Source of the DNA: an uncultured bacterium
GTDB lineage: Bacteria > Krumholzibacteriota > Krumholzibacteriia > LZORAL124-64-63
Reading direction: 5' to 3'
Length of the DNA stretch: 64,000 nt
NCBI GenBank assembly: GCA_903859215.1
Contig: CAIOLW010000051.1
Location: 2,482 to 66,481 of the forward strand
Part shown: positions 1 through 64,000 of the stretch, piece by piece
Layout of the letters: every line of letters begins with the position of its first letter
Numbering within the stretch: position 1 is the first letter of the stretch
Translations under genes and position numbers: made by a program
Notes under the pieces: model-generated
What the model saw: only the letters and a program-made list of their open reading frames with translations
Told to the model about the DNA's origin: nothing
Databases searched by the model: none

Positions 1-68
1 AGGGCGCCGCCGACCGCGTGTGCGTGCAGAACCTGAACGGCCACGCGGTGTTCGTGAAGACGCGCTGA
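1..68 (+). CDS. 3' end of an unidentified upstream CDS (partial, ...VCVQNLNGHAVFVKTR*)
   Basis: An open frame enters from the left edge. Its TGA at 66-68 overlaps the ATG at 68-70 of the next gene (TGATG junction, typical of coupling). Too short to assign a function. Confidence 0.35.
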   Translation, partial: GAADRVCVQNLNGHAVFVKTR

Positions 69-817
69 TGAGCGGCAACCCCCCGAACCACCTGGCTACC
101 GGCAAGCCCGCCGATCCCGGGCAATTCGTCCTCGAACGCCGCGCGCGCCTGGTCGGACCGCTGCTGCCGGCGCGCGCGGGTCACCTCGTCGATTTCGGCT
201 GCGGCAACGGCGCGCAGACGCTGCGCTTCCTCGACCGTTTCGAGTCGATCACGGGCGTCGATGTGGTCCCGTCGGAGCTGGCTGCTTTCGCGGACGCGTG
301 CCGGAGGCTGGGCGTGGCGGAGCGCGCGCGCGGCGTGCTGGCGGAAGGCGGCGCGCTGCCGCTGGCCGATGCCTGCGCCGATGTCGTCACCTCGTTCACG
401 GTGCTCGAGCACGTGGCCGACGAGCGGCAGGCCTTGCGCGAACTGCGGCGCGTGCTGAAGCCCGACGGCGTGCTCGTCATTACGGTGCCCAACCGCTGGT
501 GGCTGTTCGAGACGCACGGCGCCGACCTGCCGCTGCTGCCGTGGAACCGCGTGCCGCTGGTCAGCTGGTGGCCGAAGCGGCTGCACGACCGCTGGGCGCG
601 GGCGCGGATCTATCGTCGCCACGAGATCACGGCGCTGCTGCGCGAGTGCGGCTTCGAGCCGTTCGCGTGCCGGCGGCTGACCGCGCCGATGGATGTGCTG
701 CCCGCCGGCGCGCTGCAGCGGCTGGCCCGCGGCACGCTCTTCAAGGCCGACAGTACGCGGTGGCCGTTCCTGGCCACGGAGATCCTCGTGGCGGCGCGAC
801 CGCAGCCGCTCGCTTAG
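68..817 (+). CDS. class I SAM-dependent methyltransferase
   Basis: Lies within ORF 20..817, with ATG at 68 (MSGNPP...). Motif I is LVDFGCGNG. Downstream are DVVTSFTVLEHV and LKPDGVLVITVPN, typical of Methyltransf_11/25-type enzymes. Confidence 0.85.
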   Translation: MSGNPPNHLATGKPADPGQFVLERRARLVGPLLPARAGHLVDFGCGNGAQTLRFLDRFESITGVDVVPSELAAFADACRRLGVAERARGVLAEGGALPLADACADVVTSFTVLEHVADERQALRELRRVLKPDGVLVITVPNRWWLFETHGADLPLLPWNRVPLVSWWPKRLHDRWARARIYRRHEITALLRECGFEPFACRRLTAPMDVLPAGALQRLARGTLFKADSTRWPFLATEILVAARPQPLA

Positions 818-851
818 CCATCACGCGATTCCAGGTGAGTACCGGGGGCGG

Positions 852-1655
852 CTAGCGCACCAGCGCGAGCTTGCGCGACTGCTGCGTGCCGTCGGCGGTC
901 AGGCGCAGGAAGTAGGTGCCCGATGCGGCGTCGCGCCCGCGGTCGTCGCGCCCGTCCCAGAACACTTCGTGGGTGCCGGCGGTGAATTCGCTGTCAGCGA
1001 GCGTGCGAATGCGGGTGCCGTCGGCGGCGAAGAGATCGAGGCGCGCCGACTGGGCGCGCGGCAGGCGGAAGCGCACCGTCGTGCCCGGGTTGCAGGGGTT
1101 GGGGCTGCTGCCGTCCAGGATCGGCGCGCCGGGCAGGCCGGCCGTCGGCGTGCCGCTGCTCGACAGGACGACCGAGAAATCGCTGCTGCGGGCGGTGGTC
1201 GTGTTGCCGAAGGCATCGCGGCACGTGACCAGCAGGCTCAGGTAGCCCGACTGCATCTCGGGCGCGGGCCAGTCCCAGCTCGTGTCCTGCCAGGTGCCCA
1301 GGTAGGTGCGGGACGTCACGGGGGCGCCGTGGTCCTCCACGACGGCCGTGAAGTCCGCGGCCGCCGTGCCCGGGTGCCCGTCGGCTGTGGTCCAGTGGAA
1401 CGGCACCTGCTGCCCGCCCCGGACCAGGAGGTTCGCCGGCAGCGGGTCCAGCGCCACGATGGGCGCAACGGTGTCGATGGTGACGGCCGGGCTCGCGCCC
1501 AGGCCTACCGCGGCGTGGGCCTGTCCGGGGAATGACCCCGCCGAAAGGCACACCGCCGACAAGGCTATCGTGCTGAAAAATATCAGTTTACGCTTGTTGA
1601 TGGAGCTCACCGACCCGTCCGTCCGGTTGTGTGGGAGCGATGGATGGCGTGACAT
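852..1655 (-). CDS. secreted protein with FlgD-Ig/T9SS-type C-terminal domain
   Basis: ORF 852..1655. Signal-like segment KLIFFSTIALSAVCLSAGSFPGQAHA; an alternative GTG start at 1610 is possible. The C-terminal ~85 aa read NPCNPGTTVRFRL...LDLFAADGTRIRTL...FWDGRDDRGRDAASGTYFLRL...KLALVR. Confidence 0.75.
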   Translation of the reverse strand: MSRHPSLPHNRTDGSVSSINKRKLIFFSTIALSAVCLSAGSFPGQAHAAVGLGASPAVTIDTVAPIVALDPLPANLLVRGGQQVPFHWTTADGHPGTAAADFTAVVEDHGAPVTSRTYLGTWQDTSWDWPAPEMQSGYLSLLVTCRDAFGNTTTARSSDFSVVLSSSGTPTAGLPGAPILDGSSPNPCNPGTTVRFRLPRAQSARLDLFAADGTRIRTLADSEFTAGTHEVFWDGRDDRGRDAASGTYFLRLTADGTQQSRKLALVR

Positions 1656-1706
1656 CTATGACGATATCACAAATTCCATCATCCGGCAAGATGGGCCGCC
1701 GGCGGC

Positions 1707-4700
1707 CTACGGGGCCAGCGGGCCGGCCAGGGCGCGCGTCAGGTCTTCCACCCGGTAGCCGGCGCGCGCGGCGGCGGTCAGGATCAGCGCGCGCGCGTCC
1801 AGGAGCGCGGTCAGGTGGGTGGCGGCGGGGGCCTGCGTCTCGCGGACCAGCGCCTCGACCATCGCGACCTGCAGCAGCGCCTCGAGGTCTTCCTTGCGCA
1901 GCCACTGTGTGCCCTCGTGCGTGTTGGCGCCGGCGGCCCGGGCCAGGGCGGGAAGGGCCATCGCTGCGGGCAGCCAGTCGGCGCGGCCGGCGGACAGGCC
2001 GCGGACGGCGTCGTCGCCGGCGGCCAGGGCTTCGGCCAGGCGGGTGTCGCGGGTTGCCAGGTATTCGTGGCCGGACCACTCGCGCAGCACGTTCGTGATG
2101 TCCTCGGCGACGAGGTCGACGTCGGCGGGCGGCACGGGGGCGCGCGGCAGACCGCGGTCCTGGCCGGGCTGGCGCACGCAGCGCAGGATCGCTCCCAGCC
2201 ACGCCGTCCCGAGGGCGCGGCTGCCGGGCAGCGCCTGCAGCCAGAGCGCCAGGTCCTCGCGCGTGCGGGTGCCGAGGGTCGGGTCCGTCGCCAGGGCGGC
2301 CAGGCGGGCCGGGAGGCCGTGCAGGGCGCGTGCCCGTTCAGCGAGGCCGCGCGGCAGTTCGTCCAGCGTGGGCGGTTCGGCGACGATGACCGTCGGCGGC
2401 GTCGAGGCCGGAGTCGCTACTTCTGCGGGCTTGCCGGCGGGCTTGCCGGGGGCCTTGCCGGGGGCCTTGCCGGCGGTCTTGCCTGCGGGAATGCCGGCGG
2501 CCTCATCCTCGACTTCGCCGGCAACCGGGTGCGCCGGGATTGCAGCCGATTCCAGCCACGAGAGGACCGCGGGCGACAGCCAGCCGCGCACCTCGGCCAG
2601 TTCGCCCTCGAGCTGCAGGCGGCGCTGCGCGCGGCCCAGGTCGGGCGTGCCGCCGCCGCGCAGCATGGCGGCCACGCGGGCCCAGCTGCCGTCGGTGTCG
2701 CGCACCGTGCGCCAGTCGACCAGCGCGCGCGCCTGGTAGCCGTTCAACGGCGTGTGCAGGCCGCCGCCCGCCAGTTCCTCGCCCGAGCGCAGGTACTCGC
2801 AGCCGTCGAGGTGGTCGCGGAACAGGTGCCAGACGCCCGGCGCGGTGTCGAGGTCCAGCGCCTCGGCCAGCGAGCGGCGCACCAGGTACGGCTGCTCGGC
2901 GCTGCCGGTGTTGATGGCCGACGACAGCCGCACGCGGCCGCCCGTTTGCTCGATGGCGTTGTTGTAGATGATGAGCGCCTTGCCTTCGGGGCCTCGATTC
3001 GCGTAGGCGAAGACGTTCTCGTCGACCCAGCCGCCGTCGCCCTCGAAGTCGAACAGCGAGAAGTGTTCGGCGCCCGAGAAGATGCCGCGCCGGCGCATCA
3101 GGGGGAAGATGTCGCGCTCGTGGCGGCGCACCAGGTCCTCGTCCGCCTTCTCGTCCCAGTAGGCGCGCCGGTACTCCATGCCGTACTTCTCGGTGTAGCC
3201 CTCGATCTGGCCGTGGCCGATCATCGGCAAACCCGGCAGCGTCACCATCATCAGCATGCAGCCGAAGTACTTGTCGCCCTTGCCGAACTGCTCGATGGCG
3301 GTGCGCTCGTCCGGGTTGTTCATGAAGTTGACGAAGCGCTGCAGCACGGCGGGGCTGAACTCGAGCACGTTCTTGAGCGTCTGCCGGTACTTCGCGTTGT
3401 CCTCGAGCTTCAGCATGTTCATGAACGCGCTGTTGTAGACGCGGTGCATGCCGAGCGTGCGGACGAAGTAGCCCTCCATCAGCCAGAAGGCCTCGGCCAG
3501 GAGCAGCGTGTCGGGCGCTTCCTGCGCCACGCGGTCGACCACCTCGCGCCAGAACTCGTGCGGCATCGCGGCGTCGAACTGCTCGCGCGTCAGGCCGTGC
3601 TCGGCGCGCGAGGGGATGGCCCCCGCATCGCCCGGCGCGGGGAACCACAGGCGCTGGTAGTGCTTCTTGGCCAGCGTCATCGCGGCGTCGAAGCGGATGA
3701 TCGGGAACCGGCGCGCCACGTCGAGGATGACCTGGATGACGGCCTCGCGCACGTCCGCGCGCAGGAAATCGAGCTGCGCCGTGTCGTTCCACGGCATGCT
3801 GGTGCCGTCGTTGCCGTGGTAGATGTAGCGCGCCTGCCCGGTGCTTTCGTCCATACGCTGGAACACGACGGCGGCGTCCGAGCGGTTCCAGTAGCCCTCC
3901 TCGATGCGCACGCCGACGCCGGGAGCGCCACATAGGTCGCCGCCGGTGAACCGGTAGGCCGGGTAGGGCGGCTGCGGCAGCTGCAGGAAGTACTCGGGGT
4001 GCTCGACCACCCAGGTGCTGTCGATGCCCATGTGGTTGGGCACCATGTCGCTGGCCAGGCGGATGCCGCGGCGGCCGGCGCGCTCGCTCAGGTCGCGCCA
4101 GGCGTCCTCGCCGCCCAGCTCGTCGGCGATGCGGTAGTCGTGCAGCGCGTAGGCGCTGGCGGCGGCCTCGGGGTTGCCCATGTACTGCTTGATCAGCCGC
4201 GAGGCGTCCGAGCGCTCCCACAGGCCGATCAGCCACAGTCCGTTGACGCCCCAGGCGGCCAGGCGGTCCAGTTCCTGGTCGGGGATCTGGTCGAGCCTCG
4301 TCAGCGTGCGGCCGTGGTGGCGGCCGAGCTGGTCCAGCCACACGTGCACCGACTTGGCCATCAGCACCACGTTGCGCATCCAGCCGGCGTCCTGGCTGAA
4401 GGCCTCGGGCTCGGGGCGGCCGTCCTGCCAGCCGGCGTGGCCGGGGCCGAACTCAAGCACGGGGGCGGGGCCGGCGCCGCCGGCGCGGTGCAGGTCGATC
4501 TCGCGCAGGACATCGAGCGCCAGCTGCAGGCTGCGCAGCAGGTCGTCCGGCAGCAGGTGCGCCCAGTGCTCGCGGATGTACGCCAGCTGCCCGAAGAGCG
4601 AATCGGGGCTGGCCAGCAGCGGCGCGCGCAGGAGGTGCATGAGCGACACGCCCTCGCTGCCGGGGGCTTCCTGCTCGGCCAGGTAGGCTTCGAGGATGGT

Positions 4701-5258
4701 CACGAACGGCACGTAGGACACGCGCTGCCGGAGCGCATCGTCGGCGAACAGGGGGACCGCGGGGGCGGCAGCCGGGTTGCCCACGTTCAGGAACAGGAGC
4801 AGCAACTCGACGGTGGCCAGGTCGGCCCCGGCCAGCGGGCCGGGCTGGTCCTTCAGGAAGGCCGGGGTGTCGAGCCGTCCGGCCCGGACATCCAGGGGCG
4901 GGAAGAGGTCGACGAAGGCGCCCAGCACGCCGCCCACGCCGTCGGGGCCCAGGCGGCGGGCGGCCCAGCGGCGCCCGCGCTCGAGGCTGCCCGGGTTGTC
5001 GGTCTGGAAATAGCGCACCGCCACGAAACGGAGGGCCTGGTTCAGGGTGCGCAGGGCCAGCAGGACTTCGGCCGGGGGGCCGTCCGTGCGCTCCTTCAGC
5101 AGGCGCTCGGCCAGCCGTCGGATCTCCCAGGCCGGGTCGGCGGGGGCGGCGTCCAGGCCCGGCGGCAGCAGGCCGTCCACGGCATAGCGGTCCCACGCAT
5201 CGGCCGACAGGGGGAACGCGAAGACGAAGTAGTCGGACGAGCGGGGGCCGGATACCAT
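1707..5258 (-). CDS. GH13 (alpha-amylase family) glycoside hydrolase, 1183 aa, with long N- and C-terminal extensions
   Basis: This is the 3' part of run-through ORF 1707..6434, with ATG at 5258 (MVSGPRSSDYF...). GH13 regions: I DMVPNHMG, II IIRFDAAMTL, III LLLAEAFW, IV FMNNPDE. The (xGKx)5 linker is encoded at 2427-2486. Confidence 0.85.
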   Translation of the reverse strand: MVSGPRSSDYFVFAFPLSADAWDRYAVDGLLPPGLDAAPADPAWEIRRLAERLLKERTDGPPAEVLLALRTLNQALRFVAVRYFQTDNPGSLERGRRWAARRLGPDGVGGVLGAFVDLFPPLDVRAGRLDTPAFLKDQPGPLAGADLATVELLLLFLNVGNPAAAPAVPLFADDALRQRVSYVPFVTILEAYLAEQEAPGSEGVSLMHLLRAPLLASPDSLFGQLAYIREHWAHLLPDDLLRSLQLALDVLREIDLHRAGGAGPAPVLEFGPGHAGWQDGRPEPEAFSQDAGWMRNVVLMAKSVHVWLDQLGRHHGRTLTRLDQIPDQELDRLAAWGVNGLWLIGLWERSDASRLIKQYMGNPEAAASAYALHDYRIADELGGEDAWRDLSERAGRRGIRLASDMVPNHMGIDSTWVVEHPEYFLQLPQPPYPAYRFTGGDLCGAPGVGVRIEEGYWNRSDAAVVFQRMDESTGQARYIYHGNDGTSMPWNDTAQLDFLRADVREAVIQVILDVARRFPIIRFDAAMTLAKKHYQRLWFPAPGDAGAIPSRAEHGLTREQFDAAMPHEFWREVVDRVAQEAPDTLLLAEAFWLMEGYFVRTLGMHRVYNSAFMNMLKLEDNAKYRQTLKNVLEFSPAVLQRFVNFMNNPDERTAIEQFGKGDKYFGCMLMMVTLPGLPMIGHGQIEGYTEKYGMEYRRAYWDEKADEDLVRRHERDIFPLMRRRGIFSGAEHFSLFDFEGDGGWVDENVFAYANRGPEGKALIIYNNAIEQTGGRVRLSSAINTGSAEQPYLVRRSLAEALDLDTAPGVWHLFRDHLDGCEYLRSGEELAGGGLHTPLNGYQARALVDWRTVRDTDGSWARVAAMLRGGGTPDLGRAQRRLQLEGELAEVRGWLSPAVLSWLESAAIPAHPVAGEVEDEAAGIPAGKTAGKAPGKAPGKPAGKPAEVATPASTPPTVIVAEPPTLDELPRGLAERARALHGLPARLAALATDPTLGTRTREDLALWLQALPGSRALGTAWLGAILRCVRQPGQDRGLPRAPVPPADVDLVAEDITNVLREWSGHEYLATRDTRLAEALAAGDDAVRGLSAGRADWLPAAMALPALARAAGANTHEGTQWLRKEDLEALLQVAMVEALVRETQAPAATHLTALLDARALILTAAARAGYRVEDLTRALAGPLAP
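2427..2486 (-). repeat. 12-bp in-frame tandem repeat x5 (GGNCTTGCCNGN on + strand) encoding AGKTAGKAPGKAPGKPAGKPA
   Basis: Read directly from the sequence: gggcttgccggc/gggcttgccggg/ggccttgccggg/ggccttgccggc/ggtcttgcctgc. It lies inside the GH13 gene's C-terminal extension. Confidence 0.9.
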
Positions 5259-5378
5259 GGCTGGGCGTGCCTTTCCTTCTTGCTTCGGGCGGCGGAACCG
5301 ACCCATTATCCGTCCGTCCGGCGAAATGACAAGGACGCACTGTATTTTCGCGCACCCGGCTCCCGGAGGAGACCCCTT

Positions 5379-7175
5379 TTGAAGAAAACCATCCGCATCG
5401 GCAACGCCGGGGGCTACTGGGGCGACGACCTCGACGCCCTGCGCCGCCAACTGACCGGCGGCCAACTGGACTACATCACGATGGACTTCCTGGCCGAGCT
5501 CACCATGTCCATCCTGCGCAAGCAGCAGCTGAAGAACCCCGAGCTGGGCTACGCGCGCGACTTCGTCACGCAGTTGGAAACCTGCCTGCCGATCATCGCC
5601 GAGACGGGCGTCAAGGTGATCACCAACGCCGGCGGCACCAACCCCGCCGCGCTGGGCCGGAAGATCCAGGCGATGGTGCGCCAGCGCGGGCTGTCGCTGA
5701 AGGTGGGCGTCGTCTACGGCGACGACATCTGCGCGCGGCTCGACGACCTGACGGCAGCCGGCGAGACGTTCACGAACATGGAGAACGGCGCGAAGTTCGG
5801 CCCCGTGAAGGACCGCGTCATCGCCGCCAACGTCTACCTGGGCGCCGAGCCGGTGGTCGCCGCGCTGGCCGAGGGCTGCGACATCGTCGTGACCGGCCGC
5901 GTCACCGACACGGGCATCACGCTGGCGCCGATGATCTTCGAGTTCGGCTGGGCGATGGACGACTGGGACAGGATGGCCGCCGGCATCGTGGCCGGGCACA
6001 TCATCGAGTGCGGCGCGCAGGCGTCGGGCGGCAACCTGACCGACTGGCGCGAGGTGAAGAGCTTCCGCGACATCGGCTACCCCATCATCGAGATGGCGCC
6101 CGACGGCACCTTCACCGTCACCAAGCACAAGAAGACCGGCGGCAAGGTCTGCGCGAAGTCGGTCAAGGAACAGCTCGTCTACGAGATGGGCGATCCCGGG
6201 CAGTACATCTCGCCCGACGGCGTCGCCTTCTTCGACACGATCCAGGTGAAGGAGCTGGGCCCCGACCGCGTCGGCGTCAGCGGCGTGCGCGGCGGCCCGG
6301 CGCCCGAGCGCTTCAAGGTCTCGATGGCGTACGAGGACGGCTGGAAGGCCGACGGCGAGGTGCTGGTCTGCGGCCCCGACGTGCGCGACAAGGCCAAGGT
6401 CATCACCGACGTGTTCTGGCGGAAGACCGGGCACACGTTCGCCAAGACCAACACCTCGCTGGTCGGCGCCGGCAGCATCTGGCCGCCGCAGCTGGCGGGC
6501 TGCGAGCCCGACGAGATCTACCTGCGGTTCGGCGTCTGCGACCCGGACCCGGCCAAGATCGAGGACTTCGCCAAGGCGCTGCCGGCGCTGATCCTGGCCG
6601 GACCTTCGGGCATGGCCGTCTCCACGCGCGGGCGGCCGCGCGCCCAGCAGGTGGTGGCCTACTGGCCGGCGCTGATCCGCCGCGACCGCGTGGCGGCCGA
6701 GGTGCGCACCTTCGCGGTGGACGGCGCCGAGACGGCGCTGCGCATCGAGTTTCCCGTGCGGGGCGAGATGGGTGAGCCGGTCACCAGCGGTATCAAGCCG
6801 CGCGCGCTGCCGCGCAAGCCGGCGGCCGGCGCCCTGCGCACCGTGCAGCTGCGGCGGCTGTGCTACGCGCGCAGCGGCGACAAGGGCGACACGTCGAACA
6901 TCGGCGTGCTGGCGCGTTCGCCCCGAATATACGAATGGCTGGCGGGGTACCTGACGGCGGCGCGCGTGAAGAAGTTCTTCGGGCCGATGGTCAAGGGCCC
7001 GGTCACGCGGTACCGCCTGGACAACCTGGAAGGCCTGAACTTCCTGCTCGAAGGCGCGCTCGGCGGCGGCGGCACCACCAGCCTGCTGGTGGATCCGCAG
7101 GGCAAGACGCTCAGCCAGGCGCTGCTGCAGATGGAAGTCCAGGCGCCGTCATCGCTCCTGCGGGGGCTGGACTGA
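5379..7175 (+). CDS. acyclic terpene utilisation AtuA-like protein (DUF1446 family)
   Basis: In-frame 3' part of ORF 3999..7175. TTG at 5379 lies 8 nt after GGAGGA (5365-5370). IRIGNAGGYWGDD, DYITMDFLAELTMS and GHIIECGAQASGGN are typical of DUF1446/AtuA. The C-terminal ~100 aa form the fused AtuA small domain. Confidence 0.8.
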   Translation: MKKTIRIGNAGGYWGDDLDALRRQLTGGQLDYITMDFLAELTMSILRKQQLKNPELGYARDFVTQLETCLPIIAETGVKVITNAGGTNPAALGRKIQAMVRQRGLSLKVGVVYGDDICARLDDLTAAGETFTNMENGAKFGPVKDRVIAANVYLGAEPVVAALAEGCDIVVTGRVTDTGITLAPMIFEFGWAMDDWDRMAAGIVAGHIIECGAQASGGNLTDWREVKSFRDIGYPIIEMAPDGTFTVTKHKKTGGKVCAKSVKEQLVYEMGDPGQYISPDGVAFFDTIQVKELGPDRVGVSGVRGGPAPERFKVSMAYEDGWKADGEVLVCGPDVRDKAKVITDVFWRKTGHTFAKTNTSLVGAGSIWPPQLAGCEPDEIYLRFGVCDPDPAKIEDFAKALPALILAGPSGMAVSTRGRPRAQQVVAYWPALIRRDRVAAEVRTFAVDGAETALRIEFPVRGEMGEPVTSGIKPRALPRKPAAGALRTVQLRRLCYARSGDKGDTSNIGVLARSPRIYEWLAGYLTAARVKKFFGPMVKGPVTRYRLDNLEGLNFLLEGALGGGGTTSLLVDPQGKTLSQALLQMEVQAPSSLLRGLD

Positions 7176-7182
7176 GGGGTCG

Positions 7183-7863
7183 ATGCAGCCGCAACCGGTG
7201 TTCTTCATCGCCATCCTCGGGGTGGTCCTGGTCGGGGGCGTCATCGGGTGGCGCCTGGACCAGAAGCGCCAGGAGGCGCTGCGCGTCTGGGCCTTCGCGC
7301 GCGGGTGGCGGGTGCGGCCCGGCGGCGGCGACGGGCCCCTGTTCGAGCACCCGGCCGTGAAGCTGTTCCAGCTGGGGCACTCGCGGCGGTGCAGCTGCGT
7401 GATCGAGGGTGAACTCGACGGGCAGCCCCTGCAGATGTTCGATTACCGCTACGTGACGGGCCACGGCAAGAACCGCACGACGCACCAGTACTGGGTGGCG
7501 ATCCTGAACCTGCCGTACCCGGTCCGGCCGCTGCGCGTCCGTCCCGAGAACCCGTTCGACAAGGTGGGCGAGTTCCTGGGCGCCGACGACATCGACTTCG
7601 AGTCGGCCGAGTTCAGCCGCCGCTTCTTCGTCACCGCCGACGATCGCAAGTGGGCGTACGACATCATCCATGCGCGGATGATGGAGTTCCTGCTGGCGTC
7701 GTCGGGCGGCCACTCGCTCGAGTTCGGCAGCCATGAGCTCGTCGTCTTCGATCGCGGCGGCGGCAAGGCGGAACACTACGAGGCCGCAATGGCCCTGCTG
7801 CAGGGCATTCGCGACCGGATCCCCGAGTACGTCGTCCGCCAGCAGAGGGGTGAGGATACATGA
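7183..7863 (+). CDS. N-terminally membrane-anchored hypothetical protein (LemA-associated, possibly DUF3137-like)
   Basis: ORF with one N-terminal TM segment (VFFIAILGVVLVGGVIGW). Its stop overlaps the lemA start (ATGA at 7860-7863). The family call is only a recollection of LemA neighbourhoods. Confidence 0.65.
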   Translation: MQPQPVFFIAILGVVLVGGVIGWRLDQKRQEALRVWAFARGWRVRPGGGDGPLFEHPAVKLFQLGHSRRCSCVIEGELDGQPLQMFDYRYVTGHGKNRTTHQYWVAILNLPYPVRPLRVRPENPFDKVGEFLGADDIDFESAEFSRRFFVTADDRKWAYDIIHARMMEFLLASSGGHSLEFGSHELVVFDRGGGKAEHYEAAMALLQGIRDRIPEYVVRQQRGEDT

Positions 7864-8420
7864 GCATCTGGGTGTACATCGTGCCGCCGACGATGGTCCT
7901 TCTCTGGTTCGTGCTGACCTACAACGCGTTCGTGCGCGTGCGGCAGCAGGTGAGCGAGTCGTGGGCCGGCATCGACACCGAACTGAAGCGGCGCTACGAC
8001 CTGATCCCCAACCTGGTGGAAACGGTCAAGGGCTACGCCGGGCACGAGCGCCAGACGCTCGAGGCGGTGACGGCTGCACGCGCGAAGGCGGCCGCCTCGG
8101 CCGGCAGCCCCGGCGCGCAGGCGCGCGACGAGCAGGCCCTGGTCACCAGCGTGAACAAGCTGCTCGCGGTGGCCGAGTCGTACCCCGACCTCAAGGCCAG
8201 CGCCAACTTCCTGCAGTTGCAGAAGGAACTGGCCAACACCGAGGACCGCATCCAGGCCGCTCGCCGCTTCTTCAACGGCAACGTGCGCGACCTCAACACC
8301 CGCATCGCCGTGTTCCCGAGCAGCCTTGTGGCCTCGATGTTCGGCGTCAAGCCGGCCGAGTTCTTCGAGGTCGAGAGCACTTCCGTCCGCCAGGTCGTCG
8401 ACGTCTCGTTCAACGGTTAG
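7860..8420 (+). CDS. lemA: LemA family protein
   Basis: N-terminal TM segment followed by YNAFVRVRQQVSESWAGIDTELKRRYDLIPNLVETVKGYAGHE...ESYPDLKA...F, the classical LemA signature. Confidence 0.9.
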   Translation: MSIWVYIVPPTMVLLWFVLTYNAFVRVRQQVSESWAGIDTELKRRYDLIPNLVETVKGYAGHERQTLEAVTAARAKAAASAGSPGAQARDEQALVTSVNKLLAVAESYPDLKASANFLQLQKELANTEDRIQAARRFFNGNVRDLNTRIAVFPSSLVASMFGVKPAEFFEVESTSVRQVVDVSFNG

Positions 8421-8430
8421 GAGAGACCGC

Positions 8431-10392
8431 ATGCCCGCCAGTCGTCCGCTGTTCACGCCGTTCGCCGCCCGTGCCGAGACCATCCGCCTGGACGCCGCCC
8501 TGTGCGCCGAGGCCGGGCTCGAGGCCTGGGCCGCCCAGTTCAAGCTGGGCACGGCCGGCTACCGCGACCTGCTGGACCCGGCGGACTTCTTCAACCTGGG
8601 CGTGCCGTTCAATGGGCTGACCGCCGCGGTCTTCCTGGAGGCGCGCGCGCGCCTGGCTGTACGGCGCGGGCTGAAGGCGCTGCACGTGGGCGGCGAGGTG
8701 CGCCCGCACACGCCGGAACTGATCGACCTGGCCGCGCGCATCTACGCGGCGCACGGGATCAGCGTGCAGCTGCGGCCGGCCGGGCTGCGCACGACGCCCA
8801 TCTGGCTCTCGTCGTTCGGCGTGTTCTTCGAGGAGCTGGACGGCGGCGAGAACTTCACGGCGTCGCACAGCCAGAGCTACAAGGGCGGCTGGAAGCCGAT
8901 GGACGGCGACGGCGGGCAGTTGATCGCAATGGCGCCCGAGATCGAGCAGGGCGTGCGCGATCTGGTGGCCGGGGCCCTGGCCGGCGGCACCGACATCCGC
9001 CTGGCCGCGGCGGACGATGCGCTGGTGCGCCGCGACTTCGACCCGGTGGACGCGTACGTCGAGGTACTGCGGCAGGTCGTGCCGGCGCCGCTGCTCGAGG
9101 CGATCGCCCCGGCGGGCGCGCGCGGGTTCCACGCGGGCTTCTGCACCGAGGGTGGCTCGATGGGGGCGACGGCGCGCCGCGTGTTCGGGGCGCTCGACAT
9201 CGACTGCAAGCCCGGCGGCACGGTCTTCTTCACGCACGAGGACGAGCACAGCGACTACCACGGCATCGGCCAGCTGGCCGGCCAGAACCACGGTGTCGAT
9301 CCCGGCAAGTGGCAGGTCTACAAGCACGTGGGCGCGCAGGAACTGCTGCGCGAAAGGCGCTGCGACGTCTTCTTCATCTGGGATCCCGACGGCGACCGTT
9401 TCAACATGGTCACCGTGGCGCCGGCTGGGCTGGCGAAGGACGCGGCGGCCGCCGGCCTTGAAGTGGATCCGCTGGATGAAGCGCGGTGCCTGGTCTTCTT
9501 CAAGCCGAACCAGATCTATTTCATGCTGACGGCGTTGAAGCTGGAAGGCCTCGCGGCCGCCGGCGCGCTCGCGAAGCACGACTGGATCACCGCGACCACG
9601 TTTCCGACCAGCCGCAGCATCGGCGAGATCGCCGAGGTCAGCGCGCGCCGCGGCGGCGCGAACCTGCCCACGTACCAGGTGCCGGTGGGCTTCAAGTACT
9701 TCGCCGAACTGGTGGGCAGCCTCGAGCAGCAGGTCGTGGCCGGCGCGGCCAACGCGAGCGCCACGGACGTGACTGGGCGCGTGACCGCGTTCGGGCCGCG
9801 CCCGCGACTCCTGATCATGGCCGAGGAGAGCGGCGGCGCGGCGATGGGCTTTGCGGAGCCGGTCGGCAGCCGGCACGGCAAGCGCCGCAGCCTGGCGCCG
9901 AAGGAGAAGGACGCGATGCAGATCGGCGTGCTGGCGCTGTGCCTGGGCGCGCGCCTGCATGTCGAGGGGGGCAGCTTCGCCGGCTACTACCTGGCTGCGC
10001 TCGACCGCTACGACACCACCTACCGCTTCTACGAGCGACGCGACCTGACGCTGTTCGACGAGTCGCTGAAGGGCCCGGCGCGCGAGGCGGCCAAGGCCGC
10101 CGGCAACGCGCGCAAGGACGCCACGGTCGCGTTCTTCGCATCGCTGGAGGGGAAGTCGCCGGGCGCAGTGGCCGCGGCGCTGCAGGCCGGGCTGACGGCG
10201 GGCGTGGCGCTGCCGCCGGTCGAGCGCGCGTTCCGCGCGGGCGACGGCACCATGATCGAGTTCGCGGGGCTGTGGTTCGAGTTGCGTGCCTCGGGCACCG
10301 ACGCGGTGCTGCGCTACTACATGGAAGGACGCGACGCGGCGACGGTCGGCGCGCTCAACGAGGCGTTCACGAAGTTGGCGCTGCCCGCCTAG
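8431..10392 (+). CDS. alpha-D-phosphohexomutase superfamily protein (PGM/PMM-like, 653 aa)
   Basis: ATG at 8431, inside ORF 8326..10392. All four family motifs are present: the active-site Ser loop TASHSQSYKGGWKP, the metal loop WDPDGDRF, the sugar loop AEESGGA and the phosphate loop LRASGTDAVLRYY. Confidence 0.85.
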   Translation: MPASRPLFTPFAARAETIRLDAALCAEAGLEAWAAQFKLGTAGYRDLLDPADFFNLGVPFNGLTAAVFLEARARLAVRRGLKALHVGGEVRPHTPELIDLAARIYAAHGISVQLRPAGLRTTPIWLSSFGVFFEELDGGENFTASHSQSYKGGWKPMDGDGGQLIAMAPEIEQGVRDLVAGALAGGTDIRLAAADDALVRRDFDPVDAYVEVLRQVVPAPLLEAIAPAGARGFHAGFCTEGGSMGATARRVFGALDIDCKPGGTVFFTHEDEHSDYHGIGQLAGQNHGVDPGKWQVYKHVGAQELLRERRCDVFFIWDPDGDRFNMVTVAPAGLAKDAAAAGLEVDPLDEARCLVFFKPNQIYFMLTALKLEGLAAAGALAKHDWITATTFPTSRSIGEIAEVSARRGGANLPTYQVPVGFKYFAELVGSLEQQVVAGAANASATDVTGRVTAFGPRPRLLIMAEESGGAAMGFAEPVGSRHGKRRSLAPKEKDAMQIGVLALCLGARLHVEGGSFAGYYLAALDRYDTTYRFYERRDLTLFDESLKGPAREAAKAAGNARKDATVAFFASLEGKSPGAVAAALQAGLTAGVALPPVERAFRAGDGTMIEFAGLWFELRASGTDAVLRYYMEGRDAATVGALNEAFTKLALPA

Positions 10393-10413
10393 ATCAACAT
10401 GCTTTGGCGCGCG

Positions 10414-12396
10414 CTACCAGCGCAGCGTGCCGTAGAACTCGACGCCGGCGAACGCCGGTTCGTACTTGCAGACGCCGCCCGAGCACAGGAAGCCCGCCTG
10501 CCGCTCGCCTGCCCACAGGTTGAGCGTGGCGCCGCCGTCCAGCCGGCGGGTGGCCTGCGCGGCCAGGTACGGACCGGGGTCCTCGCCCGGCGAACGCTGC
10601 GCGGCGTACTTGTTGTTCGTTTCCAGGACGACGCCGAGGGTCCAGTTGCTCGTCGTCGCGCACTCCAGCTTCAGCCATTGCTGGTCATAGGCGCCGAGGT
10701 CGAAGCCGACGCCGCCGCCCATCCGCACGTGCTGCTGTTCCGCCTGCAGGATCCAGCCCGGGCCCGTGGCCGGGTGCCAGGTGACCTCGGCCGCGGCGGT
10801 CTGCCGCAAGCCTTCGCTGTCCTGGTAGCCGAGGGCGCCGTTCACCGCGAAATCGCCCCACTGTTCCTTCTCGAGGGACACGTACGCCATCTCGTACACC
10901 GTGCCCCCGTCATGGCGCCGCAGGCGCGAGGCGCTGCCCTTGGCCGTCACGCCGGCCGGCCCGCTCCAGGTCAGGTCCAGGTTGTGGCCCTTCTCGTCGG
11001 TCGCGTTCAGGGCGTGGGGCGCGCGGTTGAGCAGCGTCCAGGTGAACTCGCCGGCCAGCGACGGCGGGCGGTTCAGCGACGTGGCGCCGTCCGCGCGCGA
11101 GACCAGTTCGAAGTCCTCGTAGTCGCTGGCCTCCCACGAGAGCGTGACGGGCCCCTGGTACAGGTTCAGGTTGCCGTAGAGGGCCCAGCCCCGGCGCGGG
11201 TCGTCAGTGGCGGGATTGAAATCGAAGGCGTCGAGTGAGAAGCGGTTGCGGCCCGCCACCTCGACATACCAGTCGGCGCGTCCGAGGCTCTGCCGGGCGC
11301 GCAGCGAGGTTGCCCATTCGCGGTCGACGGCCCCGGTGCCGGCCTGTGCCTGGTTCGCCCACGTGAGTCCCGAGAAGCCGCAGGCGAGGCCGGCGCCGCT
11401 GGTCCACTCGAGGTCGGCCCCGCGCAGGTCCAGTTCGCGGGCCGACGGGGTGCCCGAGAAGGCCGTCGCAGCGAGACCGCCGTGGCGCACGGTCGCGATG
11501 AAGCCGTCGAGGCGCGTGTCGATGCGGAGATTGCGGTCCTGCCAGGAATTGAACAGCAGGCCCCGTCCGAACAGGCCGTGGAACGTGCCCAGGCGCAGGA
11601 CCGCTTCGCCGCGCGTGAGTTCGAACCAGCGGTGCGTGATCTCGTTGCGGCGCCCGCCTTCCTCGCCGGGCGACTGCGAGTCGAGCGTCAGCCCCGCGCG
11701 CAGGTTGCCGCGCTGCAGGGACAGGTCCAGCCAGTTCTCGACGATTTCGCGGCGCGTTTCGGTCGCGTACGAATACTCGAAGCGGTCGGTGGCCGTCACG
11801 TCGGTCGTCGCCTGCGGCGTGCCGCACGACATCGGCGCCGCCGCGACGGCAACGGGTATGTCCACATCGGCCTTCACGGGGGCTTCCGCTCCCAGCGCCG
11901 CGATGAGCGCCTGTTCGAGCGTCGCCTCGCTGCCCAGGACGTAGCCGGTCTGGCGGTATGCCTCGCGGCCCTCGCGGTCGTAGAGGATCAGGAAGGGCAT
12001 CGCGTCGACGTGCAGCTGGCGCTGCACATCGCCGCCGGTGTCCAGCAGCACGGTCAGGTTCTCCCAGCCGTGGGCGCGCACCGTGGGCTCGACTTTGGCG
12101 ATGCTGCGCGAGTCGTCGGTGGCCACCGCCAGGAACGCCACGCGGCCCTCGTAGCGGCCGGCCAGCACCTCGAGCTGCGGCAGCTCCTTCAGGCACGGCT
12201 TGCACCACGTGGCCCAGAACGACACGACCACCGGTCCGCGTGCCAGTTCATCGGCGAAGGAGACCCGCCGGCCCGCCGGGTCCTCGAGCGTCCAGTCGGG
12301 CGCCGCGAGCGCCGGCAGGGCGCACAAGAGGAGCAGCAGCAGGACGGCCAGCCGGGTGGACGCCGGCCGCGGGCGGCGGGGTACAGGACGAGGCAT
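10414..12396 (-). CDS. TlpA/ResA-like thioredoxin domain fused to a C-terminal outer-membrane beta-barrel-like domain
   Basis: Signal peptide LAVLLLLLLCALPALAAP. Thioredoxin motif VVSFWATWCKPCLKELP. About 470 aa of alternating beta-strand-like sequence ends in GVCKYEPAFAGVEFYGTLRW (aromatic C-terminus typical of OMPs). Confidence 0.8.
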   Translation of the reverse strand: MPRPVPRRPRPASTRLAVLLLLLLCALPALAAPDWTLEDPAGRRVSFADELARGPVVVSFWATWCKPCLKELPQLEVLAGRYEGRVAFLAVATDDSRSIAKVEPTVRAHGWENLTVLLDTGGDVQRQLHVDAMPFLILYDREGREAYRQTGYVLGSEATLEQALIAALGAEAPVKADVDIPVAVAAAPMSCGTPQATTDVTATDRFEYSYATETRREIVENWLDLSLQRGNLRAGLTLDSQSPGEEGGRRNEITHRWFELTRGEAVLRLGTFHGLFGRGLLFNSWQDRNLRIDTRLDGFIATVRHGGLAATAFSGTPSARELDLRGADLEWTSGAGLACGFSGLTWANQAQAGTGAVDREWATSLRARQSLGRADWYVEVAGRNRFSLDAFDFNPATDDPRRGWALYGNLNLYQGPVTLSWEASDYEDFELVSRADGATSLNRPPSLAGEFTWTLLNRAPHALNATDEKGHNLDLTWSGPAGVTAKGSASRLRRHDGGTVYEMAYVSLEKEQWGDFAVNGALGYQDSEGLRQTAAAEVTWHPATGPGWILQAEQQHVRMGGGVGFDLGAYDQQWLKLECATTSNWTLGVVLETNNKYAAQRSPGEDPGPYLAAQATRRLDGGATLNLWAGERQAGFLCSGGVCKYEPAFAGVEFYGTLRW

Positions 12397-12432
12397 CGGG
12401 TCTCCCGGTGATCTGGGCTGGGGGCTTCGGTC

Positions 12433-13185
12433 CTACTTCGCGAGGACCAGCTTGACGGAGGCCACGACGCCGGCGGGTCCCGCCAGCCGCGCCACGTAGG
12501 TGCCGCCCGGCAGCGCGCGCCCGTCATCGTCGGCGCCGTCCCAGGGGATGCCGTGCTGCGCCGCGCCCGCCTCGCCCCGCCAGAGCGCGCGCACGCGGCG
12601 GCCGCCGAGGTCGAACACGTCCAGCGCCAGCGTGCCCGCCTGCGACCCGTCGCCGTCGAGCCGCAGCGTCGTGCGGGGGTTGAACGGGTTGGGCGCCGCG
12701 GCCAGACTGAGGGCTGCAGACGGCACCGGGGCCGGCGACGTCGCGGGCGACTGCACCTCGAAGCCGACTGTCTGGTGCAGCGACGGCACGTTGATGCTCG
12801 TGACCGTGATGTACGTCGTGCCGTGGCCCTGGTCGATCATCGGCGTGATGTTCACGCCCAGGTACACCGAGGCGCCGGGCTGGACGGTGTACTGGATCTG
12901 CGTGATGAAAGGCGGGTAGCACAGGGCGACGTCGCACATCGTCGTTACCCAGTTGGCCGACATGCTCGACACCATCGTGATCCGGTACGTGTCCGCCACC
13001 GAGCCCGTGTTGTGGATATCGGTGTGGAACGACGACGTGACGTTCAGCGCGGTGCCGCGGGCGCTGTCGGCAATGACCCAGTTGAACGAGGTCTGAGCGC
13101 TCGCCGTCGCGGCCATGGTCAGCAACAGGCAGGCCAGCAGCGCGCCGATGCGGTCGGTCTTCGAAGTGTGGCGGTCGCGGGTCAT
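12433..13185 (-). CDS. small secreted protein with FlgD-Ig/T9SS-type C-terminal domain
   Basis: ATG at 13185 preceded by GGAGGAAGA. Signal peptide ALLACLLLTMAATASAQT. The CTD reads NPFNPRTTLRL...LDVFDLGGRRVRAL...PWDGADDDGRALPGGTYVARL...KLVLAK. Confidence 0.78.
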   Translation of the reverse strand: MTRDRHTSKTDRIGALLACLLLTMAATASAQTSFNWVIADSARGTALNVTSSFHTDIHNTGSVADTYRITMVSSMSANWVTTMCDVALCYPPFITQIQYTVQPGASVYLGVNITPMIDQGHGTTYITVTSINVPSLHQTVGFEVQSPATSPAPVPSAALSLAAAPNPFNPRTTLRLDGDGSQAGTLALDVFDLGGRRVRALWRGEAGAAQHGIPWDGADDDGRALPGGTYVARLAGPAGVVASVKLVLAK

Positions 13186-13202
13186 GGCGGTTCTTCCTCC
13201 GG

Positions 13203-14453
13203 TCACGGGCGATGCCATTTCACGGTGGCGGCCGTCGAGCCGGCCTGCAGCACGGTCTTGTCGGCGGTGCGCTGCACGAAAGCGATCACGGTCACGTTCG
13301 CCGGGTCGGCGGCGCCGCGGTTGAGCGTCAGTTCGAACGTGGCGGGGGCCCCGGCGACCAGCGGGCCCAACGCCGGCGGCGCGTCGACGCGGTCGCGGAA
13401 CACGTGATGGAACGCCGTCTGCCCGTTCGTGCCGGGCGGCGTCGCGTACGTCACGAGGTCCTCCCAGAGGGCCACGTACAGCGTGCAGCCGGACAGGTCG
13501 ACGTTGCGCAGCGGCGTCAGGGTCACGTCGACGGGCACGGCGGCGGCGACTCCCGGCTCGGCGGCGACATCCACCAGGAAGCCCGGGTCGACGTCCCAGC
13601 GACCGGCCACGGCTGCGACCGGCCCGGCGGCGTCCAGGGCGTCCGGCTGCGCGACGCCGTCGATGAGCAGCAGCGGCGTGGCCATCACCCAGTAGAACGT
13701 GTAGCGCTCGGCGTTCTCGGTCGGGTTGGCCAGGTACATGGGGTCGGTGGGGTTCGGCCAACTGACGCTGTACTCGACGAACAGCGCGCGGTCGGGGCCG
13801 TAGCCGTCGCGCGCGCACAGGTTGACGAGGTTGCCGGCGGCCTGCGCGCACGTGCCGCAGTTGACGTTGCCGAAGCTCTCGAGCATGACCGTGCGGCGAG
13901 AGCGCAGTTGCAGCTGCTGCGGCGACACCTCGGTGACGGTTCCTTCGGCCACGGTCACCGGCAGGCTGGCCGGCACGCACAGCCAGGTGTCCATCGCCAG
14001 CGAGATGTCCACGGTGCCGGGCACAAGGCCGGCCACCGTCGCGGGGGTCACCTTGCCGGAGTCCACGCCGCCCACCAGGATGTGGGCGCCGGCGGGCTCG
14101 CTCGTCACGCGCACGCCGGTCTGGAAGAGCGCGAAGTCGATCGCGACATCGTCCAGCGGCCGCAGGTCGACGGGGACCACTTCCGGATCGGCGTACCACT
14201 CGGCGAGGTCGACGCGCACCTGGTGCGTCTCGGCGCTGACCCCGGTGAACGTGAAGGGGGTGACCTGCCCGGTGGCGCGGCCGTCGATGAGGATGGCGGC
14301 GCTGGCGGGTGTGGAGCGCACGGTGAGCGTGGCCGGCTCGTACGTCGGCGCAACGCGCCCGCAACCGCCGCCCAGTGCGGCAAGCGCCAGGACTGCCGCA
14401 GCGAGGGCGCCGCAGGCCCGGCGGGCAGTCGGCTGGCATCGCGCGAGGGGCAC
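13203..14453 (-). CDS. lipoprotein with PEGA domains and a C-terminal thioredoxin-fold (Omp28-like) CxxC domain
   Basis: Lipobox LAALGGGC. Two to three PEGA-like repeats (LTVRSTPASAAILIDGRATGQ..., VRVTSEPAGAHILVGGVDSGK...). Then MLESFGNVNCGTCAQAAGNL, resembling the Omp28-type thioredoxin-like motif. Confidence 0.78.
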   Translation of the reverse strand: MPLARCQPTARRACGALAAAVLALAALGGGCGRVAPTYEPATLTVRSTPASAAILIDGRATGQVTPFTFTGVSAETHQVRVDLAEWYADPEVVPVDLRPLDDVAIDFALFQTGVRVTSEPAGAHILVGGVDSGKVTPATVAGLVPGTVDISLAMDTWLCVPASLPVTVAEGTVTEVSPQQLQLRSRRTVMLESFGNVNCGTCAQAAGNLVNLCARDGYGPDRALFVEYSVSWPNPTDPMYLANPTENAERYTFYWVMATPLLLIDGVAQPDALDAAGPVAAVAGRWDVDPGFLVDVAAEPGVAAAVPVDVTLTPLRNVDLSGCTLYVALWEDLVTYATPPGTNGQTAFHHVFRDRVDAPPALGPLVAGAPATFELTLNRGAADPANVTVIAFVQRTADKTVLQAGSTAATVKWHRP

Positions 14454-14714
14454 GCAGTCATCCTTCCGGGAAGGGCGGGGTCGGGCCCGGGCCGAAAGGG
14501 GCGACCGGGCAGTCTCAATTATAGCCGCCGCCGGCCGGCCCGGTCAACGCGGCCGCCGCACCGGGCCCTATTTGCCCGCCACCGCCCCGGTCCGTAGGTT
14601 CACCGCACCTCCCTGGCGGACATCACGGCGGCCCTGCCCGCCCAGCCGGGCCCCGGACCGGGCCCCACAACGGTCGGAGACGGGTCGGGGTCCGGGGTCC
14701 CTCCACCTGCCGGG

Positions 14715-15332
14715 GTGTCCACCATGCGTCCAGCCCTCCTGTGCGGCCTGTTGTTGCCGGTGCTCCTGCGAACGTCCCCGGCTGTCGCCGCCGCCGATCC
14801 CAACTCGGTGGGGCTGTACTACGACACGTCCGCGACGATGGAACAGGTCTCCATCGACCCCAACACGATGCACGTGCTCTACCTAGTGCTCCTGAACCCG
14901 GTGAACGACGACTACGAGGGCGGCACGCGCGATGTCGGGCTTGTCAGCGGGTTCGAGTGCGGCCTGCAGCCGCCGTCGGGCGACTTCCTGCTCGGGGTCG
15001 ACTTCCCGCAACCGGCCATCAACGTGGGGTCGTCGTCCAACCTCATCGTCGGCTACGCGGCGGCCGTGCCCGTGGACGGGAACCGCGCCGCCACACTGGC
15101 CAGCGTGCGGGTGCTGTCGTTCGGGAACAATCGCGAGGGCTACCGCCTGGCCCTCGCGGACCCGCCCTCGTTGCCGGGCACGCTGGCCTACGTCGACGCC
15201 GAGGACCCCGGCGCCAACCTCGTGGCGATGATGCCCGTCAGCGGGACGTTCGATCGCGCCGTGTTCTGCTTCGGTGACTGGAAGCTGCGGGAGCAGGCGC
15301 AGTGGGGCGAGGTCAAGAGCCTGTTCCGGTGA
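14715..15332 (+). CDS. secreted hypothetical protein ending in WGEVKSLFR
   Basis: ORF 14715..15332, starting at GTG 14715 or ATG 14724. Signal peptide MRPALLCGLLLPVLLRTSPAVAAAD. I recognise no family. Confidence 0.7.
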   Translation: MSTMRPALLCGLLLPVLLRTSPAVAAADPNSVGLYYDTSATMEQVSIDPNTMHVLYLVLLNPVNDDYEGGTRDVGLVSGFECGLQPPSGDFLLGVDFPQPAINVGSSSNLIVGYAAAVPVDGNRAATLASVRVLSFGNNREGYRLALADPPSLPGTLAYVDAEDPGANLVAMMPVSGTFDRAVFCFGDWKLREQAQWGEVKSLFR

Positions 15333-15348
15333 CGGTCGCGGCGCCGCC

Positions 15349-15870
15349 CTAGAACGAAAGACCGAATGCCACGCCGCTGCCGGCCGGGCTGAGGCAGAGG
15401 CAGGCCGCGAGCGACGGCGTGCCGGTCGTCAGGTTGAAGATGGCCAGGGCCGACGGCCCGGTGTGGACCTCGGCCGCCTCGTCCAGCGTGGCGGGGATGC
15501 CGAACAGCCAGGTCGGCGCGCCGTAGGTCGTCACGGTCCTTTCGTAGCGTCCCCAGCCCAGTCCCACGGTCAGCGCGCGGCTGACGCGTTGCGTCACGCC
15601 GGCTTCGCCCGCGTACTCGTCGGTGATCGTCGTCCAGGCAGCGGCGGGGTGGTTGTCGTCGAGGGTCGGGAAACCGCGCACGTACAGCCCGATCCCGCGC
15701 GGGGACGTCCAGCCCATCAACAGGTGCAGGTCATGGCTGGACGGCCCGGCGGCGATCAGCCAGGTGCCGGGGATGCGTGGCGCACGGGGGTGTTCGGGCG
15801 GCGAAGCGGCCACGGCGCCGCCGGCCACGAGAAGGGCCAGCAGCGCCGCGCCGACACGGGGAGTCTGCAT
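15349..15870 (-). CDS. small secreted protein, possible small OM beta-barrel
   Basis: Signal peptide GAALLALLVAGGAVAASP. Alternating-pattern strands and a C-terminal ...GVAFGLSF. It lies 14 nt downstream of the 15885..17756 gene. Confidence 0.6.
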   Translation of the reverse strand: MQTPRVGAALLALLVAGGAVAASPPEHPRAPRIPGTWLIAAGPSSHDLHLLMGWTSPRGIGLYVRGFPTLDDNHPAAAWTTITDEYAGEAGVTQRVSRALTVGLGWGRYERTVTTYGAPTWLFGIPATLDEAAEVHTGPSALAIFNLTTGTPSLAACLCLSPAGSGVAFGLSF

Positions 15871-15884
15871 CGGGCGGTCTCCGC

Positions 15885-17756
15885 CTATTTGACGAGCAAC
15901 AGTCGCCGGCTGTCGCTCGCGCCGCCGGCGCGCATGCGCAGGACGTAGAGCCCCGAGCCGAGCGCGCGACCCGCATCGTCCCGGCCGTCCCAGGTCACGA
16001 CATGTTGCCCCGGGTCCAGTGTTTCGTCCAGCAGTTCCCGCACCCGGCGACCGGCGGCGTCATACACGTCCAGCAGCACGGGACCGGCAACCGGGAGCAC
16101 AAGGCGGATCGACGTCGACGGGTTGAACGGGTTCGGCGCCGGGTCGAGCAGTTGCGCCACGCCGTGGGGGACATCGGTCGGCAATCCCGAAGTGGTGGGG
16201 ACGTACTTCACGGTGACGTTGTCCGCGAAGAAGATGGGGCCATAGTCCTGGCACAGCAGTCCCGGCGATTGCCAGTGCACGACGACGTGGTTGAACCCGC
16301 CCGGCGCCACAAGTGTCAGCGTGGCCGACGGGTAGATGCCCGGCACCGGCGCGACCATCGTGTTCGTGCCGGCGAGGACGCCGTTCAGGTACCCCGTCAC
16401 GCGCATCGTGGCCGAAGTGTCGCAGGCGAGCTCGTCCACCGCGTAGAGGATGGAGAAGTCGGTGACCACTTTGTCGAAGTCGATCAGCAGGTCCGAAGCG
16501 AAGACGCTGCTCGGGTACGCGTAGTTCCCCGACATCCCGGCCGGGGCGATACCCAGCGTGCCGACCGACTGGATGGAGTAGCCGCCCGCGAACTGCGCGC
16601 CGACGATGCCGTTCGACACGTTGATCGGGAACGGCGTGCCCGCCGGTGTGGAGTCGAAATCAAACGTCGCGAAGTCGGGCGCCGAGGCGAAGAAGGCCGT
16701 GATCTGCAGGTCGTATGCCGCGGGGAACGAGATCGTCGACGTCAGGCTGCCGTCCGACCAGCCCGTGAACACGAATCCGTGCGCAGGTATGGCGGTCAGC
16801 GTGACCGTCTGCCCGTCATTGAACGTGCCGCCGCCGGTTGCCGCGCCGCCGTAGGCGGGGTAGACCGACGTGACGACGGTCCAGGCGGCGGTGAAGTTCG
16901 CCGTCAGCGACCGGTTGGCCGCAGCGGGGAACGTGTAGTGGGCGTTCGTGCTGACGACAGATGCGCCCTCGGTCCAGTTGAGGAAGCCCCAGCCCGGTCC
17001 GGCGGTCGCCTGCAGCGACACCGTCGAGCCGAGGGGATAGGCGCCGGCGCCGGAGACCGTGCCTGCGGCCGCCGGCTGGACAGCGGTGGCGATGGTCGCC
17101 GTGGGGGCATCCGAGGCCACGAGTGAAAACGCGAGGTCCTGCGGCGGTGCCTGGTAGTTGCTGCCCGTGATGTAGCGGAAGTGACCGTTGTTGCCGCCGG
17201 TGCCCGTGGCCAGGCCCCAGTCGGGCGCATAGGACGGGGCCGCCGCGCCCTGCGAGGCGACGATACGTACCCAGTATTTCACGCCGCCGGTCGCCGGGAA
17301 AGGTGATGGCAGGGTGTAAACGTAGTCGTCCAGCGCGACGCCGCCGAAAGTGCCGGCAGGGGTCTCTCCCGCATTGCCGCCGACGTAGTAGCGGACCAAC
17401 TGGCCGCCGGCGGCGAGGTCGGGCTGCGAGCCGCCGCCGATCGACCGGTAGATCGAGACCTCGAAATCGGACACCGGCGCCTGCCCCGTGCCTGCCGGGT
17501 GGTACTCGTAGCCGCCACGCCAGTGCACCTCGGTGATGGAGGCATCGGCCGACAGCGTGAAGTTGTCCCAGCAGTAGGCATCGCCGTCCAGGCCATCGGG
17601 CGGGTACCACGACGACTTGTGGAGCGTGCCGGTCCCCGCATGCGATTGAGCGAAGACGGCGGCGGCGTTGGCTGTGCCGGCGTCGGCCATTGACAGGCAG
17701 GCCAGTGTCAGGCAGGCCAGTGGCAGACAGGCCAAGGCGATGGCGGGACGCTTCAT
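15885..17756 (-). CDS. secreted protein with divergent InlB B-repeat-like modules and FlgD-Ig/T9SS-type CTD
   Basis: Signal peptide with (LACLx)3. Repeats GTVSGAGAYPLGSTVSLQATAGPGWGFLNWTEG and GGGTFNDGQTVTLTAIPAHGFVFTGWSDG. The CTD reads NPFNPSTSIRL...LDVYDAAGRRVREL...TWDGRDDAGRALGSGLYVLRM...RLLLVK. Confidence 0.82.
   Translation of the reverse strand: MKRPAIALACLPLACLTLACLSMADAGTANAAAVFAQSHAGTGTLHKSSWYPPDGLDGDAYCWDNFTLSADASITEVHWRGGYEYHPAGTGQAPVSDFEVSIYRSIGGGSQPDLAAGGQLVRYYVGGNAGETPAGTFGGVALDDYVYTLPSPFPATGGVKYWVRIVASQGAAAPSYAPDWGLATGTGGNNGHFRYITGSNYQAPPQDLAFSLVASDAPTATIATAVQPAAAGTVSGAGAYPLGSTVSLQATAGPGWGFLNWTEGASVVSTNAHYTFPAAANRSLTANFTAAWTVVTSVYPAYGGAATGGGTFNDGQTVTLTAIPAHGFVFTGWSDGSLTSTISFPAAYDLQITAFFASAPDFATFDFDSTPAGTPFPINVSNGIVGAQFAGGYSIQSVGTLGIAPAGMSGNYAYPSSVFASDLLIDFDKVVTDFSILYAVDELACDTSATMRVTGYLNGVLAGTNTMVAPVPGIYPSATLTLVAPGGFNHVVVHWQSPGLLCQDYGPIFFADNVTVKYVPTTSGLPTDVPHGVAQLLDPAPNPFNPSTSIRLVLPVAGPVLLDVYDAAGRRVRELLDETLDPGQHVVTWDGRDDAGRALGSGLYVLRMRAGGASDSRRLLLVK
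17691..17735 (-). repeat. 15-bp in-frame tandem repeat x3 encoding LACLP-LACLT-LACLS in a signal peptide
   Basis: The + strand reads TGACAGGCAGGCCAG / TGTCAGGCAGGCCAG / TGGCAGACAGGCCAA. Confidence 0.9.
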
Positions 17757-18074
17757 GGCGGGCCTCCGGGTGATGATCGGTCGGCTGTCGGCGTTTCGAT
17801 GCTGATCGCGCGGATACTAGTTTATTTTACTCTCAGTTTCTACCCAAAATGAATTGGGAGAGTCATTATCGGCAACATATTGCTAAATAATAGATTAACT
17901 GTATTCCACGATGTCGATGACGACCGTCACGTCGTCCGCGAATCGTCCGATCCGTTGTTTCAGGCCCGCAGGACCGCAAGGATCCGGTCGCCCGTCAGCA
18001 CTGCCGACAGGATCGTCTGCGCCAGGTACTGCAGGCTTGCGGGGTTGAGCAGGAACTGGGGCGTCGTGGCGTGG

Positions 18075-19760
18075 TCAATCGCCCGAAACCCGCGCCCGCA
18101 ATTCCGTCCGCAGCACCTTCATCATGCTGCTCTTGGGCAGCTCGGTGACGATGTCGAAATGCCGCGGCACCTTGTACGCCGAGAGCAGCTTGCGGCAGTG
18201 CTCGCGCAGTTCCTCAGCCGTCACGGCCATCCCCGGCCGCAGCACCACATACGAGCGCACCACCTCGCCGCGCTGCGGGTCGGGCACGCCGATCGTCGCC
18301 GCCTCGAGGACCGCGGGGTGCGCCACCAGCACGCCGTCCACCTCGTCCGGGTACACGTTGCAGCCGTTGACGATGATCATGTCCTTCTTGCGGCCGACGA
18401 TGGCGCAGTAGCCGTCCTCGTCGATGCGCGCCAGGTCGCCGGAATAGACCCAGCCGTCGCGTAATGTCTGCGCCGTTTCCTCGGGCCGGTTCCAGTAGCC
18501 CTTCATGACCTGCGGGCCGCGCAGGCAGAGTTCGCCCTCCTCGCCGGGGCCCAGTTCGAGCAGGCCGGTCTCGATGTCGACGACCTTGTGGTCGGTGCCC
18601 GGCATCGGCACGCCGACGGTGCCCGGCTTGCGCAGGCCGTTCAGCGGGTTGCCGTGCGTGACGGGCGACGTCTCGGTCATCCCGAAGCCCTCGGTGATGC
18701 GCCCGCCGGTCAGCGACTCAAAGCGCTTGAGCACCTCGACCGGCAAGGGCGCCGAACCCGAGAAGCAGCCCTTGATGCTCGTGATGTCGAGCTTGTCGAT
18801 GTTCGGGTAGTTGTTGATGGCGATGTAGAGGGCCGGCACCGCCGGGAACATCGACACGCGGTAGCGGCGGATGCTGGCCACGAGGTCGTCGATGTCGCGC
18901 GGGTTCGGCGCCAGCACGATCTGGAAGCCGGCCATCACCGGCCAGAGCATCGCCACCGTCATGCCGAAGACGTGGAAGAAGGGCAGGCAGGCGATCGTGA
19001 CTTCCTTGCCCTCTTCGGCCTCGTGGAACCACATGCCGCACTGCTGGGCGTTCACCGAGATGTTGCGGTGGGTGAGCATGGCGCCCTTCGAGACGCCGGT
19101 CGTGCCGCCGGTGTACTGCAGCAGGGCCACGTGGTCCAGCGGCAGGTACGGGCCGTGCGCGATGGGTGCGTTCCCCTTGACGAGGTCGCGGAAGAAGTGG
19201 ACCCCCGGCTCGGGCTTTACGCGCACGTACTGCCCGGTCTTCTTCAGCTTCAGCGGCGCCAGGACGTTGAGCGGGAACGGCAGGTACTCGGGGATCGAGG
19301 TGACGACCACGTGCTTGACCGGCGTCTTGCCGAGGATGCCGCGCAGCTTGCCCGCCCACAGGTAGTCGAGCGTGACGACGACCGACACGCCGGCGTCGTT
19401 GAACTGGTACTCGAGCTCGCGCTCGACGTAGAGCGGGTTCGTATTGACGACCTGCGCGCCCAGGCGCAGCGTCGCGAAGTGGGCGATCACCATCTGCGGC
19501 AGGTTGGGCAGCCACAGCGCGACGCGGCTGTCCTTGCCGACGCCGAGCTTCGCCAGGCCAGCGGCGAAGCGGTCCACCTGGTCCTGCAGTTCGGCATAGG
19601 TGAGGGTGCGGCCCTTGAACGTGACGGCGGGCCGCTGGGCCCATTTCACGGCGGAGGCGTCGAGGAACTCGACCACCGTCTGCTCGCGGAAGACCGGCTC
19701 GGCCGGGACGGCCGGCTCGTAGTGCTTCGTCCAGGGGCGGGGATTGGCGGGTCCGGTCAT
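18075..19760 (-). CDS. fadD: long-chain-fatty-acid--CoA ligase (AMP-binding enzyme)
   Basis: ATG at 19760 (MTGPANPRPW...) preceded by GGGAGGA. AMP-binding motifs LQYTGGTTGVSKGAMLTH, GFGMTETSP, YSGDLARIDEDGY and KKDMIIVNGCNVYP. Confidence 0.92.
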   Translation of the reverse strand: MTGPANPRPWTKHYEPAVPAEPVFREQTVVEFLDASAVKWAQRPAVTFKGRTLTYAELQDQVDRFAAGLAKLGVGKDSRVALWLPNLPQMVIAHFATLRLGAQVVNTNPLYVERELEYQFNDAGVSVVVTLDYLWAGKLRGILGKTPVKHVVVTSIPEYLPFPLNVLAPLKLKKTGQYVRVKPEPGVHFFRDLVKGNAPIAHGPYLPLDHVALLQYTGGTTGVSKGAMLTHRNISVNAQQCGMWFHEAEEGKEVTIACLPFFHVFGMTVAMLWPVMAGFQIVLAPNPRDIDDLVASIRRYRVSMFPAVPALYIAINNYPNIDKLDITSIKGCFSGSAPLPVEVLKRFESLTGGRITEGFGMTETSPVTHGNPLNGLRKPGTVGVPMPGTDHKVVDIETGLLELGPGEEGELCLRGPQVMKGYWNRPEETAQTLRDGWVYSGDLARIDEDGYCAIVGRKKDMIIVNGCNVYPDEVDGVLVAHPAVLEAATIGVPDPQRGEVVRSYVVLRPGMAVTAEELREHCRKLLSAYKVPRHFDIVTELPKSSMMKVLRTELRARVSGD

Positions 19761-20043
19761 CGGGTTCCTCCCGTGGCAAATGTTGGATTCGCGACATACT
19801 TGCAAGTCGGCAACCGATCCATCAAGTCAGAAATTCAATGGATTCCATGCGTTGTCGGCGCTCGCGGCGACTCCGACTCGTCGGGCGGCAGTCCACTATT
19901 GTGTCCCGCCGGCCATTCAATGGTGATATCATCCCGGCCGAAAGCGCTTCCACGTTTCCGGCCCGCCGCCGCCCCGGCGCGCCGCCGACCAGCACGGGTG
20001 CCCCGCTCCATGCGGGCGGGACACCGGAAAGGTTCGGTGGACC

Positions 20044-22467
20044 ATGTGCCGTTCCGCGCTCTTCCCGATTCCCCTCTCCGTCGCCCTCGCCTGCACTCTC
20101 GCCCTGGTCCCGCTGCCTGCGTCGGCCGGCGGCCCGCCGACGTTCTGCTCGATTTCCGCCGCCTACAGCGACAGCTACGCGCCGTGGGCGGAAAGCTGGT
20201 CGTCGTACGAGACCTTCGCCGGCACCGAGTGCGAACCGATGTCCATCGCCATGGCCTACATCGTCAAGGGCGAGGGCAACATTCCCAGCGGCTACTCCGG
20301 CGTCTCGGCCGGCGACAACTCCAAGGCGTTCGCGAACGTCCATCGCATCGTTCCGCGCGGGAAGCTGCCGGCCGGCTTCAAGGCGGACTGCATCCCGTGG
20401 AAAGCAAACATCCGCTACCGGCTGGCGCTGGGCGATGGCGTCGGGGGCGCGGTGCTGGGCTCACTGCAGGCAGTCCTGTCGATGCCCGACGGCAACCAGT
20501 TCGTGACGGCGCCCGCGGGCCAACTCAATGCCCACGCCGACACCGTGCTCAGCGGCTGCATCCCGGCGGCGCTCGTGCTGGAGAAGAAAGCCTCGTTCTC
20601 AAGCCACCTGCGCGCCTACGTCCACCTCGAGATCTCCAACGCGATGGAACCCAACGTGTCGTTCGAGGCGCAGGCGATCGGTGATCCCCTGGTCACGATC
20701 GACCCGACGTGGTCGGACGCCGCGCTGTTCATGGTCGAGCAGGAGGACAAACTACACCCGGGCGTCTGGGCCGAGGTCGACCGCAGCTGGATGAAGGAAG
20801 TGCCGTGGACCGAGGCCACGTCCGGCCAGCTGCTGCAGCCAGGTGCCGACGTGATGGCCGCGTGGGGCGACTACGACAACGACGGCCTGCCGGATGCCTG
20901 CATCATGAACAACGCGCAGGCCAACGTGCTGCTGCACAACCTGGGTGACGGCTCTTTCGCCGACGTGACGCCGCCCGCCCTGGCGGCGGCCACGGGCGCC
21001 GTGTTCGCCCGCTGGGTCGACTACGACAACGACGGCCTGCTGGACCTCTACCTGATCCGCGGCGCCACCAGTGGCAGCACGAACCTGTTGCTGCGCAACG
21101 AAGGCGGCGGCGCCTTCACGAACGTCACGCCGACGATCCTGCAGCACCCCGGCTACAACAGCGACGCCGCCTGGGCGGACTTCGACCTTGACGGCGATCT
21201 CGATGTCTTCATCGCCAGCTGCTACTCGGGCACGAAGCTTTTGCGACAGAACGCCGACCACAGCTTCACCGACGTGACGCCGACGGCCATGATCGACACC
21301 CGCTGCGTCCAGGCCGCCGTCTGGGGCGACTACGACAATGACCGCCTGCCCGACCTCTACATGATCCTGAGCAACGGCGCCAACCGGCTGTTCCACAATG
21401 CCGGCGGCGGCGTGTTCGCCGATGTCTCGGCCGCCAGCCGGACCAACGACGCCGGCGTCAGCCACACGGCCGCCTGGGGCGACTACGACAACGATGGCCG
21501 GCTCGACCTCTACGTGGGCAACAACGGCCCCAACATGCTGTACCACAACCAGGGCGGGGGCGTCTTCGCGGACTCGAGCAGCAGCTTCACCGCCTCGGCT
21601 TCCTATGCCGTGACGTCCGCCTGGGCCGACCTCGACCTCGACGGCAATCCCGACCTCGTCACGCAGAACTGGGGCCAGCGCGGCGACGTGGTCTTCAACC
21701 TCGGCAACCACGCCTTTGACTGGGCGATGTGGCACACGTCCGGCCCCGTCGAACAGTTCGCGGGCGCCCTGTCCGTGCTGGACATCGACGGTGACGGCGA
21801 CCTGGACCTCTACTTCCCGCGCGCGGGCAACAACACGCTGCTGCGCAACGACCAGGTCCTCGGCGGGCACTGGCTGCAGGTCGACCTGCGCGGCACCGGG
21901 TCGCCTGGCGGCTCGAACCGCTTCGGCGTCGGGGCGCGCATCCGCGTCGTGGCGGCGGGCGCGCCGACGCAGATCCGCGAGGTCAGCGGCGGTCTCGGTC
22001 GCTTCAACGGCGTGCCGCTGCGGGCGCACTTCGGGCTCGGCGAGGCGGCGCGCGTCGACACGCTCGAAGTCACGTGGCCCAACGGCACGGTCACGCGCAA
22101 CGCCGTGGCGTTCACGGCCGACCGCGTCGTCACGGTGCACGAGACGGGCGAGATCTCCGGTGTCTTCGACGACCCCGGGCTGGTGCCGCGGCCCGTGCTC
22201 TTCCAGAACGCGCCGAACCCGTTCAACCCCGTGACGTTCATCCGCTACGAATTGCGCGCGCCGGCCGAGGCGCGGCTGGTCGTGTACGACGTGGCCGGTC
22301 GCGCCGTGCGCACCCTTGTGGCGGGGCTGCCGCAGGTGGCGGGTCGCTACGAGGCCGCATGGGATGGTCGCGACGATGCCGGTCGCGCCTGCGCGTCGGG
22401 CGTCTACATCTACCGCCTGGAAGCGGGCGCGGCGGCCGAGAGCGGCAAGATGGCGCTGTTGCGCTGA
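20044..22467 (+). CDS. CRTAC1/ASPIC-UnbV family FG-GAP (VCBS) repeat protein with FlgD-Ig/T9SS-type CTD
   Basis: Many WGDYDNDGLPD / WVDYDNDGLLDLY / WADFDLDGDLDVF repeats. UnbV_ASPIC-like block GSNRFGVGARIRV...REVSGG...LGEAARVDTLEVTWPNGT. The CTD reads NPFNPVTFIRY...VVYDVAGRAVRTL...WDGRDDAGRACASGVYIYRL...KMALLR. Confidence 0.9.
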   Translation: MCRSALFPIPLSVALACTLALVPLPASAGGPPTFCSISAAYSDSYAPWAESWSSYETFAGTECEPMSIAMAYIVKGEGNIPSGYSGVSAGDNSKAFANVHRIVPRGKLPAGFKADCIPWKANIRYRLALGDGVGGAVLGSLQAVLSMPDGNQFVTAPAGQLNAHADTVLSGCIPAALVLEKKASFSSHLRAYVHLEISNAMEPNVSFEAQAIGDPLVTIDPTWSDAALFMVEQEDKLHPGVWAEVDRSWMKEVPWTEATSGQLLQPGADVMAAWGDYDNDGLPDACIMNNAQANVLLHNLGDGSFADVTPPALAAATGAVFARWVDYDNDGLLDLYLIRGATSGSTNLLLRNEGGGAFTNVTPTILQHPGYNSDAAWADFDLDGDLDVFIASCYSGTKLLRQNADHSFTDVTPTAMIDTRCVQAAVWGDYDNDRLPDLYMILSNGANRLFHNAGGGVFADVSAASRTNDAGVSHTAAWGDYDNDGRLDLYVGNNGPNMLYHNQGGGVFADSSSSFTASASYAVTSAWADLDLDGNPDLVTQNWGQRGDVVFNLGNHAFDWAMWHTSGPVEQFAGALSVLDIDGDGDLDLYFPRAGNNTLLRNDQVLGGHWLQVDLRGTGSPGGSNRFGVGARIRVVAAGAPTQIREVSGGLGRFNGVPLRAHFGLGEAARVDTLEVTWPNGTVTRNAVAFTADRVVTVHETGEISGVFDDPGLVPRPVLFQNAPNPFNPVTFIRYELRAPAEARLVVYDVAGRAVRTLVAGLPQVAGRYEAAWDGRDDAGRACASGVYIYRLEAGAAAESGKMALLR

Positions 22468-22474
22468 GGTGACC

Positions 22475-23332
22475 ATGCACCCGTTCCTGATCGTGAACCC
22501 CCGGGCCGGCCGCTCGCGGCGCGGCCCGGACATCGACCGTATCCGGCGCGCCTTCGCAGCGCACGGCCTGGCGGTCGAGGTCGCCTTGACCACGAGGCCC
22601 GGCCACGCGACCGCGTTGGCCCGCCGGGCCGGGGGCGATCCGGTCGTGGCGGTGGGCGGCGACGGCACCGTGCACGAGGTGCTCCAGGGGCTGGACCTGC
22701 CGCGGCAGCGGTTTGGCGTCATCCCGTCCGGCACGGGCGACGACTTCGCCTGGCAGCACGGCATCAGTGACCATGTCGAGGCGGCGGTGGCCAGGATCGC
22801 GGCGGACCAGGAGCGGCAGGTCGACCTCGGCGAGTGGAAAGGGGGTCGCTTCCACAACAACCTCGGCTTCGGCTTCGAGGCCGACGTGAACCGGTTGAGC
22901 CACCGCGTGCGCGGCATCCGCGGGCCCGCCCTGTACTTCGCGGCGCTCGCGCGGGCGCTGGCGACGCTGCGCTCCTATCAAGTCGAACTCGCGTGGGATG
23001 AAGGATCGTTCTCGGGGAGCCTGCTGACCGGCGCGCTGCTCAACGGTCGCCGTGTGGGCGGCGCGTTCCGCCTGGCGCCGGCCGCGCGCACCGACGACGG
23101 CGCCCTCGACCTGGTCACCGTGGCGGCGATGGGCCGCCTCGGCGTGGTGACCGCGCTCGGGCCGGTGCTGCGCGGGCACGAACCGCGCGACCCGCGCATC
23201 CGGCGGGCCACGGTCACCTGGCTGCGCCTGCGCGCGGAAACGCCTGTGCCGGTCTACATGGACGGGGAGTACTGCGGGGAGCACCGTGAACTGGACGCGC
23301 GGGTGCTGCCGGCGGCGCTGCGATTGCTTTGA
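22475..23332 (+). CDS. diacylglycerol/lipid kinase family protein (YegS/BmrU-like)
   Basis: ATG at 22475 inside ORF 22316..23332. LIVNPRAGRSRRG and VVAVGGDGTVHEVLQG are typical of the DAGK catalytic domain. Confidence 0.85.
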   Translation: MHPFLIVNPRAGRSRRGPDIDRIRRAFAAHGLAVEVALTTRPGHATALARRAGGDPVVAVGGDGTVHEVLQGLDLPRQRFGVIPSGTGDDFAWQHGISDHVEAAVARIAADQERQVDLGEWKGGRFHNNLGFGFEADVNRLSHRVRGIRGPALYFAALARALATLRSYQVELAWDEGSFSGSLLTGALLNGRRVGGAFRLAPAARTDDGALDLVTVAAMGRLGVVTALGPVLRGHEPRDPRIRRATVTWLRLRAETPVPVYMDGEYCGEHRELDARVLPAALRLL

Positions 23333-23376
23333 CGGCGGGGCGCTGCGCGCGCGCCGGCGCCGACGGACGGGGAGGA

Positions 23377-24012
23377 ATGATGTCCCGGGTTTCGCGCCTC
23401 GGCGAACGCTGTCACCGGTCCCGCGTCGCGGCGCTGGCACTGCTGGCGGGCTTGATCATGTCGGCGCCGGCGCTGGCCGCGTCCCGCCTGGAGGCGATCA
23501 CCGAGTTCTCCCTCGCCTGCCGGGTGGCCGGCAGCAGCGACACGTCGACGGCCGGAGCCGACGGCAACGGCGCCGTTCTTGGCTGGGAGGGCGGGCTGTT
23601 CCTGCATGCCGATCGTCCCCTGGCCTGGGGGCCCAGCGTGTCCGTGACCGCGGGCCGGCGCAGCGCCGTCGCCGCGGCGCGGCTGAGGTTGCGCCACCGT
23701 TTCCCCGGCACCGGGCGCTATCTCGACCTGAGCCCCGGCGTGGCCTTCGCCGTCAGTCACGAAAACCGCGAGCCCGCCGGCCCCGGCCTGGTCTGCGGCG
23801 CCGACTACGGGCTGGCGCCGTGGTGCGCGGCCACGCTGCAGTTTGAACGATTGCCGATGCGGAATGGTCCGCATGGAGCGCTGACGAACCTCAACCTCGG
23901 GATGAAGGTGGGGGGCCGCACGGGTTTGCTGGCCGGCAGCGCGATGCTCGTGGCGGCGGCTCTGGCGGCGGTCGCCGTGGCCGCGGCGCTGAGCGAGAGT
24001 GGCGCGTGGTGA
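23377..24012 (+). CDS. hypothetical secreted/C-terminally anchored protein
   Basis: ATG at 23377 follows GGAGGA. Signal-like ALALLAGLIMSAPALAAS and a C-terminal TM segment LLAGSAMLVAAALAAVAVAAAL. I recognise no family. Confidence 0.55.
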   Translation: MMSRVSRLGERCHRSRVAALALLAGLIMSAPALAASRLEAITEFSLACRVAGSSDTSTAGADGNGAVLGWEGGLFLHADRPLAWGPSVSVTAGRRSAVAAARLRLRHRFPGTGRYLDLSPGVAFAVSHENREPAGPGLVCGADYGLAPWCAATLQFERLPMRNGPHGALTNLNLGMKVGGRTGLLAGSAMLVAAALAAVAVAAALSESGAW

Positions 24013-24114
24013 CGATTTTACGTCGTTAACTTGTTGATATAAAATATAATAACTGAATCGAACGATAAATCGCCTTCAACTGCTTTTTTCCGGCAACCTT
24101 TCCTCTGAATTCGA

Positions 24115-24134
24115 GTATATTACATTACTAATAC
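24115..24134. promoter_or_regulatory. candidate operator in an AT-rich island upstream of the YtrA-type GntR gene
   Basis: GTATATTACATTACTAATAC contains a tandem ATTAC-ATTAC and the short palindrome ATTA-C-TAAT, about 40 nt upstream of the GTG at 24175. The surrounding 24013-24140 is strikingly AT-rich for this DNA. Confidence 0.3.
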
Positions 24135-24174
24135 ACTAGGTCAGGCCTGGACCCGACAGACAGGAAGCACGGCC

Positions 24175-24573
24175 GTGATCCACATCGACCCGCGCGATGG
24201 AACGCCCATCTACCGCCAGATCATCGACCAGGTGAAGCGGATGGTGCTGACCGGCGGACTGGGACCCGGTGAGCAGATCGAACCGGTGGCGAGCCTCGCC
24301 GCGCGCGTGCACGTCAACCCGATGACTGTCAGCAAGGCCTACAGCGCGCTGGTGGACGCCGGTGTGCTCGAACGACGGCGGGGCGTCGGGTTGTTCGTGG
24401 CCGAGGCCGCCGTCAGCAGCACGCGCGACGACCGCGAGGACCTGCTCGACCGCGAACTGCGCAGCGCCGCGGCGCTGCTCGTGCAGATGGACATCGACGA
24501 GGACGAGGCTGCGCGGCGTTTGCGCGCGCAGATGCGGGACTTCCGCCATGAAGAGGGGATCGATCATGAGTGA
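24175..24573 (+). CDS. GntR family transcriptional regulator, short YtrA-like subfamily
   Basis: 132 aa. Winged HTH PIYRQIIDQVKRMVLTGGLGPGEQIEPVASLAARVHVNPMTVSKAYSAL. The short C-terminal helical part and the downstream ABC ATPase are typical of YtrA modules. Confidence 0.85.
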   Translation: MIHIDPRDGTPIYRQIIDQVKRMVLTGGLGPGEQIEPVASLAARVHVNPMTVSKAYSALVDAGVLERRRGVGLFVAEAAVSSTRDDREDLLDRELRSAAALLVQMDIDEDEAARRLRAQMRDFRHEEGIDHE

Positions 24574-25471
24574 GCAGCAGCCCATCGCCCGCCTGCGCGG
24601 GGTCAGCAAGCACTACGGCGCGACGCGCGCGCTCAGCGACGTCAGCCTGGACATCATGCCGGGCACCATCGTCGGCGTGCTCGGGCCCAACGGCTCGGGC
24701 AAGACCACGCTGATGGGCCACCTGCCGGGGCTGCTGCTGCCGACCAGCGGCACGGTCGAGACGTTCGGGCAGCCGGCGGCGAAGCTGGACGACGCGGCGC
24801 TCGGGCGCATCGGCTACGTCAGCCAGGAGCCGCGGCTGATGGACTGGCTGTCCGTCGGCGAGACGGTGGCGTTCGTGCGCTCGGGGCGGCCGCGCTGGGA
24901 CGAGGCTTTGTGCGCGCGCCTGCTGGCCGACTTCGAACTGGACCCGGGCAAGCGCGTCTCGGCGCTATCCCCCGGCCTTCGGCAGCGGCTGGCGATCATC
25001 CTCGCGGTGGCGCCGCGGCCCGAACTGCTGCTGCTGGACGAGCCCGCCGCCTCGCTCGACCCGGTGGCGCGGAACGACTTCCTGCGCCTGCTGATGGAAC
25101 TGATCCAGGACGGCGGCCGCACCATCCTGATCTCGTCGCACATCCTGGCCGACGTGGAGAAGGTCGTCGACACGGTGCTGGTCATCAACGGCGGGCAGGT
25201 GCACTGCCACCAGCCGCTCGACGACCTGCGCGAGTCCTACCATCGCGTCGACCTCGAGGCGGTCGGCGCCGACCTGCCCGACCCGCTGCCGCTGCCCGGC
25301 CTGCTGACGGTGACCGGCGACCGCCGGCGCGCGATGGCTGTCTGCGGCCACGTGCCGCGGCGCGACGTCGAGGATGCCGCGCGGGCGCTGGGCATCGAGG
25401 CGAAAGTGCGCGGGCTGGCGTTCGAGGAGATCTACCGGCTGATCGCGACGGCGGACGGGAGGAAGGTATGA
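24566..25471 (+). CDS. ABC transporter ATP-binding protein
   Basis: ATG at 24566 overlaps the GntR stop by 8 nt. Walker A GPNGSGKTT, signature LSPGLRQRL, Walker B LLLLDEPAASLD, and the H-loop ISSH. Confidence 0.9.
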   Translation: MSEQQPIARLRGVSKHYGATRALSDVSLDIMPGTIVGVLGPNGSGKTTLMGHLPGLLLPTSGTVETFGQPAAKLDDAALGRIGYVSQEPRLMDWLSVGETVAFVRSGRPRWDEALCARLLADFELDPGKRVSALSPGLRQRLAIILAVAPRPELLLLDEPAASLDPVARNDFLRLLMELIQDGGRTILISSHILADVEKVVDTVLVINGGQVHCHQPLDDLRESYHRVDLEAVGADLPDPLPLPGLLTVTGDRRRAMAVCGHVPRRDVEDAARALGIEAKVRGLAFEEIYRLIATADGRKV

Positions 25472-26889
25472 GTGCGCTGGCGCTCGACCGGGCATTCCTG
25501 TTGCCGCGGCCGGGGCGGTTGCTGCCGGTCATGGCGTGCGGCATATTTGTGCCGCTGGCCGTCCTGGTGCTCTCGCTCGCGAAAGCGCCGAGCCTTGCCA
25601 CCGCTCTGTTTACGACGCTGATGATGGTGGCGCAGGTAGCCACGGCGTTGACTACGGCGCACAAGGAGATCCTGGCTGCCAGCCCGTCCTTCTTCCACGC
25701 CGGCCTGCGGCGCGGGCTGTTGCAGGCGCAACTCGGGTGGGCCTTCGGCGAGGCCGCGCTGGTGGCGGTATTCATCGCCCTGGCCGGGTTCGGCGCCGGC
25801 CCCGCGGTCGTCGCCACGGCGTTCGGCGCCGCCCTGGCCGTGCACGCGCTGTTGGCGCTGGCGACACTGCGCCTGACGTGGTCCTACCAGCTGCCGTTCT
25901 GGATCCTCTACCTGTTCTTCGCGCTGCCGTCGCTCACGCGCGCCGGGTATGCGGGGAAACTGGACGCGGTCCTCGGCACCCCGGCGCCCTGGCTGGTTGG
26001 TGGGGTGCTGCTGCTATGGCTGCTGGGGCGCAACCTGGTGCGGCCGCACCTGCACCGGCGTCTGTGCGGCACGATGGTGCTCGGACTGGACGATGTGTTC
26101 AAGCCGGGGCGCATCCAGGAATACCGGCGCCGGGGAGAGCAGCACCGCCACTCCGGCCAGGGCCCGCGTGTGCGGCGGCGGGCGATCGGCGCCCTGCTGG
26201 GCCGGGCCGATGTCGCCCAGCAGGCTGGGCGCACCGTCGCTGTGCGCATGTGGCAGGTGCTCACGCTGGCCGCCGCCGTGAATATCAGCACGCGCCGGCG
26301 CGTGCTGGTGCTGATCGCCGTCGGCATGGTCTTCTTCATGGCGTACCTCGGCTACTATGACGGCCGGAAGGACACGCAGGGAATGGTCCACTGGTTCGCG
26401 GGGCTGGCATACCAGGCGGCCCTCTACCCGATCTACGGCCTGGCCGTCGTCCTGCTGTCGGCGCCTGCGGGCGGCATCTCGCGCCGGAATGCATTCCGCG
26501 CGGAACTCGCGACCCTTGGCTTGCTGGCGCTCGCGTCCCTGGGGATCAGCGTACTGATCACTGTCGGGTTCCACGGCATGGCCGCCGTGCTGCCGCCCGT
26601 TACCTGGCACGGGCGCGAGTTCGTGTTCACCGCGCCGCGGCTGCACTGCCTGTGGCTGCCGCCGTTGCTGGTTCCGTTTGCCTGGATCACGGTGGCGCTG
26701 AGGCCCAAGCCGTTGTGCACGACGGCGAACGTTGTCCTGGGACCTGCGTTCGTCCTCAGCCACTGGCTGATGAATTCGGTGCCGTACCAGAGGTCCGTGC
26801 CCCTGTTCGTGGGGATCTCGATCTTGCTGTTCGCGGTCGCCTTCGTGGTGCGGCGGCGGTGGTGGGAGCAGGCGGACCTGGCGATCTGA
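25468..26889 (+). CDS. polytopic membrane protein partner of the YtrA-type ABC module (no recognisable ABC-2 signature)
   Basis: ATG at 25468 (ATGA overlap with the ATPase stop). About 10 or more hydrophobic segments across 473 aa. Confidence 0.72.
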   Translation: MSALALDRAFLLPRPGRLLPVMACGIFVPLAVLVLSLAKAPSLATALFTTLMMVAQVATALTTAHKEILAASPSFFHAGLRRGLLQAQLGWAFGEAALVAVFIALAGFGAGPAVVATAFGAALAVHALLALATLRLTWSYQLPFWILYLFFALPSLTRAGYAGKLDAVLGTPAPWLVGGVLLLWLLGRNLVRPHLHRRLCGTMVLGLDDVFKPGRIQEYRRRGEQHRHSGQGPRVRRRAIGALLGRADVAQQAGRTVAVRMWQVLTLAAAVNISTRRRVLVLIAVGMVFFMAYLGYYDGRKDTQGMVHWFAGLAYQAALYPIYGLAVVLLSAPAGGISRRNAFRAELATLGLLALASLGISVLITVGFHGMAAVLPPVTWHGREFVFTAPRLHCLWLPPLLVPFAWITVALRPKPLCTTANVVLGPAFVLSHWLMNSVPYQRSVPLFVGISILLFAVAFVVRRRWWEQADLAI

Positions 26890-26926
26890 ACCGGCCCTTG
26901 GCCCTGCACCGGAAGGACGTCCGAAC

Positions 26927-27277
26927 ATGAGCCGTGATCGCAACCTGGTCTGGAGCAGCGACGGCGCCGACCGGTGCCCCGACTGCGGCGCCGCACGCGC
27001 GGACTGCAACTGCCGCACCGCCGCGCGTCCCGCGGGCGACGGCATTGTCCGGGTCGGCCGCGAGACCAAGGGCCGCAAGGGCGCCGGCGTGACCGTCGTC
27101 ACCGGCGTTCCCCTGGACGAGGCGGGTCTCAAGGACCTGGCCGGCGATCTCAAGAAGGCCTGCGGCTCGGGCGGAACGCTGAAGGACGGGATCATCGAGA
27201 TCCAGGGCGAGCACCGCGACCGGCTGGTGGCGCTGCTCGAAAAGCGGGGGTGGAAGGTCAAGCGCGTCGGCGGCTGA
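26927..27277 (+). CDS. yciH: SUI1/eIF1-family translation initiation inhibitor YciH
   Basis: GIVRVGRETKGRKGAGVTVVTGV...LKKACGSGGTLKDGIIEIQGEHRD...GWKVKRVGG closely parallels E. coli YciH. Confidence 0.9.
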   Translation: MSRDRNLVWSSDGADRCPDCGAARADCNCRTAARPAGDGIVRVGRETKGRKGAGVTVVTGVPLDEAGLKDLAGDLKKACGSGGTLKDGIIEIQGEHRDRLVALLEKRGWKVKRVGG

Positions 27278-27308
27278 GCAGCCGCGGGTCGCCTGATTGC
27301 GAGACTAA

Positions 27309-27338
27309 GGGCGCGCCCCGGGTGGAGCGCGGCCTTTG
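27309..27338 (+). terminator. candidate intrinsic terminator after yciH
   Basis: GGGCGCGC (27309-16) pairs with GCGCGGCC (27327-34) with one mismatch, followed by TTTG. Confidence 0.35.
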
Positions 27339-27363
27339 CGCAACGCCAACACTAGTTCGGCGA

Positions 27364-27438
27364 TTGGTTGACCTATCAACCAATTTCGATGCCGTATCCT
27401 GCCGTTTCGCGCCGCAGAACTGGTTGATAGGTCAACCA
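27364..27438. repeat. BIME-like pair of inverted 18-nt palindromic units (TGGTTGACCTATCAACCA / TGGTTGATAGGTCAACCA)
   Basis: Unit 1 is at 27364-27383 (TTGGTTGA-CCTA-TCAACCAA). Unit 2 is at 27421-27438 and is the exact reverse complement of the 18-nt core. They are 37 nt apart, in a convergent intergenic region. Confidence 0.8.
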
Positions 27439-27475
27439 TCCGGCCTTCTGCACATGCGCGCGACCGCCCGCCTCC

Positions 27476-29266
27476 CTAACCGACCGTGTACCCCTCGGCG
27501 TCGATCGCCCGCTGCGCGATGCGGTCGTGCAGCACCGAGCGGTTGATCGCCTCGTGCTTGGCCAGCCGGCGCAGGCCTGCCAGCATCACGCGCAGCTCGT
27601 CGCCCTGGCAGGCGGCGCCCAGGACGTTGCGGCCCAGCGTCGCGACCTTCTCCATCGCGTCGTTGGTGTACAGGCGCACCATGTCGGCCATCGGTTCGGC
27701 GGCTGCCTGGCCGTCGCGGGCGGCCTTCTTGTGCGCGCGCAGCAGGCCGCTCTCGCACGCGTAGGTCTCCAGCACGATGTCGGCGATGTCCGCCAGCACG
27801 CCCTGCTGGTCCTTGAGGCCCAGGCCGAACTTCTGCGCCGCGATCCCGAGGGTGGCCAGCACGACCTTCTTCATGCCCGTCACCTGCTGGGCCTCGGCCT
27901 CCAGGAAGCCGGGCTCGTGCGGATCGACGAACGACGGCATGCCGGTCAGTTCCTCGGCCACCGCGCGGGCGGCCTGCAGGAAGGCCAGCTCGCCCTTGAG
28001 CGCCTTCTTCATGATCATGCCCGGCACCAGCAGGCGGTTGATCTCGTTGGTGCCCTCGAAGATGCGGTTGATGCGCTCGTCGCGGTAGAAACGTTCCAGC
28101 GGGTACTCGCTGCAGTAGCCGTAACCGCCGAGCATCTGCACGCCCTCCTCGGTGGAGTGCGCCAGGGCCTCGGAGGCGAACACCTTGATCATCGAGCATT
28201 CGATCGAGAAATCCTCGACCAGCTTGATGCCCTGCAGGTCGTAGTCCGGGGCGCCCTTGTCGAGCGTGGCGATGGCGGTGTCCAGCAGGCCCGCGGTGCG
28301 GTAGACCATGGATTCGGCCATGAAGACATGGGCATTCACGTCCGCGATCTTGCGGCGGATCAGCCCGAAGCTGCACAGCGGCTGCCCGAACTGGTGGCGC
28401 TGTTTCGTGTACGGCACGGCGTGCTTCATCGTCATCTTGGCGCCGCCCATGGTGCTGGCGCCCAGCTTGAAGCGTCCCACGTTCAGGATGTTGAAGGCGA
28501 TGTGGTGGCCCTTGCCGATTGCGCCCAGCACGTTGCCCGCGGGCACCTTCACGTCCTCGAGGATGATGGGGCAGGTGCTCGAACCCTTGATGCCCATCTT
28601 GTGTTCCTCGGGGCCGATGGTCACCCCGGGCGATTTCAGGTCGACGATGAAGCAGGTGAACTTCTCGCCGTCGATCTTGGCGAACAGGATGCAGATGTCC
28701 GCGTAGGCGGCGTTCGTGATGAACTGCTTGGCGCCGTTCAGCACATAGTGCGCGCCGTCGGGAGTCAGCACCGCAGTGGTCGCCGCGGCGAGCGCGTCCG
28801 AGCCGCTGCCCGTCTCGGTCAGCGCGTAACAGCTGAGGAGTTCGCCGGTGGCCAGGCGCGGCAGGTACTCGGCCTTCTGCGCCGGCGTGCCGTAGTAGGC
28901 GATCGGCAGCGTGCCGATGCCCGAGGCCGCGCCATGGGTGACGGCGAAGCTGCCGCCCCAGGCCACGCCCTCGGAAACCAGCATCACCGTGGCCTTGTTC
29001 GAACCCATGCCGCCGAAGGCTTCCGGCACGTCGGCCATGAGCAGGCCCATCTCGCCCGCGGCCTTGAGCATCTGCCGGCCGAGCGTCGTGTTGCCGTTCT
29101 TTTCGAAGTCGTCGCTGACCGGCGTGATGTGACGCGCGACGAACTCGCTCACCGTGGCGGCGAACATGCGCTGGTTCTCGTCGAAGTCCTCCGGCGTGAA
29201 GCAGTCGGCGGGCGCCGTCTCGCGCAGGAGGAACTCGCCGCCGGTGGGGTAGGTCCTGTCCGTCAT
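27476..29266 (-). CDS. fadE: acyl-CoA dehydrogenase (long form, ~596 aa, FadE/YusJ-like)
   Basis: ATG at 29266 preceded by AAGGAGA. ACAD motifs ALTETGSGSDA and QMLGGYGYCSEYPLERFYRDERINRIFEGTNEI. The C-terminal ~150-aa extension matches Bacillus FadE. Confidence 0.9.
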   Translation of the reverse strand: MTDRTYPTGGEFLLRETAPADCFTPEDFDENQRMFAATVSEFVARHITPVSDDFEKNGNTTLGRQMLKAAGEMGLLMADVPEAFGGMGSNKATVMLVSEGVAWGGSFAVTHGAASGIGTLPIAYYGTPAQKAEYLPRLATGELLSCYALTETGSGSDALAAATTAVLTPDGAHYVLNGAKQFITNAAYADICILFAKIDGEKFTCFIVDLKSPGVTIGPEEHKMGIKGSSTCPIILEDVKVPAGNVLGAIGKGHHIAFNILNVGRFKLGASTMGGAKMTMKHAVPYTKQRHQFGQPLCSFGLIRRKIADVNAHVFMAESMVYRTAGLLDTAIATLDKGAPDYDLQGIKLVEDFSIECSMIKVFASEALAHSTEEGVQMLGGYGYCSEYPLERFYRDERINRIFEGTNEINRLLVPGMIMKKALKGELAFLQAARAVAEELTGMPSFVDPHEPGFLEAEAQQVTGMKKVVLATLGIAAQKFGLGLKDQQGVLADIADIVLETYACESGLLRAHKKAARDGQAAAEPMADMVRLYTNDAMEKVATLGRNVLGAACQGDELRVMLAGLRRLAKHEAINRSVLHDRIAQRAIDAEGYTVG

Positions 29267-29319
29267 GTCGTGGTCTCCTTGTCGGTCCGGCCCACGCCGG
29301 CATGGTTGGCTGCCGGTGT

Positions 29320-30504
29320 TCAGATCGCTTCGAAGACGCCCGCGGCGCCCATGCCGGTGCCGACGCACATCGTCACCAGCGCATAGCGTCCATTGCGGCG
29401 TTTCAGTTCGTGCAGGGCCGAGGCCAGCAGCTTCGCGCCGGTGCAGCCCAGGGGATGTCCGAGCGCGATGGCCCCGCCGTTCGGGTTCAGGCGCGGGTCG
29501 TCGAAGGCCAGGCCCAGGCCCTTGCACACCGCCAGGCTCTGGGCGGCGAAGGCCTCGTTCAGTTCGATGACGTCGACCTGGTCCAGCGTGATGCCGGCCT
29601 GCGCCAGCGCGAGTGGCATGGCCGCGACAGGGCCGATGCCCATGTAGGCGGGGTCGACGCCGGCGACCGCATAGCCGGCGAAGCGCGCCAGCGGCACGGC
29701 GCCGATGGAAGCCGCGAACTCGGCCGTGCCCAGCAGGGCGGCCGCCGCGCCGTCGCTCATCTGGCTGGCGTTGCCGGCGGTCACGGTGCCGCCGACCTTG
29801 AACGCGGGCTTCAGCTTCGCCAGCGCCTCGACCGTCGTGTCGGCGCGGGGGCCCTCGTCGACCTTGAACTCGACGTCCTTCTGCGCGGGGCGGCCCTTCG
29901 CGTCGCGGCCCGGCAGCGCGGCCATGACAGGGACGATCTCGTCGGTGAAGCGGCCGGCCATGATCGCCTCGACCGCCTTGCGGTGGCTGTGATAGGCGAA
30001 CGCGTCTTGATCCTCGCGCGTGATGCCGTCCCGCACCACCAGGTTCTCGGCCGTGATGCCCATGTTCGTCAGGTACTCGGGGTGCTCGCGCGCCATCACC
30101 GGGCTCGGCAGGTAGCGCAGGCCGCCCATCGGCACCATCGTCATGGTCTCGACGCCGCCGGCGATGACGGCCTCGGCCTGCCCGCAGGCGATCTTCAACG
30201 CCGCGTAGTTGACCGACTCGAGGCCCGACGAGCAGAAGCGGTTGATGGTCATGCCCGGCACCGTGACGGGCAGGCCGGCCATCAGCGCGATGTTGCGGCC
30301 GACGTTCATGCCCTGCTCGCCCTCGGGCATGGCGCAGCCCATGATCACGTCGCCCAGCCGTGCCGGGTCCAGGCCCGGGTACATCGCGACCAGCTGGCGC
30401 ACCACCGCGGCCCCGAGGTCGTCGGGGCGTGTGTGGCGCAGGGTTCCCTTGAGCGCGCGGCCGACCGCGGTGCGGCGCGCGGAGATGACGAGGACGTCCT
30501 TCAT
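29320..30504 (-). CDS. fadA: acetyl-CoA C-acyltransferase (thiolase)
   Basis: ATG at 30504 ([16 protein letters not shown]). Active-site regions [10 protein letters not shown] and [20 protein letters not shown], then [12 protein letters not shown]. Confidence 0.93.
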
Positions 30505-30551
30505 CGGTACTCCTTGCAAATTCTGCAACGGCATCCAGGCCGCAGCGGCTT

Positions 30552-32951
<2,400 letters not shown>

Positions 32952-33010
32952 GATCCTGCCTTTCCGGCGGCAGCTCTTTCCGGCCTTTCGGGCCGCCGCT
33001 GGGAAATTAA

Positions 33011-33024
33011 TGAATGATCATTCA
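33011..33024. promoter_or_regulatory. perfect 14-nt palindrome TGAATGATCATTCA: candidate FadR (YsiA-type) operator
   Basis: Located in the fadN/fadR divergent intergenic region within a local AT-rich patch (AAATTAATGAATGATCATTCAGT). The TGAATGA half-site matches what I recall of Bacillus FadR boxes. Followed by palindromes GTCAG-AAG-CTGAC (33025-37) and CAGGGGG-CTTT-CCCCCTG (33043-60). Confidence 0.5.
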
Positions 33025-33171
33025 GTCAGAAGCTGACTCTAACAGGGGGCTTTCCCCCTGTCAACAAGCCCGGACCCACCGCAAATGATTCCCTCACGCG
33101 GCCCGATGTGCTAGATTGTTGGCCTGGGCGACGATCCCGGAGGCGGCTGTCCCGCCGCACGGGCACCTTTA

Positions 33172-33786
33172 ATGAACGGCTGTTCAGCCCCCATGCCCCG
33201 CCAGCCCACCGGTCGCAAGAAGGAAGCCATTCTCGACGCCGCGGTCGTGGAGATCGCCGCGCACGGCTACCACGGCACCACCGTGGCGATGATCGCCCGG
33301 CGGGCGGGCGTGGCCGACGGCACCATCTACCTCTACTTCCAGAACAAGGAAGAGGTGCTGGTCTCGCTGTTCGACCGCGCGATGGACCGCTTCACGGCGC
33401 TCGGCGCCGGCGAGCTGGCCCGGCTGGAGGACCCGGCCGCGCGCCTGGCCCGCATCATCGAGCTGCATCTTGAACTGGTGGGCGGCGACCGCGACCTGGC
33501 GATCATCACGCAGGTCGAGCTGCGCCACAGCGTCCATTTCCTGGACCAGCTGTCGCGCGCCAAGGTGGGGCAGTACCTGCAGGTCATCGGCGGCGTCATC
33601 GCCGAGGGGCAGCAGGCCGGCCTGTGGCGCCGCGACCTGGAGGCGGGGCTGCTGGCCAAGGCCGTCTTCGGCATCCTCGACGAGATGGCCACCGACTGGG
33701 TGCTCTCGCGACGCAACACCCGCCTGGCGGCCCGCGCCGACGCGGTGACCCGCATCGTCATGGGGGCGCTCCGGCCCGAGGCCTGA
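33172..33786 (+). CDS. fadR: TetR family fatty-acid-degradation repressor (YsiA/FadR-type)
   Basis: ILDAAVVEIAAHGYHGTTVAMIARRAGVADGTIYLYFQNKEEVLVSLF, DRDLAIITQVELRHS and FGILDEMATDWVL closely parallel B. subtilis FadR (YsiA). An alternative start at 33193 is possible. Confidence 0.88.
   Translation: MNGCSAPMPRQPTGRKKEAILDAAVVEIAAHGYHGTTVAMIARRAGVADGTIYLYFQNKEEVLVSLFDRAMDRFTALGAGELARLEDPAARLARIIELHLELVGGDRDLAIITQVELRHSVHFLDQLSRAKVGQYLQVIGGVIAEGQQAGLWRRDLEAGLLAKAVFGILDEMATDWVLSRRNTRLAARADAVTRIVMGALRPEA
33173..33186. promoter_or_regulatory. second palindrome TGAAC-GGCT-GTTCA overlapping the fadR start codon
   Basis: Read directly. It shares the TGAA/TTCA arms with the 33011 palindrome, so it is a possible autoregulatory site. 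Confidence 0.3.
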
Positions 33787-33947
33787 GCCGGACCCGTTTG
33801 CCGCCCCCGCCTTCCCCCTCCTTTCCGATGGCACGCGTCTTGAGGATCCGGCCCGTTCCGGGGTGTCCATGTTCCCCGGACCCGCACCGTCCGCCATGGG
33901 GCCCGAACGCCCCAAGTGGCGACAGGATCAAGCCAAGGAGCGCTGCC

Positions 33948-36900
33948 GTGCGGTTTTTGCGACATCCGGCCAGCCCGTCGGCACTGGGCCGACTCGGGGC
34001 GGTATTGACAGTTTTCTGGGCAGGGATGGCCCTCGCGGGGTCCTTCGTCCAGGTCCAGGTGCTGCTGCCGGGCGAGGCCGCGGCGCCAGGCACCATCAGC
34101 GGCAAGACCGGTACGCCGGACGCCCAGGTGGCGGGGGTGCCGTTCGACGTGGTCGTGCGGGCCTGCGACTCGACCTGGTCTACGGTCGGCTCGGCCAGCG
34201 ACGTCATCCGCCTGACCTCGACCGCGGGCTCGGCCGTGCTGCCGGCGCCTTCGGTGCTGATCGGCGGGACGGCGACGTTCCGGGTCATCCTGCCGGCGAG
34301 CGGCACCGCGCGCTTCACGGCGCAGGACCAGACGAACTTGATGATCCCGCTCGGCAGCTCGACGAACATGACCGCGGTCGCGCTGACCGGTTTCCGCTTC
34401 CAGGACGCGGCGCCGCACGAGCGGGCAGCCGGTGTCCCGTTCTCGACGTCGCTGACGGCGATCGATGCGAGCGGCAACGTCGTGCTCGGCTACCACGGGC
34501 CGGTGTCCCTCGAGCAGCTGACCAGCCAGGGCGTCGGGCGCGTCGAGCCGGCGACCATCAACCTCGCGAGCGGCGTGTGGAGCGGCACCCTGACCGTGTT
34601 CCGCGCCGATACGGCCAACCAGCCGGCCGGCAGTGTCCGGGTGCACGCGCACCTGCCGGGCGATCCCGGTCGCAGCGGCACTTCCGACAACTTCATCGTC
34701 GATGCCGGCGCGTTCGCGCGCCTGCAGCTGCTGGCGCCGGGCATGACCGCGGTGCCGGGCAGCGTCAACGGGTACGAAGGCGTTCCCGCCAGCCAGTCGG
34801 CGATGGCGACGTTCCAGGTTTCGGCCCGCGCCACCGACCCGTGGTGGAATCCCGTCTCCTCGACGCACCAGGTGCGGCTGGTCTCCAGCGACTCGTGGGC
34901 GACGACGCCGCTGACGATGACGCTCGTTTCCGGCTTCGCGCAGGCGAGCGTGGCGCTCGCGACGACCGGAGGCCAGACGCTGACGGCGTACGACCTCATC
35001 GACGCGACCATCACGACGATGGTCACGCCGGTGATCCCGGTCACGGCGGCCGCGGCCAGCCACTTCCAGTTCTCGACGCTGCCGTCCGGCGCCACTGCCG
35101 GCCAGCCCATCACGATGACGATCCGCGCCGTCGACGCGACGGGCACGACGATCACGACTTTCGACGGCAACGCGCGCCTGAGCGCGACGACGGGCGCCAC
35201 CACGATGAGCCCCGAGGCGGTCACGTTCATCGACGGCGTGTGGACCGGGCCGGTGACGCTGTTCGGCGCCGCCGGCGGCACGACGGTCACCTGCCAGGAC
35301 TATGCGACCCCGCCCCACCAGGGTGCGAGCGCCGCGGTCAACGTCGGCCCGGGCGCCTGGACCGGTGTGCAGCTGCTGCTGCCCGGCCAGGTGGCGGTGC
35401 CGGGGACGACGATCGGCATCACCGGCGAGCCCGAGCCGCAGAGCGCCGGGCAGGCGCTGGCGATCAACGTGCGCGCGGTCGACGACTGGTACAACCTCGT
35501 GCCGGGCGCGGCCGGCGCGCTGCAGCTGACGGGCACCGACCCGAGCCTGGCCGTGGCCGGGACGCCGGCGCTGGCCGGCGGGTCCGCCACCGTCACCATC
35601 ACCCCTTACCTGGCGGGAGCGCAGGGCGTGGCCTGCGCCGTGCCGTCGATGCCCTCGATCGACGCCGGGCACAGCGCGGGATTCCTCGTCTCGGCGGGGC
35701 CGTTCACGAAGCTGCTGCTGACCTTGCCGGGCCAGGCGCCGCTGCCGGGCGACGGCGAGGGCCGCGCCGGCGCGGCCGACGACCAGTCGATTACGTACGC
35801 GTTCGCGGCCGTCGTGCGCGCGACCGACGACTGGTTCAACCCGCTGGCCTCGGCGACCGACCTCGTGCAGCTGGCCTGCACCGACCCCTCGGCGCAGGTG
35901 AACGGGCCGCTGGCGATGACCGCCGGCACGGCGACGTTCACGGTGCGCCTGGCCACCGGCGGCTACCAGATGCTGACGGCGACCAACCTCACGCGCCCGG
36001 CGATGGCCGCCAGTGCCACGCAGGTGCGCGCCATCTCCAGCGGCCTGCACCTGACGGCCGCGATCACGCAGGAATCGATCCAGGCCGGCGCGCCGTTCAC
36101 GCTCGAGGTGACCGCGCGCAACGACGCCGGCAGCATCATCCAGGAATGCAACGCGCAGGTCACCGTGCTGGCCGTCGGCGCGCACGACCAGGCGCCGGGC
36201 CGCGGCGCGCTCAGCGCGACCACGTTCCAGATGCTGCAGGGCCGGCGCACGATCAGCCTCTCGTACACGTTCGCCGAGGATGTGCTGCTACGCATCAGCG
36301 ACGACGCCGGCTCGACGCCCGCCGTCACGGACGCGCTGCAGGTGGTGCCCGGCGATCCGTCCGTGCTCGAACTGACGGGCGAACCGGCGTGGGTGCGGCC
36401 CGGGAGCGCCATCGACCTGACGGCGCGACTGACCGACGCGTGGGGCAACGGCGTCCCGCACCAGAGCGTGACGTTCGCCGTTGCCGAGGGCGACAGCGGC
36501 ATGCTGGCCCCCGGGCTGGGCAAGGCCGTGTCGGTGACCACCGGCACGGGCGGGGCCGCAGCGGCGCAGTACCAGGCGCCCGGCTTCGCGCAGCAGTTCA
36601 CCGTGACCGCGGCGTGCGGCGGGCTCAGCGCCGGCTGCGACGTGGTCACGGCCGAGATCGATCCCGCGGCGGCCGCGGGCTACCTGACCAACTACCCGAA
36701 CCCGTTCCACCCCGGCGACGGACCGACGACCATCGCCTGGAAGCTGGATGCGGCATCGGAAGTGCGGCTGCGGATCTACACCACGAGCGGTGGGCTGGTC
36801 CTGGACCGGCGCTTCGCGGCGGGCGGGCCCGGCGGCAGCAACGGCAACAACGAATTCACCTGGGATGGGAAGAACGGCGACGGCGTGGACGTCGCCAGCG

Positions 36901-36983
36901 GCGGCTACGTGCTGCGCGTCGAGGCGCAGGGCTCAGGAACCACCCAACACGTCATGCGCCGCAAAGTCGGCGTGGTCTGGTAG
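33948..36983 (+). CDS. 1011-aa surface protein of alternating Ig-like modules with FlgD-Ig/T9SS-type CTD
   Basis: GTG at 33948 lies 7 nt after AAGGAG. Signal-like LGAVLTVFWAGMALAGS. Four 'LLLPG..PG..G.TG.P..Q.AG..F...VRA.D.W.N' modules alternate with invasin/BIG1-like modules (AGVPFSTSLTAIDASGNVV, AGQPITMTIRAVDATGTTI, AGAPFTLEVTARNDAGSII, IDLTARLTDAWGNGV). The CTD reads NYPNPFHPG...VRLRIYTTSGGLV...FTWDGKNGDGVDVASGGYVLRV...KVGVVW. Confidence 0.82.
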   Translation: MRFLRHPASPSALGRLGAVLTVFWAGMALAGSFVQVQVLLPGEAAAPGTISGKTGTPDAQVAGVPFDVVVRACDSTWSTVGSASDVIRLTSTAGSAVLPAPSVLIGGTATFRVILPASGTARFTAQDQTNLMIPLGSSTNMTAVALTGFRFQDAAPHERAAGVPFSTSLTAIDASGNVVLGYHGPVSLEQLTSQGVGRVEPATINLASGVWSGTLTVFRADTANQPAGSVRVHAHLPGDPGRSGTSDNFIVDAGAFARLQLLAPGMTAVPGSVNGYEGVPASQSAMATFQVSARATDPWWNPVSSTHQVRLVSSDSWATTPLTMTLVSGFAQASVALATTGGQTLTAYDLIDATITTMVTPVIPVTAAAASHFQFSTLPSGATAGQPITMTIRAVDATGTTITTFDGNARLSATTGATTMSPEAVTFIDGVWTGPVTLFGAAGGTTVTCQDYATPPHQGASAAVNVGPGAWTGVQLLLPGQVAVPGTTIGITGEPEPQSAGQALAINVRAVDDWYNLVPGAAGALQLTGTDPSLAVAGTPALAGGSATVTITPYLAGAQGVACAVPSMPSIDAGHSAGFLVSAGPFTKLLLTLPGQAPLPGDGEGRAGAADDQSITYAFAAVVRATDDWFNPLASATDLVQLACTDPSAQVNGPLAMTAGTATFTVRLATGGYQMLTATNLTRPAMAASATQVRAISSGLHLTAAITQESIQAGAPFTLEVTARNDAGSIIQECNAQVTVLAVGAHDQAPGRGALSATTFQMLQGRRTISLSYTFAEDVLLRISDDAGSTPAVTDALQVVPGDPSVLELTGEPAWVRPGSAIDLTARLTDAWGNGVPHQSVTFAVAEGDSGMLAPGLGKAVSVTTGTGGAAAAQYQAPGFAQQFTVTAACGGLSAGCDVVTAEIDPAAAAGYLTNYPNPFHPGDGPTTIAWKLDAASEVRLRIYTTSGGLVLDRRFAAGGPGGSNGNNEFTWDGKNGDGVDVASGGYVLRVEAQGSGTTQHVMRRKVGVVW

Positions 36984-36996
36984 GCCGGGAGGCGCC

Positions 36997-38292
36997 ATGA
37001 ACACGAACAGGCACACACCCCAGCGCAGGCGGCGGACTCTGGCACCGCCGGCAACGTCGACCGTGTTGGCACGGATGCTGGCGCTGGCGGCGATGCTGGC
37101 GGTGGCGAACCTCGCAGTGGCCGGCAACGGCAGCGAGGGGTTGCCGGGCGACTGGCTCAATCGCTTCGACAGCGCGCGCGGCGTGGCGATCGGCGGCGCG
37201 CGGGTCGCATTGGCCGACGAGCCCTTGTCGGCGCTGGTCAACCCGGCGGCCGCGGCGTGGCTCGAGCGCGGCGCCGTGCAGGTAAACACGACGCGGCTGT
37301 TCGCGGACGCGTCGGTGAGCAGCTTCGGCATCGCGTTGCCGGCCACCGGCCGGCCGTCGCTGGCGTTCAACGCGCTGAGCCTCTCTTCGGGCGGGTTCGA
37401 CCGCACGGGTGCCGAATCGGACCTGTCGCTCGGAACGTTCGACGAAGGCAACATGGCCCTCGGCCTGGCCGTGGCGCAGCCTTTGGGCGACCGCCTGGCC
37501 GCCGGCGCGCAGGTCAAGCTGGTGCGCCAGTCGCTGGACGAGTTCAACGCCAGCGGCCTGGGCTTTGACCTCGGCGTGATCGCCCGTGCGCCGGGAGGGC
37601 TGCAGGTGGGCGTCTCGGCGGTCAACCTCGGTGGTCCGACGCTGGCGATGCGCATGCGCGACGAGACCTACCTGCGCGAGCTGCGCGGCGGCGCGGCGCT
37701 CCCGGTCAACGGCGGCAACGGGCTGCTGGCCGTGGACATCGTGCAGCGCGACGGCGCGGACACGCAGTTCCACGTGGGCGGTCGCTTCCGCCTGCAGGCG
37801 CTGGAACTGGGCGTGGGCTACGACATCGACAACTTCGCCGCGGGCTTCAGCTACCACCTGCCCAACGGGCTGCAGCTGGACTACGCGATGAGCGACCACG
37901 AGCTGGGGCTCGTGCATCGCATCGGCCTGACCTGGCGCTTCGGCGGCTTCAGCGCCGAGGCCAAGGCGTCGCCGGCCGTGTTCTCGCCGACCGGCGGCGA
38001 GCCGCTGACGCGGTTCAGCCTGAAGGCGCACACGCGCGCCGACGCGCTCGCGTGGCACCTCGACATCACGAACAACTCGGGCGTCGTCGTCCGCACGTTC
38101 GCCGGCCAGGGCCAGCCCCCGGCCGACATCGTCTGGGACGGCAAGGACTCGGTCGGCCGGCCATTGCCGGACGGCGACTATACATACCGCCTGCGCGTGG
38201 ACGAGCGCGGGGGCACCACGCTGCAGGCGCGGCAGGGCACGGTCGAGATCGCCAGCGGCGGGTTGCTCGGAACGATCGGGGTGGCGCGATGA
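36997..38292 (+). CDS. PorV/PorQ/FadL-like outer-membrane barrel with C-terminal FlgD-Ig-like domain
   Basis: ATG at 36997. Signal peptide LALAAMLAVANLAVAG. N-terminal motif SARGVAIGGARVALADEPLSALVNPAAAAWL, the FadL/PorV-type 'GGA..A..D.sA...NPA' motif. About 300 aa of strand pattern ends in LTWRFG. Then FSPTGGEPLTRFSLKAH...VVRTFAGQGQPPADIVWDGKDSVGRPLPDGDYTYRL. Confidence 0.7.
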   Translation: MNTNRHTPQRRRRTLAPPATSTVLARMLALAAMLAVANLAVAGNGSEGLPGDWLNRFDSARGVAIGGARVALADEPLSALVNPAAAAWLERGAVQVNTTRLFADASVSSFGIALPATGRPSLAFNALSLSSGGFDRTGAESDLSLGTFDEGNMALGLAVAQPLGDRLAAGAQVKLVRQSLDEFNASGLGFDLGVIARAPGGLQVGVSAVNLGGPTLAMRMRDETYLRELRGGAALPVNGGNGLLAVDIVQRDGADTQFHVGGRFRLQALELGVGYDIDNFAAGFSYHLPNGLQLDYAMSDHELGLVHRIGLTWRFGGFSAEAKASPAVFSPTGGEPLTRFSLKAHTRADALAWHLDITNNSGVVVRTFAGQGQPPADIVWDGKDSVGRPLPDGDYTYRLRVDERGGTTLQARQGTVEIASGGLLGTIGVAR

Positions 38293-41200
38293 ACGGTCGG
38301 CTTCGTCTTCGCGGGAAGGGCGGCCGCCTGGCTGCGTTGCCCGTCATCATCATCCTGGGCTCGGCGCTGCCCGCGCTGGCGGGTGAACCGGCGCCGGCCG
38401 TGACCATGGCCCCTGGCCTGCGCTACGAAGTTGCCGCGCGCGCGGCGGCCGACGGCGACCTGGCCCCGCTGCGTGTGATGCAGGAGGCGATCGGCGGCGG
38501 CGCGCCGGGCGGCATGACGCCGGGCGCGGCGCTGCTGCTGCGCGGCAGCCTGGCCGATGCGCTGGGCGACCACGAGGGCGCGGCGAAGCTGTTCCTGCAG
38601 GGCGCAGGCAAGGACACGGGCGCCGACTGGAAGGAAGCGGCGTCGTTCCTGGCGGCGCAGGCGCTGGAGTCGGCCGGCGACGACGAGGCCGCGATCAAGT
38701 CGTGGACGCGCTGGCAACTGGACCACCCGAACGGGCGCCTGGCCACCGAGGCCGGGCTGCGGCTGGCGTGGCTGCAGCTGCGCGCAGGACATGATGTTGA
38801 AGCGACGGCCACCATCACGGCGCTGGCGCAGGCGCATCCCTGGCTGCAGACGGATGCCGCCTGGCAGCGCGCGCAGGCGATGATCGACTACCTGGCTGGC
38901 AAGCCGGCCGATGCGCTGGCCGCGCTGGGCGACGACCCGCAGGGCGCCGGATCGCTGTACCTGAAGGGCCTGTGCGAGGCGGCGCTGGAGCAGCCGCTGC
39001 CGGCCGCCGCATCGTTCCAGGCCGTGGCCGCGCGCTACCCGCAGTCGCCGCTGCGCGACGCGGCGCTGTTCGCGAAGGCCAACACCTTCCTGGCCGGCGG
39101 CGCGTGGCGCAGCGCGGCCGAGGATTTTGCGGTCGTCGTGGCCGGCACTTCGAACGCCGACCTTGCCGCCGAGGCGACGGTGCGCCAGGCCACGGCCTGC
39201 CACCTGGACGGCGACTCGCCGAAGGCGATCGCGCTGCTGCGCGACCTGACCCGCCAGCGCAAGGGCACCGAGGTGGCCTCGCGCGCGCAGTTCCTGCTGG
39301 GCGACGTGCTGGCCGCCACGGGCGACCACGCCGGCGCCATCACCGAACTGAGCACGCTCCTGGCCGACTATTTCGACCGCGACGTCGCGGCCCGCGCGCA
39401 GTACCGCATCGCGCGCAGCTACGCGGCCCTCGGGCAGGTCGACGACGCGACGACCGCCTGCCTGGCCGTCGTCTCGGGCTACCCGCAGTCCCCGCAGGCG
39501 CCCGCGGCGGCCTACCTGGCCGGGTGCGGGCTGCTGGCCGCGAACCGGCCGGACGAGGCGGCCCCGTACTTCCAGCTGGTGCTCGACCGCTACGGCAAGG
39601 ATGCCGGCGGCGGCGGGGCGGCGGTCTTCGCCGACCCCGAACACTACGAACTGGTCGAGGCCGCGCTGTGCATGCTGCAGGTTTCGTGGCGGCAGACCGG
39701 CGACACCGGCCGCCTGAGCGGCGCCGCGCACGCGCTGCTGCAGCGCCTGCCGGCCAGCCGTTCGCCGTGGCGGGCGTGGGCGCTGTTGATCGATGCCGAC
39801 GCGCAGGCGGGGCAGGGCCTGTACGCCGATGCGCGCGCCAGCCTCGAGGTGCTGCAGAACGAGTTCCCCGACCACGCCGCGCTGCCGGCGGCCGGCCAGT
39901 TGCTGGCCTGGACGTACGCGCAGGAGGGCGACCAGGACCGCGCCGTGGCGGCCAGCGAGGCGCTGCTCGCGCGCGACACCGGCGGCGGCGACCGCGACCT
40001 GTACAACCAGGCGCTGCTGAACATCGCGCACGTGCGCTTCAACCAGGGCCGCCACGCCGAGGCGCTGCCCGTGTACGAGGAGTTCCTGCGGCGCAACGCG
40101 CAGCATGCCGATCGCCAGCTGGTGCTGTACCAGGCCGGCCTGTGCTACCTGCGGCTCGACCGCGCGGGCGATGCGGCGGACCGCTGGGAAGCGGCCGTCG
40201 CGCTGGACCCGAAGACCGGGTTGGCCGAGCAGGCGTGGACCCGCGCCGGCGACCTCTACTTCCAGGCTGAACGCTATGACGACGCACGCCGCTGCTACCG
40301 CGGCCTGCTCGACAACTTCGGCGGCGGTGAGACTGCCGAACTGGGCCGCCTGCGCCTGGCGCAGTGCGATTACAACGCCGGCCGCGACCAGGATGCCGTC
40401 GCCGGGTTCGGGCAGTTCGTAGAGAAGTATCCGCGCTCCCAATTGCGGGCCGACGCCGAGCACGGGCTGGAGCAGGCGCTCTACCGGCTGGGCCAGGCCG
40501 ACGACGGCGTGGCGCAGCTGGCCGACCTCGTGGAACACCACCCCGACAGCCGGTTCGCGGCCGATGCGCAGTTCCGCATCGCCAGCCGGCTCTACGAGAA
40601 CAAGGAATTCGAGAAGGCTGCCGACCAGTTCCGCCTGGTGGTCAGCCGCTGGCCGTCGTACTCGGCGGCCGACCGCGCGCAGTACCTGATGGCCGAGTCG
40701 TACGCCGAGGCCGGCAAGAGCGACGAGGCGAAGCAGGGCTACGAGCAGTTCCTCGGGTTCTTCGGCAAGAGCGAGCTGGGCGTGTCCGCGCGCTTCCGCC
40801 TGGGCATGAATCGCTTCGAGGCCGGGGATTACCGCGCGGCTGCCGGCAGCTTCGGCGAGGTCGTCGCCGCGGCGCCCGGCGGGGACATGGGCAAGGCCGC
40901 TCTCTACAACCTGGCGCTCTGTGAACGGCTGGGCGGCCGGCCGGCCGTCGCGGCGGACCGGTTGCTGGACTACCGCAAGCAGTACCCGAACGACGAGCGC
41001 GCGGCCGCGGTGGCCTTCCAGCTGGGCGACATGCACGAACAGTCCGGCCGGTTGCCCCAGGCCATGACGGAGCTGGCCCTTGCGGCGGCCGCCCCGTGCG
41101 AGGATCCGCTGCGCACAGAGGTGCAGTACCGCCTCGGCGCCTGTCGCGAGAAACTGGCCGACCTGACGGGCGCGCTCGCCGCGTACCGCCAGGCGGCGCA

Positions 41201-41387
41201 GTGCAACGACCCGGTCAACGCCTTCCGGTTGTCGGCGCTGGCCCGCTCGGCGGTGCTCAGCGAGGACGCCGGCGACCTGGCCGCGGCCCTGGCGGCCTAT
41301 CGGGACCTGATGAAGAACGCAGCTGATCCGCAACTGGTGGCCGCGGCCACCGACCGCGCGGCGCAACTGGCGACCGTGGTGCGCTAG
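38289..41387 (+). CDS. 1032-aa secreted tetratricopeptide-repeat protein (YbgF/BamD-like repeats)
   Basis: ATG at 38289 (ATGA overlap). Signal peptide LAALPVIIILGSALPALAGEP. TPR units run throughout (AQYRIARSYAALGQVDDA, AQFRIASRLYENKEFEKAADQF, AQYLMAESYAEAGKSDEAKQGYEQF...). Confidence 0.85.
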   Translation: MNGRLRLRGKGGRLAALPVIIILGSALPALAGEPAPAVTMAPGLRYEVAARAAADGDLAPLRVMQEAIGGGAPGGMTPGAALLLRGSLADALGDHEGAAKLFLQGAGKDTGADWKEAASFLAAQALESAGDDEAAIKSWTRWQLDHPNGRLATEAGLRLAWLQLRAGHDVEATATITALAQAHPWLQTDAAWQRAQAMIDYLAGKPADALAALGDDPQGAGSLYLKGLCEAALEQPLPAAASFQAVAARYPQSPLRDAALFAKANTFLAGGAWRSAAEDFAVVVAGTSNADLAAEATVRQATACHLDGDSPKAIALLRDLTRQRKGTEVASRAQFLLGDVLAATGDHAGAITELSTLLADYFDRDVAARAQYRIARSYAALGQVDDATTACLAVVSGYPQSPQAPAAAYLAGCGLLAANRPDEAAPYFQLVLDRYGKDAGGGGAAVFADPEHYELVEAALCMLQVSWRQTGDTGRLSGAAHALLQRLPASRSPWRAWALLIDADAQAGQGLYADARASLEVLQNEFPDHAALPAAGQLLAWTYAQEGDQDRAVAASEALLARDTGGGDRDLYNQALLNIAHVRFNQGRHAEALPVYEEFLRRNAQHADRQLVLYQAGLCYLRLDRAGDAADRWEAAVALDPKTGLAEQAWTRAGDLYFQAERYDDARRCYRGLLDNFGGGETAELGRLRLAQCDYNAGRDQDAVAGFGQFVEKYPRSQLRADAEHGLEQALYRLGQADDGVAQLADLVEHHPDSRFAADAQFRIASRLYENKEFEKAADQFRLVVSRWPSYSAADRAQYLMAESYAEAGKSDEAKQGYEQFLGFFGKSELGVSARFRLGMNRFEAGDYRAAAGSFGEVVAAAPGGDMGKAALYNLALCERLGGRPAVAADRLLDYRKQYPNDERAAAVAFQLGDMHEQSGRLPQAMTELALAAAAPCEDPLRTEVQYRLGACREKLADLTGALAAYRQAAQCNDPVNAFRLSALARSAVLSEDAGDLAAALAAYRDLMKNAADPQLVAAATDRAAQLATVVR

Positions 41388-41426
41388 CGCGGACGGGATG
41401 GTCCGTCCACAACGCAAGGAGTACGG

Positions 41427-42140
41427 ATGTTTGTCGACTTCGACTGGGGTGCAGCGCTGGGACAGAGCCCGATCCTGGGTGTGCTGATCCTGTGCAGTAT
41501 GGTGACGCTTGCTTTCGCGATCGAACGGCTGAACTACTACCGCCGTCGCAGCGGCGACACGGACGCCGTCATGCGCCGGACGATGGCCTCGGTGCAGCGC
41601 GGCCGGATCGACGAGGCCGTCGAGCAGGTGCAGGAACTGTCGCATCCGCTCGGGGCGGTCGCGGCCGGGACGCTGCACGGTTTCAGTCGCGCGCCGCAGG
41701 AGGCCGAGGAGATCATGCACGTGATGCTTAACCAGCAGAAGCTGCTGCTCGAGCGCAACACGGGCCTGATCGGCACGATGGCGGCCGTCACGCCGCTGAT
41801 CGGCCTGCTCGGCACCGTGTGGGGCATCATGCGCGCCTTCCAGGCGATGAGCAAGGCAACCGCCGTCGGTCCGTCGATCGTGGCTGCCGGCGTCGCCGAG
41901 GCCCTGGTGACCACGGCTGCCGGCCTGGTCGTCGCGGTGCCCGCGGTGATCCTCTATAACCACCTGAACCGCCGCCAGACCACGATGCTGGCGGAGGCCG
42001 AGAACCACACGCGCATGCTGTGCGTGGCCGCGCGCTCCGCAGCGGCATACGCCGACGCCGCGCAGGCCGAGGCGGCCGCAAGCGCCGTGCATGCGGTGCG
42101 CCGGTCGGCCTCGCCGTCGCGCGCGACGGTGCCGGTGTGA
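41427..42140 (+). CDS. exbB: MotA/TolQ/ExbB proton-channel family protein
   Basis: Three TM segments and the signature TPLIGLLGTVWGIMRAF...GPSIVAAGVAEALVTTAAGLVVAVPAVILYN. Confidence 0.92.
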   Translation: MFVDFDWGAALGQSPILGVLILCSMVTLAFAIERLNYYRRRSGDTDAVMRRTMASVQRGRIDEAVEQVQELSHPLGAVAAGTLHGFSRAPQEAEEIMHVMLNQQKLLLERNTGLIGTMAAVTPLIGLLGTVWGIMRAFQAMSKATAVGPSIVAAGVAEALVTTAAGLVVAVPAVILYNHLNRRQTTMLAEAENHTRMLCVAARSAAAYADAAQAEAAASAVHAVRRSASPSRATVPV

Positions 42141-42556
42141 TGATGCGCCGACGTGACCAGGGCGTCGAAGCGGGCCCGCTATCCGAGATCAACACCACGC
42201 CGCTGATCGACGTGTCGCTGGTGCTGGTGGTGATCCTGATGGTGGCGTCGCCGCTGGCGTTCGAGTCCAGCTTCGGCGTGCACAAGGGCGCGCCGCTGGC
42301 GCAGCCGGCCGTGATCGAGGACGTGCCCGAGCGCGTCGAACTGGCGATCACCGGCGAGAACCGCGTCGAGGTGAACGGCCGCGCCGTGGCCATCGACCAG
42401 CTGGCGGGCGCGCTGGCGCCGCTGCTGGGGACGGGCGCCCCGAAGCGCGACGTGGCCGTCTCGTGCGCCGACCAGGTCAGCCACGGCGCCTTCGTGCGCG
42501 TGCTGGACATTGCGAAACTGAACGGCGCGGCGAACATCGCCGTCGCGGAGAAGTGA
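42140..42556 (+). CDS. exbD: ExbD/TolR family protein (copy 1)
   Basis: ATG at 42140 abuts the exbB stop. EINTTPLIDVSLVLVVILMV is typical of ExbD. Confidence 0.9.
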   Translation: MMRRRDQGVEAGPLSEINTTPLIDVSLVLVVILMVASPLAFESSFGVHKGAPLAQPAVIEDVPERVELAITGENRVEVNGRAVAIDQLAGALAPLLGTGAPKRDVAVSCADQVSHGAFVRVLDIAKLNGAANIAVAEK

Positions 42557-42557
42557 C

Positions 42558-42986
42558 ATGAGACCGAGGCAGACGACTGGCGCTGCGCCGATGGCGAAGA
42601 TCAACGTGACGCCGATCATCGACGTCGCGCTGGTGCTGGTCATCATCCTGCTGGTGACGGCGCCCATGATGTCGATGTCCCAGCTGCCGGTCGACCTGCC
42701 CGGGGCGCACGCGCGCGATACCGAGCGCGCGAACTTCATCAGCCTGACGATGACCGCCGACGGCACCCTGGCGCTGGACGACAAGGCGCTCGGCGGCCTG
42801 GCTGAAGTGGCCCCGCGCCTGCGCGCGCGCCTGGCCGAGGGCCGGGACAAGAACCAATTGGTCGTCGTGCGGGCCGACGCGAAGCTGCCGCACGCCGCGG
42901 TGCGCCGGCTGATGGACGCCGCGCGCGAGGCCGGCGCCGTCAACCTCGGCATCGCCACCAGCCAGATCACGGGCGGCACGCCATGA
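42558..42986 (+). CDS. exbD: ExbD/TolR family protein (copy 2)
   Basis: KINVTPIIDVALVLVIILLVTAPMM, then LVVVRADAKLPHAAVRRLMDAAREAG. Confidence 0.9.
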   Translation: MRPRQTTGAAPMAKINVTPIIDVALVLVIILLVTAPMMSMSQLPVDLPGAHARDTERANFISLTMTADGTLALDDKALGGLAEVAPRLRARLAEGRDKNQLVVVRADAKLPHAAVRRLMDAAREAGAVNLGIATSQITGGTP

Positions 42987-43972
42987 ACATGCTGGCCATG
43001 CACGCCGAGTTCCGGGGCATGCGCAAGCGGGCGCAGCGGGCGATGGCGCTGAGCGTCGCGCTGCATGCGCTGCTGCTGTTCGCGCTCGTACGGCTGCAGG
43101 GGGCGAAGGCCGAGGAGCCGCGCATCGTCGAGGTTTCGTGGCTCGAGCCGGCGGCAGTTGTCGAGCCGGTCGTCGCGCCCCCGGTCGTTGTCGCGCCCCC
43201 GGCGCCGCAGGAGAAGCCCGCACCGCCTAAGGTCACCGAGCCCGCGCCGCGCACCGCGCCGACCAAACGCCCGCAGCCCGCCGGCCCGACGCCCGCGGAG
43301 CGTCACGCCGCGGCCGAGGCGGCGGACCGCCAGGCGAAGCTGGACCGGCTGGCGGCAACGAGGGCGACCGTGTCGCGCGAACTGGACGTGGCCCCGGCGT
43401 CGTCGGCCACGCGGCAACTGCTTGCGGGTGCGCCGACGGGCGGCTCGGACCTCACGAGGCTGGCGGCGGCGACGATGGCGCCCGTGGCACAGAAGGGCCG
43501 GCCGGTGGCGCTCGCGCGCGGCCCCGAGGTCAAGGCGGCGGCGCTGGCGCTCAATCGCGGCCCGGCCGTGGTCGGGGGCGGCCTGCCGGCGGCGGCCGAG
43601 GGACCTGGCGCGGGCCGTGGCGCCGGTTCGGCGACGGAGGCGGCCGCGGAGCCGGCCACGATGACGGTGACCCCGGGCGATGTCGTGCTGGACGGCCCGG
43701 CCGCCGCCCGCGCGGTGGTCTCGCAGGTCCTGCCGACGTATCCCGACTGGGCGCGCCGCCAGGCCGTCGAGGCCGTGGTGAAGCTGCAGTTCACGGTGCT
43801 GCCGGACGGGCGCGTGCGCGAGGACGTGCAGGTGACCCGCACCGGCGGGTTCCGTGAGTTCGACGATCGCGCGGCGTCCGCGCTGCGCCGGTGGCGGTTC
43901 GCGCCACTGGCCGGCGGCGACGCCGCAGGACAGATGGGCACGATCACCTTCCGTTTCCGCCTGCACGGTTGA
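42983..43972 (+). CDS. tonB: TonB/TolA-like energy transducer (C-terminal TonB domain)
   Basis: ATGA overlap with exbD2. N-terminal TM segment ALSVALHALLLFALV, a Pro/Ala-rich spacer (PVVAPPVVVAPPAPQEKPAPPK), and a C-terminal PTYPDWARRQAVEAVVKLQFTVLPDGRV...ALRRWRFAP. Confidence 0.88.
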   Translation: MNMLAMHAEFRGMRKRAQRAMALSVALHALLLFALVRLQGAKAEEPRIVEVSWLEPAAVVEPVVAPPVVVAPPAPQEKPAPPKVTEPAPRTAPTKRPQPAGPTPAERHAAAEAADRQAKLDRLAATRATVSRELDVAPASSATRQLLAGAPTGGSDLTRLAAATMAPVAQKGRPVALARGPEVKAAALALNRGPAVVGGGLPAAAEGPGAGRGAGSATEAAAEPATMTVTPGDVVLDGPAAARAVVSQVLPTYPDWARRQAVEAVVKLQFTVLPDGRVREDVQVTRTGGFREFDDRAASALRRWRFAPLAGGDAAGQMGTITFRFRLHG

Positions 43973-43997
43973 ACCGGTGACTGGCGGGGAGGACGAT

Positions 43998-44996
43998 ATG
44001 GCGACCAAACGCACGCATGCATTCGGGTTGATGGTCCTCGTGGCTCTGGCTGTGGCGGCGCTGGCGGCGCTGCCGGCCTTCGCTGCGGGAAAGGCGCCGG
44101 TGACGGTGGCCTCGGTCAGCGCCCCCAAGGCGCCCGCGGCAACGCCCGTGACCACGGGCAAGGCTGCGCCCGCCTCGCTGCCGCCCAAGGGCGACGGCTC
44201 GCTCGGCAGCCTGACGGTCGAGGGCGCCAGCCAGGTGCGCATCCACTTCGAGCGGCCGCAGCTGAAACTCGACCTCGACCCGATGGCCGCGCCCGGCCTC
44301 GAGACCGAGTCGACGATGGCCATCGTCGAGCGCAAGCGGCCCAACCTGGTGCTGCCGCTGCTGGCCGATTCGGCGCAGGAACGCGCCGTGCGCACGCCGC
44401 ACCCGTGGCTGACCGGATTTGCGGTCGGCACGCTGGCGCGGCTGCGCCAGGACGTCAAGGGTGTCGCCGGCTGGCAGATCGAGATCATCGACGCGCGCGG
44501 CACCGTCGTGCGCCGGCTGGCCGGCGAGGGCGCGCCCGAACGCGAGATCGCCTGGGACGGCCTTGGCGACGACGGCGCCCCGGCGCCCTGCGGCCTGGCG
44601 TACGCGCCGGTCCTGACCGCCCGCGACAAGGCCGGCAACACGCGCCGCTTCGTCGGCGCCAGCTTCTCGCTGCCGGCCTACCGCGTCGAGGCGCCGACCG
44701 GCCCGTGCCTGCTGTTCTCGTCGGCCCAGTGGCGCGACGACCAGGGCCACGGCGTCTCGCCGCTGCTGGTCGAGGCGGCCACGGTCCTGAACCTGCACAC
44801 CGACCCGGACCGCCCGCTGGTGGTCACGGCGTCGGCGCCGACCGCCGACGAGGCCGAGGCGATCGGCCGCGAGGTCATCGACGCCCTGGCACCCCTGGTC
44901 GGCGGCGGCGACCACCGGTTGGAACTCGAAGCCCGCGTGGTGCCCGGTGCGCCGGCCGGCGGCACCGTCCAGGTGGCGCCGCGCGCCTCCACCTGA
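43998..44996 (+). CDS. secreted protein with FlgD-Ig-like domain and degenerate OmpA/Pal-like C-terminus
   Basis: ATG at 43998 after GGGGAGGA. Signal peptide LMVLVALAVAALAALPAFAAG. WQIEIIDARGTVVRRLAGEGAPEREIAWDGLGDDGAPAPCGLAYAPVLTARDKAGN is FlgD-Ig-like. The C-terminal LNLHTDPDRPLVVTASAPTADEAEAIGREVIDAL...LELEARVVPG only loosely resembles OmpA_C. Confidence 0.62.
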   Translation: MATKRTHAFGLMVLVALAVAALAALPAFAAGKAPVTVASVSAPKAPAATPVTTGKAAPASLPPKGDGSLGSLTVEGASQVRIHFERPQLKLDLDPMAAPGLETESTMAIVERKRPNLVLPLLADSAQERAVRTPHPWLTGFAVGTLARLRQDVKGVAGWQIEIIDARGTVVRRLAGEGAPEREIAWDGLGDDGAPAPCGLAYAPVLTARDKAGNTRRFVGASFSLPAYRVEAPTGPCLLFSSAQWRDDQGHGVSPLLVEAATVLNLHTDPDRPLVVTASAPTADEAEAIGREVIDALAPLVGGGDHRLELEARVVPGAPAGGTVQVAPRAST

Positions 44997-45024
44997 GCCC
45001 ATCGGCCCACGCGAGCAGCGGAGC

Positions 45025-45044
45025 GGGCGGCCCCTGGGCCGCCC
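45025..45044 (+). terminator. GC hairpin after the operon's last gene (weak terminator candidate)
   Basis: GGGCGGCC-CCTG-GGCCGCCC, with no clear U-tract (followed by GTTCCCG). Confidence 0.3.
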
Positions 45045-45144
45045 GTTCCCGTCCCGGCGATATTCCCTTCTGCCGCAGGCCGGATCACGCTATCTTCCCG
45101 GCATACCGGCCGGTTTCCGCCGGCCCAACCACGGGATCCGCCAC

Positions 45145-47277
45145 ATGGGCATCGACAACGACCCGGACGGGCGCGCCGAACGCCTGCTCGCGGACGACTT
45201 CCCCGCCGTCGACCTGGCCGCCTGGCGTCGCGACGTCGATCGCCTGCTGAAGGGCGCGTCGTTCGACAAGGCGATGGTCATGACGCTGGCCGAAGGCCTG
45301 CGCGTGCAGCCGCTGTACACGGTGGCGGACACGGCGGACGGCCTGTGGGGAGCGTCGCTGCCGGGGCAGGCGCCTTTCCTGCGCGGCGCGCCGGCCGGCG
45401 TCGACCAGCCCGTGCCCTGGCTGGTGGCGCAGGAACTGCCGCTGGCCGACGCCGGGCAGTTCAACCGCGCGCTGCTGCACGATCTCGAGCGCGGCCAGTC
45501 GGCCGTGGTGCTCAAGCTGGACGAGGCCGGCCGCCGCGGGCTCGACGCCGCGACCGCGCCCGCTGCCGCCGTCGGCCGGGGCGGGACGGCCGTCGCGGGG
45601 ATGGACGACCTGCGCGGCGCACTGGCCGGGGTCGACCTGGCCGCGTGCCCGCTGCTGCTGCAGGCGGGCGCCGCGACGCTGCCGGTGGTGGCCATGCTGG
45701 TCGCGCTGGCCGGCGAGCGCGGCACCCCGGTTGCGCAATTGTCCGGCGCCTGGGGCTGCGACCCGCTCGCCCTGACCGTCGCGGGCGACCCGCCCGCCCT
45801 GACGATCGACGCCATGTTCGACCACGCGGCGCTGCTCACGCACTGGGCCGCCGGCGCGGCGCCGGGCGTGCGCACGCTGTCCGTCTCGGATACGCCCTGG
45901 CACGAGGCCGGCGCCGACGGCGTGCTGTCGCTGGGCCTGGCGCTGGCGGGGGCCATCGAGACGCTGCGCGAGATGGAAGCGCGCGGCCTCGACCCGGAGG
46001 CCTGCGCGCCGCGACTGGCTTTCCAGGTGAGCCTGGACACCGATTTCTTCCTCGAGATTGCCCGCCTGCGCGCCCTGCGCGTGCTGTGGTCGGACGCACT
46101 GGCGGCCGCCGGCGTCGAGCGCCCGCGCACGGCCGCCTGGATCCACGCGCGCACAGGTGATCGCCAGTTCTCCACGCTCGATGCGCACACGAACCTGCTG
46201 CGCGCGACAACAGCCGCGATGGCCGCGGCCTGCGGCGGCGCCGACAGCCTGCACGTCTCGCCCTGGGATGCGCTGGCGGCGCAGCCCGGCGAGGCCGGCC
46301 GTCGCCTGGCGCGCAACCTCCACCTGGTGCTCGGCCACGAGTGCCGGTTCGGCGCCGTGATCGATCCCGCCGGCGGCTCCTGGTACGTGGAGAAACTCAC
46401 GCGCGAGGTGGGCGAGGGCGCCTGGGCCGTCATGCAGCAGGTCGAGAACGCCGGCGGCCTGCAGGCGGCGCTGCAGGAGGGACTCGTGCACCGGCTGGTG
46501 GAGACCGCGCGCGGGCGCCGCGCCGCGCGCCTGGCCCGGGTACAGGACGTGCGCGTCGGCGTCAACCGCTTCGCGACGATGCCGGCCGTCCAGCCGGCGC
46601 GCGCGGACATCGACCCGGTGTGGCTGGACGAACGTCGTCGCGCCGCGGCTTCGGCGCCGGTGGCGGTGCATCCTGCCGACCCGCAGGGCGATGCCGTCGC
46701 GCAACTGGCGGCGCTGGGCGCGGCCGCGCAGCGCGGCGCTTCGCTGGACACGCTCACGGCCGCGCTCGGCGGCAACACCACGGGTGGGGCGGCCGCGCCC
46801 TGGCCGACGCTGGCGGCCTGCCGTGACGCCGCGCCGTTCGAGTCTCTGGTCGCCCGCGTCATGCGCCTGTCCGCCCGCGCCCCCGCGCGCGGCCGCGTCC
46901 ACTGCCTGTGCCTGGGCGACGCTGCGCGTACGACACCGCGCCTGGACTTCGCGCGCGGCGCCCTGGCCGTCGGCGGCTTTGCCGTCAGCGCCGGCGCGTT
47001 CCACACCGACGCCGCGGCGGCCGTTGCCGAGGCGGGCGCGAACGGAGCGGCCACCGTCATGCTGGTCGGCCTCGACGAAGTGTACGTGGGGCTCGGCGCC
47101 GAGGTGGCGACGAGGCTGGCCGCCGCCGCGCAACCGCCGCTGCTGATGGCGGCCGGACGCGCCGGCGAGGCCACCGCCGCGCTGCAGGCCGCGGGCGTTG
47201 CGCGTTTTCTGCACGTGGGCAGCGACCTCGTGGCGGAACTGGGCGCGATCGTCGAAGCACTGGGAGGCGACCGATGA
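45145..47277 (+). CDS. mutA: methylmalonyl-CoA mutase small (beta) subunit
   Basis: ATG at 45145 inside ORF 44947..47277. [14 protein letters not shown] and [14 protein letters not shown] are typical MCM beta blocks. The stop overlaps the mutB start (ATGA at 47274-47277). Confidence 0.85.
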
Positions 47278-49430
47278 GCCGCCTGCCCGACTACACGCGA
47301 CTGCCCTGCCGCGTGCCCGGTCCCGACGCCGACCCGGCGCCCGCCGATCGGCCCACGCAGCCGACGCACGAGCAGATCCCCGTGCGCGCCTTCTACACGG
47401 CCGCCGACCTCGCCGGCTGCGAGCACACGGATTACCTGCCCGGCCAGGCGCCCTACCTGCGGGGCCCCTACGCCACGATGTACGTGACGCGCCCGTGGAC
47501 CGTGCGCCAGTACGCCGGCTTCTCGACCGCCACCGAGAGCAATGCCTTCTACCGGCGCAACCTAGCGGCCGGCCAGATGGGCCTGTCGGTGGCCTTCGAC
47601 CTGGCGACGCACCGCGGCTACGACAGCGACCACCCGCGGGTGGAGGGCGACGTCGGCAAGGCCGGCGTCGCGATCGACTCGGTCGAGGACATGAAGGTGC
47701 TCTTCGACGGCATCCCGCTCGACCGCATGTCCGTCTCGATGACGATGAACGGTGCCGTGCTCCCGATCATGGCGTTCTACATCATGGCCGGGCTCGAGCA
47801 GGGCGCAACGCCTGCGCAGCTGTCCGGCACGATCCAGAACGACATCCTCAAGGAGTACATGGTCCGCAACACGTACATCTACCCGCCGGCGTTCAGCCTG
47901 CGGGTGATCGCGGACATCTTCGGCTACACGGCGCGGCAGATGCCGAAGTTCAACAGCATCTCGATCAGCGGCTACCACATGCACGAGGCCGGCGCCACGG
48001 CCGACCTGGAACTGGCCTACACGCTGGCCGACGGCCTGGAGTATGTGCGCATCGGCCTGGCGGCCGGCCTCGGCATCGACGACTTTGCGCCGCGCCTGTC
48101 GTTCTTCTGGGGCGAGGGCGTCAATTACTTCATGGAGATCGCCAAGCTGCGGGCCGGGCGCGCGCTGTGGGCGAAGATGATCAAGGCGTTCGACCCGCAG
48201 GACGAGCGCTCGCTGATGCTGCGCACGCACTCGCAGACCTCGGGTTGGTCGCTGGCCGCGCAGGACCCGTTCAACAACGTGGCGCGCACCTGCGTCGAGG
48301 CGATGGCTGCCGCGCTGGGCGGCACGCAGTCGCTGCACACGAATGCGCTGGACGAGGCCATCGCGCTGCCGACCGACTTCTCGGCCCGCATCGCCCGCAA
48401 TACCCAACTCTACCTGCAGACGGAGACCGGCATCTGCCGTACCGTCGACCCGTGGGGCGGCAGCTGGTATCTTGAGAGCCTGACCGATGCGCTGCTTCGC
48501 AAGGCGTGGGGGCACATCCGCGAGGTCGAGGGCCACGGCGGCATGACGGCGGCCATCGAGCGCGGGCTGCCCAAACTGCGCATCGAGGAAGCGGCGGCCC
48601 GCCGGCAGGCGCGGCTCGACGCCGGACAGGAACTGGTGGTCGGCGTCAACCGCTGGCGCCTGGACCGCGAGGAGCCGCTCGAGATCCTCGAGGTCGACAA
48701 CACCGAGGTCCGTCGGCAGCAGGTGGCGCGGCTGGAACAACTGCGGCGAGAGCGCGACCCGCGCGCGGTCGAGTCGGCTCTGGCTGCGTTGACGCGGGCG
48801 GCGGCGGACGGCAACGGCAACCTGCTCGAACTGGCCGTCGAGGCGGCGCGCGTCCGGGCGACGCTCGGCGAGATCTCGTCGGCGCTCGAAACCGTGGCGG
48901 GGCGGCACCAGGCCGAGGTCCGCACCATCAGCGGCGTGTACGCCGCCGCGTTCCGGAGGGAGGACGGCATCGACAGCGTGGGGGAAACCAGGAAGCTGGT
49001 CGAGGCGTTCGCCGCGCACGAGGGCCGTCGCCCGCGCCTGCTCGTGGCCAAGATGGGCCAGGACGGGCACGATCGCGGCGCCAAGGTCGTGGCTACGGCG
49101 TTCGCCGACCTGGGCTTCGACGTCGACGTGGGGCCGCTCTTCCAGACGCCGGCCGAGACGGCGCGGCAGGCCGTGGAGAACGACGTGCACATCGTCGGGC
49201 TCAGCAGCCTGGCGGGCGGCCACAAGACACTGCTGCCGCAACTGGTGGCCGAATTGAAGAAGCTGGGCCGGGGCGACATCCTGGTCGTCTGCGGCGGCGT
49301 CATCCCGCCGCAGGACTACGACTTCCTGCGCGAGCAGGGCGCCGCGGCCATCTTCGGGCCGGGCACCGTGATCCCCGACGCGGCGCAGGCGCTGCTCGGC
49401 GAGATCAACCGCCGGCTGGGGTATGCGTAG
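47274..49430 (+). CDS. mutB: methylmalonyl-CoA mutase large (alpha) subunit, B12-binding
   Basis: [44 protein letters not shown], and the C-terminal B12 motif [23 protein letters not shown]. Confidence 0.95.
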
Positions 49431-50427
49431 GATGAAGCGCACCGAGCTATCCGTCGCGCAGTATGTCGAGGGCGTCGTGACCGGCGACCGCGCGGTGCTC
49501 GCGCGCGCCATCACGCTGGTCGAATCGAACGCCCCGGCGCACCAGGAGACGGCGCAGGCGGTCCTGTCCGCGCTGTTGCCGCTGCGCAGGCCGGCCGTGC
49601 GCGTGGGCATCACCGGCGTGCCGGGCGCCGGCAAGAGCACGTTGATCGAGACGCTCGGCTCCTGGCTCACGGCGCAGGGGCGGCGCGTGGCCGTCACCGC
49701 CATCGACCCCTCGTCGAGCCTGACCGGCGGCAGCATCCTCGGCGACAAGACGCGCATGGAGAAGCTCGCGGCCGACGACAACGCGTTCATCCGCCCGTCG
49801 CCCTCGGGCGGCACGCTCGGCGGCGTGGCGCGCAAGACGCGCGAGGCGATCGTCCTGTTCGAGGCCGCCGGCTACGACGTCATCATCGTCGAGACGGTGG
49901 GCGTCGGGCAGAGCGAGGCCCAGGTGCGCTCGATGGTCGACTTCTTCCTGCTGGTGCTGCTGGCCGGCGCGGGCGACGAACTGCAGGGCTTCAAGCGCGG
50001 CGTCGTCGAACTGGCCGACGCCATCGCCATCAACAAGGCCGACGGCCCGAACACGGGCGCGGCCGAGCTGGCGCGCGCCGGGTTCGAGGGCGTGCTGCCG
50101 TACCTGCGGCCGGCCACCGAGGGGTGGCAGACGCGGGCGTTCACGTGCTCGGCGGCGACCGGCGCCGGCATTCCGGAGCTGTGGGGAGTGGTCGACACGT
50201 TCGCGCGCGCGACGCAGGCCGGCGGCAGCTGGGTGCGGCGGCGCGGCGAGCAGGAGCGGGCCTGGGTGCGCGAGCTGGTGCGCGAGGGCCTCGAGGAGAG
50301 CTTCCGCCTGCACCCGCAAGTGGCTGCCGCGTTGCCGGCCCTCGAGGACGACGTCGTGGCGGGCCGCCTGCCTGCCACCGCGGCCGCGCAGCGCCTGCTG
50401 GACCTGTTCCGGCAGGCCGGCGCCTGA
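49423..50427 (+). CDS. meaB: methylmalonyl-CoA mutase-associated GTPase MeaB/ArgK
   Basis: P-loop [12 protein letters not shown], then [12 protein letters not shown] and AINKAD. An alternative ATG at 49432 is possible. Confidence 0.92.
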
Positions 50428-50545
50428 AGAGCCGGCCGGGCCGGGGCGAAAACTGGTCCGCGGGACGGCCGTCGCCTATCATGGTGGACTCAAGCGATCA
50501 ACCCCCCACGGGCGGCCGCGCCGGACGCGGACGCCGGGAGCCGAG

Positions 50546-52150
50546 ATGACCCAGGCCAGCCAGCCGATCATCGTCCAGCCGATCATTGTCCAGGACACCT
50601 TCACCGGCACCAAGCGCGAACTCCTGTTCCGCGAGCCCGGGAAGTGCGGCGTCTACTGCTGCGGCCCGACCGTGTACGGCCTGTGCCATATCGGCAACGC
50701 GCGCGCGGCGCTGGTGCCGGATGTCGTGGTGCGCTTCCTGCGCCAGCAGGGTCTGCAGGTCAAGTACGTGCGCAACATCACCGACATCGACGACAAGATC
50801 ATCGCGCGCGGCCAGGCCGACGGCGTGCCGGCGATGGAGGTCGCCGCCCGCTTCGCCGACGAGTACCACCGCGACATGGCGGCGCTCGGCCTGCTGGAAC
50901 CCGACGTGGAACCGCGCGTGAGCGGGCACCTCAATGAGATCATCGCGCTGATCGAGCGGCTGGTCGCGCGCGGCCTGGCCTACGCCGCCGAGGGTGACGT
51001 CTACTACCGCGTGTCAGCGTTCGCCGACTACGGCAAGCTGGGCAAGCGCCGTCCCGAGGACCTGCTCGAGGGCGCCGGCAGCCGCGTCGAGGTCGACGCG
51101 CGCAAGGAGTCGCCGCTCGACTTCGCGCTGTGGAAGGCCGCCAAGCCGGGCGAGCCGGCGTGGCCCAGCCCGTGGGGCGAGGGCCGGCCGGGCTGGCACA
51201 TCGAGTGCTCGGCGATGTGCGGCACGCACCTCGGCGAGTCGTTCGACATCCACTGCGGCGGGCGCGACCTGATCTTTCCGCACCACGAGAACGAGATCGC
51301 GCAGAGTCAGGGCGCCTTCGGCCCGGGCACGTTCGCGCAGTACTGGCTGCACAACGGCTTCATCGACTTCGCGGGCGAGAAGATGTCCAAGAGCCTGGGC
51401 AACTTCTTCACCACGCGCGAGGTGCTGTCGCTGTACGACGCCGAGACCGTGCGCTACTTCCTGCTGACGGTGCACTACCGCAGCGGGCTGAACTTCGACG
51501 TGTGCGTGGAATGCCCGGCCTGCGGCGTCGAACTGGATCGCGACGCGCAGGAGGCCGGTGCGTGCGCGGCCTGCGGCGAGGCGCCGGGCCGCGAGGCGCT
51601 GCGGCAGCGCGTGCGCTTCCCGGGCCTGGAGGAGGCGGACGATCGCCTGGCCTACGTCTATGCGGCGCTGGCCGGCGCGCGGCGCCTGCTGGCTGCAGCG
51701 GGGGCGGCCGCGCCCGCGGCGCCGGCGGGCCCGGGGCCGCTGCTGTCCGCCTTCTGCGAGCACATGCGGAACGACTTCAACACGGGCGGCGCGCTGGGCA
51801 CGCTCAGCCGGCCGCTGGCCGAGGTGAACTCGCTGGTCGGGCTGGTCAAGGGCGTGGACAAGGCGGCGCGGCTGGCCACGCTGGCGGCGTTCGTCGCCGA
51901 CATGGGGCAGGTGGCGGCCATCCTCGGCTGCTTCGGTGCCGATCCCGAAGCCTGGCTGCGCGATCGGCGCGATCGTCGCGCTGCGCGCGCGGGCCTGGAT
52001 GTCCCGCACGTCGAGGCCCTGTTGATCGCCCGCCGCGAGGCGCGCGCCGCGAAGGACTGGGGGCGCGCCGACGCCATCCGCGACGAACTGGCGGAGCTCG
52101 GTCTGTCCGTGCAGGACGGCGCCGACGGTTCGGCCTGGGATTTCGCCTGA
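50546..52150 (+). CDS. cysS: cysteine--tRNA ligase (with Cys-rich insertion)
   Basis: CGPTVYGLCHIGN (HIGH), GWHIECSAM, HHENE and KMSKSLGNFF. 534 aa, including an insertion of about 43 aa at 51497-51625. Confidence 0.95.
   Translation: MTQASQPIIVQPIIVQDTFTGTKRELLFREPGKCGVYCCGPTVYGLCHIGNARAALVPDVVVRFLRQQGLQVKYVRNITDIDDKIIARGQADGVPAMEVAARFADEYHRDMAALGLLEPDVEPRVSGHLNEIIALIERLVARGLAYAAEGDVYYRVSAFADYGKLGKRRPEDLLEGAGSRVEVDARKESPLDFALWKAAKPGEPAWPSPWGEGRPGWHIECSAMCGTHLGESFDIHCGGRDLIFPHHENEIAQSQGAFGPGTFAQYWLHNGFIDFAGEKMSKSLGNFFTTREVLSLYDAETVRYFLLTVHYRSGLNFDVCVECPACGVELDRDAQEAGACAACGEAPGREALRQRVRFPGLEEADDRLAYVYAALAGARRLLAAAGAAAPAAPAGPGPLLSAFCEHMRNDFNTGGALGTLSRPLAEVNSLVGLVKGVDKAARLATLAAFVADMGQVAAILGCFGADPEAWLRDRRDRRAARAGLDVPHVEALLIARREARAAKDWGRADAIRDELAELGLSVQDGADGSAWDFA
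50561..50590 (+). repeat. 15-bp in-frame tandem duplication (QPIIV-QPIIV) at the cysS N-terminus
   Basis: CAGCCGATCATCGTC / CAGCCGATCATTGTC, differing by one synonymous change. Confidence 0.9.
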
Positions 52151-52175
52151 CCGCAGGCAGACGTACCGACAGACG

Positions 52176-52206
52176 GGCGCCGCGCGGCCATGGACCGCGC
52201 GGCGCC
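52176..52206 (+). terminator. candidate intrinsic terminator between convergent cysS and porin genes
   Basis: 12-bp perfect stem GGCGCCGCGCGG / CCGCGCGGCGCC with loop CCATGGA, followed by TTCGTCTTCC. Confidence 0.5.
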
Positions 52207-52232
52207 TTCGTCTTCCCTGCGGTGATCCGCGC

Positions 52233-53243
52233 CTAGAAGCCGGTGACCAGCTGCGCCTGCCAGGTGTCGTCCCCGGCGTCGCCATCGCCCTGCCACGAAC
52301 GGTATTCCACGCGCAGTTCCGCCGGCGTGGACACGCCCACGCCCAGCCCCACGCTCAGGTACTCGAGGTCCGCGGTGCCCGGCGTCTCGGCGTCGAGCTT
52401 GTCCCAGCGCGCGAACAGGGACCAGCGGTTGAAGTCGCGTGTGCCCTGGGCGTACCAGCCCGCGTCGGTCAGTTCCGTGCCGACGCCGAAATCCAGCCGG
52501 CGCGCGACGTATTCCGCCTTCAAAGCCCACGGGCCCCGGGTCGCCTGCGCATCGACGCCGACCAGCGACATCGACTGCGCGTCGTCGGTCGTGTTGAACG
52601 TGGCCGCCGAGGCGCCCAGTTCGACGCCCCCGACCGGCAGCACGCTCGCGCGCGCACCCACGGCCCCGTCGGTCGCCAGCACGAGCGGCTCGTCGCCGTC
52701 CGGCAGCTCGGCGTCCGAACCGTTCACGAGCCACGCGCGCAGCGTGTACTTCGGAGCCTCGATGAAGGCCATGGCGCCGACGTCGTTCCAGCTGTCGTGG
52801 GTGGCCCCGATCGCGACCGGCGCCGTGATCGTGCGCCGGTCCACCGACGGGTACACCAGCCAGTCGATACCGAACGGGACGTCGAACTGCCCGACCATCA
52901 GGCCGGAGCGCTCCCACTTCGCGTAGTGGTGCCGGCAGTCCGAGCCGTTGCCCGCCAGCAGGAACTCGATCGTGGCGGCCCCGAGGCCGAAGGTTCCCGT
53001 TTCGGGGTCGTAGGCCAGCGCCACGCAGGTGCACGTATGGCTGGCGAGGCAGGCCGCGATATCGAATTCGGCCTGTCCCAAGCGGAAGTTGTGCTCGCCG
53101 GGCGCCTGGTTGTCCGTGCTGAACAGCACATCCATGAAGCCCGTGATCTCGAGCGGCGTGTACCTGACCTCGACCGCCGCGGCGCCCGACGCCGCCAGCA
53201 ACAGGTACGCACAGGCCAAGCCCGACCGGATGATCTTCCCCAT
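52233..53243 (-). CDS. putative outer-membrane porin-like beta-barrel
   Basis: Signal peptide LACAYLLLAASGAAA. Alternating strand pattern throughout, with a C-terminal ...WQAQLVTGF. Confidence 0.62.
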   Translation of the reverse strand: MGKIIRSGLACAYLLLAASGAAAVEVRYTPLEITGFMDVLFSTDNQAPGEHNFRLGQAEFDIAACLASHTCTCVALAYDPETGTFGLGAATIEFLLAGNGSDCRHHYAKWERSGLMVGQFDVPFGIDWLVYPSVDRRTITAPVAIGATHDSWNDVGAMAFIEAPKYTLRAWLVNGSDAELPDGDEPLVLATDGAVGARASVLPVGGVELGASAATFNTTDDAQSMSLVGVDAQATRGPWALKAEYVARRLDFGVGTELTDAGWYAQGTRDFNRWSLFARWDKLDAETPGTADLEYLSVGLGVGVSTPAELRVEYRSWQGDGDAGDDTWQAQLVTGF

Positions 53244-53344
53244 CAGCCACCCCGTTTGCCGTCGGCGCCAGCGCGCCGGTTGCCTGTTGCGGGGCGCACG
53301 GAGGCGTCCCCGAACCTTGATCGGCGTGGCAAAGGGAAATCTTT

Positions 53345-53381
53345 AGCAATCGTGAGATATTTTGGGAAATTATCGATTGCT
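53345..53381. promoter_or_regulatory. 8-bp inverted repeat AGCAATCG...CGATTGCT in an AT-rich island upstream of the porin gene
   Basis: Arms at 53345-53352 and 53374-53381, separated by 21 nt of AT-rich spacer. The island spans about 53330-53416. Confidence 0.35.
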
Positions 53382-53416
53382 GCAAAAAATGATACGCAAA
53401 ATCGACAACTGAGTGA

Positions 53417-54181
53417 TCAACCCCGGACGAAGGAGATTACGGCCACGACGACGCCGATCCCGACGATCGTCCAGCGCAGCGTCGCGGGCCCGATGCGCCC
53501 GGCCAACCTTCCGCCCAAGGCCCCTCCGCAGAGCGCGCCAATGGCCATTGCCGCCGCCACGGGCCAGACGACCTTGCCGCTGAACAGGAAGAAGACGGCC
53601 GCCGCGACGTTCACGCTCAGCGAGATGACCTGCTTGAGCGCGTTCAGGCGCGTGAGCGAGTCGCTCATCGTCAGCCCCAGCGCCGCGAGCACGATCACGC
53701 TCAAGCCTGCGCCGAAGTAGCCGCCGTACACGGCCGCGACGCAGACCGGCAGCCAGGCGGCGCGCTCGAGCCCCGCGCCTTGCGCGTCGCCGAGGCGCCG
53801 CACCAGCCAACCGCGCACCGGCCCCTGCACCGCCAGCAGCAGCGAGGCGGCCAGGATCAGGAACGGCACCAGTTCGCGGAAGATCTTCTCGCCGGTCGCC
53901 AGCAACAGCCACCCACCGGCAACGCCGCCCACGACGCCGGCCGGCACGACGCGCCACAGCCGCGCGCGCTGCCCTCTCAGGTCGCCCCGCTGCGCGAGCG
54001 CGCCGCCGACGTAGCCGGGGCACAGGGCGACGGTGTTGGTGACGTTGGCGGCGACGGCCGGCAGGCCGAGGGCCAGCAGGGTGGGGAAGGTCAGCAGCGT
54101 CCCGCCGCCGGCCAGCGCATTGACGGCGCCGGCGACCATGGCCGCCAGGCCGGCCAGCAGCAGGTGCGGAACGCTGAACAA
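53417..54181 (-). CDS. sulfite exporter TauE/SafE family membrane protein
   Basis: 3' part of ORF 53417..54631. Probable TTG start at 54181 (LFSVPHLLLAGLAAMVAGAVNALAGGGTLLTFP). The repeated GGG..L.(F)P motif and ~8 TM segments are typical of TauE. The start codon is uncertain. Confidence 0.78.
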   Translation of the reverse strand: MFSVPHLLLAGLAAMVAGAVNALAGGGTLLTFPTLLALGLPAVAANVTNTVALCPGYVGGALAQRGDLRGQRARLWRVVPAGVVGGVAGGWLLLATGEKIFRELVPFLILAASLLLAVQGPVRGWLVRRLGDAQGAGLERAAWLPVCVAAVYGGYFGAGLSVIVLAALGLTMSDSLTRLNALKQVISLSVNVAAAVFFLFSGKVVWPVAAAMAIGALCGGALGGRLAGRIGPATLRWTIVGIGVVVAVISFVRG

Positions 54182-54231
54182 GAGGCACGCCTCGCGGGTT
54201 CGGGAGCGCCGTCGGCTCGGCCCGGAGGGGC

Positions 54232-55548
54232 TCAGGCCAGCGGCGACACGGGCTCGGGCATCGCGCAGGCGCCGAGCGCCGCGCCGGGATCCTTCAGGCC
54301 GTGGCCGGTCACGAGCACCGCCACGCGGTCGCCATCGCCGATCAGGCCCTGCTCGCGCGCGATGATCACGCCGGACATCCCGGCCGCGCCCGAGGGCTCG
54401 GCAAAGACGCCGGCGCGCGAGGCGAGGTCGACGATCGTGCGGATGATGGCCTCGTCCGGTGTCGCGATGAACGCGCCGCCGGTGGCCGCCACGTAGCGCC
54501 AGGCCTTCACGCGATTGCGCGGCACGCCGACGCTGATCGAGTCGGCGATGGTGTCGGGCACGACGGGCGTGATCGCATCGCGGATGGCCGGGCCCGTCAT
54601 GGTCGCCTGCCCGCCGCCGCAACGCGCCCACGCTGCGGCCAGCGGCGAGGCGCCGGCCGCCTGCACGCCGATCACGCGCGGCACGCGGTCGGTCAATCCC
54701 AGCGCATGCAGTTCGCTGAACGCCTTGGCCGTCGACGAGACGATGCAGCCGTCGCCCACCGGCACCAGCACCACGTCGGGCAGGTCATTGCACGAGGTGA
54801 ATCCGCGCGTCAGGTCCCAGGCCAGCTCGAGCGCGGCGGTCTTCTTGCCCTCGACCAGCAGCGGGTTGTGCCCGCAGTTGCGGCTGTACCAGTTGTTCTT
54901 CGCGATCGCGACCAGCGACAGCTCAAATGCCTGGTCGTAGGTGCCGTCGACGCGGATGACGTGCGCGCCGTGCAGCAGCAGCTGCGCGAGCTTGCCGCGC
55001 GGCGCCGCCGCCGGCACGAAGATGGTGGAGCGGAAACCGCCGCGCGAGGCGAGCACGGCCAGGCTGGCCGCCGCGTTGCCCGTCGAGGCGCAGGCCAGGT
55101 GGTCGAGCCCCAGTTGGTGCGCGCGGGCCATCGCCACGGCCGCGGCGCGGTCCTTCAGGCTGGCCGACGGCAGACAGGTGTCGTCCTTGATGACCAGCGA
55201 ATGCAGGCCCAGATGCCGGGCCAGGCGCGGGGCGGGAAGCGGCGCCGTGCCGCCGACCGCCCACGCGGGATGGATCGCCGCCGGCGCCACCGGCAACAGG
55301 GAGGAGAACCGCCACAGGCCGCGGGCGACATCGCCGCCTTCGGCCTTCACGCGTGCCGCCGTGTCCGGCGCGCGCTCATACACCGCGTCGAGGATGCCGT
55401 CGACGCCGCAGTCGGCGCAGACGAAACCGTTGTACGTGGTGCCGTAGTCGCGCCCGCAGACCACGCAGCGGCAGCCGACCCATTCGGGGTTGGCCGCCAC
55501 CGGCGGCAGCGTCTCGCGGAGCCCGTCCCTGTTGCCGTGCGCTTCCAC
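54232..55548 (-). CDS. threonine synthase-like fold-type II PLP enzyme with N-terminal Zn-ribbon
   Basis: CVVCGRDYGTTYNGFVCADCG. PLP-Lys region PSASLKDRAAAVAMA, then ACASTGNAAASLA, NPLLVEGKKTAALE and LVPVGDGC. Confidence 0.85.
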   Translation of the reverse strand: MEAHGNRDGLRETLPPVAANPEWVGCRCVVCGRDYGTTYNGFVCADCGVDGILDAVYERAPDTAARVKAEGGDVARGLWRFSSLLPVAPAAIHPAWAVGGTAPLPAPRLARHLGLHSLVIKDDTCLPSASLKDRAAAVAMARAHQLGLDHLACASTGNAAASLAVLASRGGFRSTIFVPAAAPRGKLAQLLLHGAHVIRVDGTYDQAFELSLVAIAKNNWYSRNCGHNPLLVEGKKTAALELAWDLTRGFTSCNDLPDVVLVPVGDGCIVSSTAKAFSELHALGLTDRVPRVIGVQAAGASPLAAAWARCGGGQATMTGPAIRDAITPVVPDTIADSISVGVPRNRVKAWRYVAATGGAFIATPDEAIIRTIVDLASRAGVFAEPSGAAGMSGVIIAREQGLIGDGDRVAVLVTGHGLKDPGAALGACAMPEPVSPLA

Positions 55549-55552
55549 GCCG

Positions 55553-56530
55553 CTACATCGTCAGGGCCATGAGGGCCTTGGCGGTGTGCAGCCGGTTCTC
55601 GGCCTCGTCCCAGACCACCGAGTGCGGGCCGTCGATGACCGCGTCGGTGACTTCCTGGCCGCGGCTGGCCGGCAGCGGGTGCATGTAGATGCTGTCCTTG
55701 GCGGTCAGCGCCATGCGCTTCTCGTTGGCGATCCAGTCGGGATACTTGCTGATGTGCTGCACCGCGGCCTGGCGGTCGGGCTCGGTGACCAGGCAGCCCC
55801 AGCTCTTCGGGTAGACGATGTGCGCGCCCTCGAAGGCGGCATCCATGTCGTCGACCATCTCGAACTTGGTGCCGTTGGCCGCCGCGTTGGCCTGTGCCTG
55901 CGCGAGGATCTCGGGCATCAGCTTGAATTCCTTCGGGTGCGCCAAGGTCACGTCCAGGCCGAAGCGCGACATCATCAGGATGGTCGACTGCGGCACCGAG
56001 ATGGGGCGCACGTACGACGGCGCGTACGTCCAGCTGACGGCGATCTTGCGGCCGCGCAGCCCGTCGGGGAACTTCTCGCGGATCGTCATCAGGTCGGCGA
56101 CGGCCTGGCAGGGATGGTAGATGTCGCACTGCATGTTCAGCACCGGCACGCGGCTGAGCGAGGCGACGCTGCGGAGGAAGGCGTTGCCCTTGCCCCAGTC
56201 GCAATTGCGGATGGCGATGCCGTGGCCCATGCGGCTGAGCACGCGCGCCGTGTCCTCGGCGGTCTCGCCGTGGCTGACCTGCAGCTTCTCGGGGCTCAGG
56301 TCGTGCGCGTGGCCGCCCAGCTGGGTCATGCCGGCCTCGAACGAGTTGCGCGTGCGCGTGCTCTGCTCCCAGAACAGCATGAACAGGGTGCGGTCGCGCA
56401 GCAGCGCGTGGGGCTCGTCACGGTAGAACTTCCGCTTCAGGTCGGAACTGGTCTCGAGCAGGAGCTCCAGCTCGGCGCGCGTCCATTCCTGGGTGTCGAT
56501 GAAGTGGCGTCCCTGCAGCGGCTTGCTCAT
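55553..56530 (-). CDS. ygeW: YgeW-like knotted carbamoyltransferase (ATC/OTC superfamily)
   Basis: EQSTRTRNSF, QVSHGETAEDTARV, NMQCDIYHPCQAVADL, KIAVSWTYAPSYVRPISVPQSTILMMSRFGLDVTLAHP, GAHIVYPKSW and YMHPLP align closely with E. coli YgeW as I recall it. At 325 aa it is shorter than YgeW at both ends. Confidence 0.82.
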   Translation of the reverse strand: MSKPLQGRHFIDTQEWTRAELELLLETSSDLKRKFYRDEPHALLRDRTLFMLFWEQSTRTRNSFEAGMTQLGGHAHDLSPEKLQVSHGETAEDTARVLSRMGHGIAIRNCDWGKGNAFLRSVASLSRVPVLNMQCDIYHPCQAVADLMTIREKFPDGLRGRKIAVSWTYAPSYVRPISVPQSTILMMSRFGLDVTLAHPKEFKLMPEILAQAQANAAANGTKFEMVDDMDAAFEGAHIVYPKSWGCLVTEPDRQAAVQHISKYPDWIANEKRMALTAKDSIYMHPLPASRGQEVTDAVIDGPHSVVWDEAENRLHTAKALMALTM

Positions 56531-56718
56531 GGTCTCTCCTTGGGAGTTCCGGCGGTCGCAGCCCGTGCGCGTCCGCGTTCACAGTTCCTGGTTCGTGGTT
56601 CCGGCTCGTGCTTGCGCCAATCCCGCAAAATACTACGCTCAGGGCGCGATTGGCAACGTGAAGGGTGTCCTGGGCGCGGGAAACGGCGGGGCGGGCGCCC
56701 GCTGTCTCCCAAAATGAA

Positions 56719-56746
56719 GGCGCCCGCCCCAGTCGGGACGGGCGCC
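56719..56746 (-). terminator. intrinsic terminator after the LTD gene
   Basis: GGCGCCCG (56719-26) pairs with CGGGCGCC (56739-46). On the minus strand it is followed by TTCATTTT. Confidence 0.55.
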
Positions 56747-56767
56747 GTGTCGTAAGCTCCAGCCGGC

Positions 56768-57409
56768 CTAGCGGAAGGTGGCCTTCAGGCCGCCCCAGGA
56801 GGTGCCCTCGTCGGGCACCGCGCCGCAGTCGGTGACGTGGCCGCCCAGGCCGCTGAACGTGTCGATCGCGAAGAACACCCAGCCCGTGCACGGGTTGAAG
56901 GCGTCGGTCGGGTTCGTGTCGCCCGTGCAGACGCTGCTGATGCGGCGCATCGTCAGGTTCGCCGTGCTGCCGCCGCTGCACGTCCAGGCCGTGCCGGGGT
57001 CCTCGCCGACGCGCCCGATGCTGTCGATCACGGTGCTGCCGCCGTAGACCAGGACCAGCGCGTCGTTGCCGTTGAAGTTCAGGTTCGCGTCGATCTGGTT
57101 GGCGTGCGCCAGCAGCGCCGCGTCGGCCAGGTTGTGGACGATGACATGCGCCGCGCCGGGCGCCAGGTTGATCGACGGCAGGACGATCGAGTAGGCCGTC
57201 GCCGAACCGTTCGAATAGCGATCGAGGTGGTAACTGCCCAGGCTCACCACGTCCTGGGTGCCGTTGTAGATCTCGATGGCCTTGTTGTTGGCTGACCCCT
57301 CGATGTACTCACTGATGATGAGGTTCGAGGTCTGGGCCAGCGCACCGGAGGCCCACATGACAACCAGCGTGACCGCAGCCAGCGCGCGCATCTTGATCCT
57401 GGTGCTCAT
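56768..57409 (-). CDS. secreted stand-alone lamin-tail-domain (ExeM/NucH-type LTD) protein ending in WGGLKATFR
   Basis: ATG at 57409 after GAGGAG (the ORF extends to 57454). Signal peptide ALAAVTLVVMWASGALAQT. LIISEYIEGSANNKAIEIYNGT...LGSYHLDRYSNG...LAPGAAHVIV...NFNGNDALVL match the LTD found at the N-terminus of ExeM/NucH nucleases. There is no nuclease domain. Confidence 0.75.
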   Translation of the reverse strand: MSTRIKMRALAAVTLVVMWASGALAQTSNLIISEYIEGSANNKAIEIYNGTQDVVSLGSYHLDRYSNGSATAYSIVLPSINLAPGAAHVIVHNLADAALLAHANQIDANLNFNGNDALVLVYGGSTVIDSIGRVGEDPGTAWTCSGGSTANLTMRRISSVCTGDTNPTDAFNPCTGWVFFAIDTFSGLGGHVTDCGAVPDEGTSWGGLKATFR

Positions 57410-57483
57410 GGCACTCCTCGGGGACAGGCGAGTGGGCGACTCGGGGCGACGCATCCCGCGAACACGGGGGGCGCAGCCCTGAG

Positions 57484-57513
57484 ATTATATCAAATGAAAG
57501 GCGTGTTTGTCAA
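57484..57513 (-). promoter_or_regulatory. consensus sigma70-type promoter TTGACA-N18-TATAAT for the LTD gene
   Basis: The minus strand reads ggTTTGACAaacacgcctttcatttgaTATAATctc. The -35 is at 57508-57513 and the -10 at 57484-57489. Confidence 0.6.
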
Positions 57514-57514
57514 A

Positions 57515-57566
57515 CCCGGAGGTGGAGGGCCAACCCCGCCCCGGGGCCTCCCTTAGCCCCTCCGGG
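57515..57566 (-). terminator. long GC hairpin after ygeY (candidate terminator)
   Basis: Outer stem CCCGGAGG (57515-22) pairs with CCTCCGGG (57559-66), with further internal pairing. On the minus strand it is followed by TTTG. Confidence 0.4.
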
Positions 57567-57573
57567 CTGCGTT

Positions 57574-58779
57574 TCAGCCGTTCATCAGTTCGTGCGGCAG
57601 CGCGGCGTAGAAGGCGCAGGCCGCCACCACGTCGTCGATGGGCACGTATTCGTCGGCCATGTGCGCGATTTCCTCGCGCCCCGGCCCGAAGCCCAGGCAC
57701 GACACCCCGTGCAGCCCCATGATGGCCACGCCGTTGGTGCTGAAGTTCCAGCGCGAAATCTCTGCCGGGCGGCCCGCCGTCGAGGTGAACGCCCGCTGCG
57801 CCGCCTGCAGCGCCGGGTGCTTCTCGTCCAGGACCCAGGTCGGGTAGTACTTGTCCATCGGGTATTCGAGCCCGGTCCAGGCCTTCTCGCGGTAGGTCAG
57901 CGTGAAGACCTCGGCCTCGACGCCGGCGTCCTTCATCGCGGCGGTGACCTCGGCCAGCGCCGACTCGCGCGTCTCGCCGACGGTCAGGCGGCGGTCGATG
58001 TGGAACTCGGCCTCGGCCGGCACCGCGCACAGGCTGGGGGTCTTGCAGCCGATCCAGCTGATCGTGCAGGTGCCCTTGCCCAGGAAGGCGTCGTCCTTCA
58101 GGCGCTCGTTCAGTTTCTCGATGGCGCTGATCGCGGGCGCGATCTTGTAGATGGCGTTGTCGCCCAGGTGCGGCATGCTGCCGTGGCACGAGCGGCCCTT
58201 GACCCGCACGCGGATCTCCATGCGCCCGCGCTGGCCGCGGTTGATGCGCAGGTTCGTCGGCTCGGTCGAGACGACCAACTCCGGCGCCAGGCGCTTCTCG
58301 TTCAGGATGTAGTGCCAGCACAGGCCGTCGCAGTCCTCTTCCATCACGGTGCCGGTCATCCAGACCTGGCAGCCGTCGAGCAGGCCCAGTTCCTTCATGA
58401 TCTTGCCGGCGTAGACCATGCCGGCCATGCCGGCCTTCTGGTCGACCGCGCCGCGGCCGAAGACCTTGCCGTCCTCGACCTTGCCCTCGAACGGGTCGCA
58501 GTGCCACTGCGTGAGGTCGCCGACGTCGACGGTGTCCATGTGCGCATCGAAGGCGAAGACGCGGGGTCCGCTGCCGATCCGGCCGAGCACGTTGCCCAGC
58601 GGGTCGATCTGCACCTCGTCGAAGCCGACCGCTTCCATCTCGCGCGCCACGCGGCGCACGCACTCCTCTTCCTGCCCGGACAGGCCGCGCGCGGCGACGA
58701 TGTCGCGCAGGAACGCGATCATCGGGTCCTGGAGTTCCTTTGCCCGCGCGGCGATGCGGTTGCCGATGTCGTCGCTCAT
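57574..58779 (-). CDS. ygeY: YgeY family (selenium-metabolism-linked) M20 peptidase/deacylase
   Basis: FLRDIVA..S...EE..V, FDAHMDTV, GRGAVDQKAGMAGMVYAGKIMKELGL, TGTVMEEDCDGLCWHYI, VVSTEPTNLRINRGQRGRMEIRVRVKGRSCHGSMPHLGDNAIYK and FSTNGVAIMGLHGVSCLGFGPG are near-colinear with E. coli YgeY. Confidence 0.9.
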   Translation of the reverse strand: MSDDIGNRIAARAKELQDPMIAFLRDIVAARGLSGQEEECVRRVAREMEAVGFDEVQIDPLGNVLGRIGSGPRVFAFDAHMDTVDVGDLTQWHCDPFEGKVEDGKVFGRGAVDQKAGMAGMVYAGKIMKELGLLDGCQVWMTGTVMEEDCDGLCWHYILNEKRLAPELVVSTEPTNLRINRGQRGRMEIRVRVKGRSCHGSMPHLGDNAIYKIAPAISAIEKLNERLKDDAFLGKGTCTISWIGCKTPSLCAVPAEAEFHIDRRLTVGETRESALAEVTAAMKDAGVEAEVFTLTYREKAWTGLEYPMDKYYPTWVLDEKHPALQAAQRAFTSTAGRPAEISRWNFSTNGVAIMGLHGVSCLGFGPGREEIAHMADEYVPIDDVVAACAFYAALPHELMNG

Positions 58780-58836
58780 CTGTGTCCTTCGTCCTTCCGG
58801 TCTATCCGTCGTTGTCGTTGCCGTCGGCCCGACAGG

Positions 58837-60177
58837 TTACGACTGCCAGCCCATGGCCCGCCACAGCTTGGCCGCGGCTGCCTGCAACCGGGCGGATTCC
58901 ACCGGCGGCTTCATGCCTGCCGCGTAGGCCCGCGCCCCGCCGACGTAGACGGCGTCGATGTCCCACGGGTGGAAGTCGAACAGCAGGTGGCTCAGCCAGG
59001 TGTCGGTCGTCAGCGGCGTCTTCTGGAAATTGTTGAGGATGATGAAGTCGGCGGGCGCGCCGGGCTCCAGGGAACCGAACGGTTCGCCGAAGATCTCGCG
59101 GGCCAACCGGTAGTTGCCCAGCCACAGGCGCGCGGCGCCGGCGTGGCCCAGGGGCCCGCGGCCGCCCTCGTTGCCGCGGAAGAAGGTGGTGCGCAGCTCG
59201 CCCCACATGTTGTCGTCCAGGCCGTCGGTGCCCACGCCGCTGCGGGCGGGGAACCGGTCGACCGGCGCGCGGCCGACGCCGTTGTTCATGTTCGAGCGCC
59301 CGCAGTGCACCAGCCAGGCACCGTTCTCCTCGAGCGTCTGCATGTCCAGGGGCGAAAGGTCCACGCCGTGGGCGAAGATGCTGCCCGGGCGCACCAGCCC
59401 GTTGTCCAGCAGGCGCTGCAGCGGGTCGCGCCAGCCGCGGTCGCGGCTGACCTCGCGGTCGGTCGTGCCCTCGGCCAGGTGGATGTGCAGCCCGGCGCCC
59501 TGCCGGCTGCAGATGCCTTCGAGCAGCTGCAGCGTGCGATCCTCGAGCGTGAACGAGGCGTGCGCCCCGACCAGCCCGCGAAAACGCGGCACGTCGCCGC
59601 CGACGGGCTTGTCGCGCAGCTTCTGCAGGTAGCGCTCGTTCTCCTCAAGCGTGATGTCGCGCTGGCCCTTGCCGCCGCGGTCGGTGACCTCGTAGCACAG
59701 GCAGCCGCGCAGGCCGACCTCGGTCAGGCCCTGCTCGATGCGGTCCAGCGAATTGCCCACGTTCGACAGGCTCGCGTGGTGATCGAAGATGAGCGTGGTG
59801 CCACAGCGCACGGCGCCCCAGGCGCCGGCCAGTGCGCTCAGGTACACAGCCTCGGCGTCGAGGGCGCGGTCGAGCGGCCACCAGATCTCGGTCAGGATGT
59901 CGGTGAAGGTCGTCAGCGGCACGCGCGGCGCGGGCATGCCGGCGGCCAGCGATGCGTAGAGGTGCCCGTGCGCATTGATGTTGCCGGGCATGACGGTGCG
60001 GCCGCCCAGGTCGATGACCTCCTCGCCGGCACGCGGCTCCAATGCCGGCCCGCGTTCGACGACGCGTTCGCCGTCCATGCGCAGGTCCACCCGTTCGACG
60101 AGCGGGCGGGGCGCCCCTGCCAGGTCGGACGGGAAGTAGTCCAGAACGTTGCCGTTCTTCAGCAGCAGACCGCCCAC
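58837..60177 (-). CDS. ssnA: SsnA-like amidohydrolase (chlorohydrolase/deaminase family)
   Basis: GTG at 60177 lies 7 nt after AGGAGG, inside ORF 58837..60711. VMPGNINAHGHLY, IFDHHAS, GLHIHLAE, LVHCGRSNMNNGVGR and VGTDGLDDNMWGELRTTFF parallel E. coli SsnA. Confidence 0.85.
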   Translation of the reverse strand: MGGLLLKNGNVLDYFPSDLAGAPRPLVERVDLRMDGERVVERGPALEPRAGEEVIDLGGRTVMPGNINAHGHLYASLAAGMPAPRVPLTTFTDILTEIWWPLDRALDAEAVYLSALAGAWGAVRCGTTLIFDHHASLSNVGNSLDRIEQGLTEVGLRGCLCYEVTDRGGKGQRDITLEENERYLQKLRDKPVGGDVPRFRGLVGAHASFTLEDRTLQLLEGICSRQGAGLHIHLAEGTTDREVSRDRGWRDPLQRLLDNGLVRPGSIFAHGVDLSPLDMQTLEENGAWLVHCGRSNMNNGVGRAPVDRFPARSGVGTDGLDDNMWGELRTTFFRGNEGGRGPLGHAGAARLWLGNYRLAREIFGEPFGSLEPGAPADFIILNNFQKTPLTTDTWLSHLLFDFHPWDIDAVYVGGARAYAAGMKPPVESARLQAAAAKLWRAMGWQS

Positions 60178-60241
60178 GGTTTCGCCTCCTGCACGGATGG
60201 ACCGATGCGCGCCGACGCGCGGGACGCGGCACGTTGGCTCA

Positions 60242-60270
60242 ATGATAGAGCCACGGCCGGGAATTTCCAA
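60242..60270 (-). promoter_or_regulatory. sigma70-like promoter TTGGAA-N17-TATCAT upstream of ssnA-ygeY
   Basis: The minus strand reads cgTTGGAAattcccggccgtggctcTATCATtgag. The -35 is at 60265-70 and the -10 at 60242-47. This leaves a leader of about 60 nt to the GTG. Confidence 0.5.
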
Positions 60271-60380
60271 CGCCGGGCTGCGCCGAAACCCGTCCTTTCC
60301 GGTCCTTTCACGGGACCCGGCAGGGAGAAGGGACTGCCGGCGGCAGCCCCTTTTCCCACGCGATCCCTCGGTGAACCGGC

Positions 60381-61415
60381 CTAGTCCGGTTTGAGCTCGG
60401 ACACCTGCTTGAAGGCGTTCTTCAGCATGAACTCGGTGACGACCCAGACTTCCGGGCGCCCGCGCACCCGCATCCACGTGCCGCCCGGCTTGTCGCCGGC
60501 GGCCGGCCGGTCGGCTCCGAACTCCAGGACCACCTGCCGCCCGTCGGCCATCACGAGCGTCGCCTCGCGCGACGGCTTGTCCAGGCCGTAGGCTGCCGCC
60601 GGCGCGGCGGGGTCGTCCAGGTCGTTGGCGTGGACGCTCGCCAGGGCGTTCAGCACCGGGTCCACCTTGGTCTTGGCCAGGTTCTGCGGCTTGCCGCCGC
60701 CCGTCTTCCATTCCCAGGTCGCGCGCGCCGAGGCTGTCGCCGCCGAGTCGCCGCCCGCCGGCGCGGGGGCCGCGAACGCCTTCACGAACTCGCGCGCGCC
60801 GTCCTTGTCGCGCAGGCGGATGGCGTCGACGGCGGCGCGGTCCTCCTGCACGGCCTGCAGGTCCAGGAAGTACCGCGGCCGGGGTGTCTCCGGCGCGCCG
60901 TAGATGCCCAGCTGCGACAGCACGCCGCCCTGCGCCAGGTACACGTCGTCCTTGCCCGGCAGCTTCACGAAGTTGCCGCCCGCGCCTTCGGGCCGGTTGC
61001 CGACCTCGAGCGCCAGGACCTCCTTGCCGTCCTTCCCGAAGGCCCGGATGGTCACCGCCGCGTCGGCCGCCAGGCCGTAGTCGGCCAGCACCTCGCGCCT
61101 GTCGGAGCGGAACTCGCCCGCCAGCCCGGCCAGCGATTTCAGCAACGCATCGATGCGCTCGCGGCTGGCCCGGGCGTTGAAATTCGACGTCACCCGCCAG
61201 CCGTCCGGGCCGGGCTCGAGCACGACCGCCTGCGGCTCGGCGCCGCGGCCCAGGACGATGCGCGACAGTTCGTCGGCCTTGTGCTCGCCCGCGAGCAGCG
61301 CCACGGTGGCCTCGCGCGAGGTTGCCCGCTTGTGGCCCAGCGACTGCATGACGCTGATCCCGCCCAGCACGACGACGAGGGCCGCGAGCATCAACAGTGT
61401 CTTCCGGCTCATCAT
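60381..61415 (-). CDS. DUF4340-like protein (accessory to GldG-type ABC systems)
   Basis: N-terminal TM segment LLMLAALVVVLGGISV. Its position directly after the gldG-like gene and its size are typical of DUF4340. Confidence 0.7.
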   Translation of the reverse strand: MMSRKTLLMLAALVVVLGGISVMQSLGHKRATSREATVALLAGEHKADELSRIVLGRGAEPQAVVLEPGPDGWRVTSNFNARASRERIDALLKSLAGLAGEFRSDRREVLADYGLAADAAVTIRAFGKDGKEVLALEVGNRPEGAGGNFVKLPGKDDVYLAQGGVLSQLGIYGAPETPRPRYFLDLQAVQEDRAAVDAIRLRDKDGAREFVKAFAAPAPAGGDSAATASARATWEWKTGGGKPQNLAKTKVDPVLNALASVHANDLDDPAAPAAAYGLDKPSREATLVMADGRQVVLEFGADRPAAGDKPGGTWMRVRGRPEVWVVTEFMLKNAFKQVSELKPD

Positions 61416-61428
61416 GCCGCCCCTCTCC

Positions 61429-63162
61429 TCAATGCTCTGCGGCGCCGCGCCGCAGGCTGTCGCGGTAGCGGGCCGCTTCCTTGCGCCTCATGCCGCTGCG
61501 CGTGATGCCGTACCCGGCCAGGACCGCCGGCACCAGCAGCACCGTGAACAGGCGCCAGAACACCTTGGCCTGCGCGTCCACCGGCTTGATGACCCGGCTG
61601 GTCAGCGCCTTGGCGCGGATGCTCAGCAGCGCCTGCGAACCGGCCAGGTAGTCGACGCCATTCATCATGAGCAGGCCGTTCTGCATCGCGCCGATGACGT
61701 TGTCGTCGAACATCCGCGCGCAGCCGATCACCATCAGGCGGCCGGGTTGCGGGGAGATCGGGCCCGGCTCCGCGGCGGGAGCTCCGGCGGCGTCGGGCCA
61801 CGCCGGAGTCGCGCGTCCGGACCAGGTGTCCGGGAAGATGCCCTCGACCATGACGGCCAGGGGCTGGGCGCCCAGCATCGGCTTGCCCGCGGTCGCGATC
61901 ATCTGCCCCGTGACCGGGCCCTGGCTCCAGGGCTCCTGCCAGCAGTTCGGGCTGCTGCTCATCAGCGTCGTGGCCTTGAGGTGCGCCGCCGACAGCTTCG
62001 CGGAGTCGGCGTTGACCGGCGTGCCCCACAGGTAGAACAGCTGGCCGATGCGGTTGACCACGGGCGAGGCCTTGTCCATCTGCGACTCGGTCACGCGGAT
62101 CTGCATCGGCACCCGCACGGGCTCGCGCGTCTGCACGCGCATGCCGCCGAGGTTGATCTCGCGCGGCAGATCGATGGCCTCCATCGCCGAATCCATGAAG
62201 TGGTCCTCGTTCACCGTGATGCCGAAGGCGGCGAGCATCGGCTCGAGGCCCGTCGTCACGTCCTGGCCGGTGATCGACCAGCCGCCGCTCGGCGCGGGAG
62301 AGTAGCCGTACTCGTGCGCCTGCTGGGCCAGGATCACGGGCGTGCCGCGCGTCAGGACGCGGTTGACCTCCCACGCCTGGCGCTCGTTCAGCGGCGTATT
62401 GGCCATGACGACCATCAGGTCGATGTCCGCCGGCGGCGTCGACATCGGCGTCAGGTCGACCGGCACGACCTCGTAGTGCTCCTGCTGCAGCATCTCGCGC
62501 AGCTTGGAGAACTGCTCCTGCGGTTCGGGCGGCTGCATGCCCTGCTGCAGGTACATCATCGCCAACTGGCGGTCGATTTCCTTCTTCGGCCCGAACACGG
62601 CCACCCGCGGCGCCCGGTCGCGCGTCAGGCGGTAGACCGGCCCGATGATGTCCTGCTCGAGCGAGGCCAGGCCCTGCGGCAGGACCTGCGGCAGCACCTC
62701 CTCGGGCTTGTCCTTGTACGCGATGGTCATTGCGCTCCAGATGAGCTTGATGCCCATCTCGTCCTTGTCGATGGACTGCACCTGGAACGGGCGGATGCCC
62801 TTGGCGCCGAGGGTCTTCTGCAGCTCCTCGTCGTCCTGCGGGTTGTAGACCGTGAACTCGAGCTTGCCCTTGGCCACCTGCTCGAAGTTCCGCATCTGCT
62901 CGGTGATGTCGCGCTCGAGCGTGCGCAGCTGCGTCGGCATCTTGGCCGCCGGCGTGATGTACAGCTTCACCTGCACCGGCACTTCGAGGTCCTTGAGCAC
63001 CGTCGCCGCCGCCGGCGACATCGTGAACAGCCGGTCGCGCGTCAGGTCCAGCCGCGCGCCGGGCAGGTTGCCCAGCACCGAGACCAGGAAGAACACGATC
63101 ACCGCCAGGAGGGCGGCCGCCGCGCCGAAGGTCAGGCGGAAGTTACGTCGCTTGTTGTTCAT
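61429..63162 (-). CDS. gldG: GldG-like 'ABC-type uncharacterised transport system' component
   Basis: ATG at 63162 (1-nt overlap with the permease stop, TGATG). It has N- and C-terminal TM anchors (AAALLAVIVFFLVSVLG, LFTVLLVPAVLAGYGI). LDLTRDRLFTMS and VVMANTPLNERQ are typical of GldG. Confidence 0.82.
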   Translation of the reverse strand: MNNKRRNFRLTFGAAAALLAVIVFFLVSVLGNLPGARLDLTRDRLFTMSPAAATVLKDLEVPVQVKLYITPAAKMPTQLRTLERDITEQMRNFEQVAKGKLEFTVYNPQDDEELQKTLGAKGIRPFQVQSIDKDEMGIKLIWSAMTIAYKDKPEEVLPQVLPQGLASLEQDIIGPVYRLTRDRAPRVAVFGPKKEIDRQLAMMYLQQGMQPPEPQEQFSKLREMLQQEHYEVVPVDLTPMSTPPADIDLMVVMANTPLNERQAWEVNRVLTRGTPVILAQQAHEYGYSPAPSGGWSITGQDVTTGLEPMLAAFGITVNEDHFMDSAMEAIDLPREINLGGMRVQTREPVRVPMQIRVTESQMDKASPVVNRIGQLFYLWGTPVNADSAKLSAAHLKATTLMSSSPNCWQEPWSQGPVTGQMIATAGKPMLGAQPLAVMVEGIFPDTWSGRATPAWPDAAGAPAAEPGPISPQPGRLMVIGCARMFDDNVIGAMQNGLLMMNGVDYLAGSQALLSIRAKALTSRVIKPVDAQAKVFWRLFTVLLVPAVLAGYGITRSGMRRKEAARYRDSLRRGAAEH

Positions 63163-63887
63163 CAGTACTTCCTCCCTTCCAGCCACAGCGCGTTGAGCAC
63201 CAGGAACACGACGGTCAGGCCCAGGAAGTAGGCCAGGTCGGCGGCGCCGACCACGCCGCGCAGCATCATCTCGTAGTGACTCGACAGGCCCAGGTAGTTC
63301 TGCAGCAGCGAACCGAAGCCCGGCACCCAGCCGTCGATGGTCGCGGCCACCGCCGGGATGCCCAGCACGAACAGGAGGAAGCAGGCCATGATGCCGAGGA
63401 TGACGGCCGAGATCTGGTCACGCATCAGGCCGCTGGTGAACGTCCCGATGCCCAGGTACAGCGCGCCCAGCAGCGCCGCGCCCAGGTAGCCGCTGAAGAT
63501 GGCGCCGCCGTCGGGGTTGCCCAGCGCGCCGACCATGATCGGCAGCGTCAGCGTGCCGGCCAGCGCCACCAGGTAGAACGCCAGCGCCGCCAGGTACTTG
63601 CCCAGCATGACGTCGGCCGTGCGCATCGGCAGCGTCATCAGCAGCTCGAAGGTGCCAAGGCGCTTGTCCTCGGCCCACAGGCGCATGCTGACGGCGGGGA
63701 TGAAGAAGATCAGGAAGAAGGGCAGGTTCCCGAAGAAGCCGCGCAGGTCGGCCGCCCCGTTCAGGAAGAAGCCCGTCATGAACAGCCCCGCGTTCAGCAC
63801 CAGGAAGGCGATGATGAAGATGTACGCGATGGGGCTGTTGAAGTAGGCGGCGAACTCGCGCCGGAAGATGGTCAGGCTGCTGCGCAT
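63162..63887 (-). CDS. ABC-2 type transporter permease (GldF-like)
   Basis: Six TM segments. The N-terminal FRREFAAYFNSPIAYIFI is typical of GldF/ABC-2 permeases. Confidence 0.85.
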   Translation of the reverse strand: MRSSLTIFRREFAAYFNSPIAYIFIIAFLVLNAGLFMTGFFLNGAADLRGFFGNLPFFLIFFIPAVSMRLWAEDKRLGTFELLMTLPMRTADVMLGKYLAALAFYLVALAGTLTLPIMVGALGNPDGGAIFSGYLGAALLGALYLGIGTFTSGLMRDQISAVILGIMACFLLFVLGIPAVAATIDGWVPGFGSLLQNYLGLSSHYEMMLRGVVGAADLAYFLGLTVVFLVLNALWLEGRKY

Positions 63888-63888
63888 C

Positions 63889-64000
63889 TTAAGCCACCTC
63901 CTTCAGGCCGCGCGCCCGGCGGGTCAGCGCGATGAAGGTGTCTTCCAGCGAGTAGGGGGCCTCGTGCAGCTCGGTCAGCTGCCAGCCGCGCTCGCGGGCC
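63889..64000 (-). CDS. ABC transporter ATP-binding protein, C-terminal fragment (partial, GldA-like position)
   Basis: The minus frame reads ...RERGWQLTELHEAPYSLEDTFIALTRRARGLKEVA*, with TAA at 63889-63891 just upstream of the permease ATG. SLEDTFIALT is the usual C-terminal tail of ABC-2 ATPases. Confidence 0.6.
   Translation of the reverse strand, partial: ARERGWQLTELHEAPYSLEDTFIALTRRARGLKEVA

Follow-up and report, generated by a model that had tools for sequence, protein, structure and literature searches.

Why should a secreted surface protein and an outer-membrane barrel be encoded directly beside the genes of a Tol/Exb-type motor? This question is raised by eight consecutive genes, g1 to g8, which span positions 33948-44996 on the + strand of a 64-kb stretch of DNA (hereafter, the window) from an uncultured bacterium of the Krumholzibacteriota. 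The genes and their predicted features are as follows:

g1, 33948-36983, + strand: secreted Ig-repeat surface protein, 1011 aa, with a signal peptide and ~8 beta-rich domains, ending in a sorting domain
g1 C-terminal domain (aa 913-1011), 36684-36980, + strand: sorting domain resembling T9SS type A; contains the motif NYPNPF
g2, 36997-38292, + strand: outer-membrane beta-barrel of the PorV/PorQ/FadL family, 431 aa, with an NPA hatch motif
g2 FlgD-Ig domain (aa ~335-431), 37999-38289, + strand: C-terminal domain
g3, 38289-41387, + strand: periplasmic TPR protein, 1032 aa, with a type I signal peptide
g4, 41427-42140, + strand: TolQ/ExbB/MotA-family proton-channel subunit, 237 aa (MotA_ExbB, 102 bits)
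g5, 42140-42556, + strand: first ExbD/TolR-like subunit, 138 aa (ExbD, 61 bits)
g6, 42558-42986, + strand: second, different ExbD/TolR-like subunit, 142 aa (ExbD, 91.5 bits)
g7, 42983-43972, + strand: TonB/TolA-type force transducer, 329 aa, with a Pro/Ala-rich linker
g7 transmembrane helix, 43040-43096, + strand: sequence motif SxxxH (S24, H28)
g7 motor box IVEVSWLEP (aa 47-56), 43121-43150, + strand: sequence motif, conserved beta-strand
g7 TonB_C domain (aa 251-327), 43733-43963, + strand: Pfam match, 54.7 bits
g8, 43998-44996, + strand: secreted non-lipoprotein, 332 aa
g8 N-terminal segment (aa 65-102), 44190-44303, + strand: conserved, TonB-box-like SLTVEG...FERP.L.LDLDP..APGL, low-confidence model
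g8 FlgD-Ig domain (aa ~140-232), 44415-44693, + strand: profile and fold match
g8 beta-alpha-beta-alpha-beta-beta domain (aa 235-328), 44700-44981, + strand: AF2 model

Layout and conservation of the block

All eight reading frames are of the coding type (GC3 0.90-0.94), and neighbouring genes are separated by 1-39 nt or overlap by 1-4 nt. The gaps measure 13 nt (g1/g2), 39 nt (g3/g4), 1 nt (g5/g6) and 25 nt (g7/g8); g4 and g5 overlap by 1 nt, and both the g2/g3 junction, where the stop codon of g2 shares nucleotides with the start codon of g3, and the g6/g7 junction are ATGA overlaps. These coordinates agree with the layout proposed in a sequence-only reading of the locus (eight genes with gaps of 0-40 nt or ATGA overlaps). 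The ATGA and 1-nt overlaps suggest translational coupling, and no promoter-like or terminator-like site was found on the + strand inside the block.

The block was compared with 91 related loci (11 genomes and 80 metagenome contigs), comprising MAGs labelled Krumholzibacteriota and further relatives. All eight genes, with their order and strand, were kept in each of the 18 loci that were long enough, and none of the 91 had room for the block while lacking one of its genes. The collinearity persists at protein identities as low as 35-50%, with median identities among relatives of 40-51%, and the rate of evolution is similar across the eight genes. Because it recurs in all 18 long-enough loci, the arrangement is not due to chance, and the neighbourhood comparison called for by the sequence-only reading supports the block as a conserved unit. 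The case which that reading had named as contrary to it, motor genes in relatives without the adhesin or the barrel, was not seen in the 91 loci, since g1 and g2 are never parted from the motor genes.

The flanks, meanwhile, vary by clade. TetR and MCM genes adjoin the block only in close relatives, and the genes downstream are unrelated metabolic ones, the commonest being present in only 9 of 46 loci. In the window and close relatives the block adjoins beta-oxidation genes and the TetR regulator, and this fatty-acid context is gone in more distant relatives. The surroundings of the block are housekeeping genes, and its inheritance appears to be vertical; a basic envelope function would account for this no less well than a surface machine. 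The conserved linkage shows that the genes share a function, not the particular mechanism considered below.

The predicted motor and the outer-membrane components

Domains were assigned with Pfam and NCBIfam profile models, and folds were compared using AF2 models and Foldseek. These searches bore out the earlier domain calls for g1 to g8, except for the OmpA/Pal-like label given to g8, which was without statistical support. Profile matches and motifs show a predicted inner-membrane engine composed of a TolQ/ExbB-type protein (g4), two TolR/ExbD-type proteins (g5 and g6) and a TonB/TolA-type protein (g7). The score of g4 was 116 bits with the TolQ model and 89 bits with the ExbB model, both under the equivalog cut-offs. 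The transmembrane Asp is retained in g5 (PLIDVSLVL) and in g6 (PIIDVALVL), and the two proteins share ~32-34% identity in cross-hits. Only g6 of the pair matched alphaproteobacterial TolR, and it scored 81.5 bits with the TolR model; by these comparisons g6 is the more TolR-like member. The SxxxH and motor-box motifs of g7, as defined previously (PMC12204202), were both kept in the 20 loci that a search with the N-terminal part of g7 recovered. TPR repeats run along the whole length of g3 (Pfam TPR_6, TPR_16 and YfiO), which matched the NCBIfam models tol_pal_ybgF (220 bits over 7 stretches), BamD (157 bits) and PorW/SprE (112 bits), and no lipobox was found at its N-terminus.

The assignment of g2 to the PorV/FadL fold family, as claimed earlier, is supported by its AF2 model (pLDDT 77), for which the best Foldseek matches were PorV (8gl6_F and 6h3i_F; E 1e-9, TM 0.58-0.64), followed by FadL. 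Its NCBIfam scores were 77.8 bits with PorV_fam, just under the cut-off of 90, and 70.6 bits with PorQ; N82-P83-A84 is invariant in the alignment. The FlgD-Ig domain called previously was also recovered; it is inferred to be periplasmic, and it cross-matches the FlgD-Ig domain of g8 at ~40% identity.

The C-terminal tag of g1 was likewise confirmed. NCBIfam matches of g1 are confined to the C-terminal ends of T9SS proteins, Pfam FlgD_ig was matched at aa 924-995 (38 bits), and the NYPNPF-type motif and layout recur at the C-termini of the window proteins at 20044-22467 and 15885-17756; at least four proteins in or beside the window end in the same domain. This domain is the best-conserved part of g1 (55-69%), and in one relative (L001) an in-frame TGA lies directly before it. 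Upstream, the motif LLLPGE..PG..G..G.P..Q.AG..F.V.V.A.D..WN.V. occurs in four domains (at aa 36, 259, 474 and 589), and among 14 orthologues Big_1 was found in 13, MG4 in 8 and Invasin_D3 in 5. The earlier description of g1 as an Ig-repeat adhesin holds for the Ig-repeat surface protein but not for the behaviour of a variable adhesin: full-length copies measure 1008-1024 aa, with an even conservation of 30-50% per 50-aa block. With this constant length and even conservation, g1 behaves like a fixed structural component rather than a variable, fast-evolving adhesin.

For g8, the AF2 model is confident over aa 140-330 (pLDDT >90), and FlgD was its sole Foldseek match; the FlgD_ig profile gives a weak match in the copy from the window (22.9 bits) but is detected in 23 of 27 family members, whose alignment contains invariant columns. 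The family comprises 256 representatives at E<=1e-30, with ~60 among 150 listed being full-length (~290-440 aa). No lipobox was found. The C-terminal domain has the right strand and helix order for the OmpA/Pal-like label, but its similarity to OmpA was not significant in any test, and the peptidoglycan-binding OmpA motif was not detectable. TolB and Pal were found neither in the block nor elsewhere in the 64-kb window, and the 91 related loci had neither of them within 10 kb, in line with the claim that TolB is missing.

Relation to described envelope systems

The two unlike TolR-like genes and the large TPR protein had been listed as departures from Tol-Pal. Both are present, but rather than being oddities of a Tol-Pal system they mark a distinct class that has been described before and combines one TolQ-like and two different TolR-like proteins with large TPR protein(s) and a TonB-like or vWA transducer (PMC3169522, PMC11761067, PMC12204202, PMC6851124). 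The motor part (g3 to g7) fits this uncharacterised class better than Tol-Pal. As in Tol-Pal (TolQ-TolR-TolA-TolB-Pal-CpoB), the motor is of a 5:2-type family, the arm is a TolA/TonB-type one that bears the SxxxH and motor-box motifs, the TPR protein has YbgF/CpoB-type repeats, and the system is retained in every relative examined; the block differs in lacking TolB and Pal, in having two TolR-like genes and a TPR protein four times longer and not lipidated, and in adding the barrel and surface-protein genes.

By analogy, the proposed functional and architectural counterpart of the block is the Agl-Glt machine of Myxococcus, together with its widespread core complex. In that machine, AglR works with an AglQ/AglS heterodimer, the TonB-CTD-like GltG/GltJ are bound to the 1191-aa TPR protein GltD, and the output is made up of barrels in the outer membrane together with the adhesin CglB (PMC11761067). 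An ancestral core operon (aglRQS with gltD/E/G/C), of unknown function, occurs in Gammaproteobacteria, Geobacter and Fibrobacter (PMC3169522). Both systems have one TolQ-like and two different TolR-like subunits of the same broad families, a bitopic transducer of the TonB-CTD type, a secreted TPR protein of ~1000-1200 aa, and barrel(s) with a surface protein as output, and the core lies in a single operon in non-myxobacteria, as in g1 to g8. However, there are three TPR genes there and one here, g7 lacks the cytoplasmic FHA domain, g2 belongs to the PorV/FadL family in place of GltA/B/H, and the place of the vWA lipoprotein CglB is taken by g1, an Ig-repeat protein whose C-terminal domain is type IX-style.

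In Fibrobacter succinogenes, which likewise belongs to the FCB superphylum, the cluster FSU_2396-2403 (OmpA family, two TPR, ExbB, ExbD, ExbD, TonB) is induced on cellulose (PMC6851124) and tied to cell-surface adhesion complexes. According to that paper's annotation, TPR genes again lie beside ExbB, two ExbD and TonB. Its OmpA-family protein has the strand and helix order of the g8 domain but is a true family member, which g8 is not detectably, and neither a PorV-like barrel nor a C-terminal-domain-tagged Ig protein is reported there. Clusters of the PVC group, of unknown function, contain TPR, tolQ-like and two heterologous tolR-like genes and a vWA force transducer (PMC12204202); they resemble g3 to g7 in the TPR gene, the motor pentamer gene, the unlike TolR pair and the SHLS-type transducer, but the transducer head is vWA there and TonB_C in g7, and barrel or surface-protein genes are not described.

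The outer-membrane half has its own precedents, as cargo with co-encoded shuttle barrels is a known type IX arrangement (PMC12618676). Like the cargo and shuttle or anchor pairs PorV, PorQ-PorZ, SprB-SprF and other PorP/SprF (PMC12618676), the C-terminal-domain-tagged g1 adjoins a FadL-like barrel of the PorV/PorQ family. Those pairs use a shared GldLM/PorLM motor, whereas the block has a private Tol/Exb-type one, and g2 carries the extra FlgD-Ig domain and scores just below the family cut-off.

A proposed apparatus and its alternatives

Quite possibly, though tentatively, g1 to g8 form one envelope-spanning apparatus that is powered by the PMF and acts on a barrel and surface-protein module of its own. 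The engine, with g4 presumably as a pentamer, would work through the TPR scaffold g3 in the periplasm on an outer-membrane module made up of the barrel g2, the soluble partner g8 with its homologous FlgD-Ig domain, and g1 with the general T9SS-type C-terminal domain of the lineage. g1 would be exported as other C-terminal-domain proteins are, and its cognate barrel, g2, would keep it on the cell surface, much as PorQ does with PorZ or co-encoded shuttle barrels do with their cargo. By strand addition, g7 might engage through its TonB-like head the g8 segment that resembles a TonB box, the periplasmic Ig domain of g2, or both, while g3 serves as the scaffold; in Bacteroides, a periplasmic Ig-like domain has been implicated in TonB coupling (PMC12204202). 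Motor strokes could then do mechanical work on the barrel-held g1, in the form of retention or release, conformational change or movement.

Alternatively, the block may be a housekeeping system for envelope integrity and division that substitutes for Tol-Pal, tethering or remodelling the outer membrane via g8 and g2, with g3 in the role of CpoB and g1 as a constitutive surface-layer component. This seems doubtful to us, although g4 and g6 score higher with TolQ and TolR than with ExbB and ExbD models, the TPR repeats in g3 belong to the YbgF/CpoB type, and the block occurs in every relative examined, in a core-genome context and with similar rates in all eight genes; moreover, TolA cannot be told from TonB outside Proteobacteria, and Bacteroidetes also lack a standard tol-pal, with a fused substitute, PorE, having been proposed (PMC12204202). 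However, TolB and Pal are missing from the block, the window and the flanks of the 91 loci, g8 has neither a lipobox nor the detectable OmpA motif, canonical tol-pal (loci L012-L043) carries one TolR and not two different ones as in Agl/Glt-type systems, and the obligatory linkage of a tagged 1000-aa surface protein would be left unexplained. That g1-g2 and g3-g8 are merely adjacent, the former a type IX-like cargo and shuttle/anchor pair and the latter a general TonB-type energy system for transporters elsewhere, is improbable. Flavobacterium pairs do operate without a private motor (PMC12618676), and the Fibrobacter ExbB-ExbD-ExbD-TonB and TPR genes occur without such a pair, but here every locus retains the adjacency and the order despite deep divergence and a turnover of both flanks, g2 and g3 overlap at their stop and start codons in the window, and the homologous FlgD-Ig domain shared by g2 and g8 ties the two halves together.

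Energised uptake, in which a FadL-type g2 would import hydrophobic or large substrates by means of the TonB-like g7 while g1 serves as a binding protein on the surface, is distinctly improbable. FadL is the second-best fold match of g2, the hatch motif is present, beta-oxidation and TetR genes adjoin the block in the window and close relatives, and the Fibrobacter cluster has been read as a cellodextrin importer; yet the fatty-acid context is absent in distant relatives, g2 is closer to PorV than to FadL, the block contains no 22-strand TonB-dependent transporter, and the tag of g1 is one for secretion and anchoring, not a lipoprotein signal. Nor is FadL-type transport known to require TonB. 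It is highly improbable that this block provides both the energiser and the shuttle for C-terminal-domain export in the phylum, as a type IX-like system with an ExbBD/TonB-type motor replacing PorLM/GldLM. With at least four proteins ending in the same C-terminal domain, there must be a dedicated route for their export; no PorV-family barrel and no 5:2-type motor was seen in the 64 kb apart from those of the block, and nothing like PorK/L/M/N or Sov was noticed among the genes of the window. Nevertheless, the inspected span is 64 kb plus flanks, which leaves room for a standard T9SS elsewhere; no translocon-sized (SprA/Sov-like) protein is encoded in the block, and an engine serving export in general would have no need of a single co-conserved cargo.

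Returning to the single apparatus, the predicted proteins make the block look like an undescribed envelope-spanning machine in which a Tol/Exb-type motor is tied to a barrel and a surface protein; its output may be motility or adhesion, the handling of a surface layer, or the tethering of the outer membrane.

Conservation of the eight-gene block

The window has a G + C content of approximately 71%, and the eight plus-strand open reading frames at 33948-44996 show third-position G + C values of 0.90-0.94, which are of the coding type. The start codons of g1 to g8 were selected according to signal peptides and conservation across relatives, resulting in the following layout:

33172-33786: TetR regulator, upstream of the block
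33948-36983, +: g1, Ig-repeat surface protein
36997-38292, +: g2, outer-membrane barrel
38289-41387, +: g3, TPR protein
41427-42140, +: g4, TolQ/ExbB-like protein
42140-42556, +: g5, ExbD/TolR-like protein
42558-42986, +: g6, ExbD/TolR-like protein
42983-43972, +: g7, TonB-like protein
43998-44996, +: g8, FlgD-Ig protein

Between g1 and g2 there is a gap of 13 nt, g2 and g3 overlap by ATGA, g3 and g4 are 39 nt apart, g4 and g5 overlap by 1 nt, g5 and g6 are 1 nt apart, g6 and g7 overlap by ATGA, and 25 nt separate g7 from g8; these coordinates confirm the compact eight-gene layout proposed in the sequence-only reading. A consensus scan of the plus strand revealed no promoter-like or terminator-like sites within the block, which is weak evidence, and no Rfam families were found across the window.

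A genome scan with g4 recovered 11 loci with 46-84% identity, from MAGs labelled Krumholzibacteriota, Krumholzibacteriia or just "bacterium". The next matches, at approximately 30% identity, were canonical alphaproteobacterial TolQ loci, in which tolQ, a single tolR, tolA, tolB and pal follow the canonical order. The best 120 matches listed in an ExbB search were all proteins of the window's own lineage. When the eight proteins were compared with the genome loci by tblastn, the g1-g8 order and strand were kept in every sufficiently long locus. In addition, a metagenome scan with the g8 alignment yielded 250 related stretches, 80 of which (G + C 0.52-0.80) were retained, and on the contigs that reach far enough, g8 is always preceded by g7, g6, g5, g4, g3, g2 and g1, in that order. 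Among the 91 pooled loci, 18 contain the complete g1-g8 set and none has room for a block gene yet lacks it; the two seeming exceptions were artefacts, arising from the g2 Ig domain cross-matching g8 and from a divergent g7 linker that failed the coverage filter. Both g5 and g6 are kept in all loci. The arrangement named beforehand as contrary evidence, a motor and TPR gene set without the adhesin or the barrel, was searched for in the related loci and not found, and conservation of the whole block was borne out.

The flanks behave differently. Methylmalonyl-CoA mutase genes lie downstream of the block in the window; the TetR and MCM flanks are conserved in close relatives only, and no downstream gene family was found in more than 9 of 46 loci. 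Across relatives, the downstream genes belong to ordinary metabolism (2-oxoglutarate dehydrogenase, PLP decarboxylase, trehalose synthesis), and no additional conserved neighbours were detected, the flanks consisting of lineage-specific metabolic genes. Since all eight genes co-occur in order while the flanking genes change, the conserved unit is exactly g1-g8, sitting in the core genome.

Several other features of the surroundings were observed. Genes of fatty-acid and propionate metabolism flank the block (18075-19805, 27476-29527, 30552-32951, 33172-33786 and 44947-50427), encoding an acyl-CoA synthetase, an acyl-CoA dehydrogenase, a FadB-like fusion, the TetR regulator and methylmalonyl-CoA mutase subunits with MeaB; only close relatives share this setting. 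The window also encodes a 660-aa protein that joins a thioredoxin/AhpC-like domain to DUF6029 (10414-12396, minus strand) and a 1575-aa protein (1707-6434, minus strand) whose sole detected domain, an alpha-amylase catalytic domain, lies mid-protein between large unannotated flanks.

The outer-membrane and surface proteins g2, g1 and g8

In searches of Pfam and NCBIfam, g2 scored 77.8 bits (cut-off 90) against the PorV/PorQ family, the 14-strand barrels of type IX systems, and 70.6 bits against PorQ, with FlgD_ig at its C-terminus. Its AF2 model (pLDDT 77, pTM 0.71) shows a barrel followed by an Ig-like domain, and its best Foldseek matches were the PorV chains of SprA-PorV complexes (8gl6_F and 6h3i_F, E ~1e-9, TM 0.58-0.64), with FadL ranking after PorV. 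The NPA hatch motif of the FadL family is invariant in g2. The earlier placement of the barrel in a PorV/FadL-like family therefore agrees with its fold, PorV first and FadL second. Because bacterial outer-membrane barrels usually terminate in the periplasm, the Ig domain of g2 is probably periplasmic. Elsewhere in the window, a 336-aa protein (52233-53243, minus strand) has weak matches to porin and SlpA beta-barrel domains and is possibly an outer-membrane or S-layer anchor porin.

The window copy of g1 matches Big_1 and MG4 weakly in Pfam. Big_1 was found in 13 of 14 orthologues (best E 4e-12), and MG4 and Invasin_D3 in several, which justifies the name Ig-repeat protein used from the outset. 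The motif LLLPGE..PG...G..G.P..Q.AG is common to four g1 domains, and tandem DNA repeats of note were absent from the gene. Full-length copies measure 1008-1024 aa across all clades, with an even conservation of 30-50% per 50-aa block that is highest (55-69%) in the C-terminal domain; this constant length and even conservation make g1 unusual as an adhesin. A search of PDB sequences gave no relative for g1 alone, and the g1 profile matched FlgD only.

FlgD_ig covers aa 924-995 of g1 (38 bits), and the C-terminus reads NYPNPFHPG..TTI.W.L...V.L.IY...G..V....WDG.N..G..V.SG.Y...KVGVVW. The NCBIfam models of T9SS proteins that match g1 align by their C-terminal ends only, and the T9SS type A sorting model did not pass E 0.01. 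Other secreted proteins nearby carry a FlgD_ig C-terminal domain, and the two within the window share the terminal (N)PNPF...WDG...G.Y sequence of g1:

20044-22467, +: FG-GAP/ASPIC protein with a FlgD_ig C-terminal domain
15885-17756, -: InlB-B-repeat protein with a FlgD_ig C-terminal domain
L124:3095-7216 (in the stretch just past the window end): S8 peptidase of 1373 aa with a C-terminal FlgD_ig

Since g1 shares this domain with other secreted proteins, the sequences point to the NYPNPF-type C-terminal domain as a general type IX-like sorting tag of the lineage. In the closest relative (CAIWHK010000072.1), the g1 orthologue (L001:2525-5557) has an in-frame TGA at codon 892, just before the C-terminal domain, where the window has GGG; this could reflect recoding, an error in the assembly, or a truncation by which the sorting tag is lost.

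The window copy of g8 gave only sub-threshold FlgD_ig matches in Pfam and NCBIfam, and 27 members of its family produced a good alignment. The AF2 model is of high confidence over aa 140-330, where a FlgD-type Ig sandwich, approximately 40% identical to the Ig domain of g2, precedes a beta-alpha-beta-alpha-beta-beta domain. The segment of aa 60-140 is strongly conserved and of low model confidence; it reads SLTVEG...(V/I)RI.FERP.L.LDLDP..APGL, with E75, R86, P87, P95 and 98-APGL-101 invariant, and from its sequence we infer that the SLTVEG piece resembles a TonB box. The protein has a type I signal peptide, no Cys and no lipobox. A search of 1.84 billion representatives returned 256 family representatives at E<=1e-30; among the best 150 matches, those listed, approximately 60 were full-length g8 family members (~290-440 aa) and 86 were multi-FlgD_ig proteins in which a true OmpA domain takes the corresponding place at the end. 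Proteins of this kind form a large, diverse family (P0086, P0105, P0116-P0225) of 1000-4000 aa with 6-23 tandem FlgD_ig/CHU_C-like domains and a true OmpA end, exemplified by P0086 (4065 aa, 23 matched stretches).

An OmpA/Pal identity for the C-terminal domain of g8 was examined by several routes. Foldseek, run on the complete g8 model, matched only FlgD and further Ig-like structures, a profile comparison with PDB sequences gave nothing meaningful, and Pfam at E<=5 reported OmpA in 0 of 27 members. With hhalign, P was 0.18 against 20 Pal/OmpA domains and 0.13 against the OmpA domains of multi-FlgD_ig proteins, while a domain-only HMM scored 1-6 bits against multi-FlgD_ig-OmpA proteins, in a consistent register. 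The sole points in favour are the same order of secondary-structure elements and the true OmpA ends of the multi-FlgD_ig relatives. As every similarity test was negative or non-significant, the label of a degenerate OmpA/Pal-like protein is unsupported.

Relationship to known energized envelope systems

The inner-membrane proteins belong to the TolQR/ExbBD family. In g4, MotA_ExbB was detected, and the TolQ model (116 bits) scored above the ExbB model (89 bits); g5 and g6 are ExbD proteins, the latter reaching 81.5 bits with the TolR model, and both keep the transmembrane Asp (PLIDVSL in g5, PIIDVAL in g6). With only ~32-34% identity between them, g5 and g6 form an unlike pair. The TonB_C protein g7 has approximately 20 cytoplasmic residues, S24xxxH28 in its transmembrane helix and, approximately 20 residues further on, a strand (I/L)(I/V/T)E(V/I)(S/T)W(L/I)(D/E)P, conserved in the 20 loci that the g7 N-terminus recovered. 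These two elements are the counterparts of the SHLS motif and "motor box" of TolA and TonB (PMC12204202). The 1032-aa g3 is TPR throughout, and the Ton-type equivalog models all remained under their cut-offs on the block proteins.

TolB consists of an N-terminal alpha/beta domain and a six-bladed beta-propeller, and Pal is a lipoprotein with an OmpA-like peptidoglycan-binding domain. No beta-propeller occurs in any of the eight proteins, and tblastn with alphaproteobacterial TolB candidates gave no match in the window or the 91 related loci, a soft result as TolB diverges fast; TolB, first noted as missing from the block, was likewise not detected elsewhere in the 64-kb window or in the flanking sequence of the 91 loci. 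Queries with E. coli Pal and OmpA likewise gave no match in the window or related loci, and g8 differs from Pal in having neither a lipobox nor an OmpA match. The YbgF model of the CpoB/YbgF component reaches 220 bits on g3, but spread over seven partial matches that recur along the protein, and the BamD and PorW/SprE models match it too. The block does share with Tol-Pal a TolQ-TolR-type motor and a TolA-type transducer with SHLS helix and motor box; these features are non-discriminating, because they are common to Ton and Agl systems. Tol-Pal is operationally defined by motor, transducer, TolB and Pal (PMC12204202), and with two TolR-like genes and neither TolB nor Pal, the block does not sustain the Tol-Pal framing. 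From the sequence-only reading, one functional unit and the barrel family are supported, whereas the Tol-Pal framing and the OmpA label are not.

A Ton system requires a plugged 22-strand client transporter with a TonB box. ExbB, ExbD and TonB with TonB_C are present in the block; however, its sole barrel is of the PorV/FadL type rather than a plugged 22-strand one, and the scanned ORFs of the window yielded no domain of a TonB-dependent receptor.

In its gene grammar, the block matches a third class, neither Tol-Pal nor Ton, that is described but uncharacterized. An Agl/Glt "core complex" operon with no assigned role exists in Gammaproteobacteria, Geobacter and Fibrobacter, and the gliding and Nfs sporulation machines of Myxococcus evolved from this core (PMC3169522). 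In Fibrobacter, growth on cellulose raises the expression of all of FSU_2396-2403, the genes for OmpA, TPR, TPR, ExbB, ExbD, ExbD and TonB (PMC6851124). In the modelled Agl-Glt machine, AglR encloses an AglQ/AglS heterodimer, and the TonB-CTD-like GltG/GltJ are predicted to bind the 1191-aa TPR protein GltD; the machine also has outer-membrane barrels and the adhesin CglB (PMC11761067). Like the Agl/Glt core, the block combines one TolQ-like (g4) and two different TolR-like (g5, g6) proteins in one operon, and g7, a bitopic transducer that ends in a TonB-like domain, is of the GltG type. In contrast, g7 lacks the FHA domain of Myxococcus GltG, and a single secreted TPR protein close in size to GltD replaces three (GltD, GltE, GltC). 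The Myxococcota loci (L027, L028) matched g4 only weakly. The likeness to Agl/Glt described here is one of protein families and gene content.

The likeness to type IX secretion lies in the C-terminal beta-sandwich sorting domain of g1 (NYPNPF...WDG...G.Y). For the barrel, a family score under the cut-off stands beside fold matches that are best with PorV chains. The precedent for the pairing is type IX cargo encoded beside its own shuttle barrel (PMC12618676). Neither the 64-kb window nor the 10 kb past its end showed PorK/L/M/N, SprA/Sov or PorU, and no Tol or T9SS genes were seen past the window end. A GldA/F/G-like ABC transporter set, with relatives that are gliding-associated in Bacteroidetes, lies at 61429-63887 (minus strand) and L124:9049-13507; it comprises an ABC ATPase, an ABC-2 permease, an ABC_transp_aux/DUF7088 protein and a DUF4340 protein. 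No literature on Tol, Ton, T9SS or this block in Krumholzibacteriota was found. What appears to be new is the obligatory joining of a private Tol/Exb-type engine to a PorV-type barrel, a FlgD-Ig adaptor and a tagged Ig-repeat protein.

A possible surface machine and its significance

We propose that g1 would be exported via the general C-terminal-domain route and then held by g2, that g7, scaffolded by g3, would dock with its head on the g8 SLTVEG segment, the periplasmic Ig domains or both, and that the motor would perform work on the barrel-held surface protein. For the docking step, comparison may be made with the predicted GltG/GltJ-GltD contact and with an Ig-like domain implicated in TonB coupling in Bacteroides. 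Drawing on family membership, motifs, the folds of g2 and g8 and strict co-conservation, all computed here, we hold this scheme tentatively, at a little short of an even chance. Its more specific form is doubtful, albeit worth stating: a so far undescribed Krumholzibacteriota surface machine merging parts of both known non-flagellar gliding systems, in which an Agl/Glt-like engine (TolQ, two TolR, TonB-like and giant TPR) would be combined with Bacteroidetes-style C-terminal-domain cargo on a PorV-type barrel, and would actively set the Ig-repeat protein in motion, expose it or put it under tension, to serve gliding, adhesion or the dynamics of a surface layer.

Other explanations should be weighed against this proposal. 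The position in the core genome is compatible with a housekeeping role in envelope integrity, which, with neither TolB nor Pal detected in the window or the flanks of the related loci, we regard as possible yet unlikely. That the block is two units merely adjacent, an engine beside a barrel with its cargo, is improbable, given that the genes stay together in order in every locus while both flanks change. Energized uptake through the FadL-like barrel, to which the invariant NPA motif and the fatty-acid genes of close relatives would be relevant, is quite improbable, those genes being confined to close relatives and PorV ranking before FadL. Lastly, the block might serve as a secretion engine for C-terminal-domain proteins, several of which are encoded nearby; with one dedicated tagged protein fixed in the unit, this seems very improbable.

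Returning to the proposed motor acting on a barrel-held protein, the candidate contacts are the g7 TonB-like head with the g8 SLTVEG segment, the FlgD-Ig domains of g2 and g8, and the g1 C-terminal domain with the g2 barrel. TolQR/ExbBD-family motors that pair two unlike TolR proteins with large TPR partners are widespread, and their output is known only for Myxococcus gliding. For this class, the block offers a complete, genetically fixed parts list from the inner membrane to the cell surface in an uncultured lineage, and it would tie type IX-style surface anchoring to a Tol/Exb-type engine, with a bearing on the diversification of force-transducing systems and on the replacement of Tol-Pal in lineages without a standard locus.
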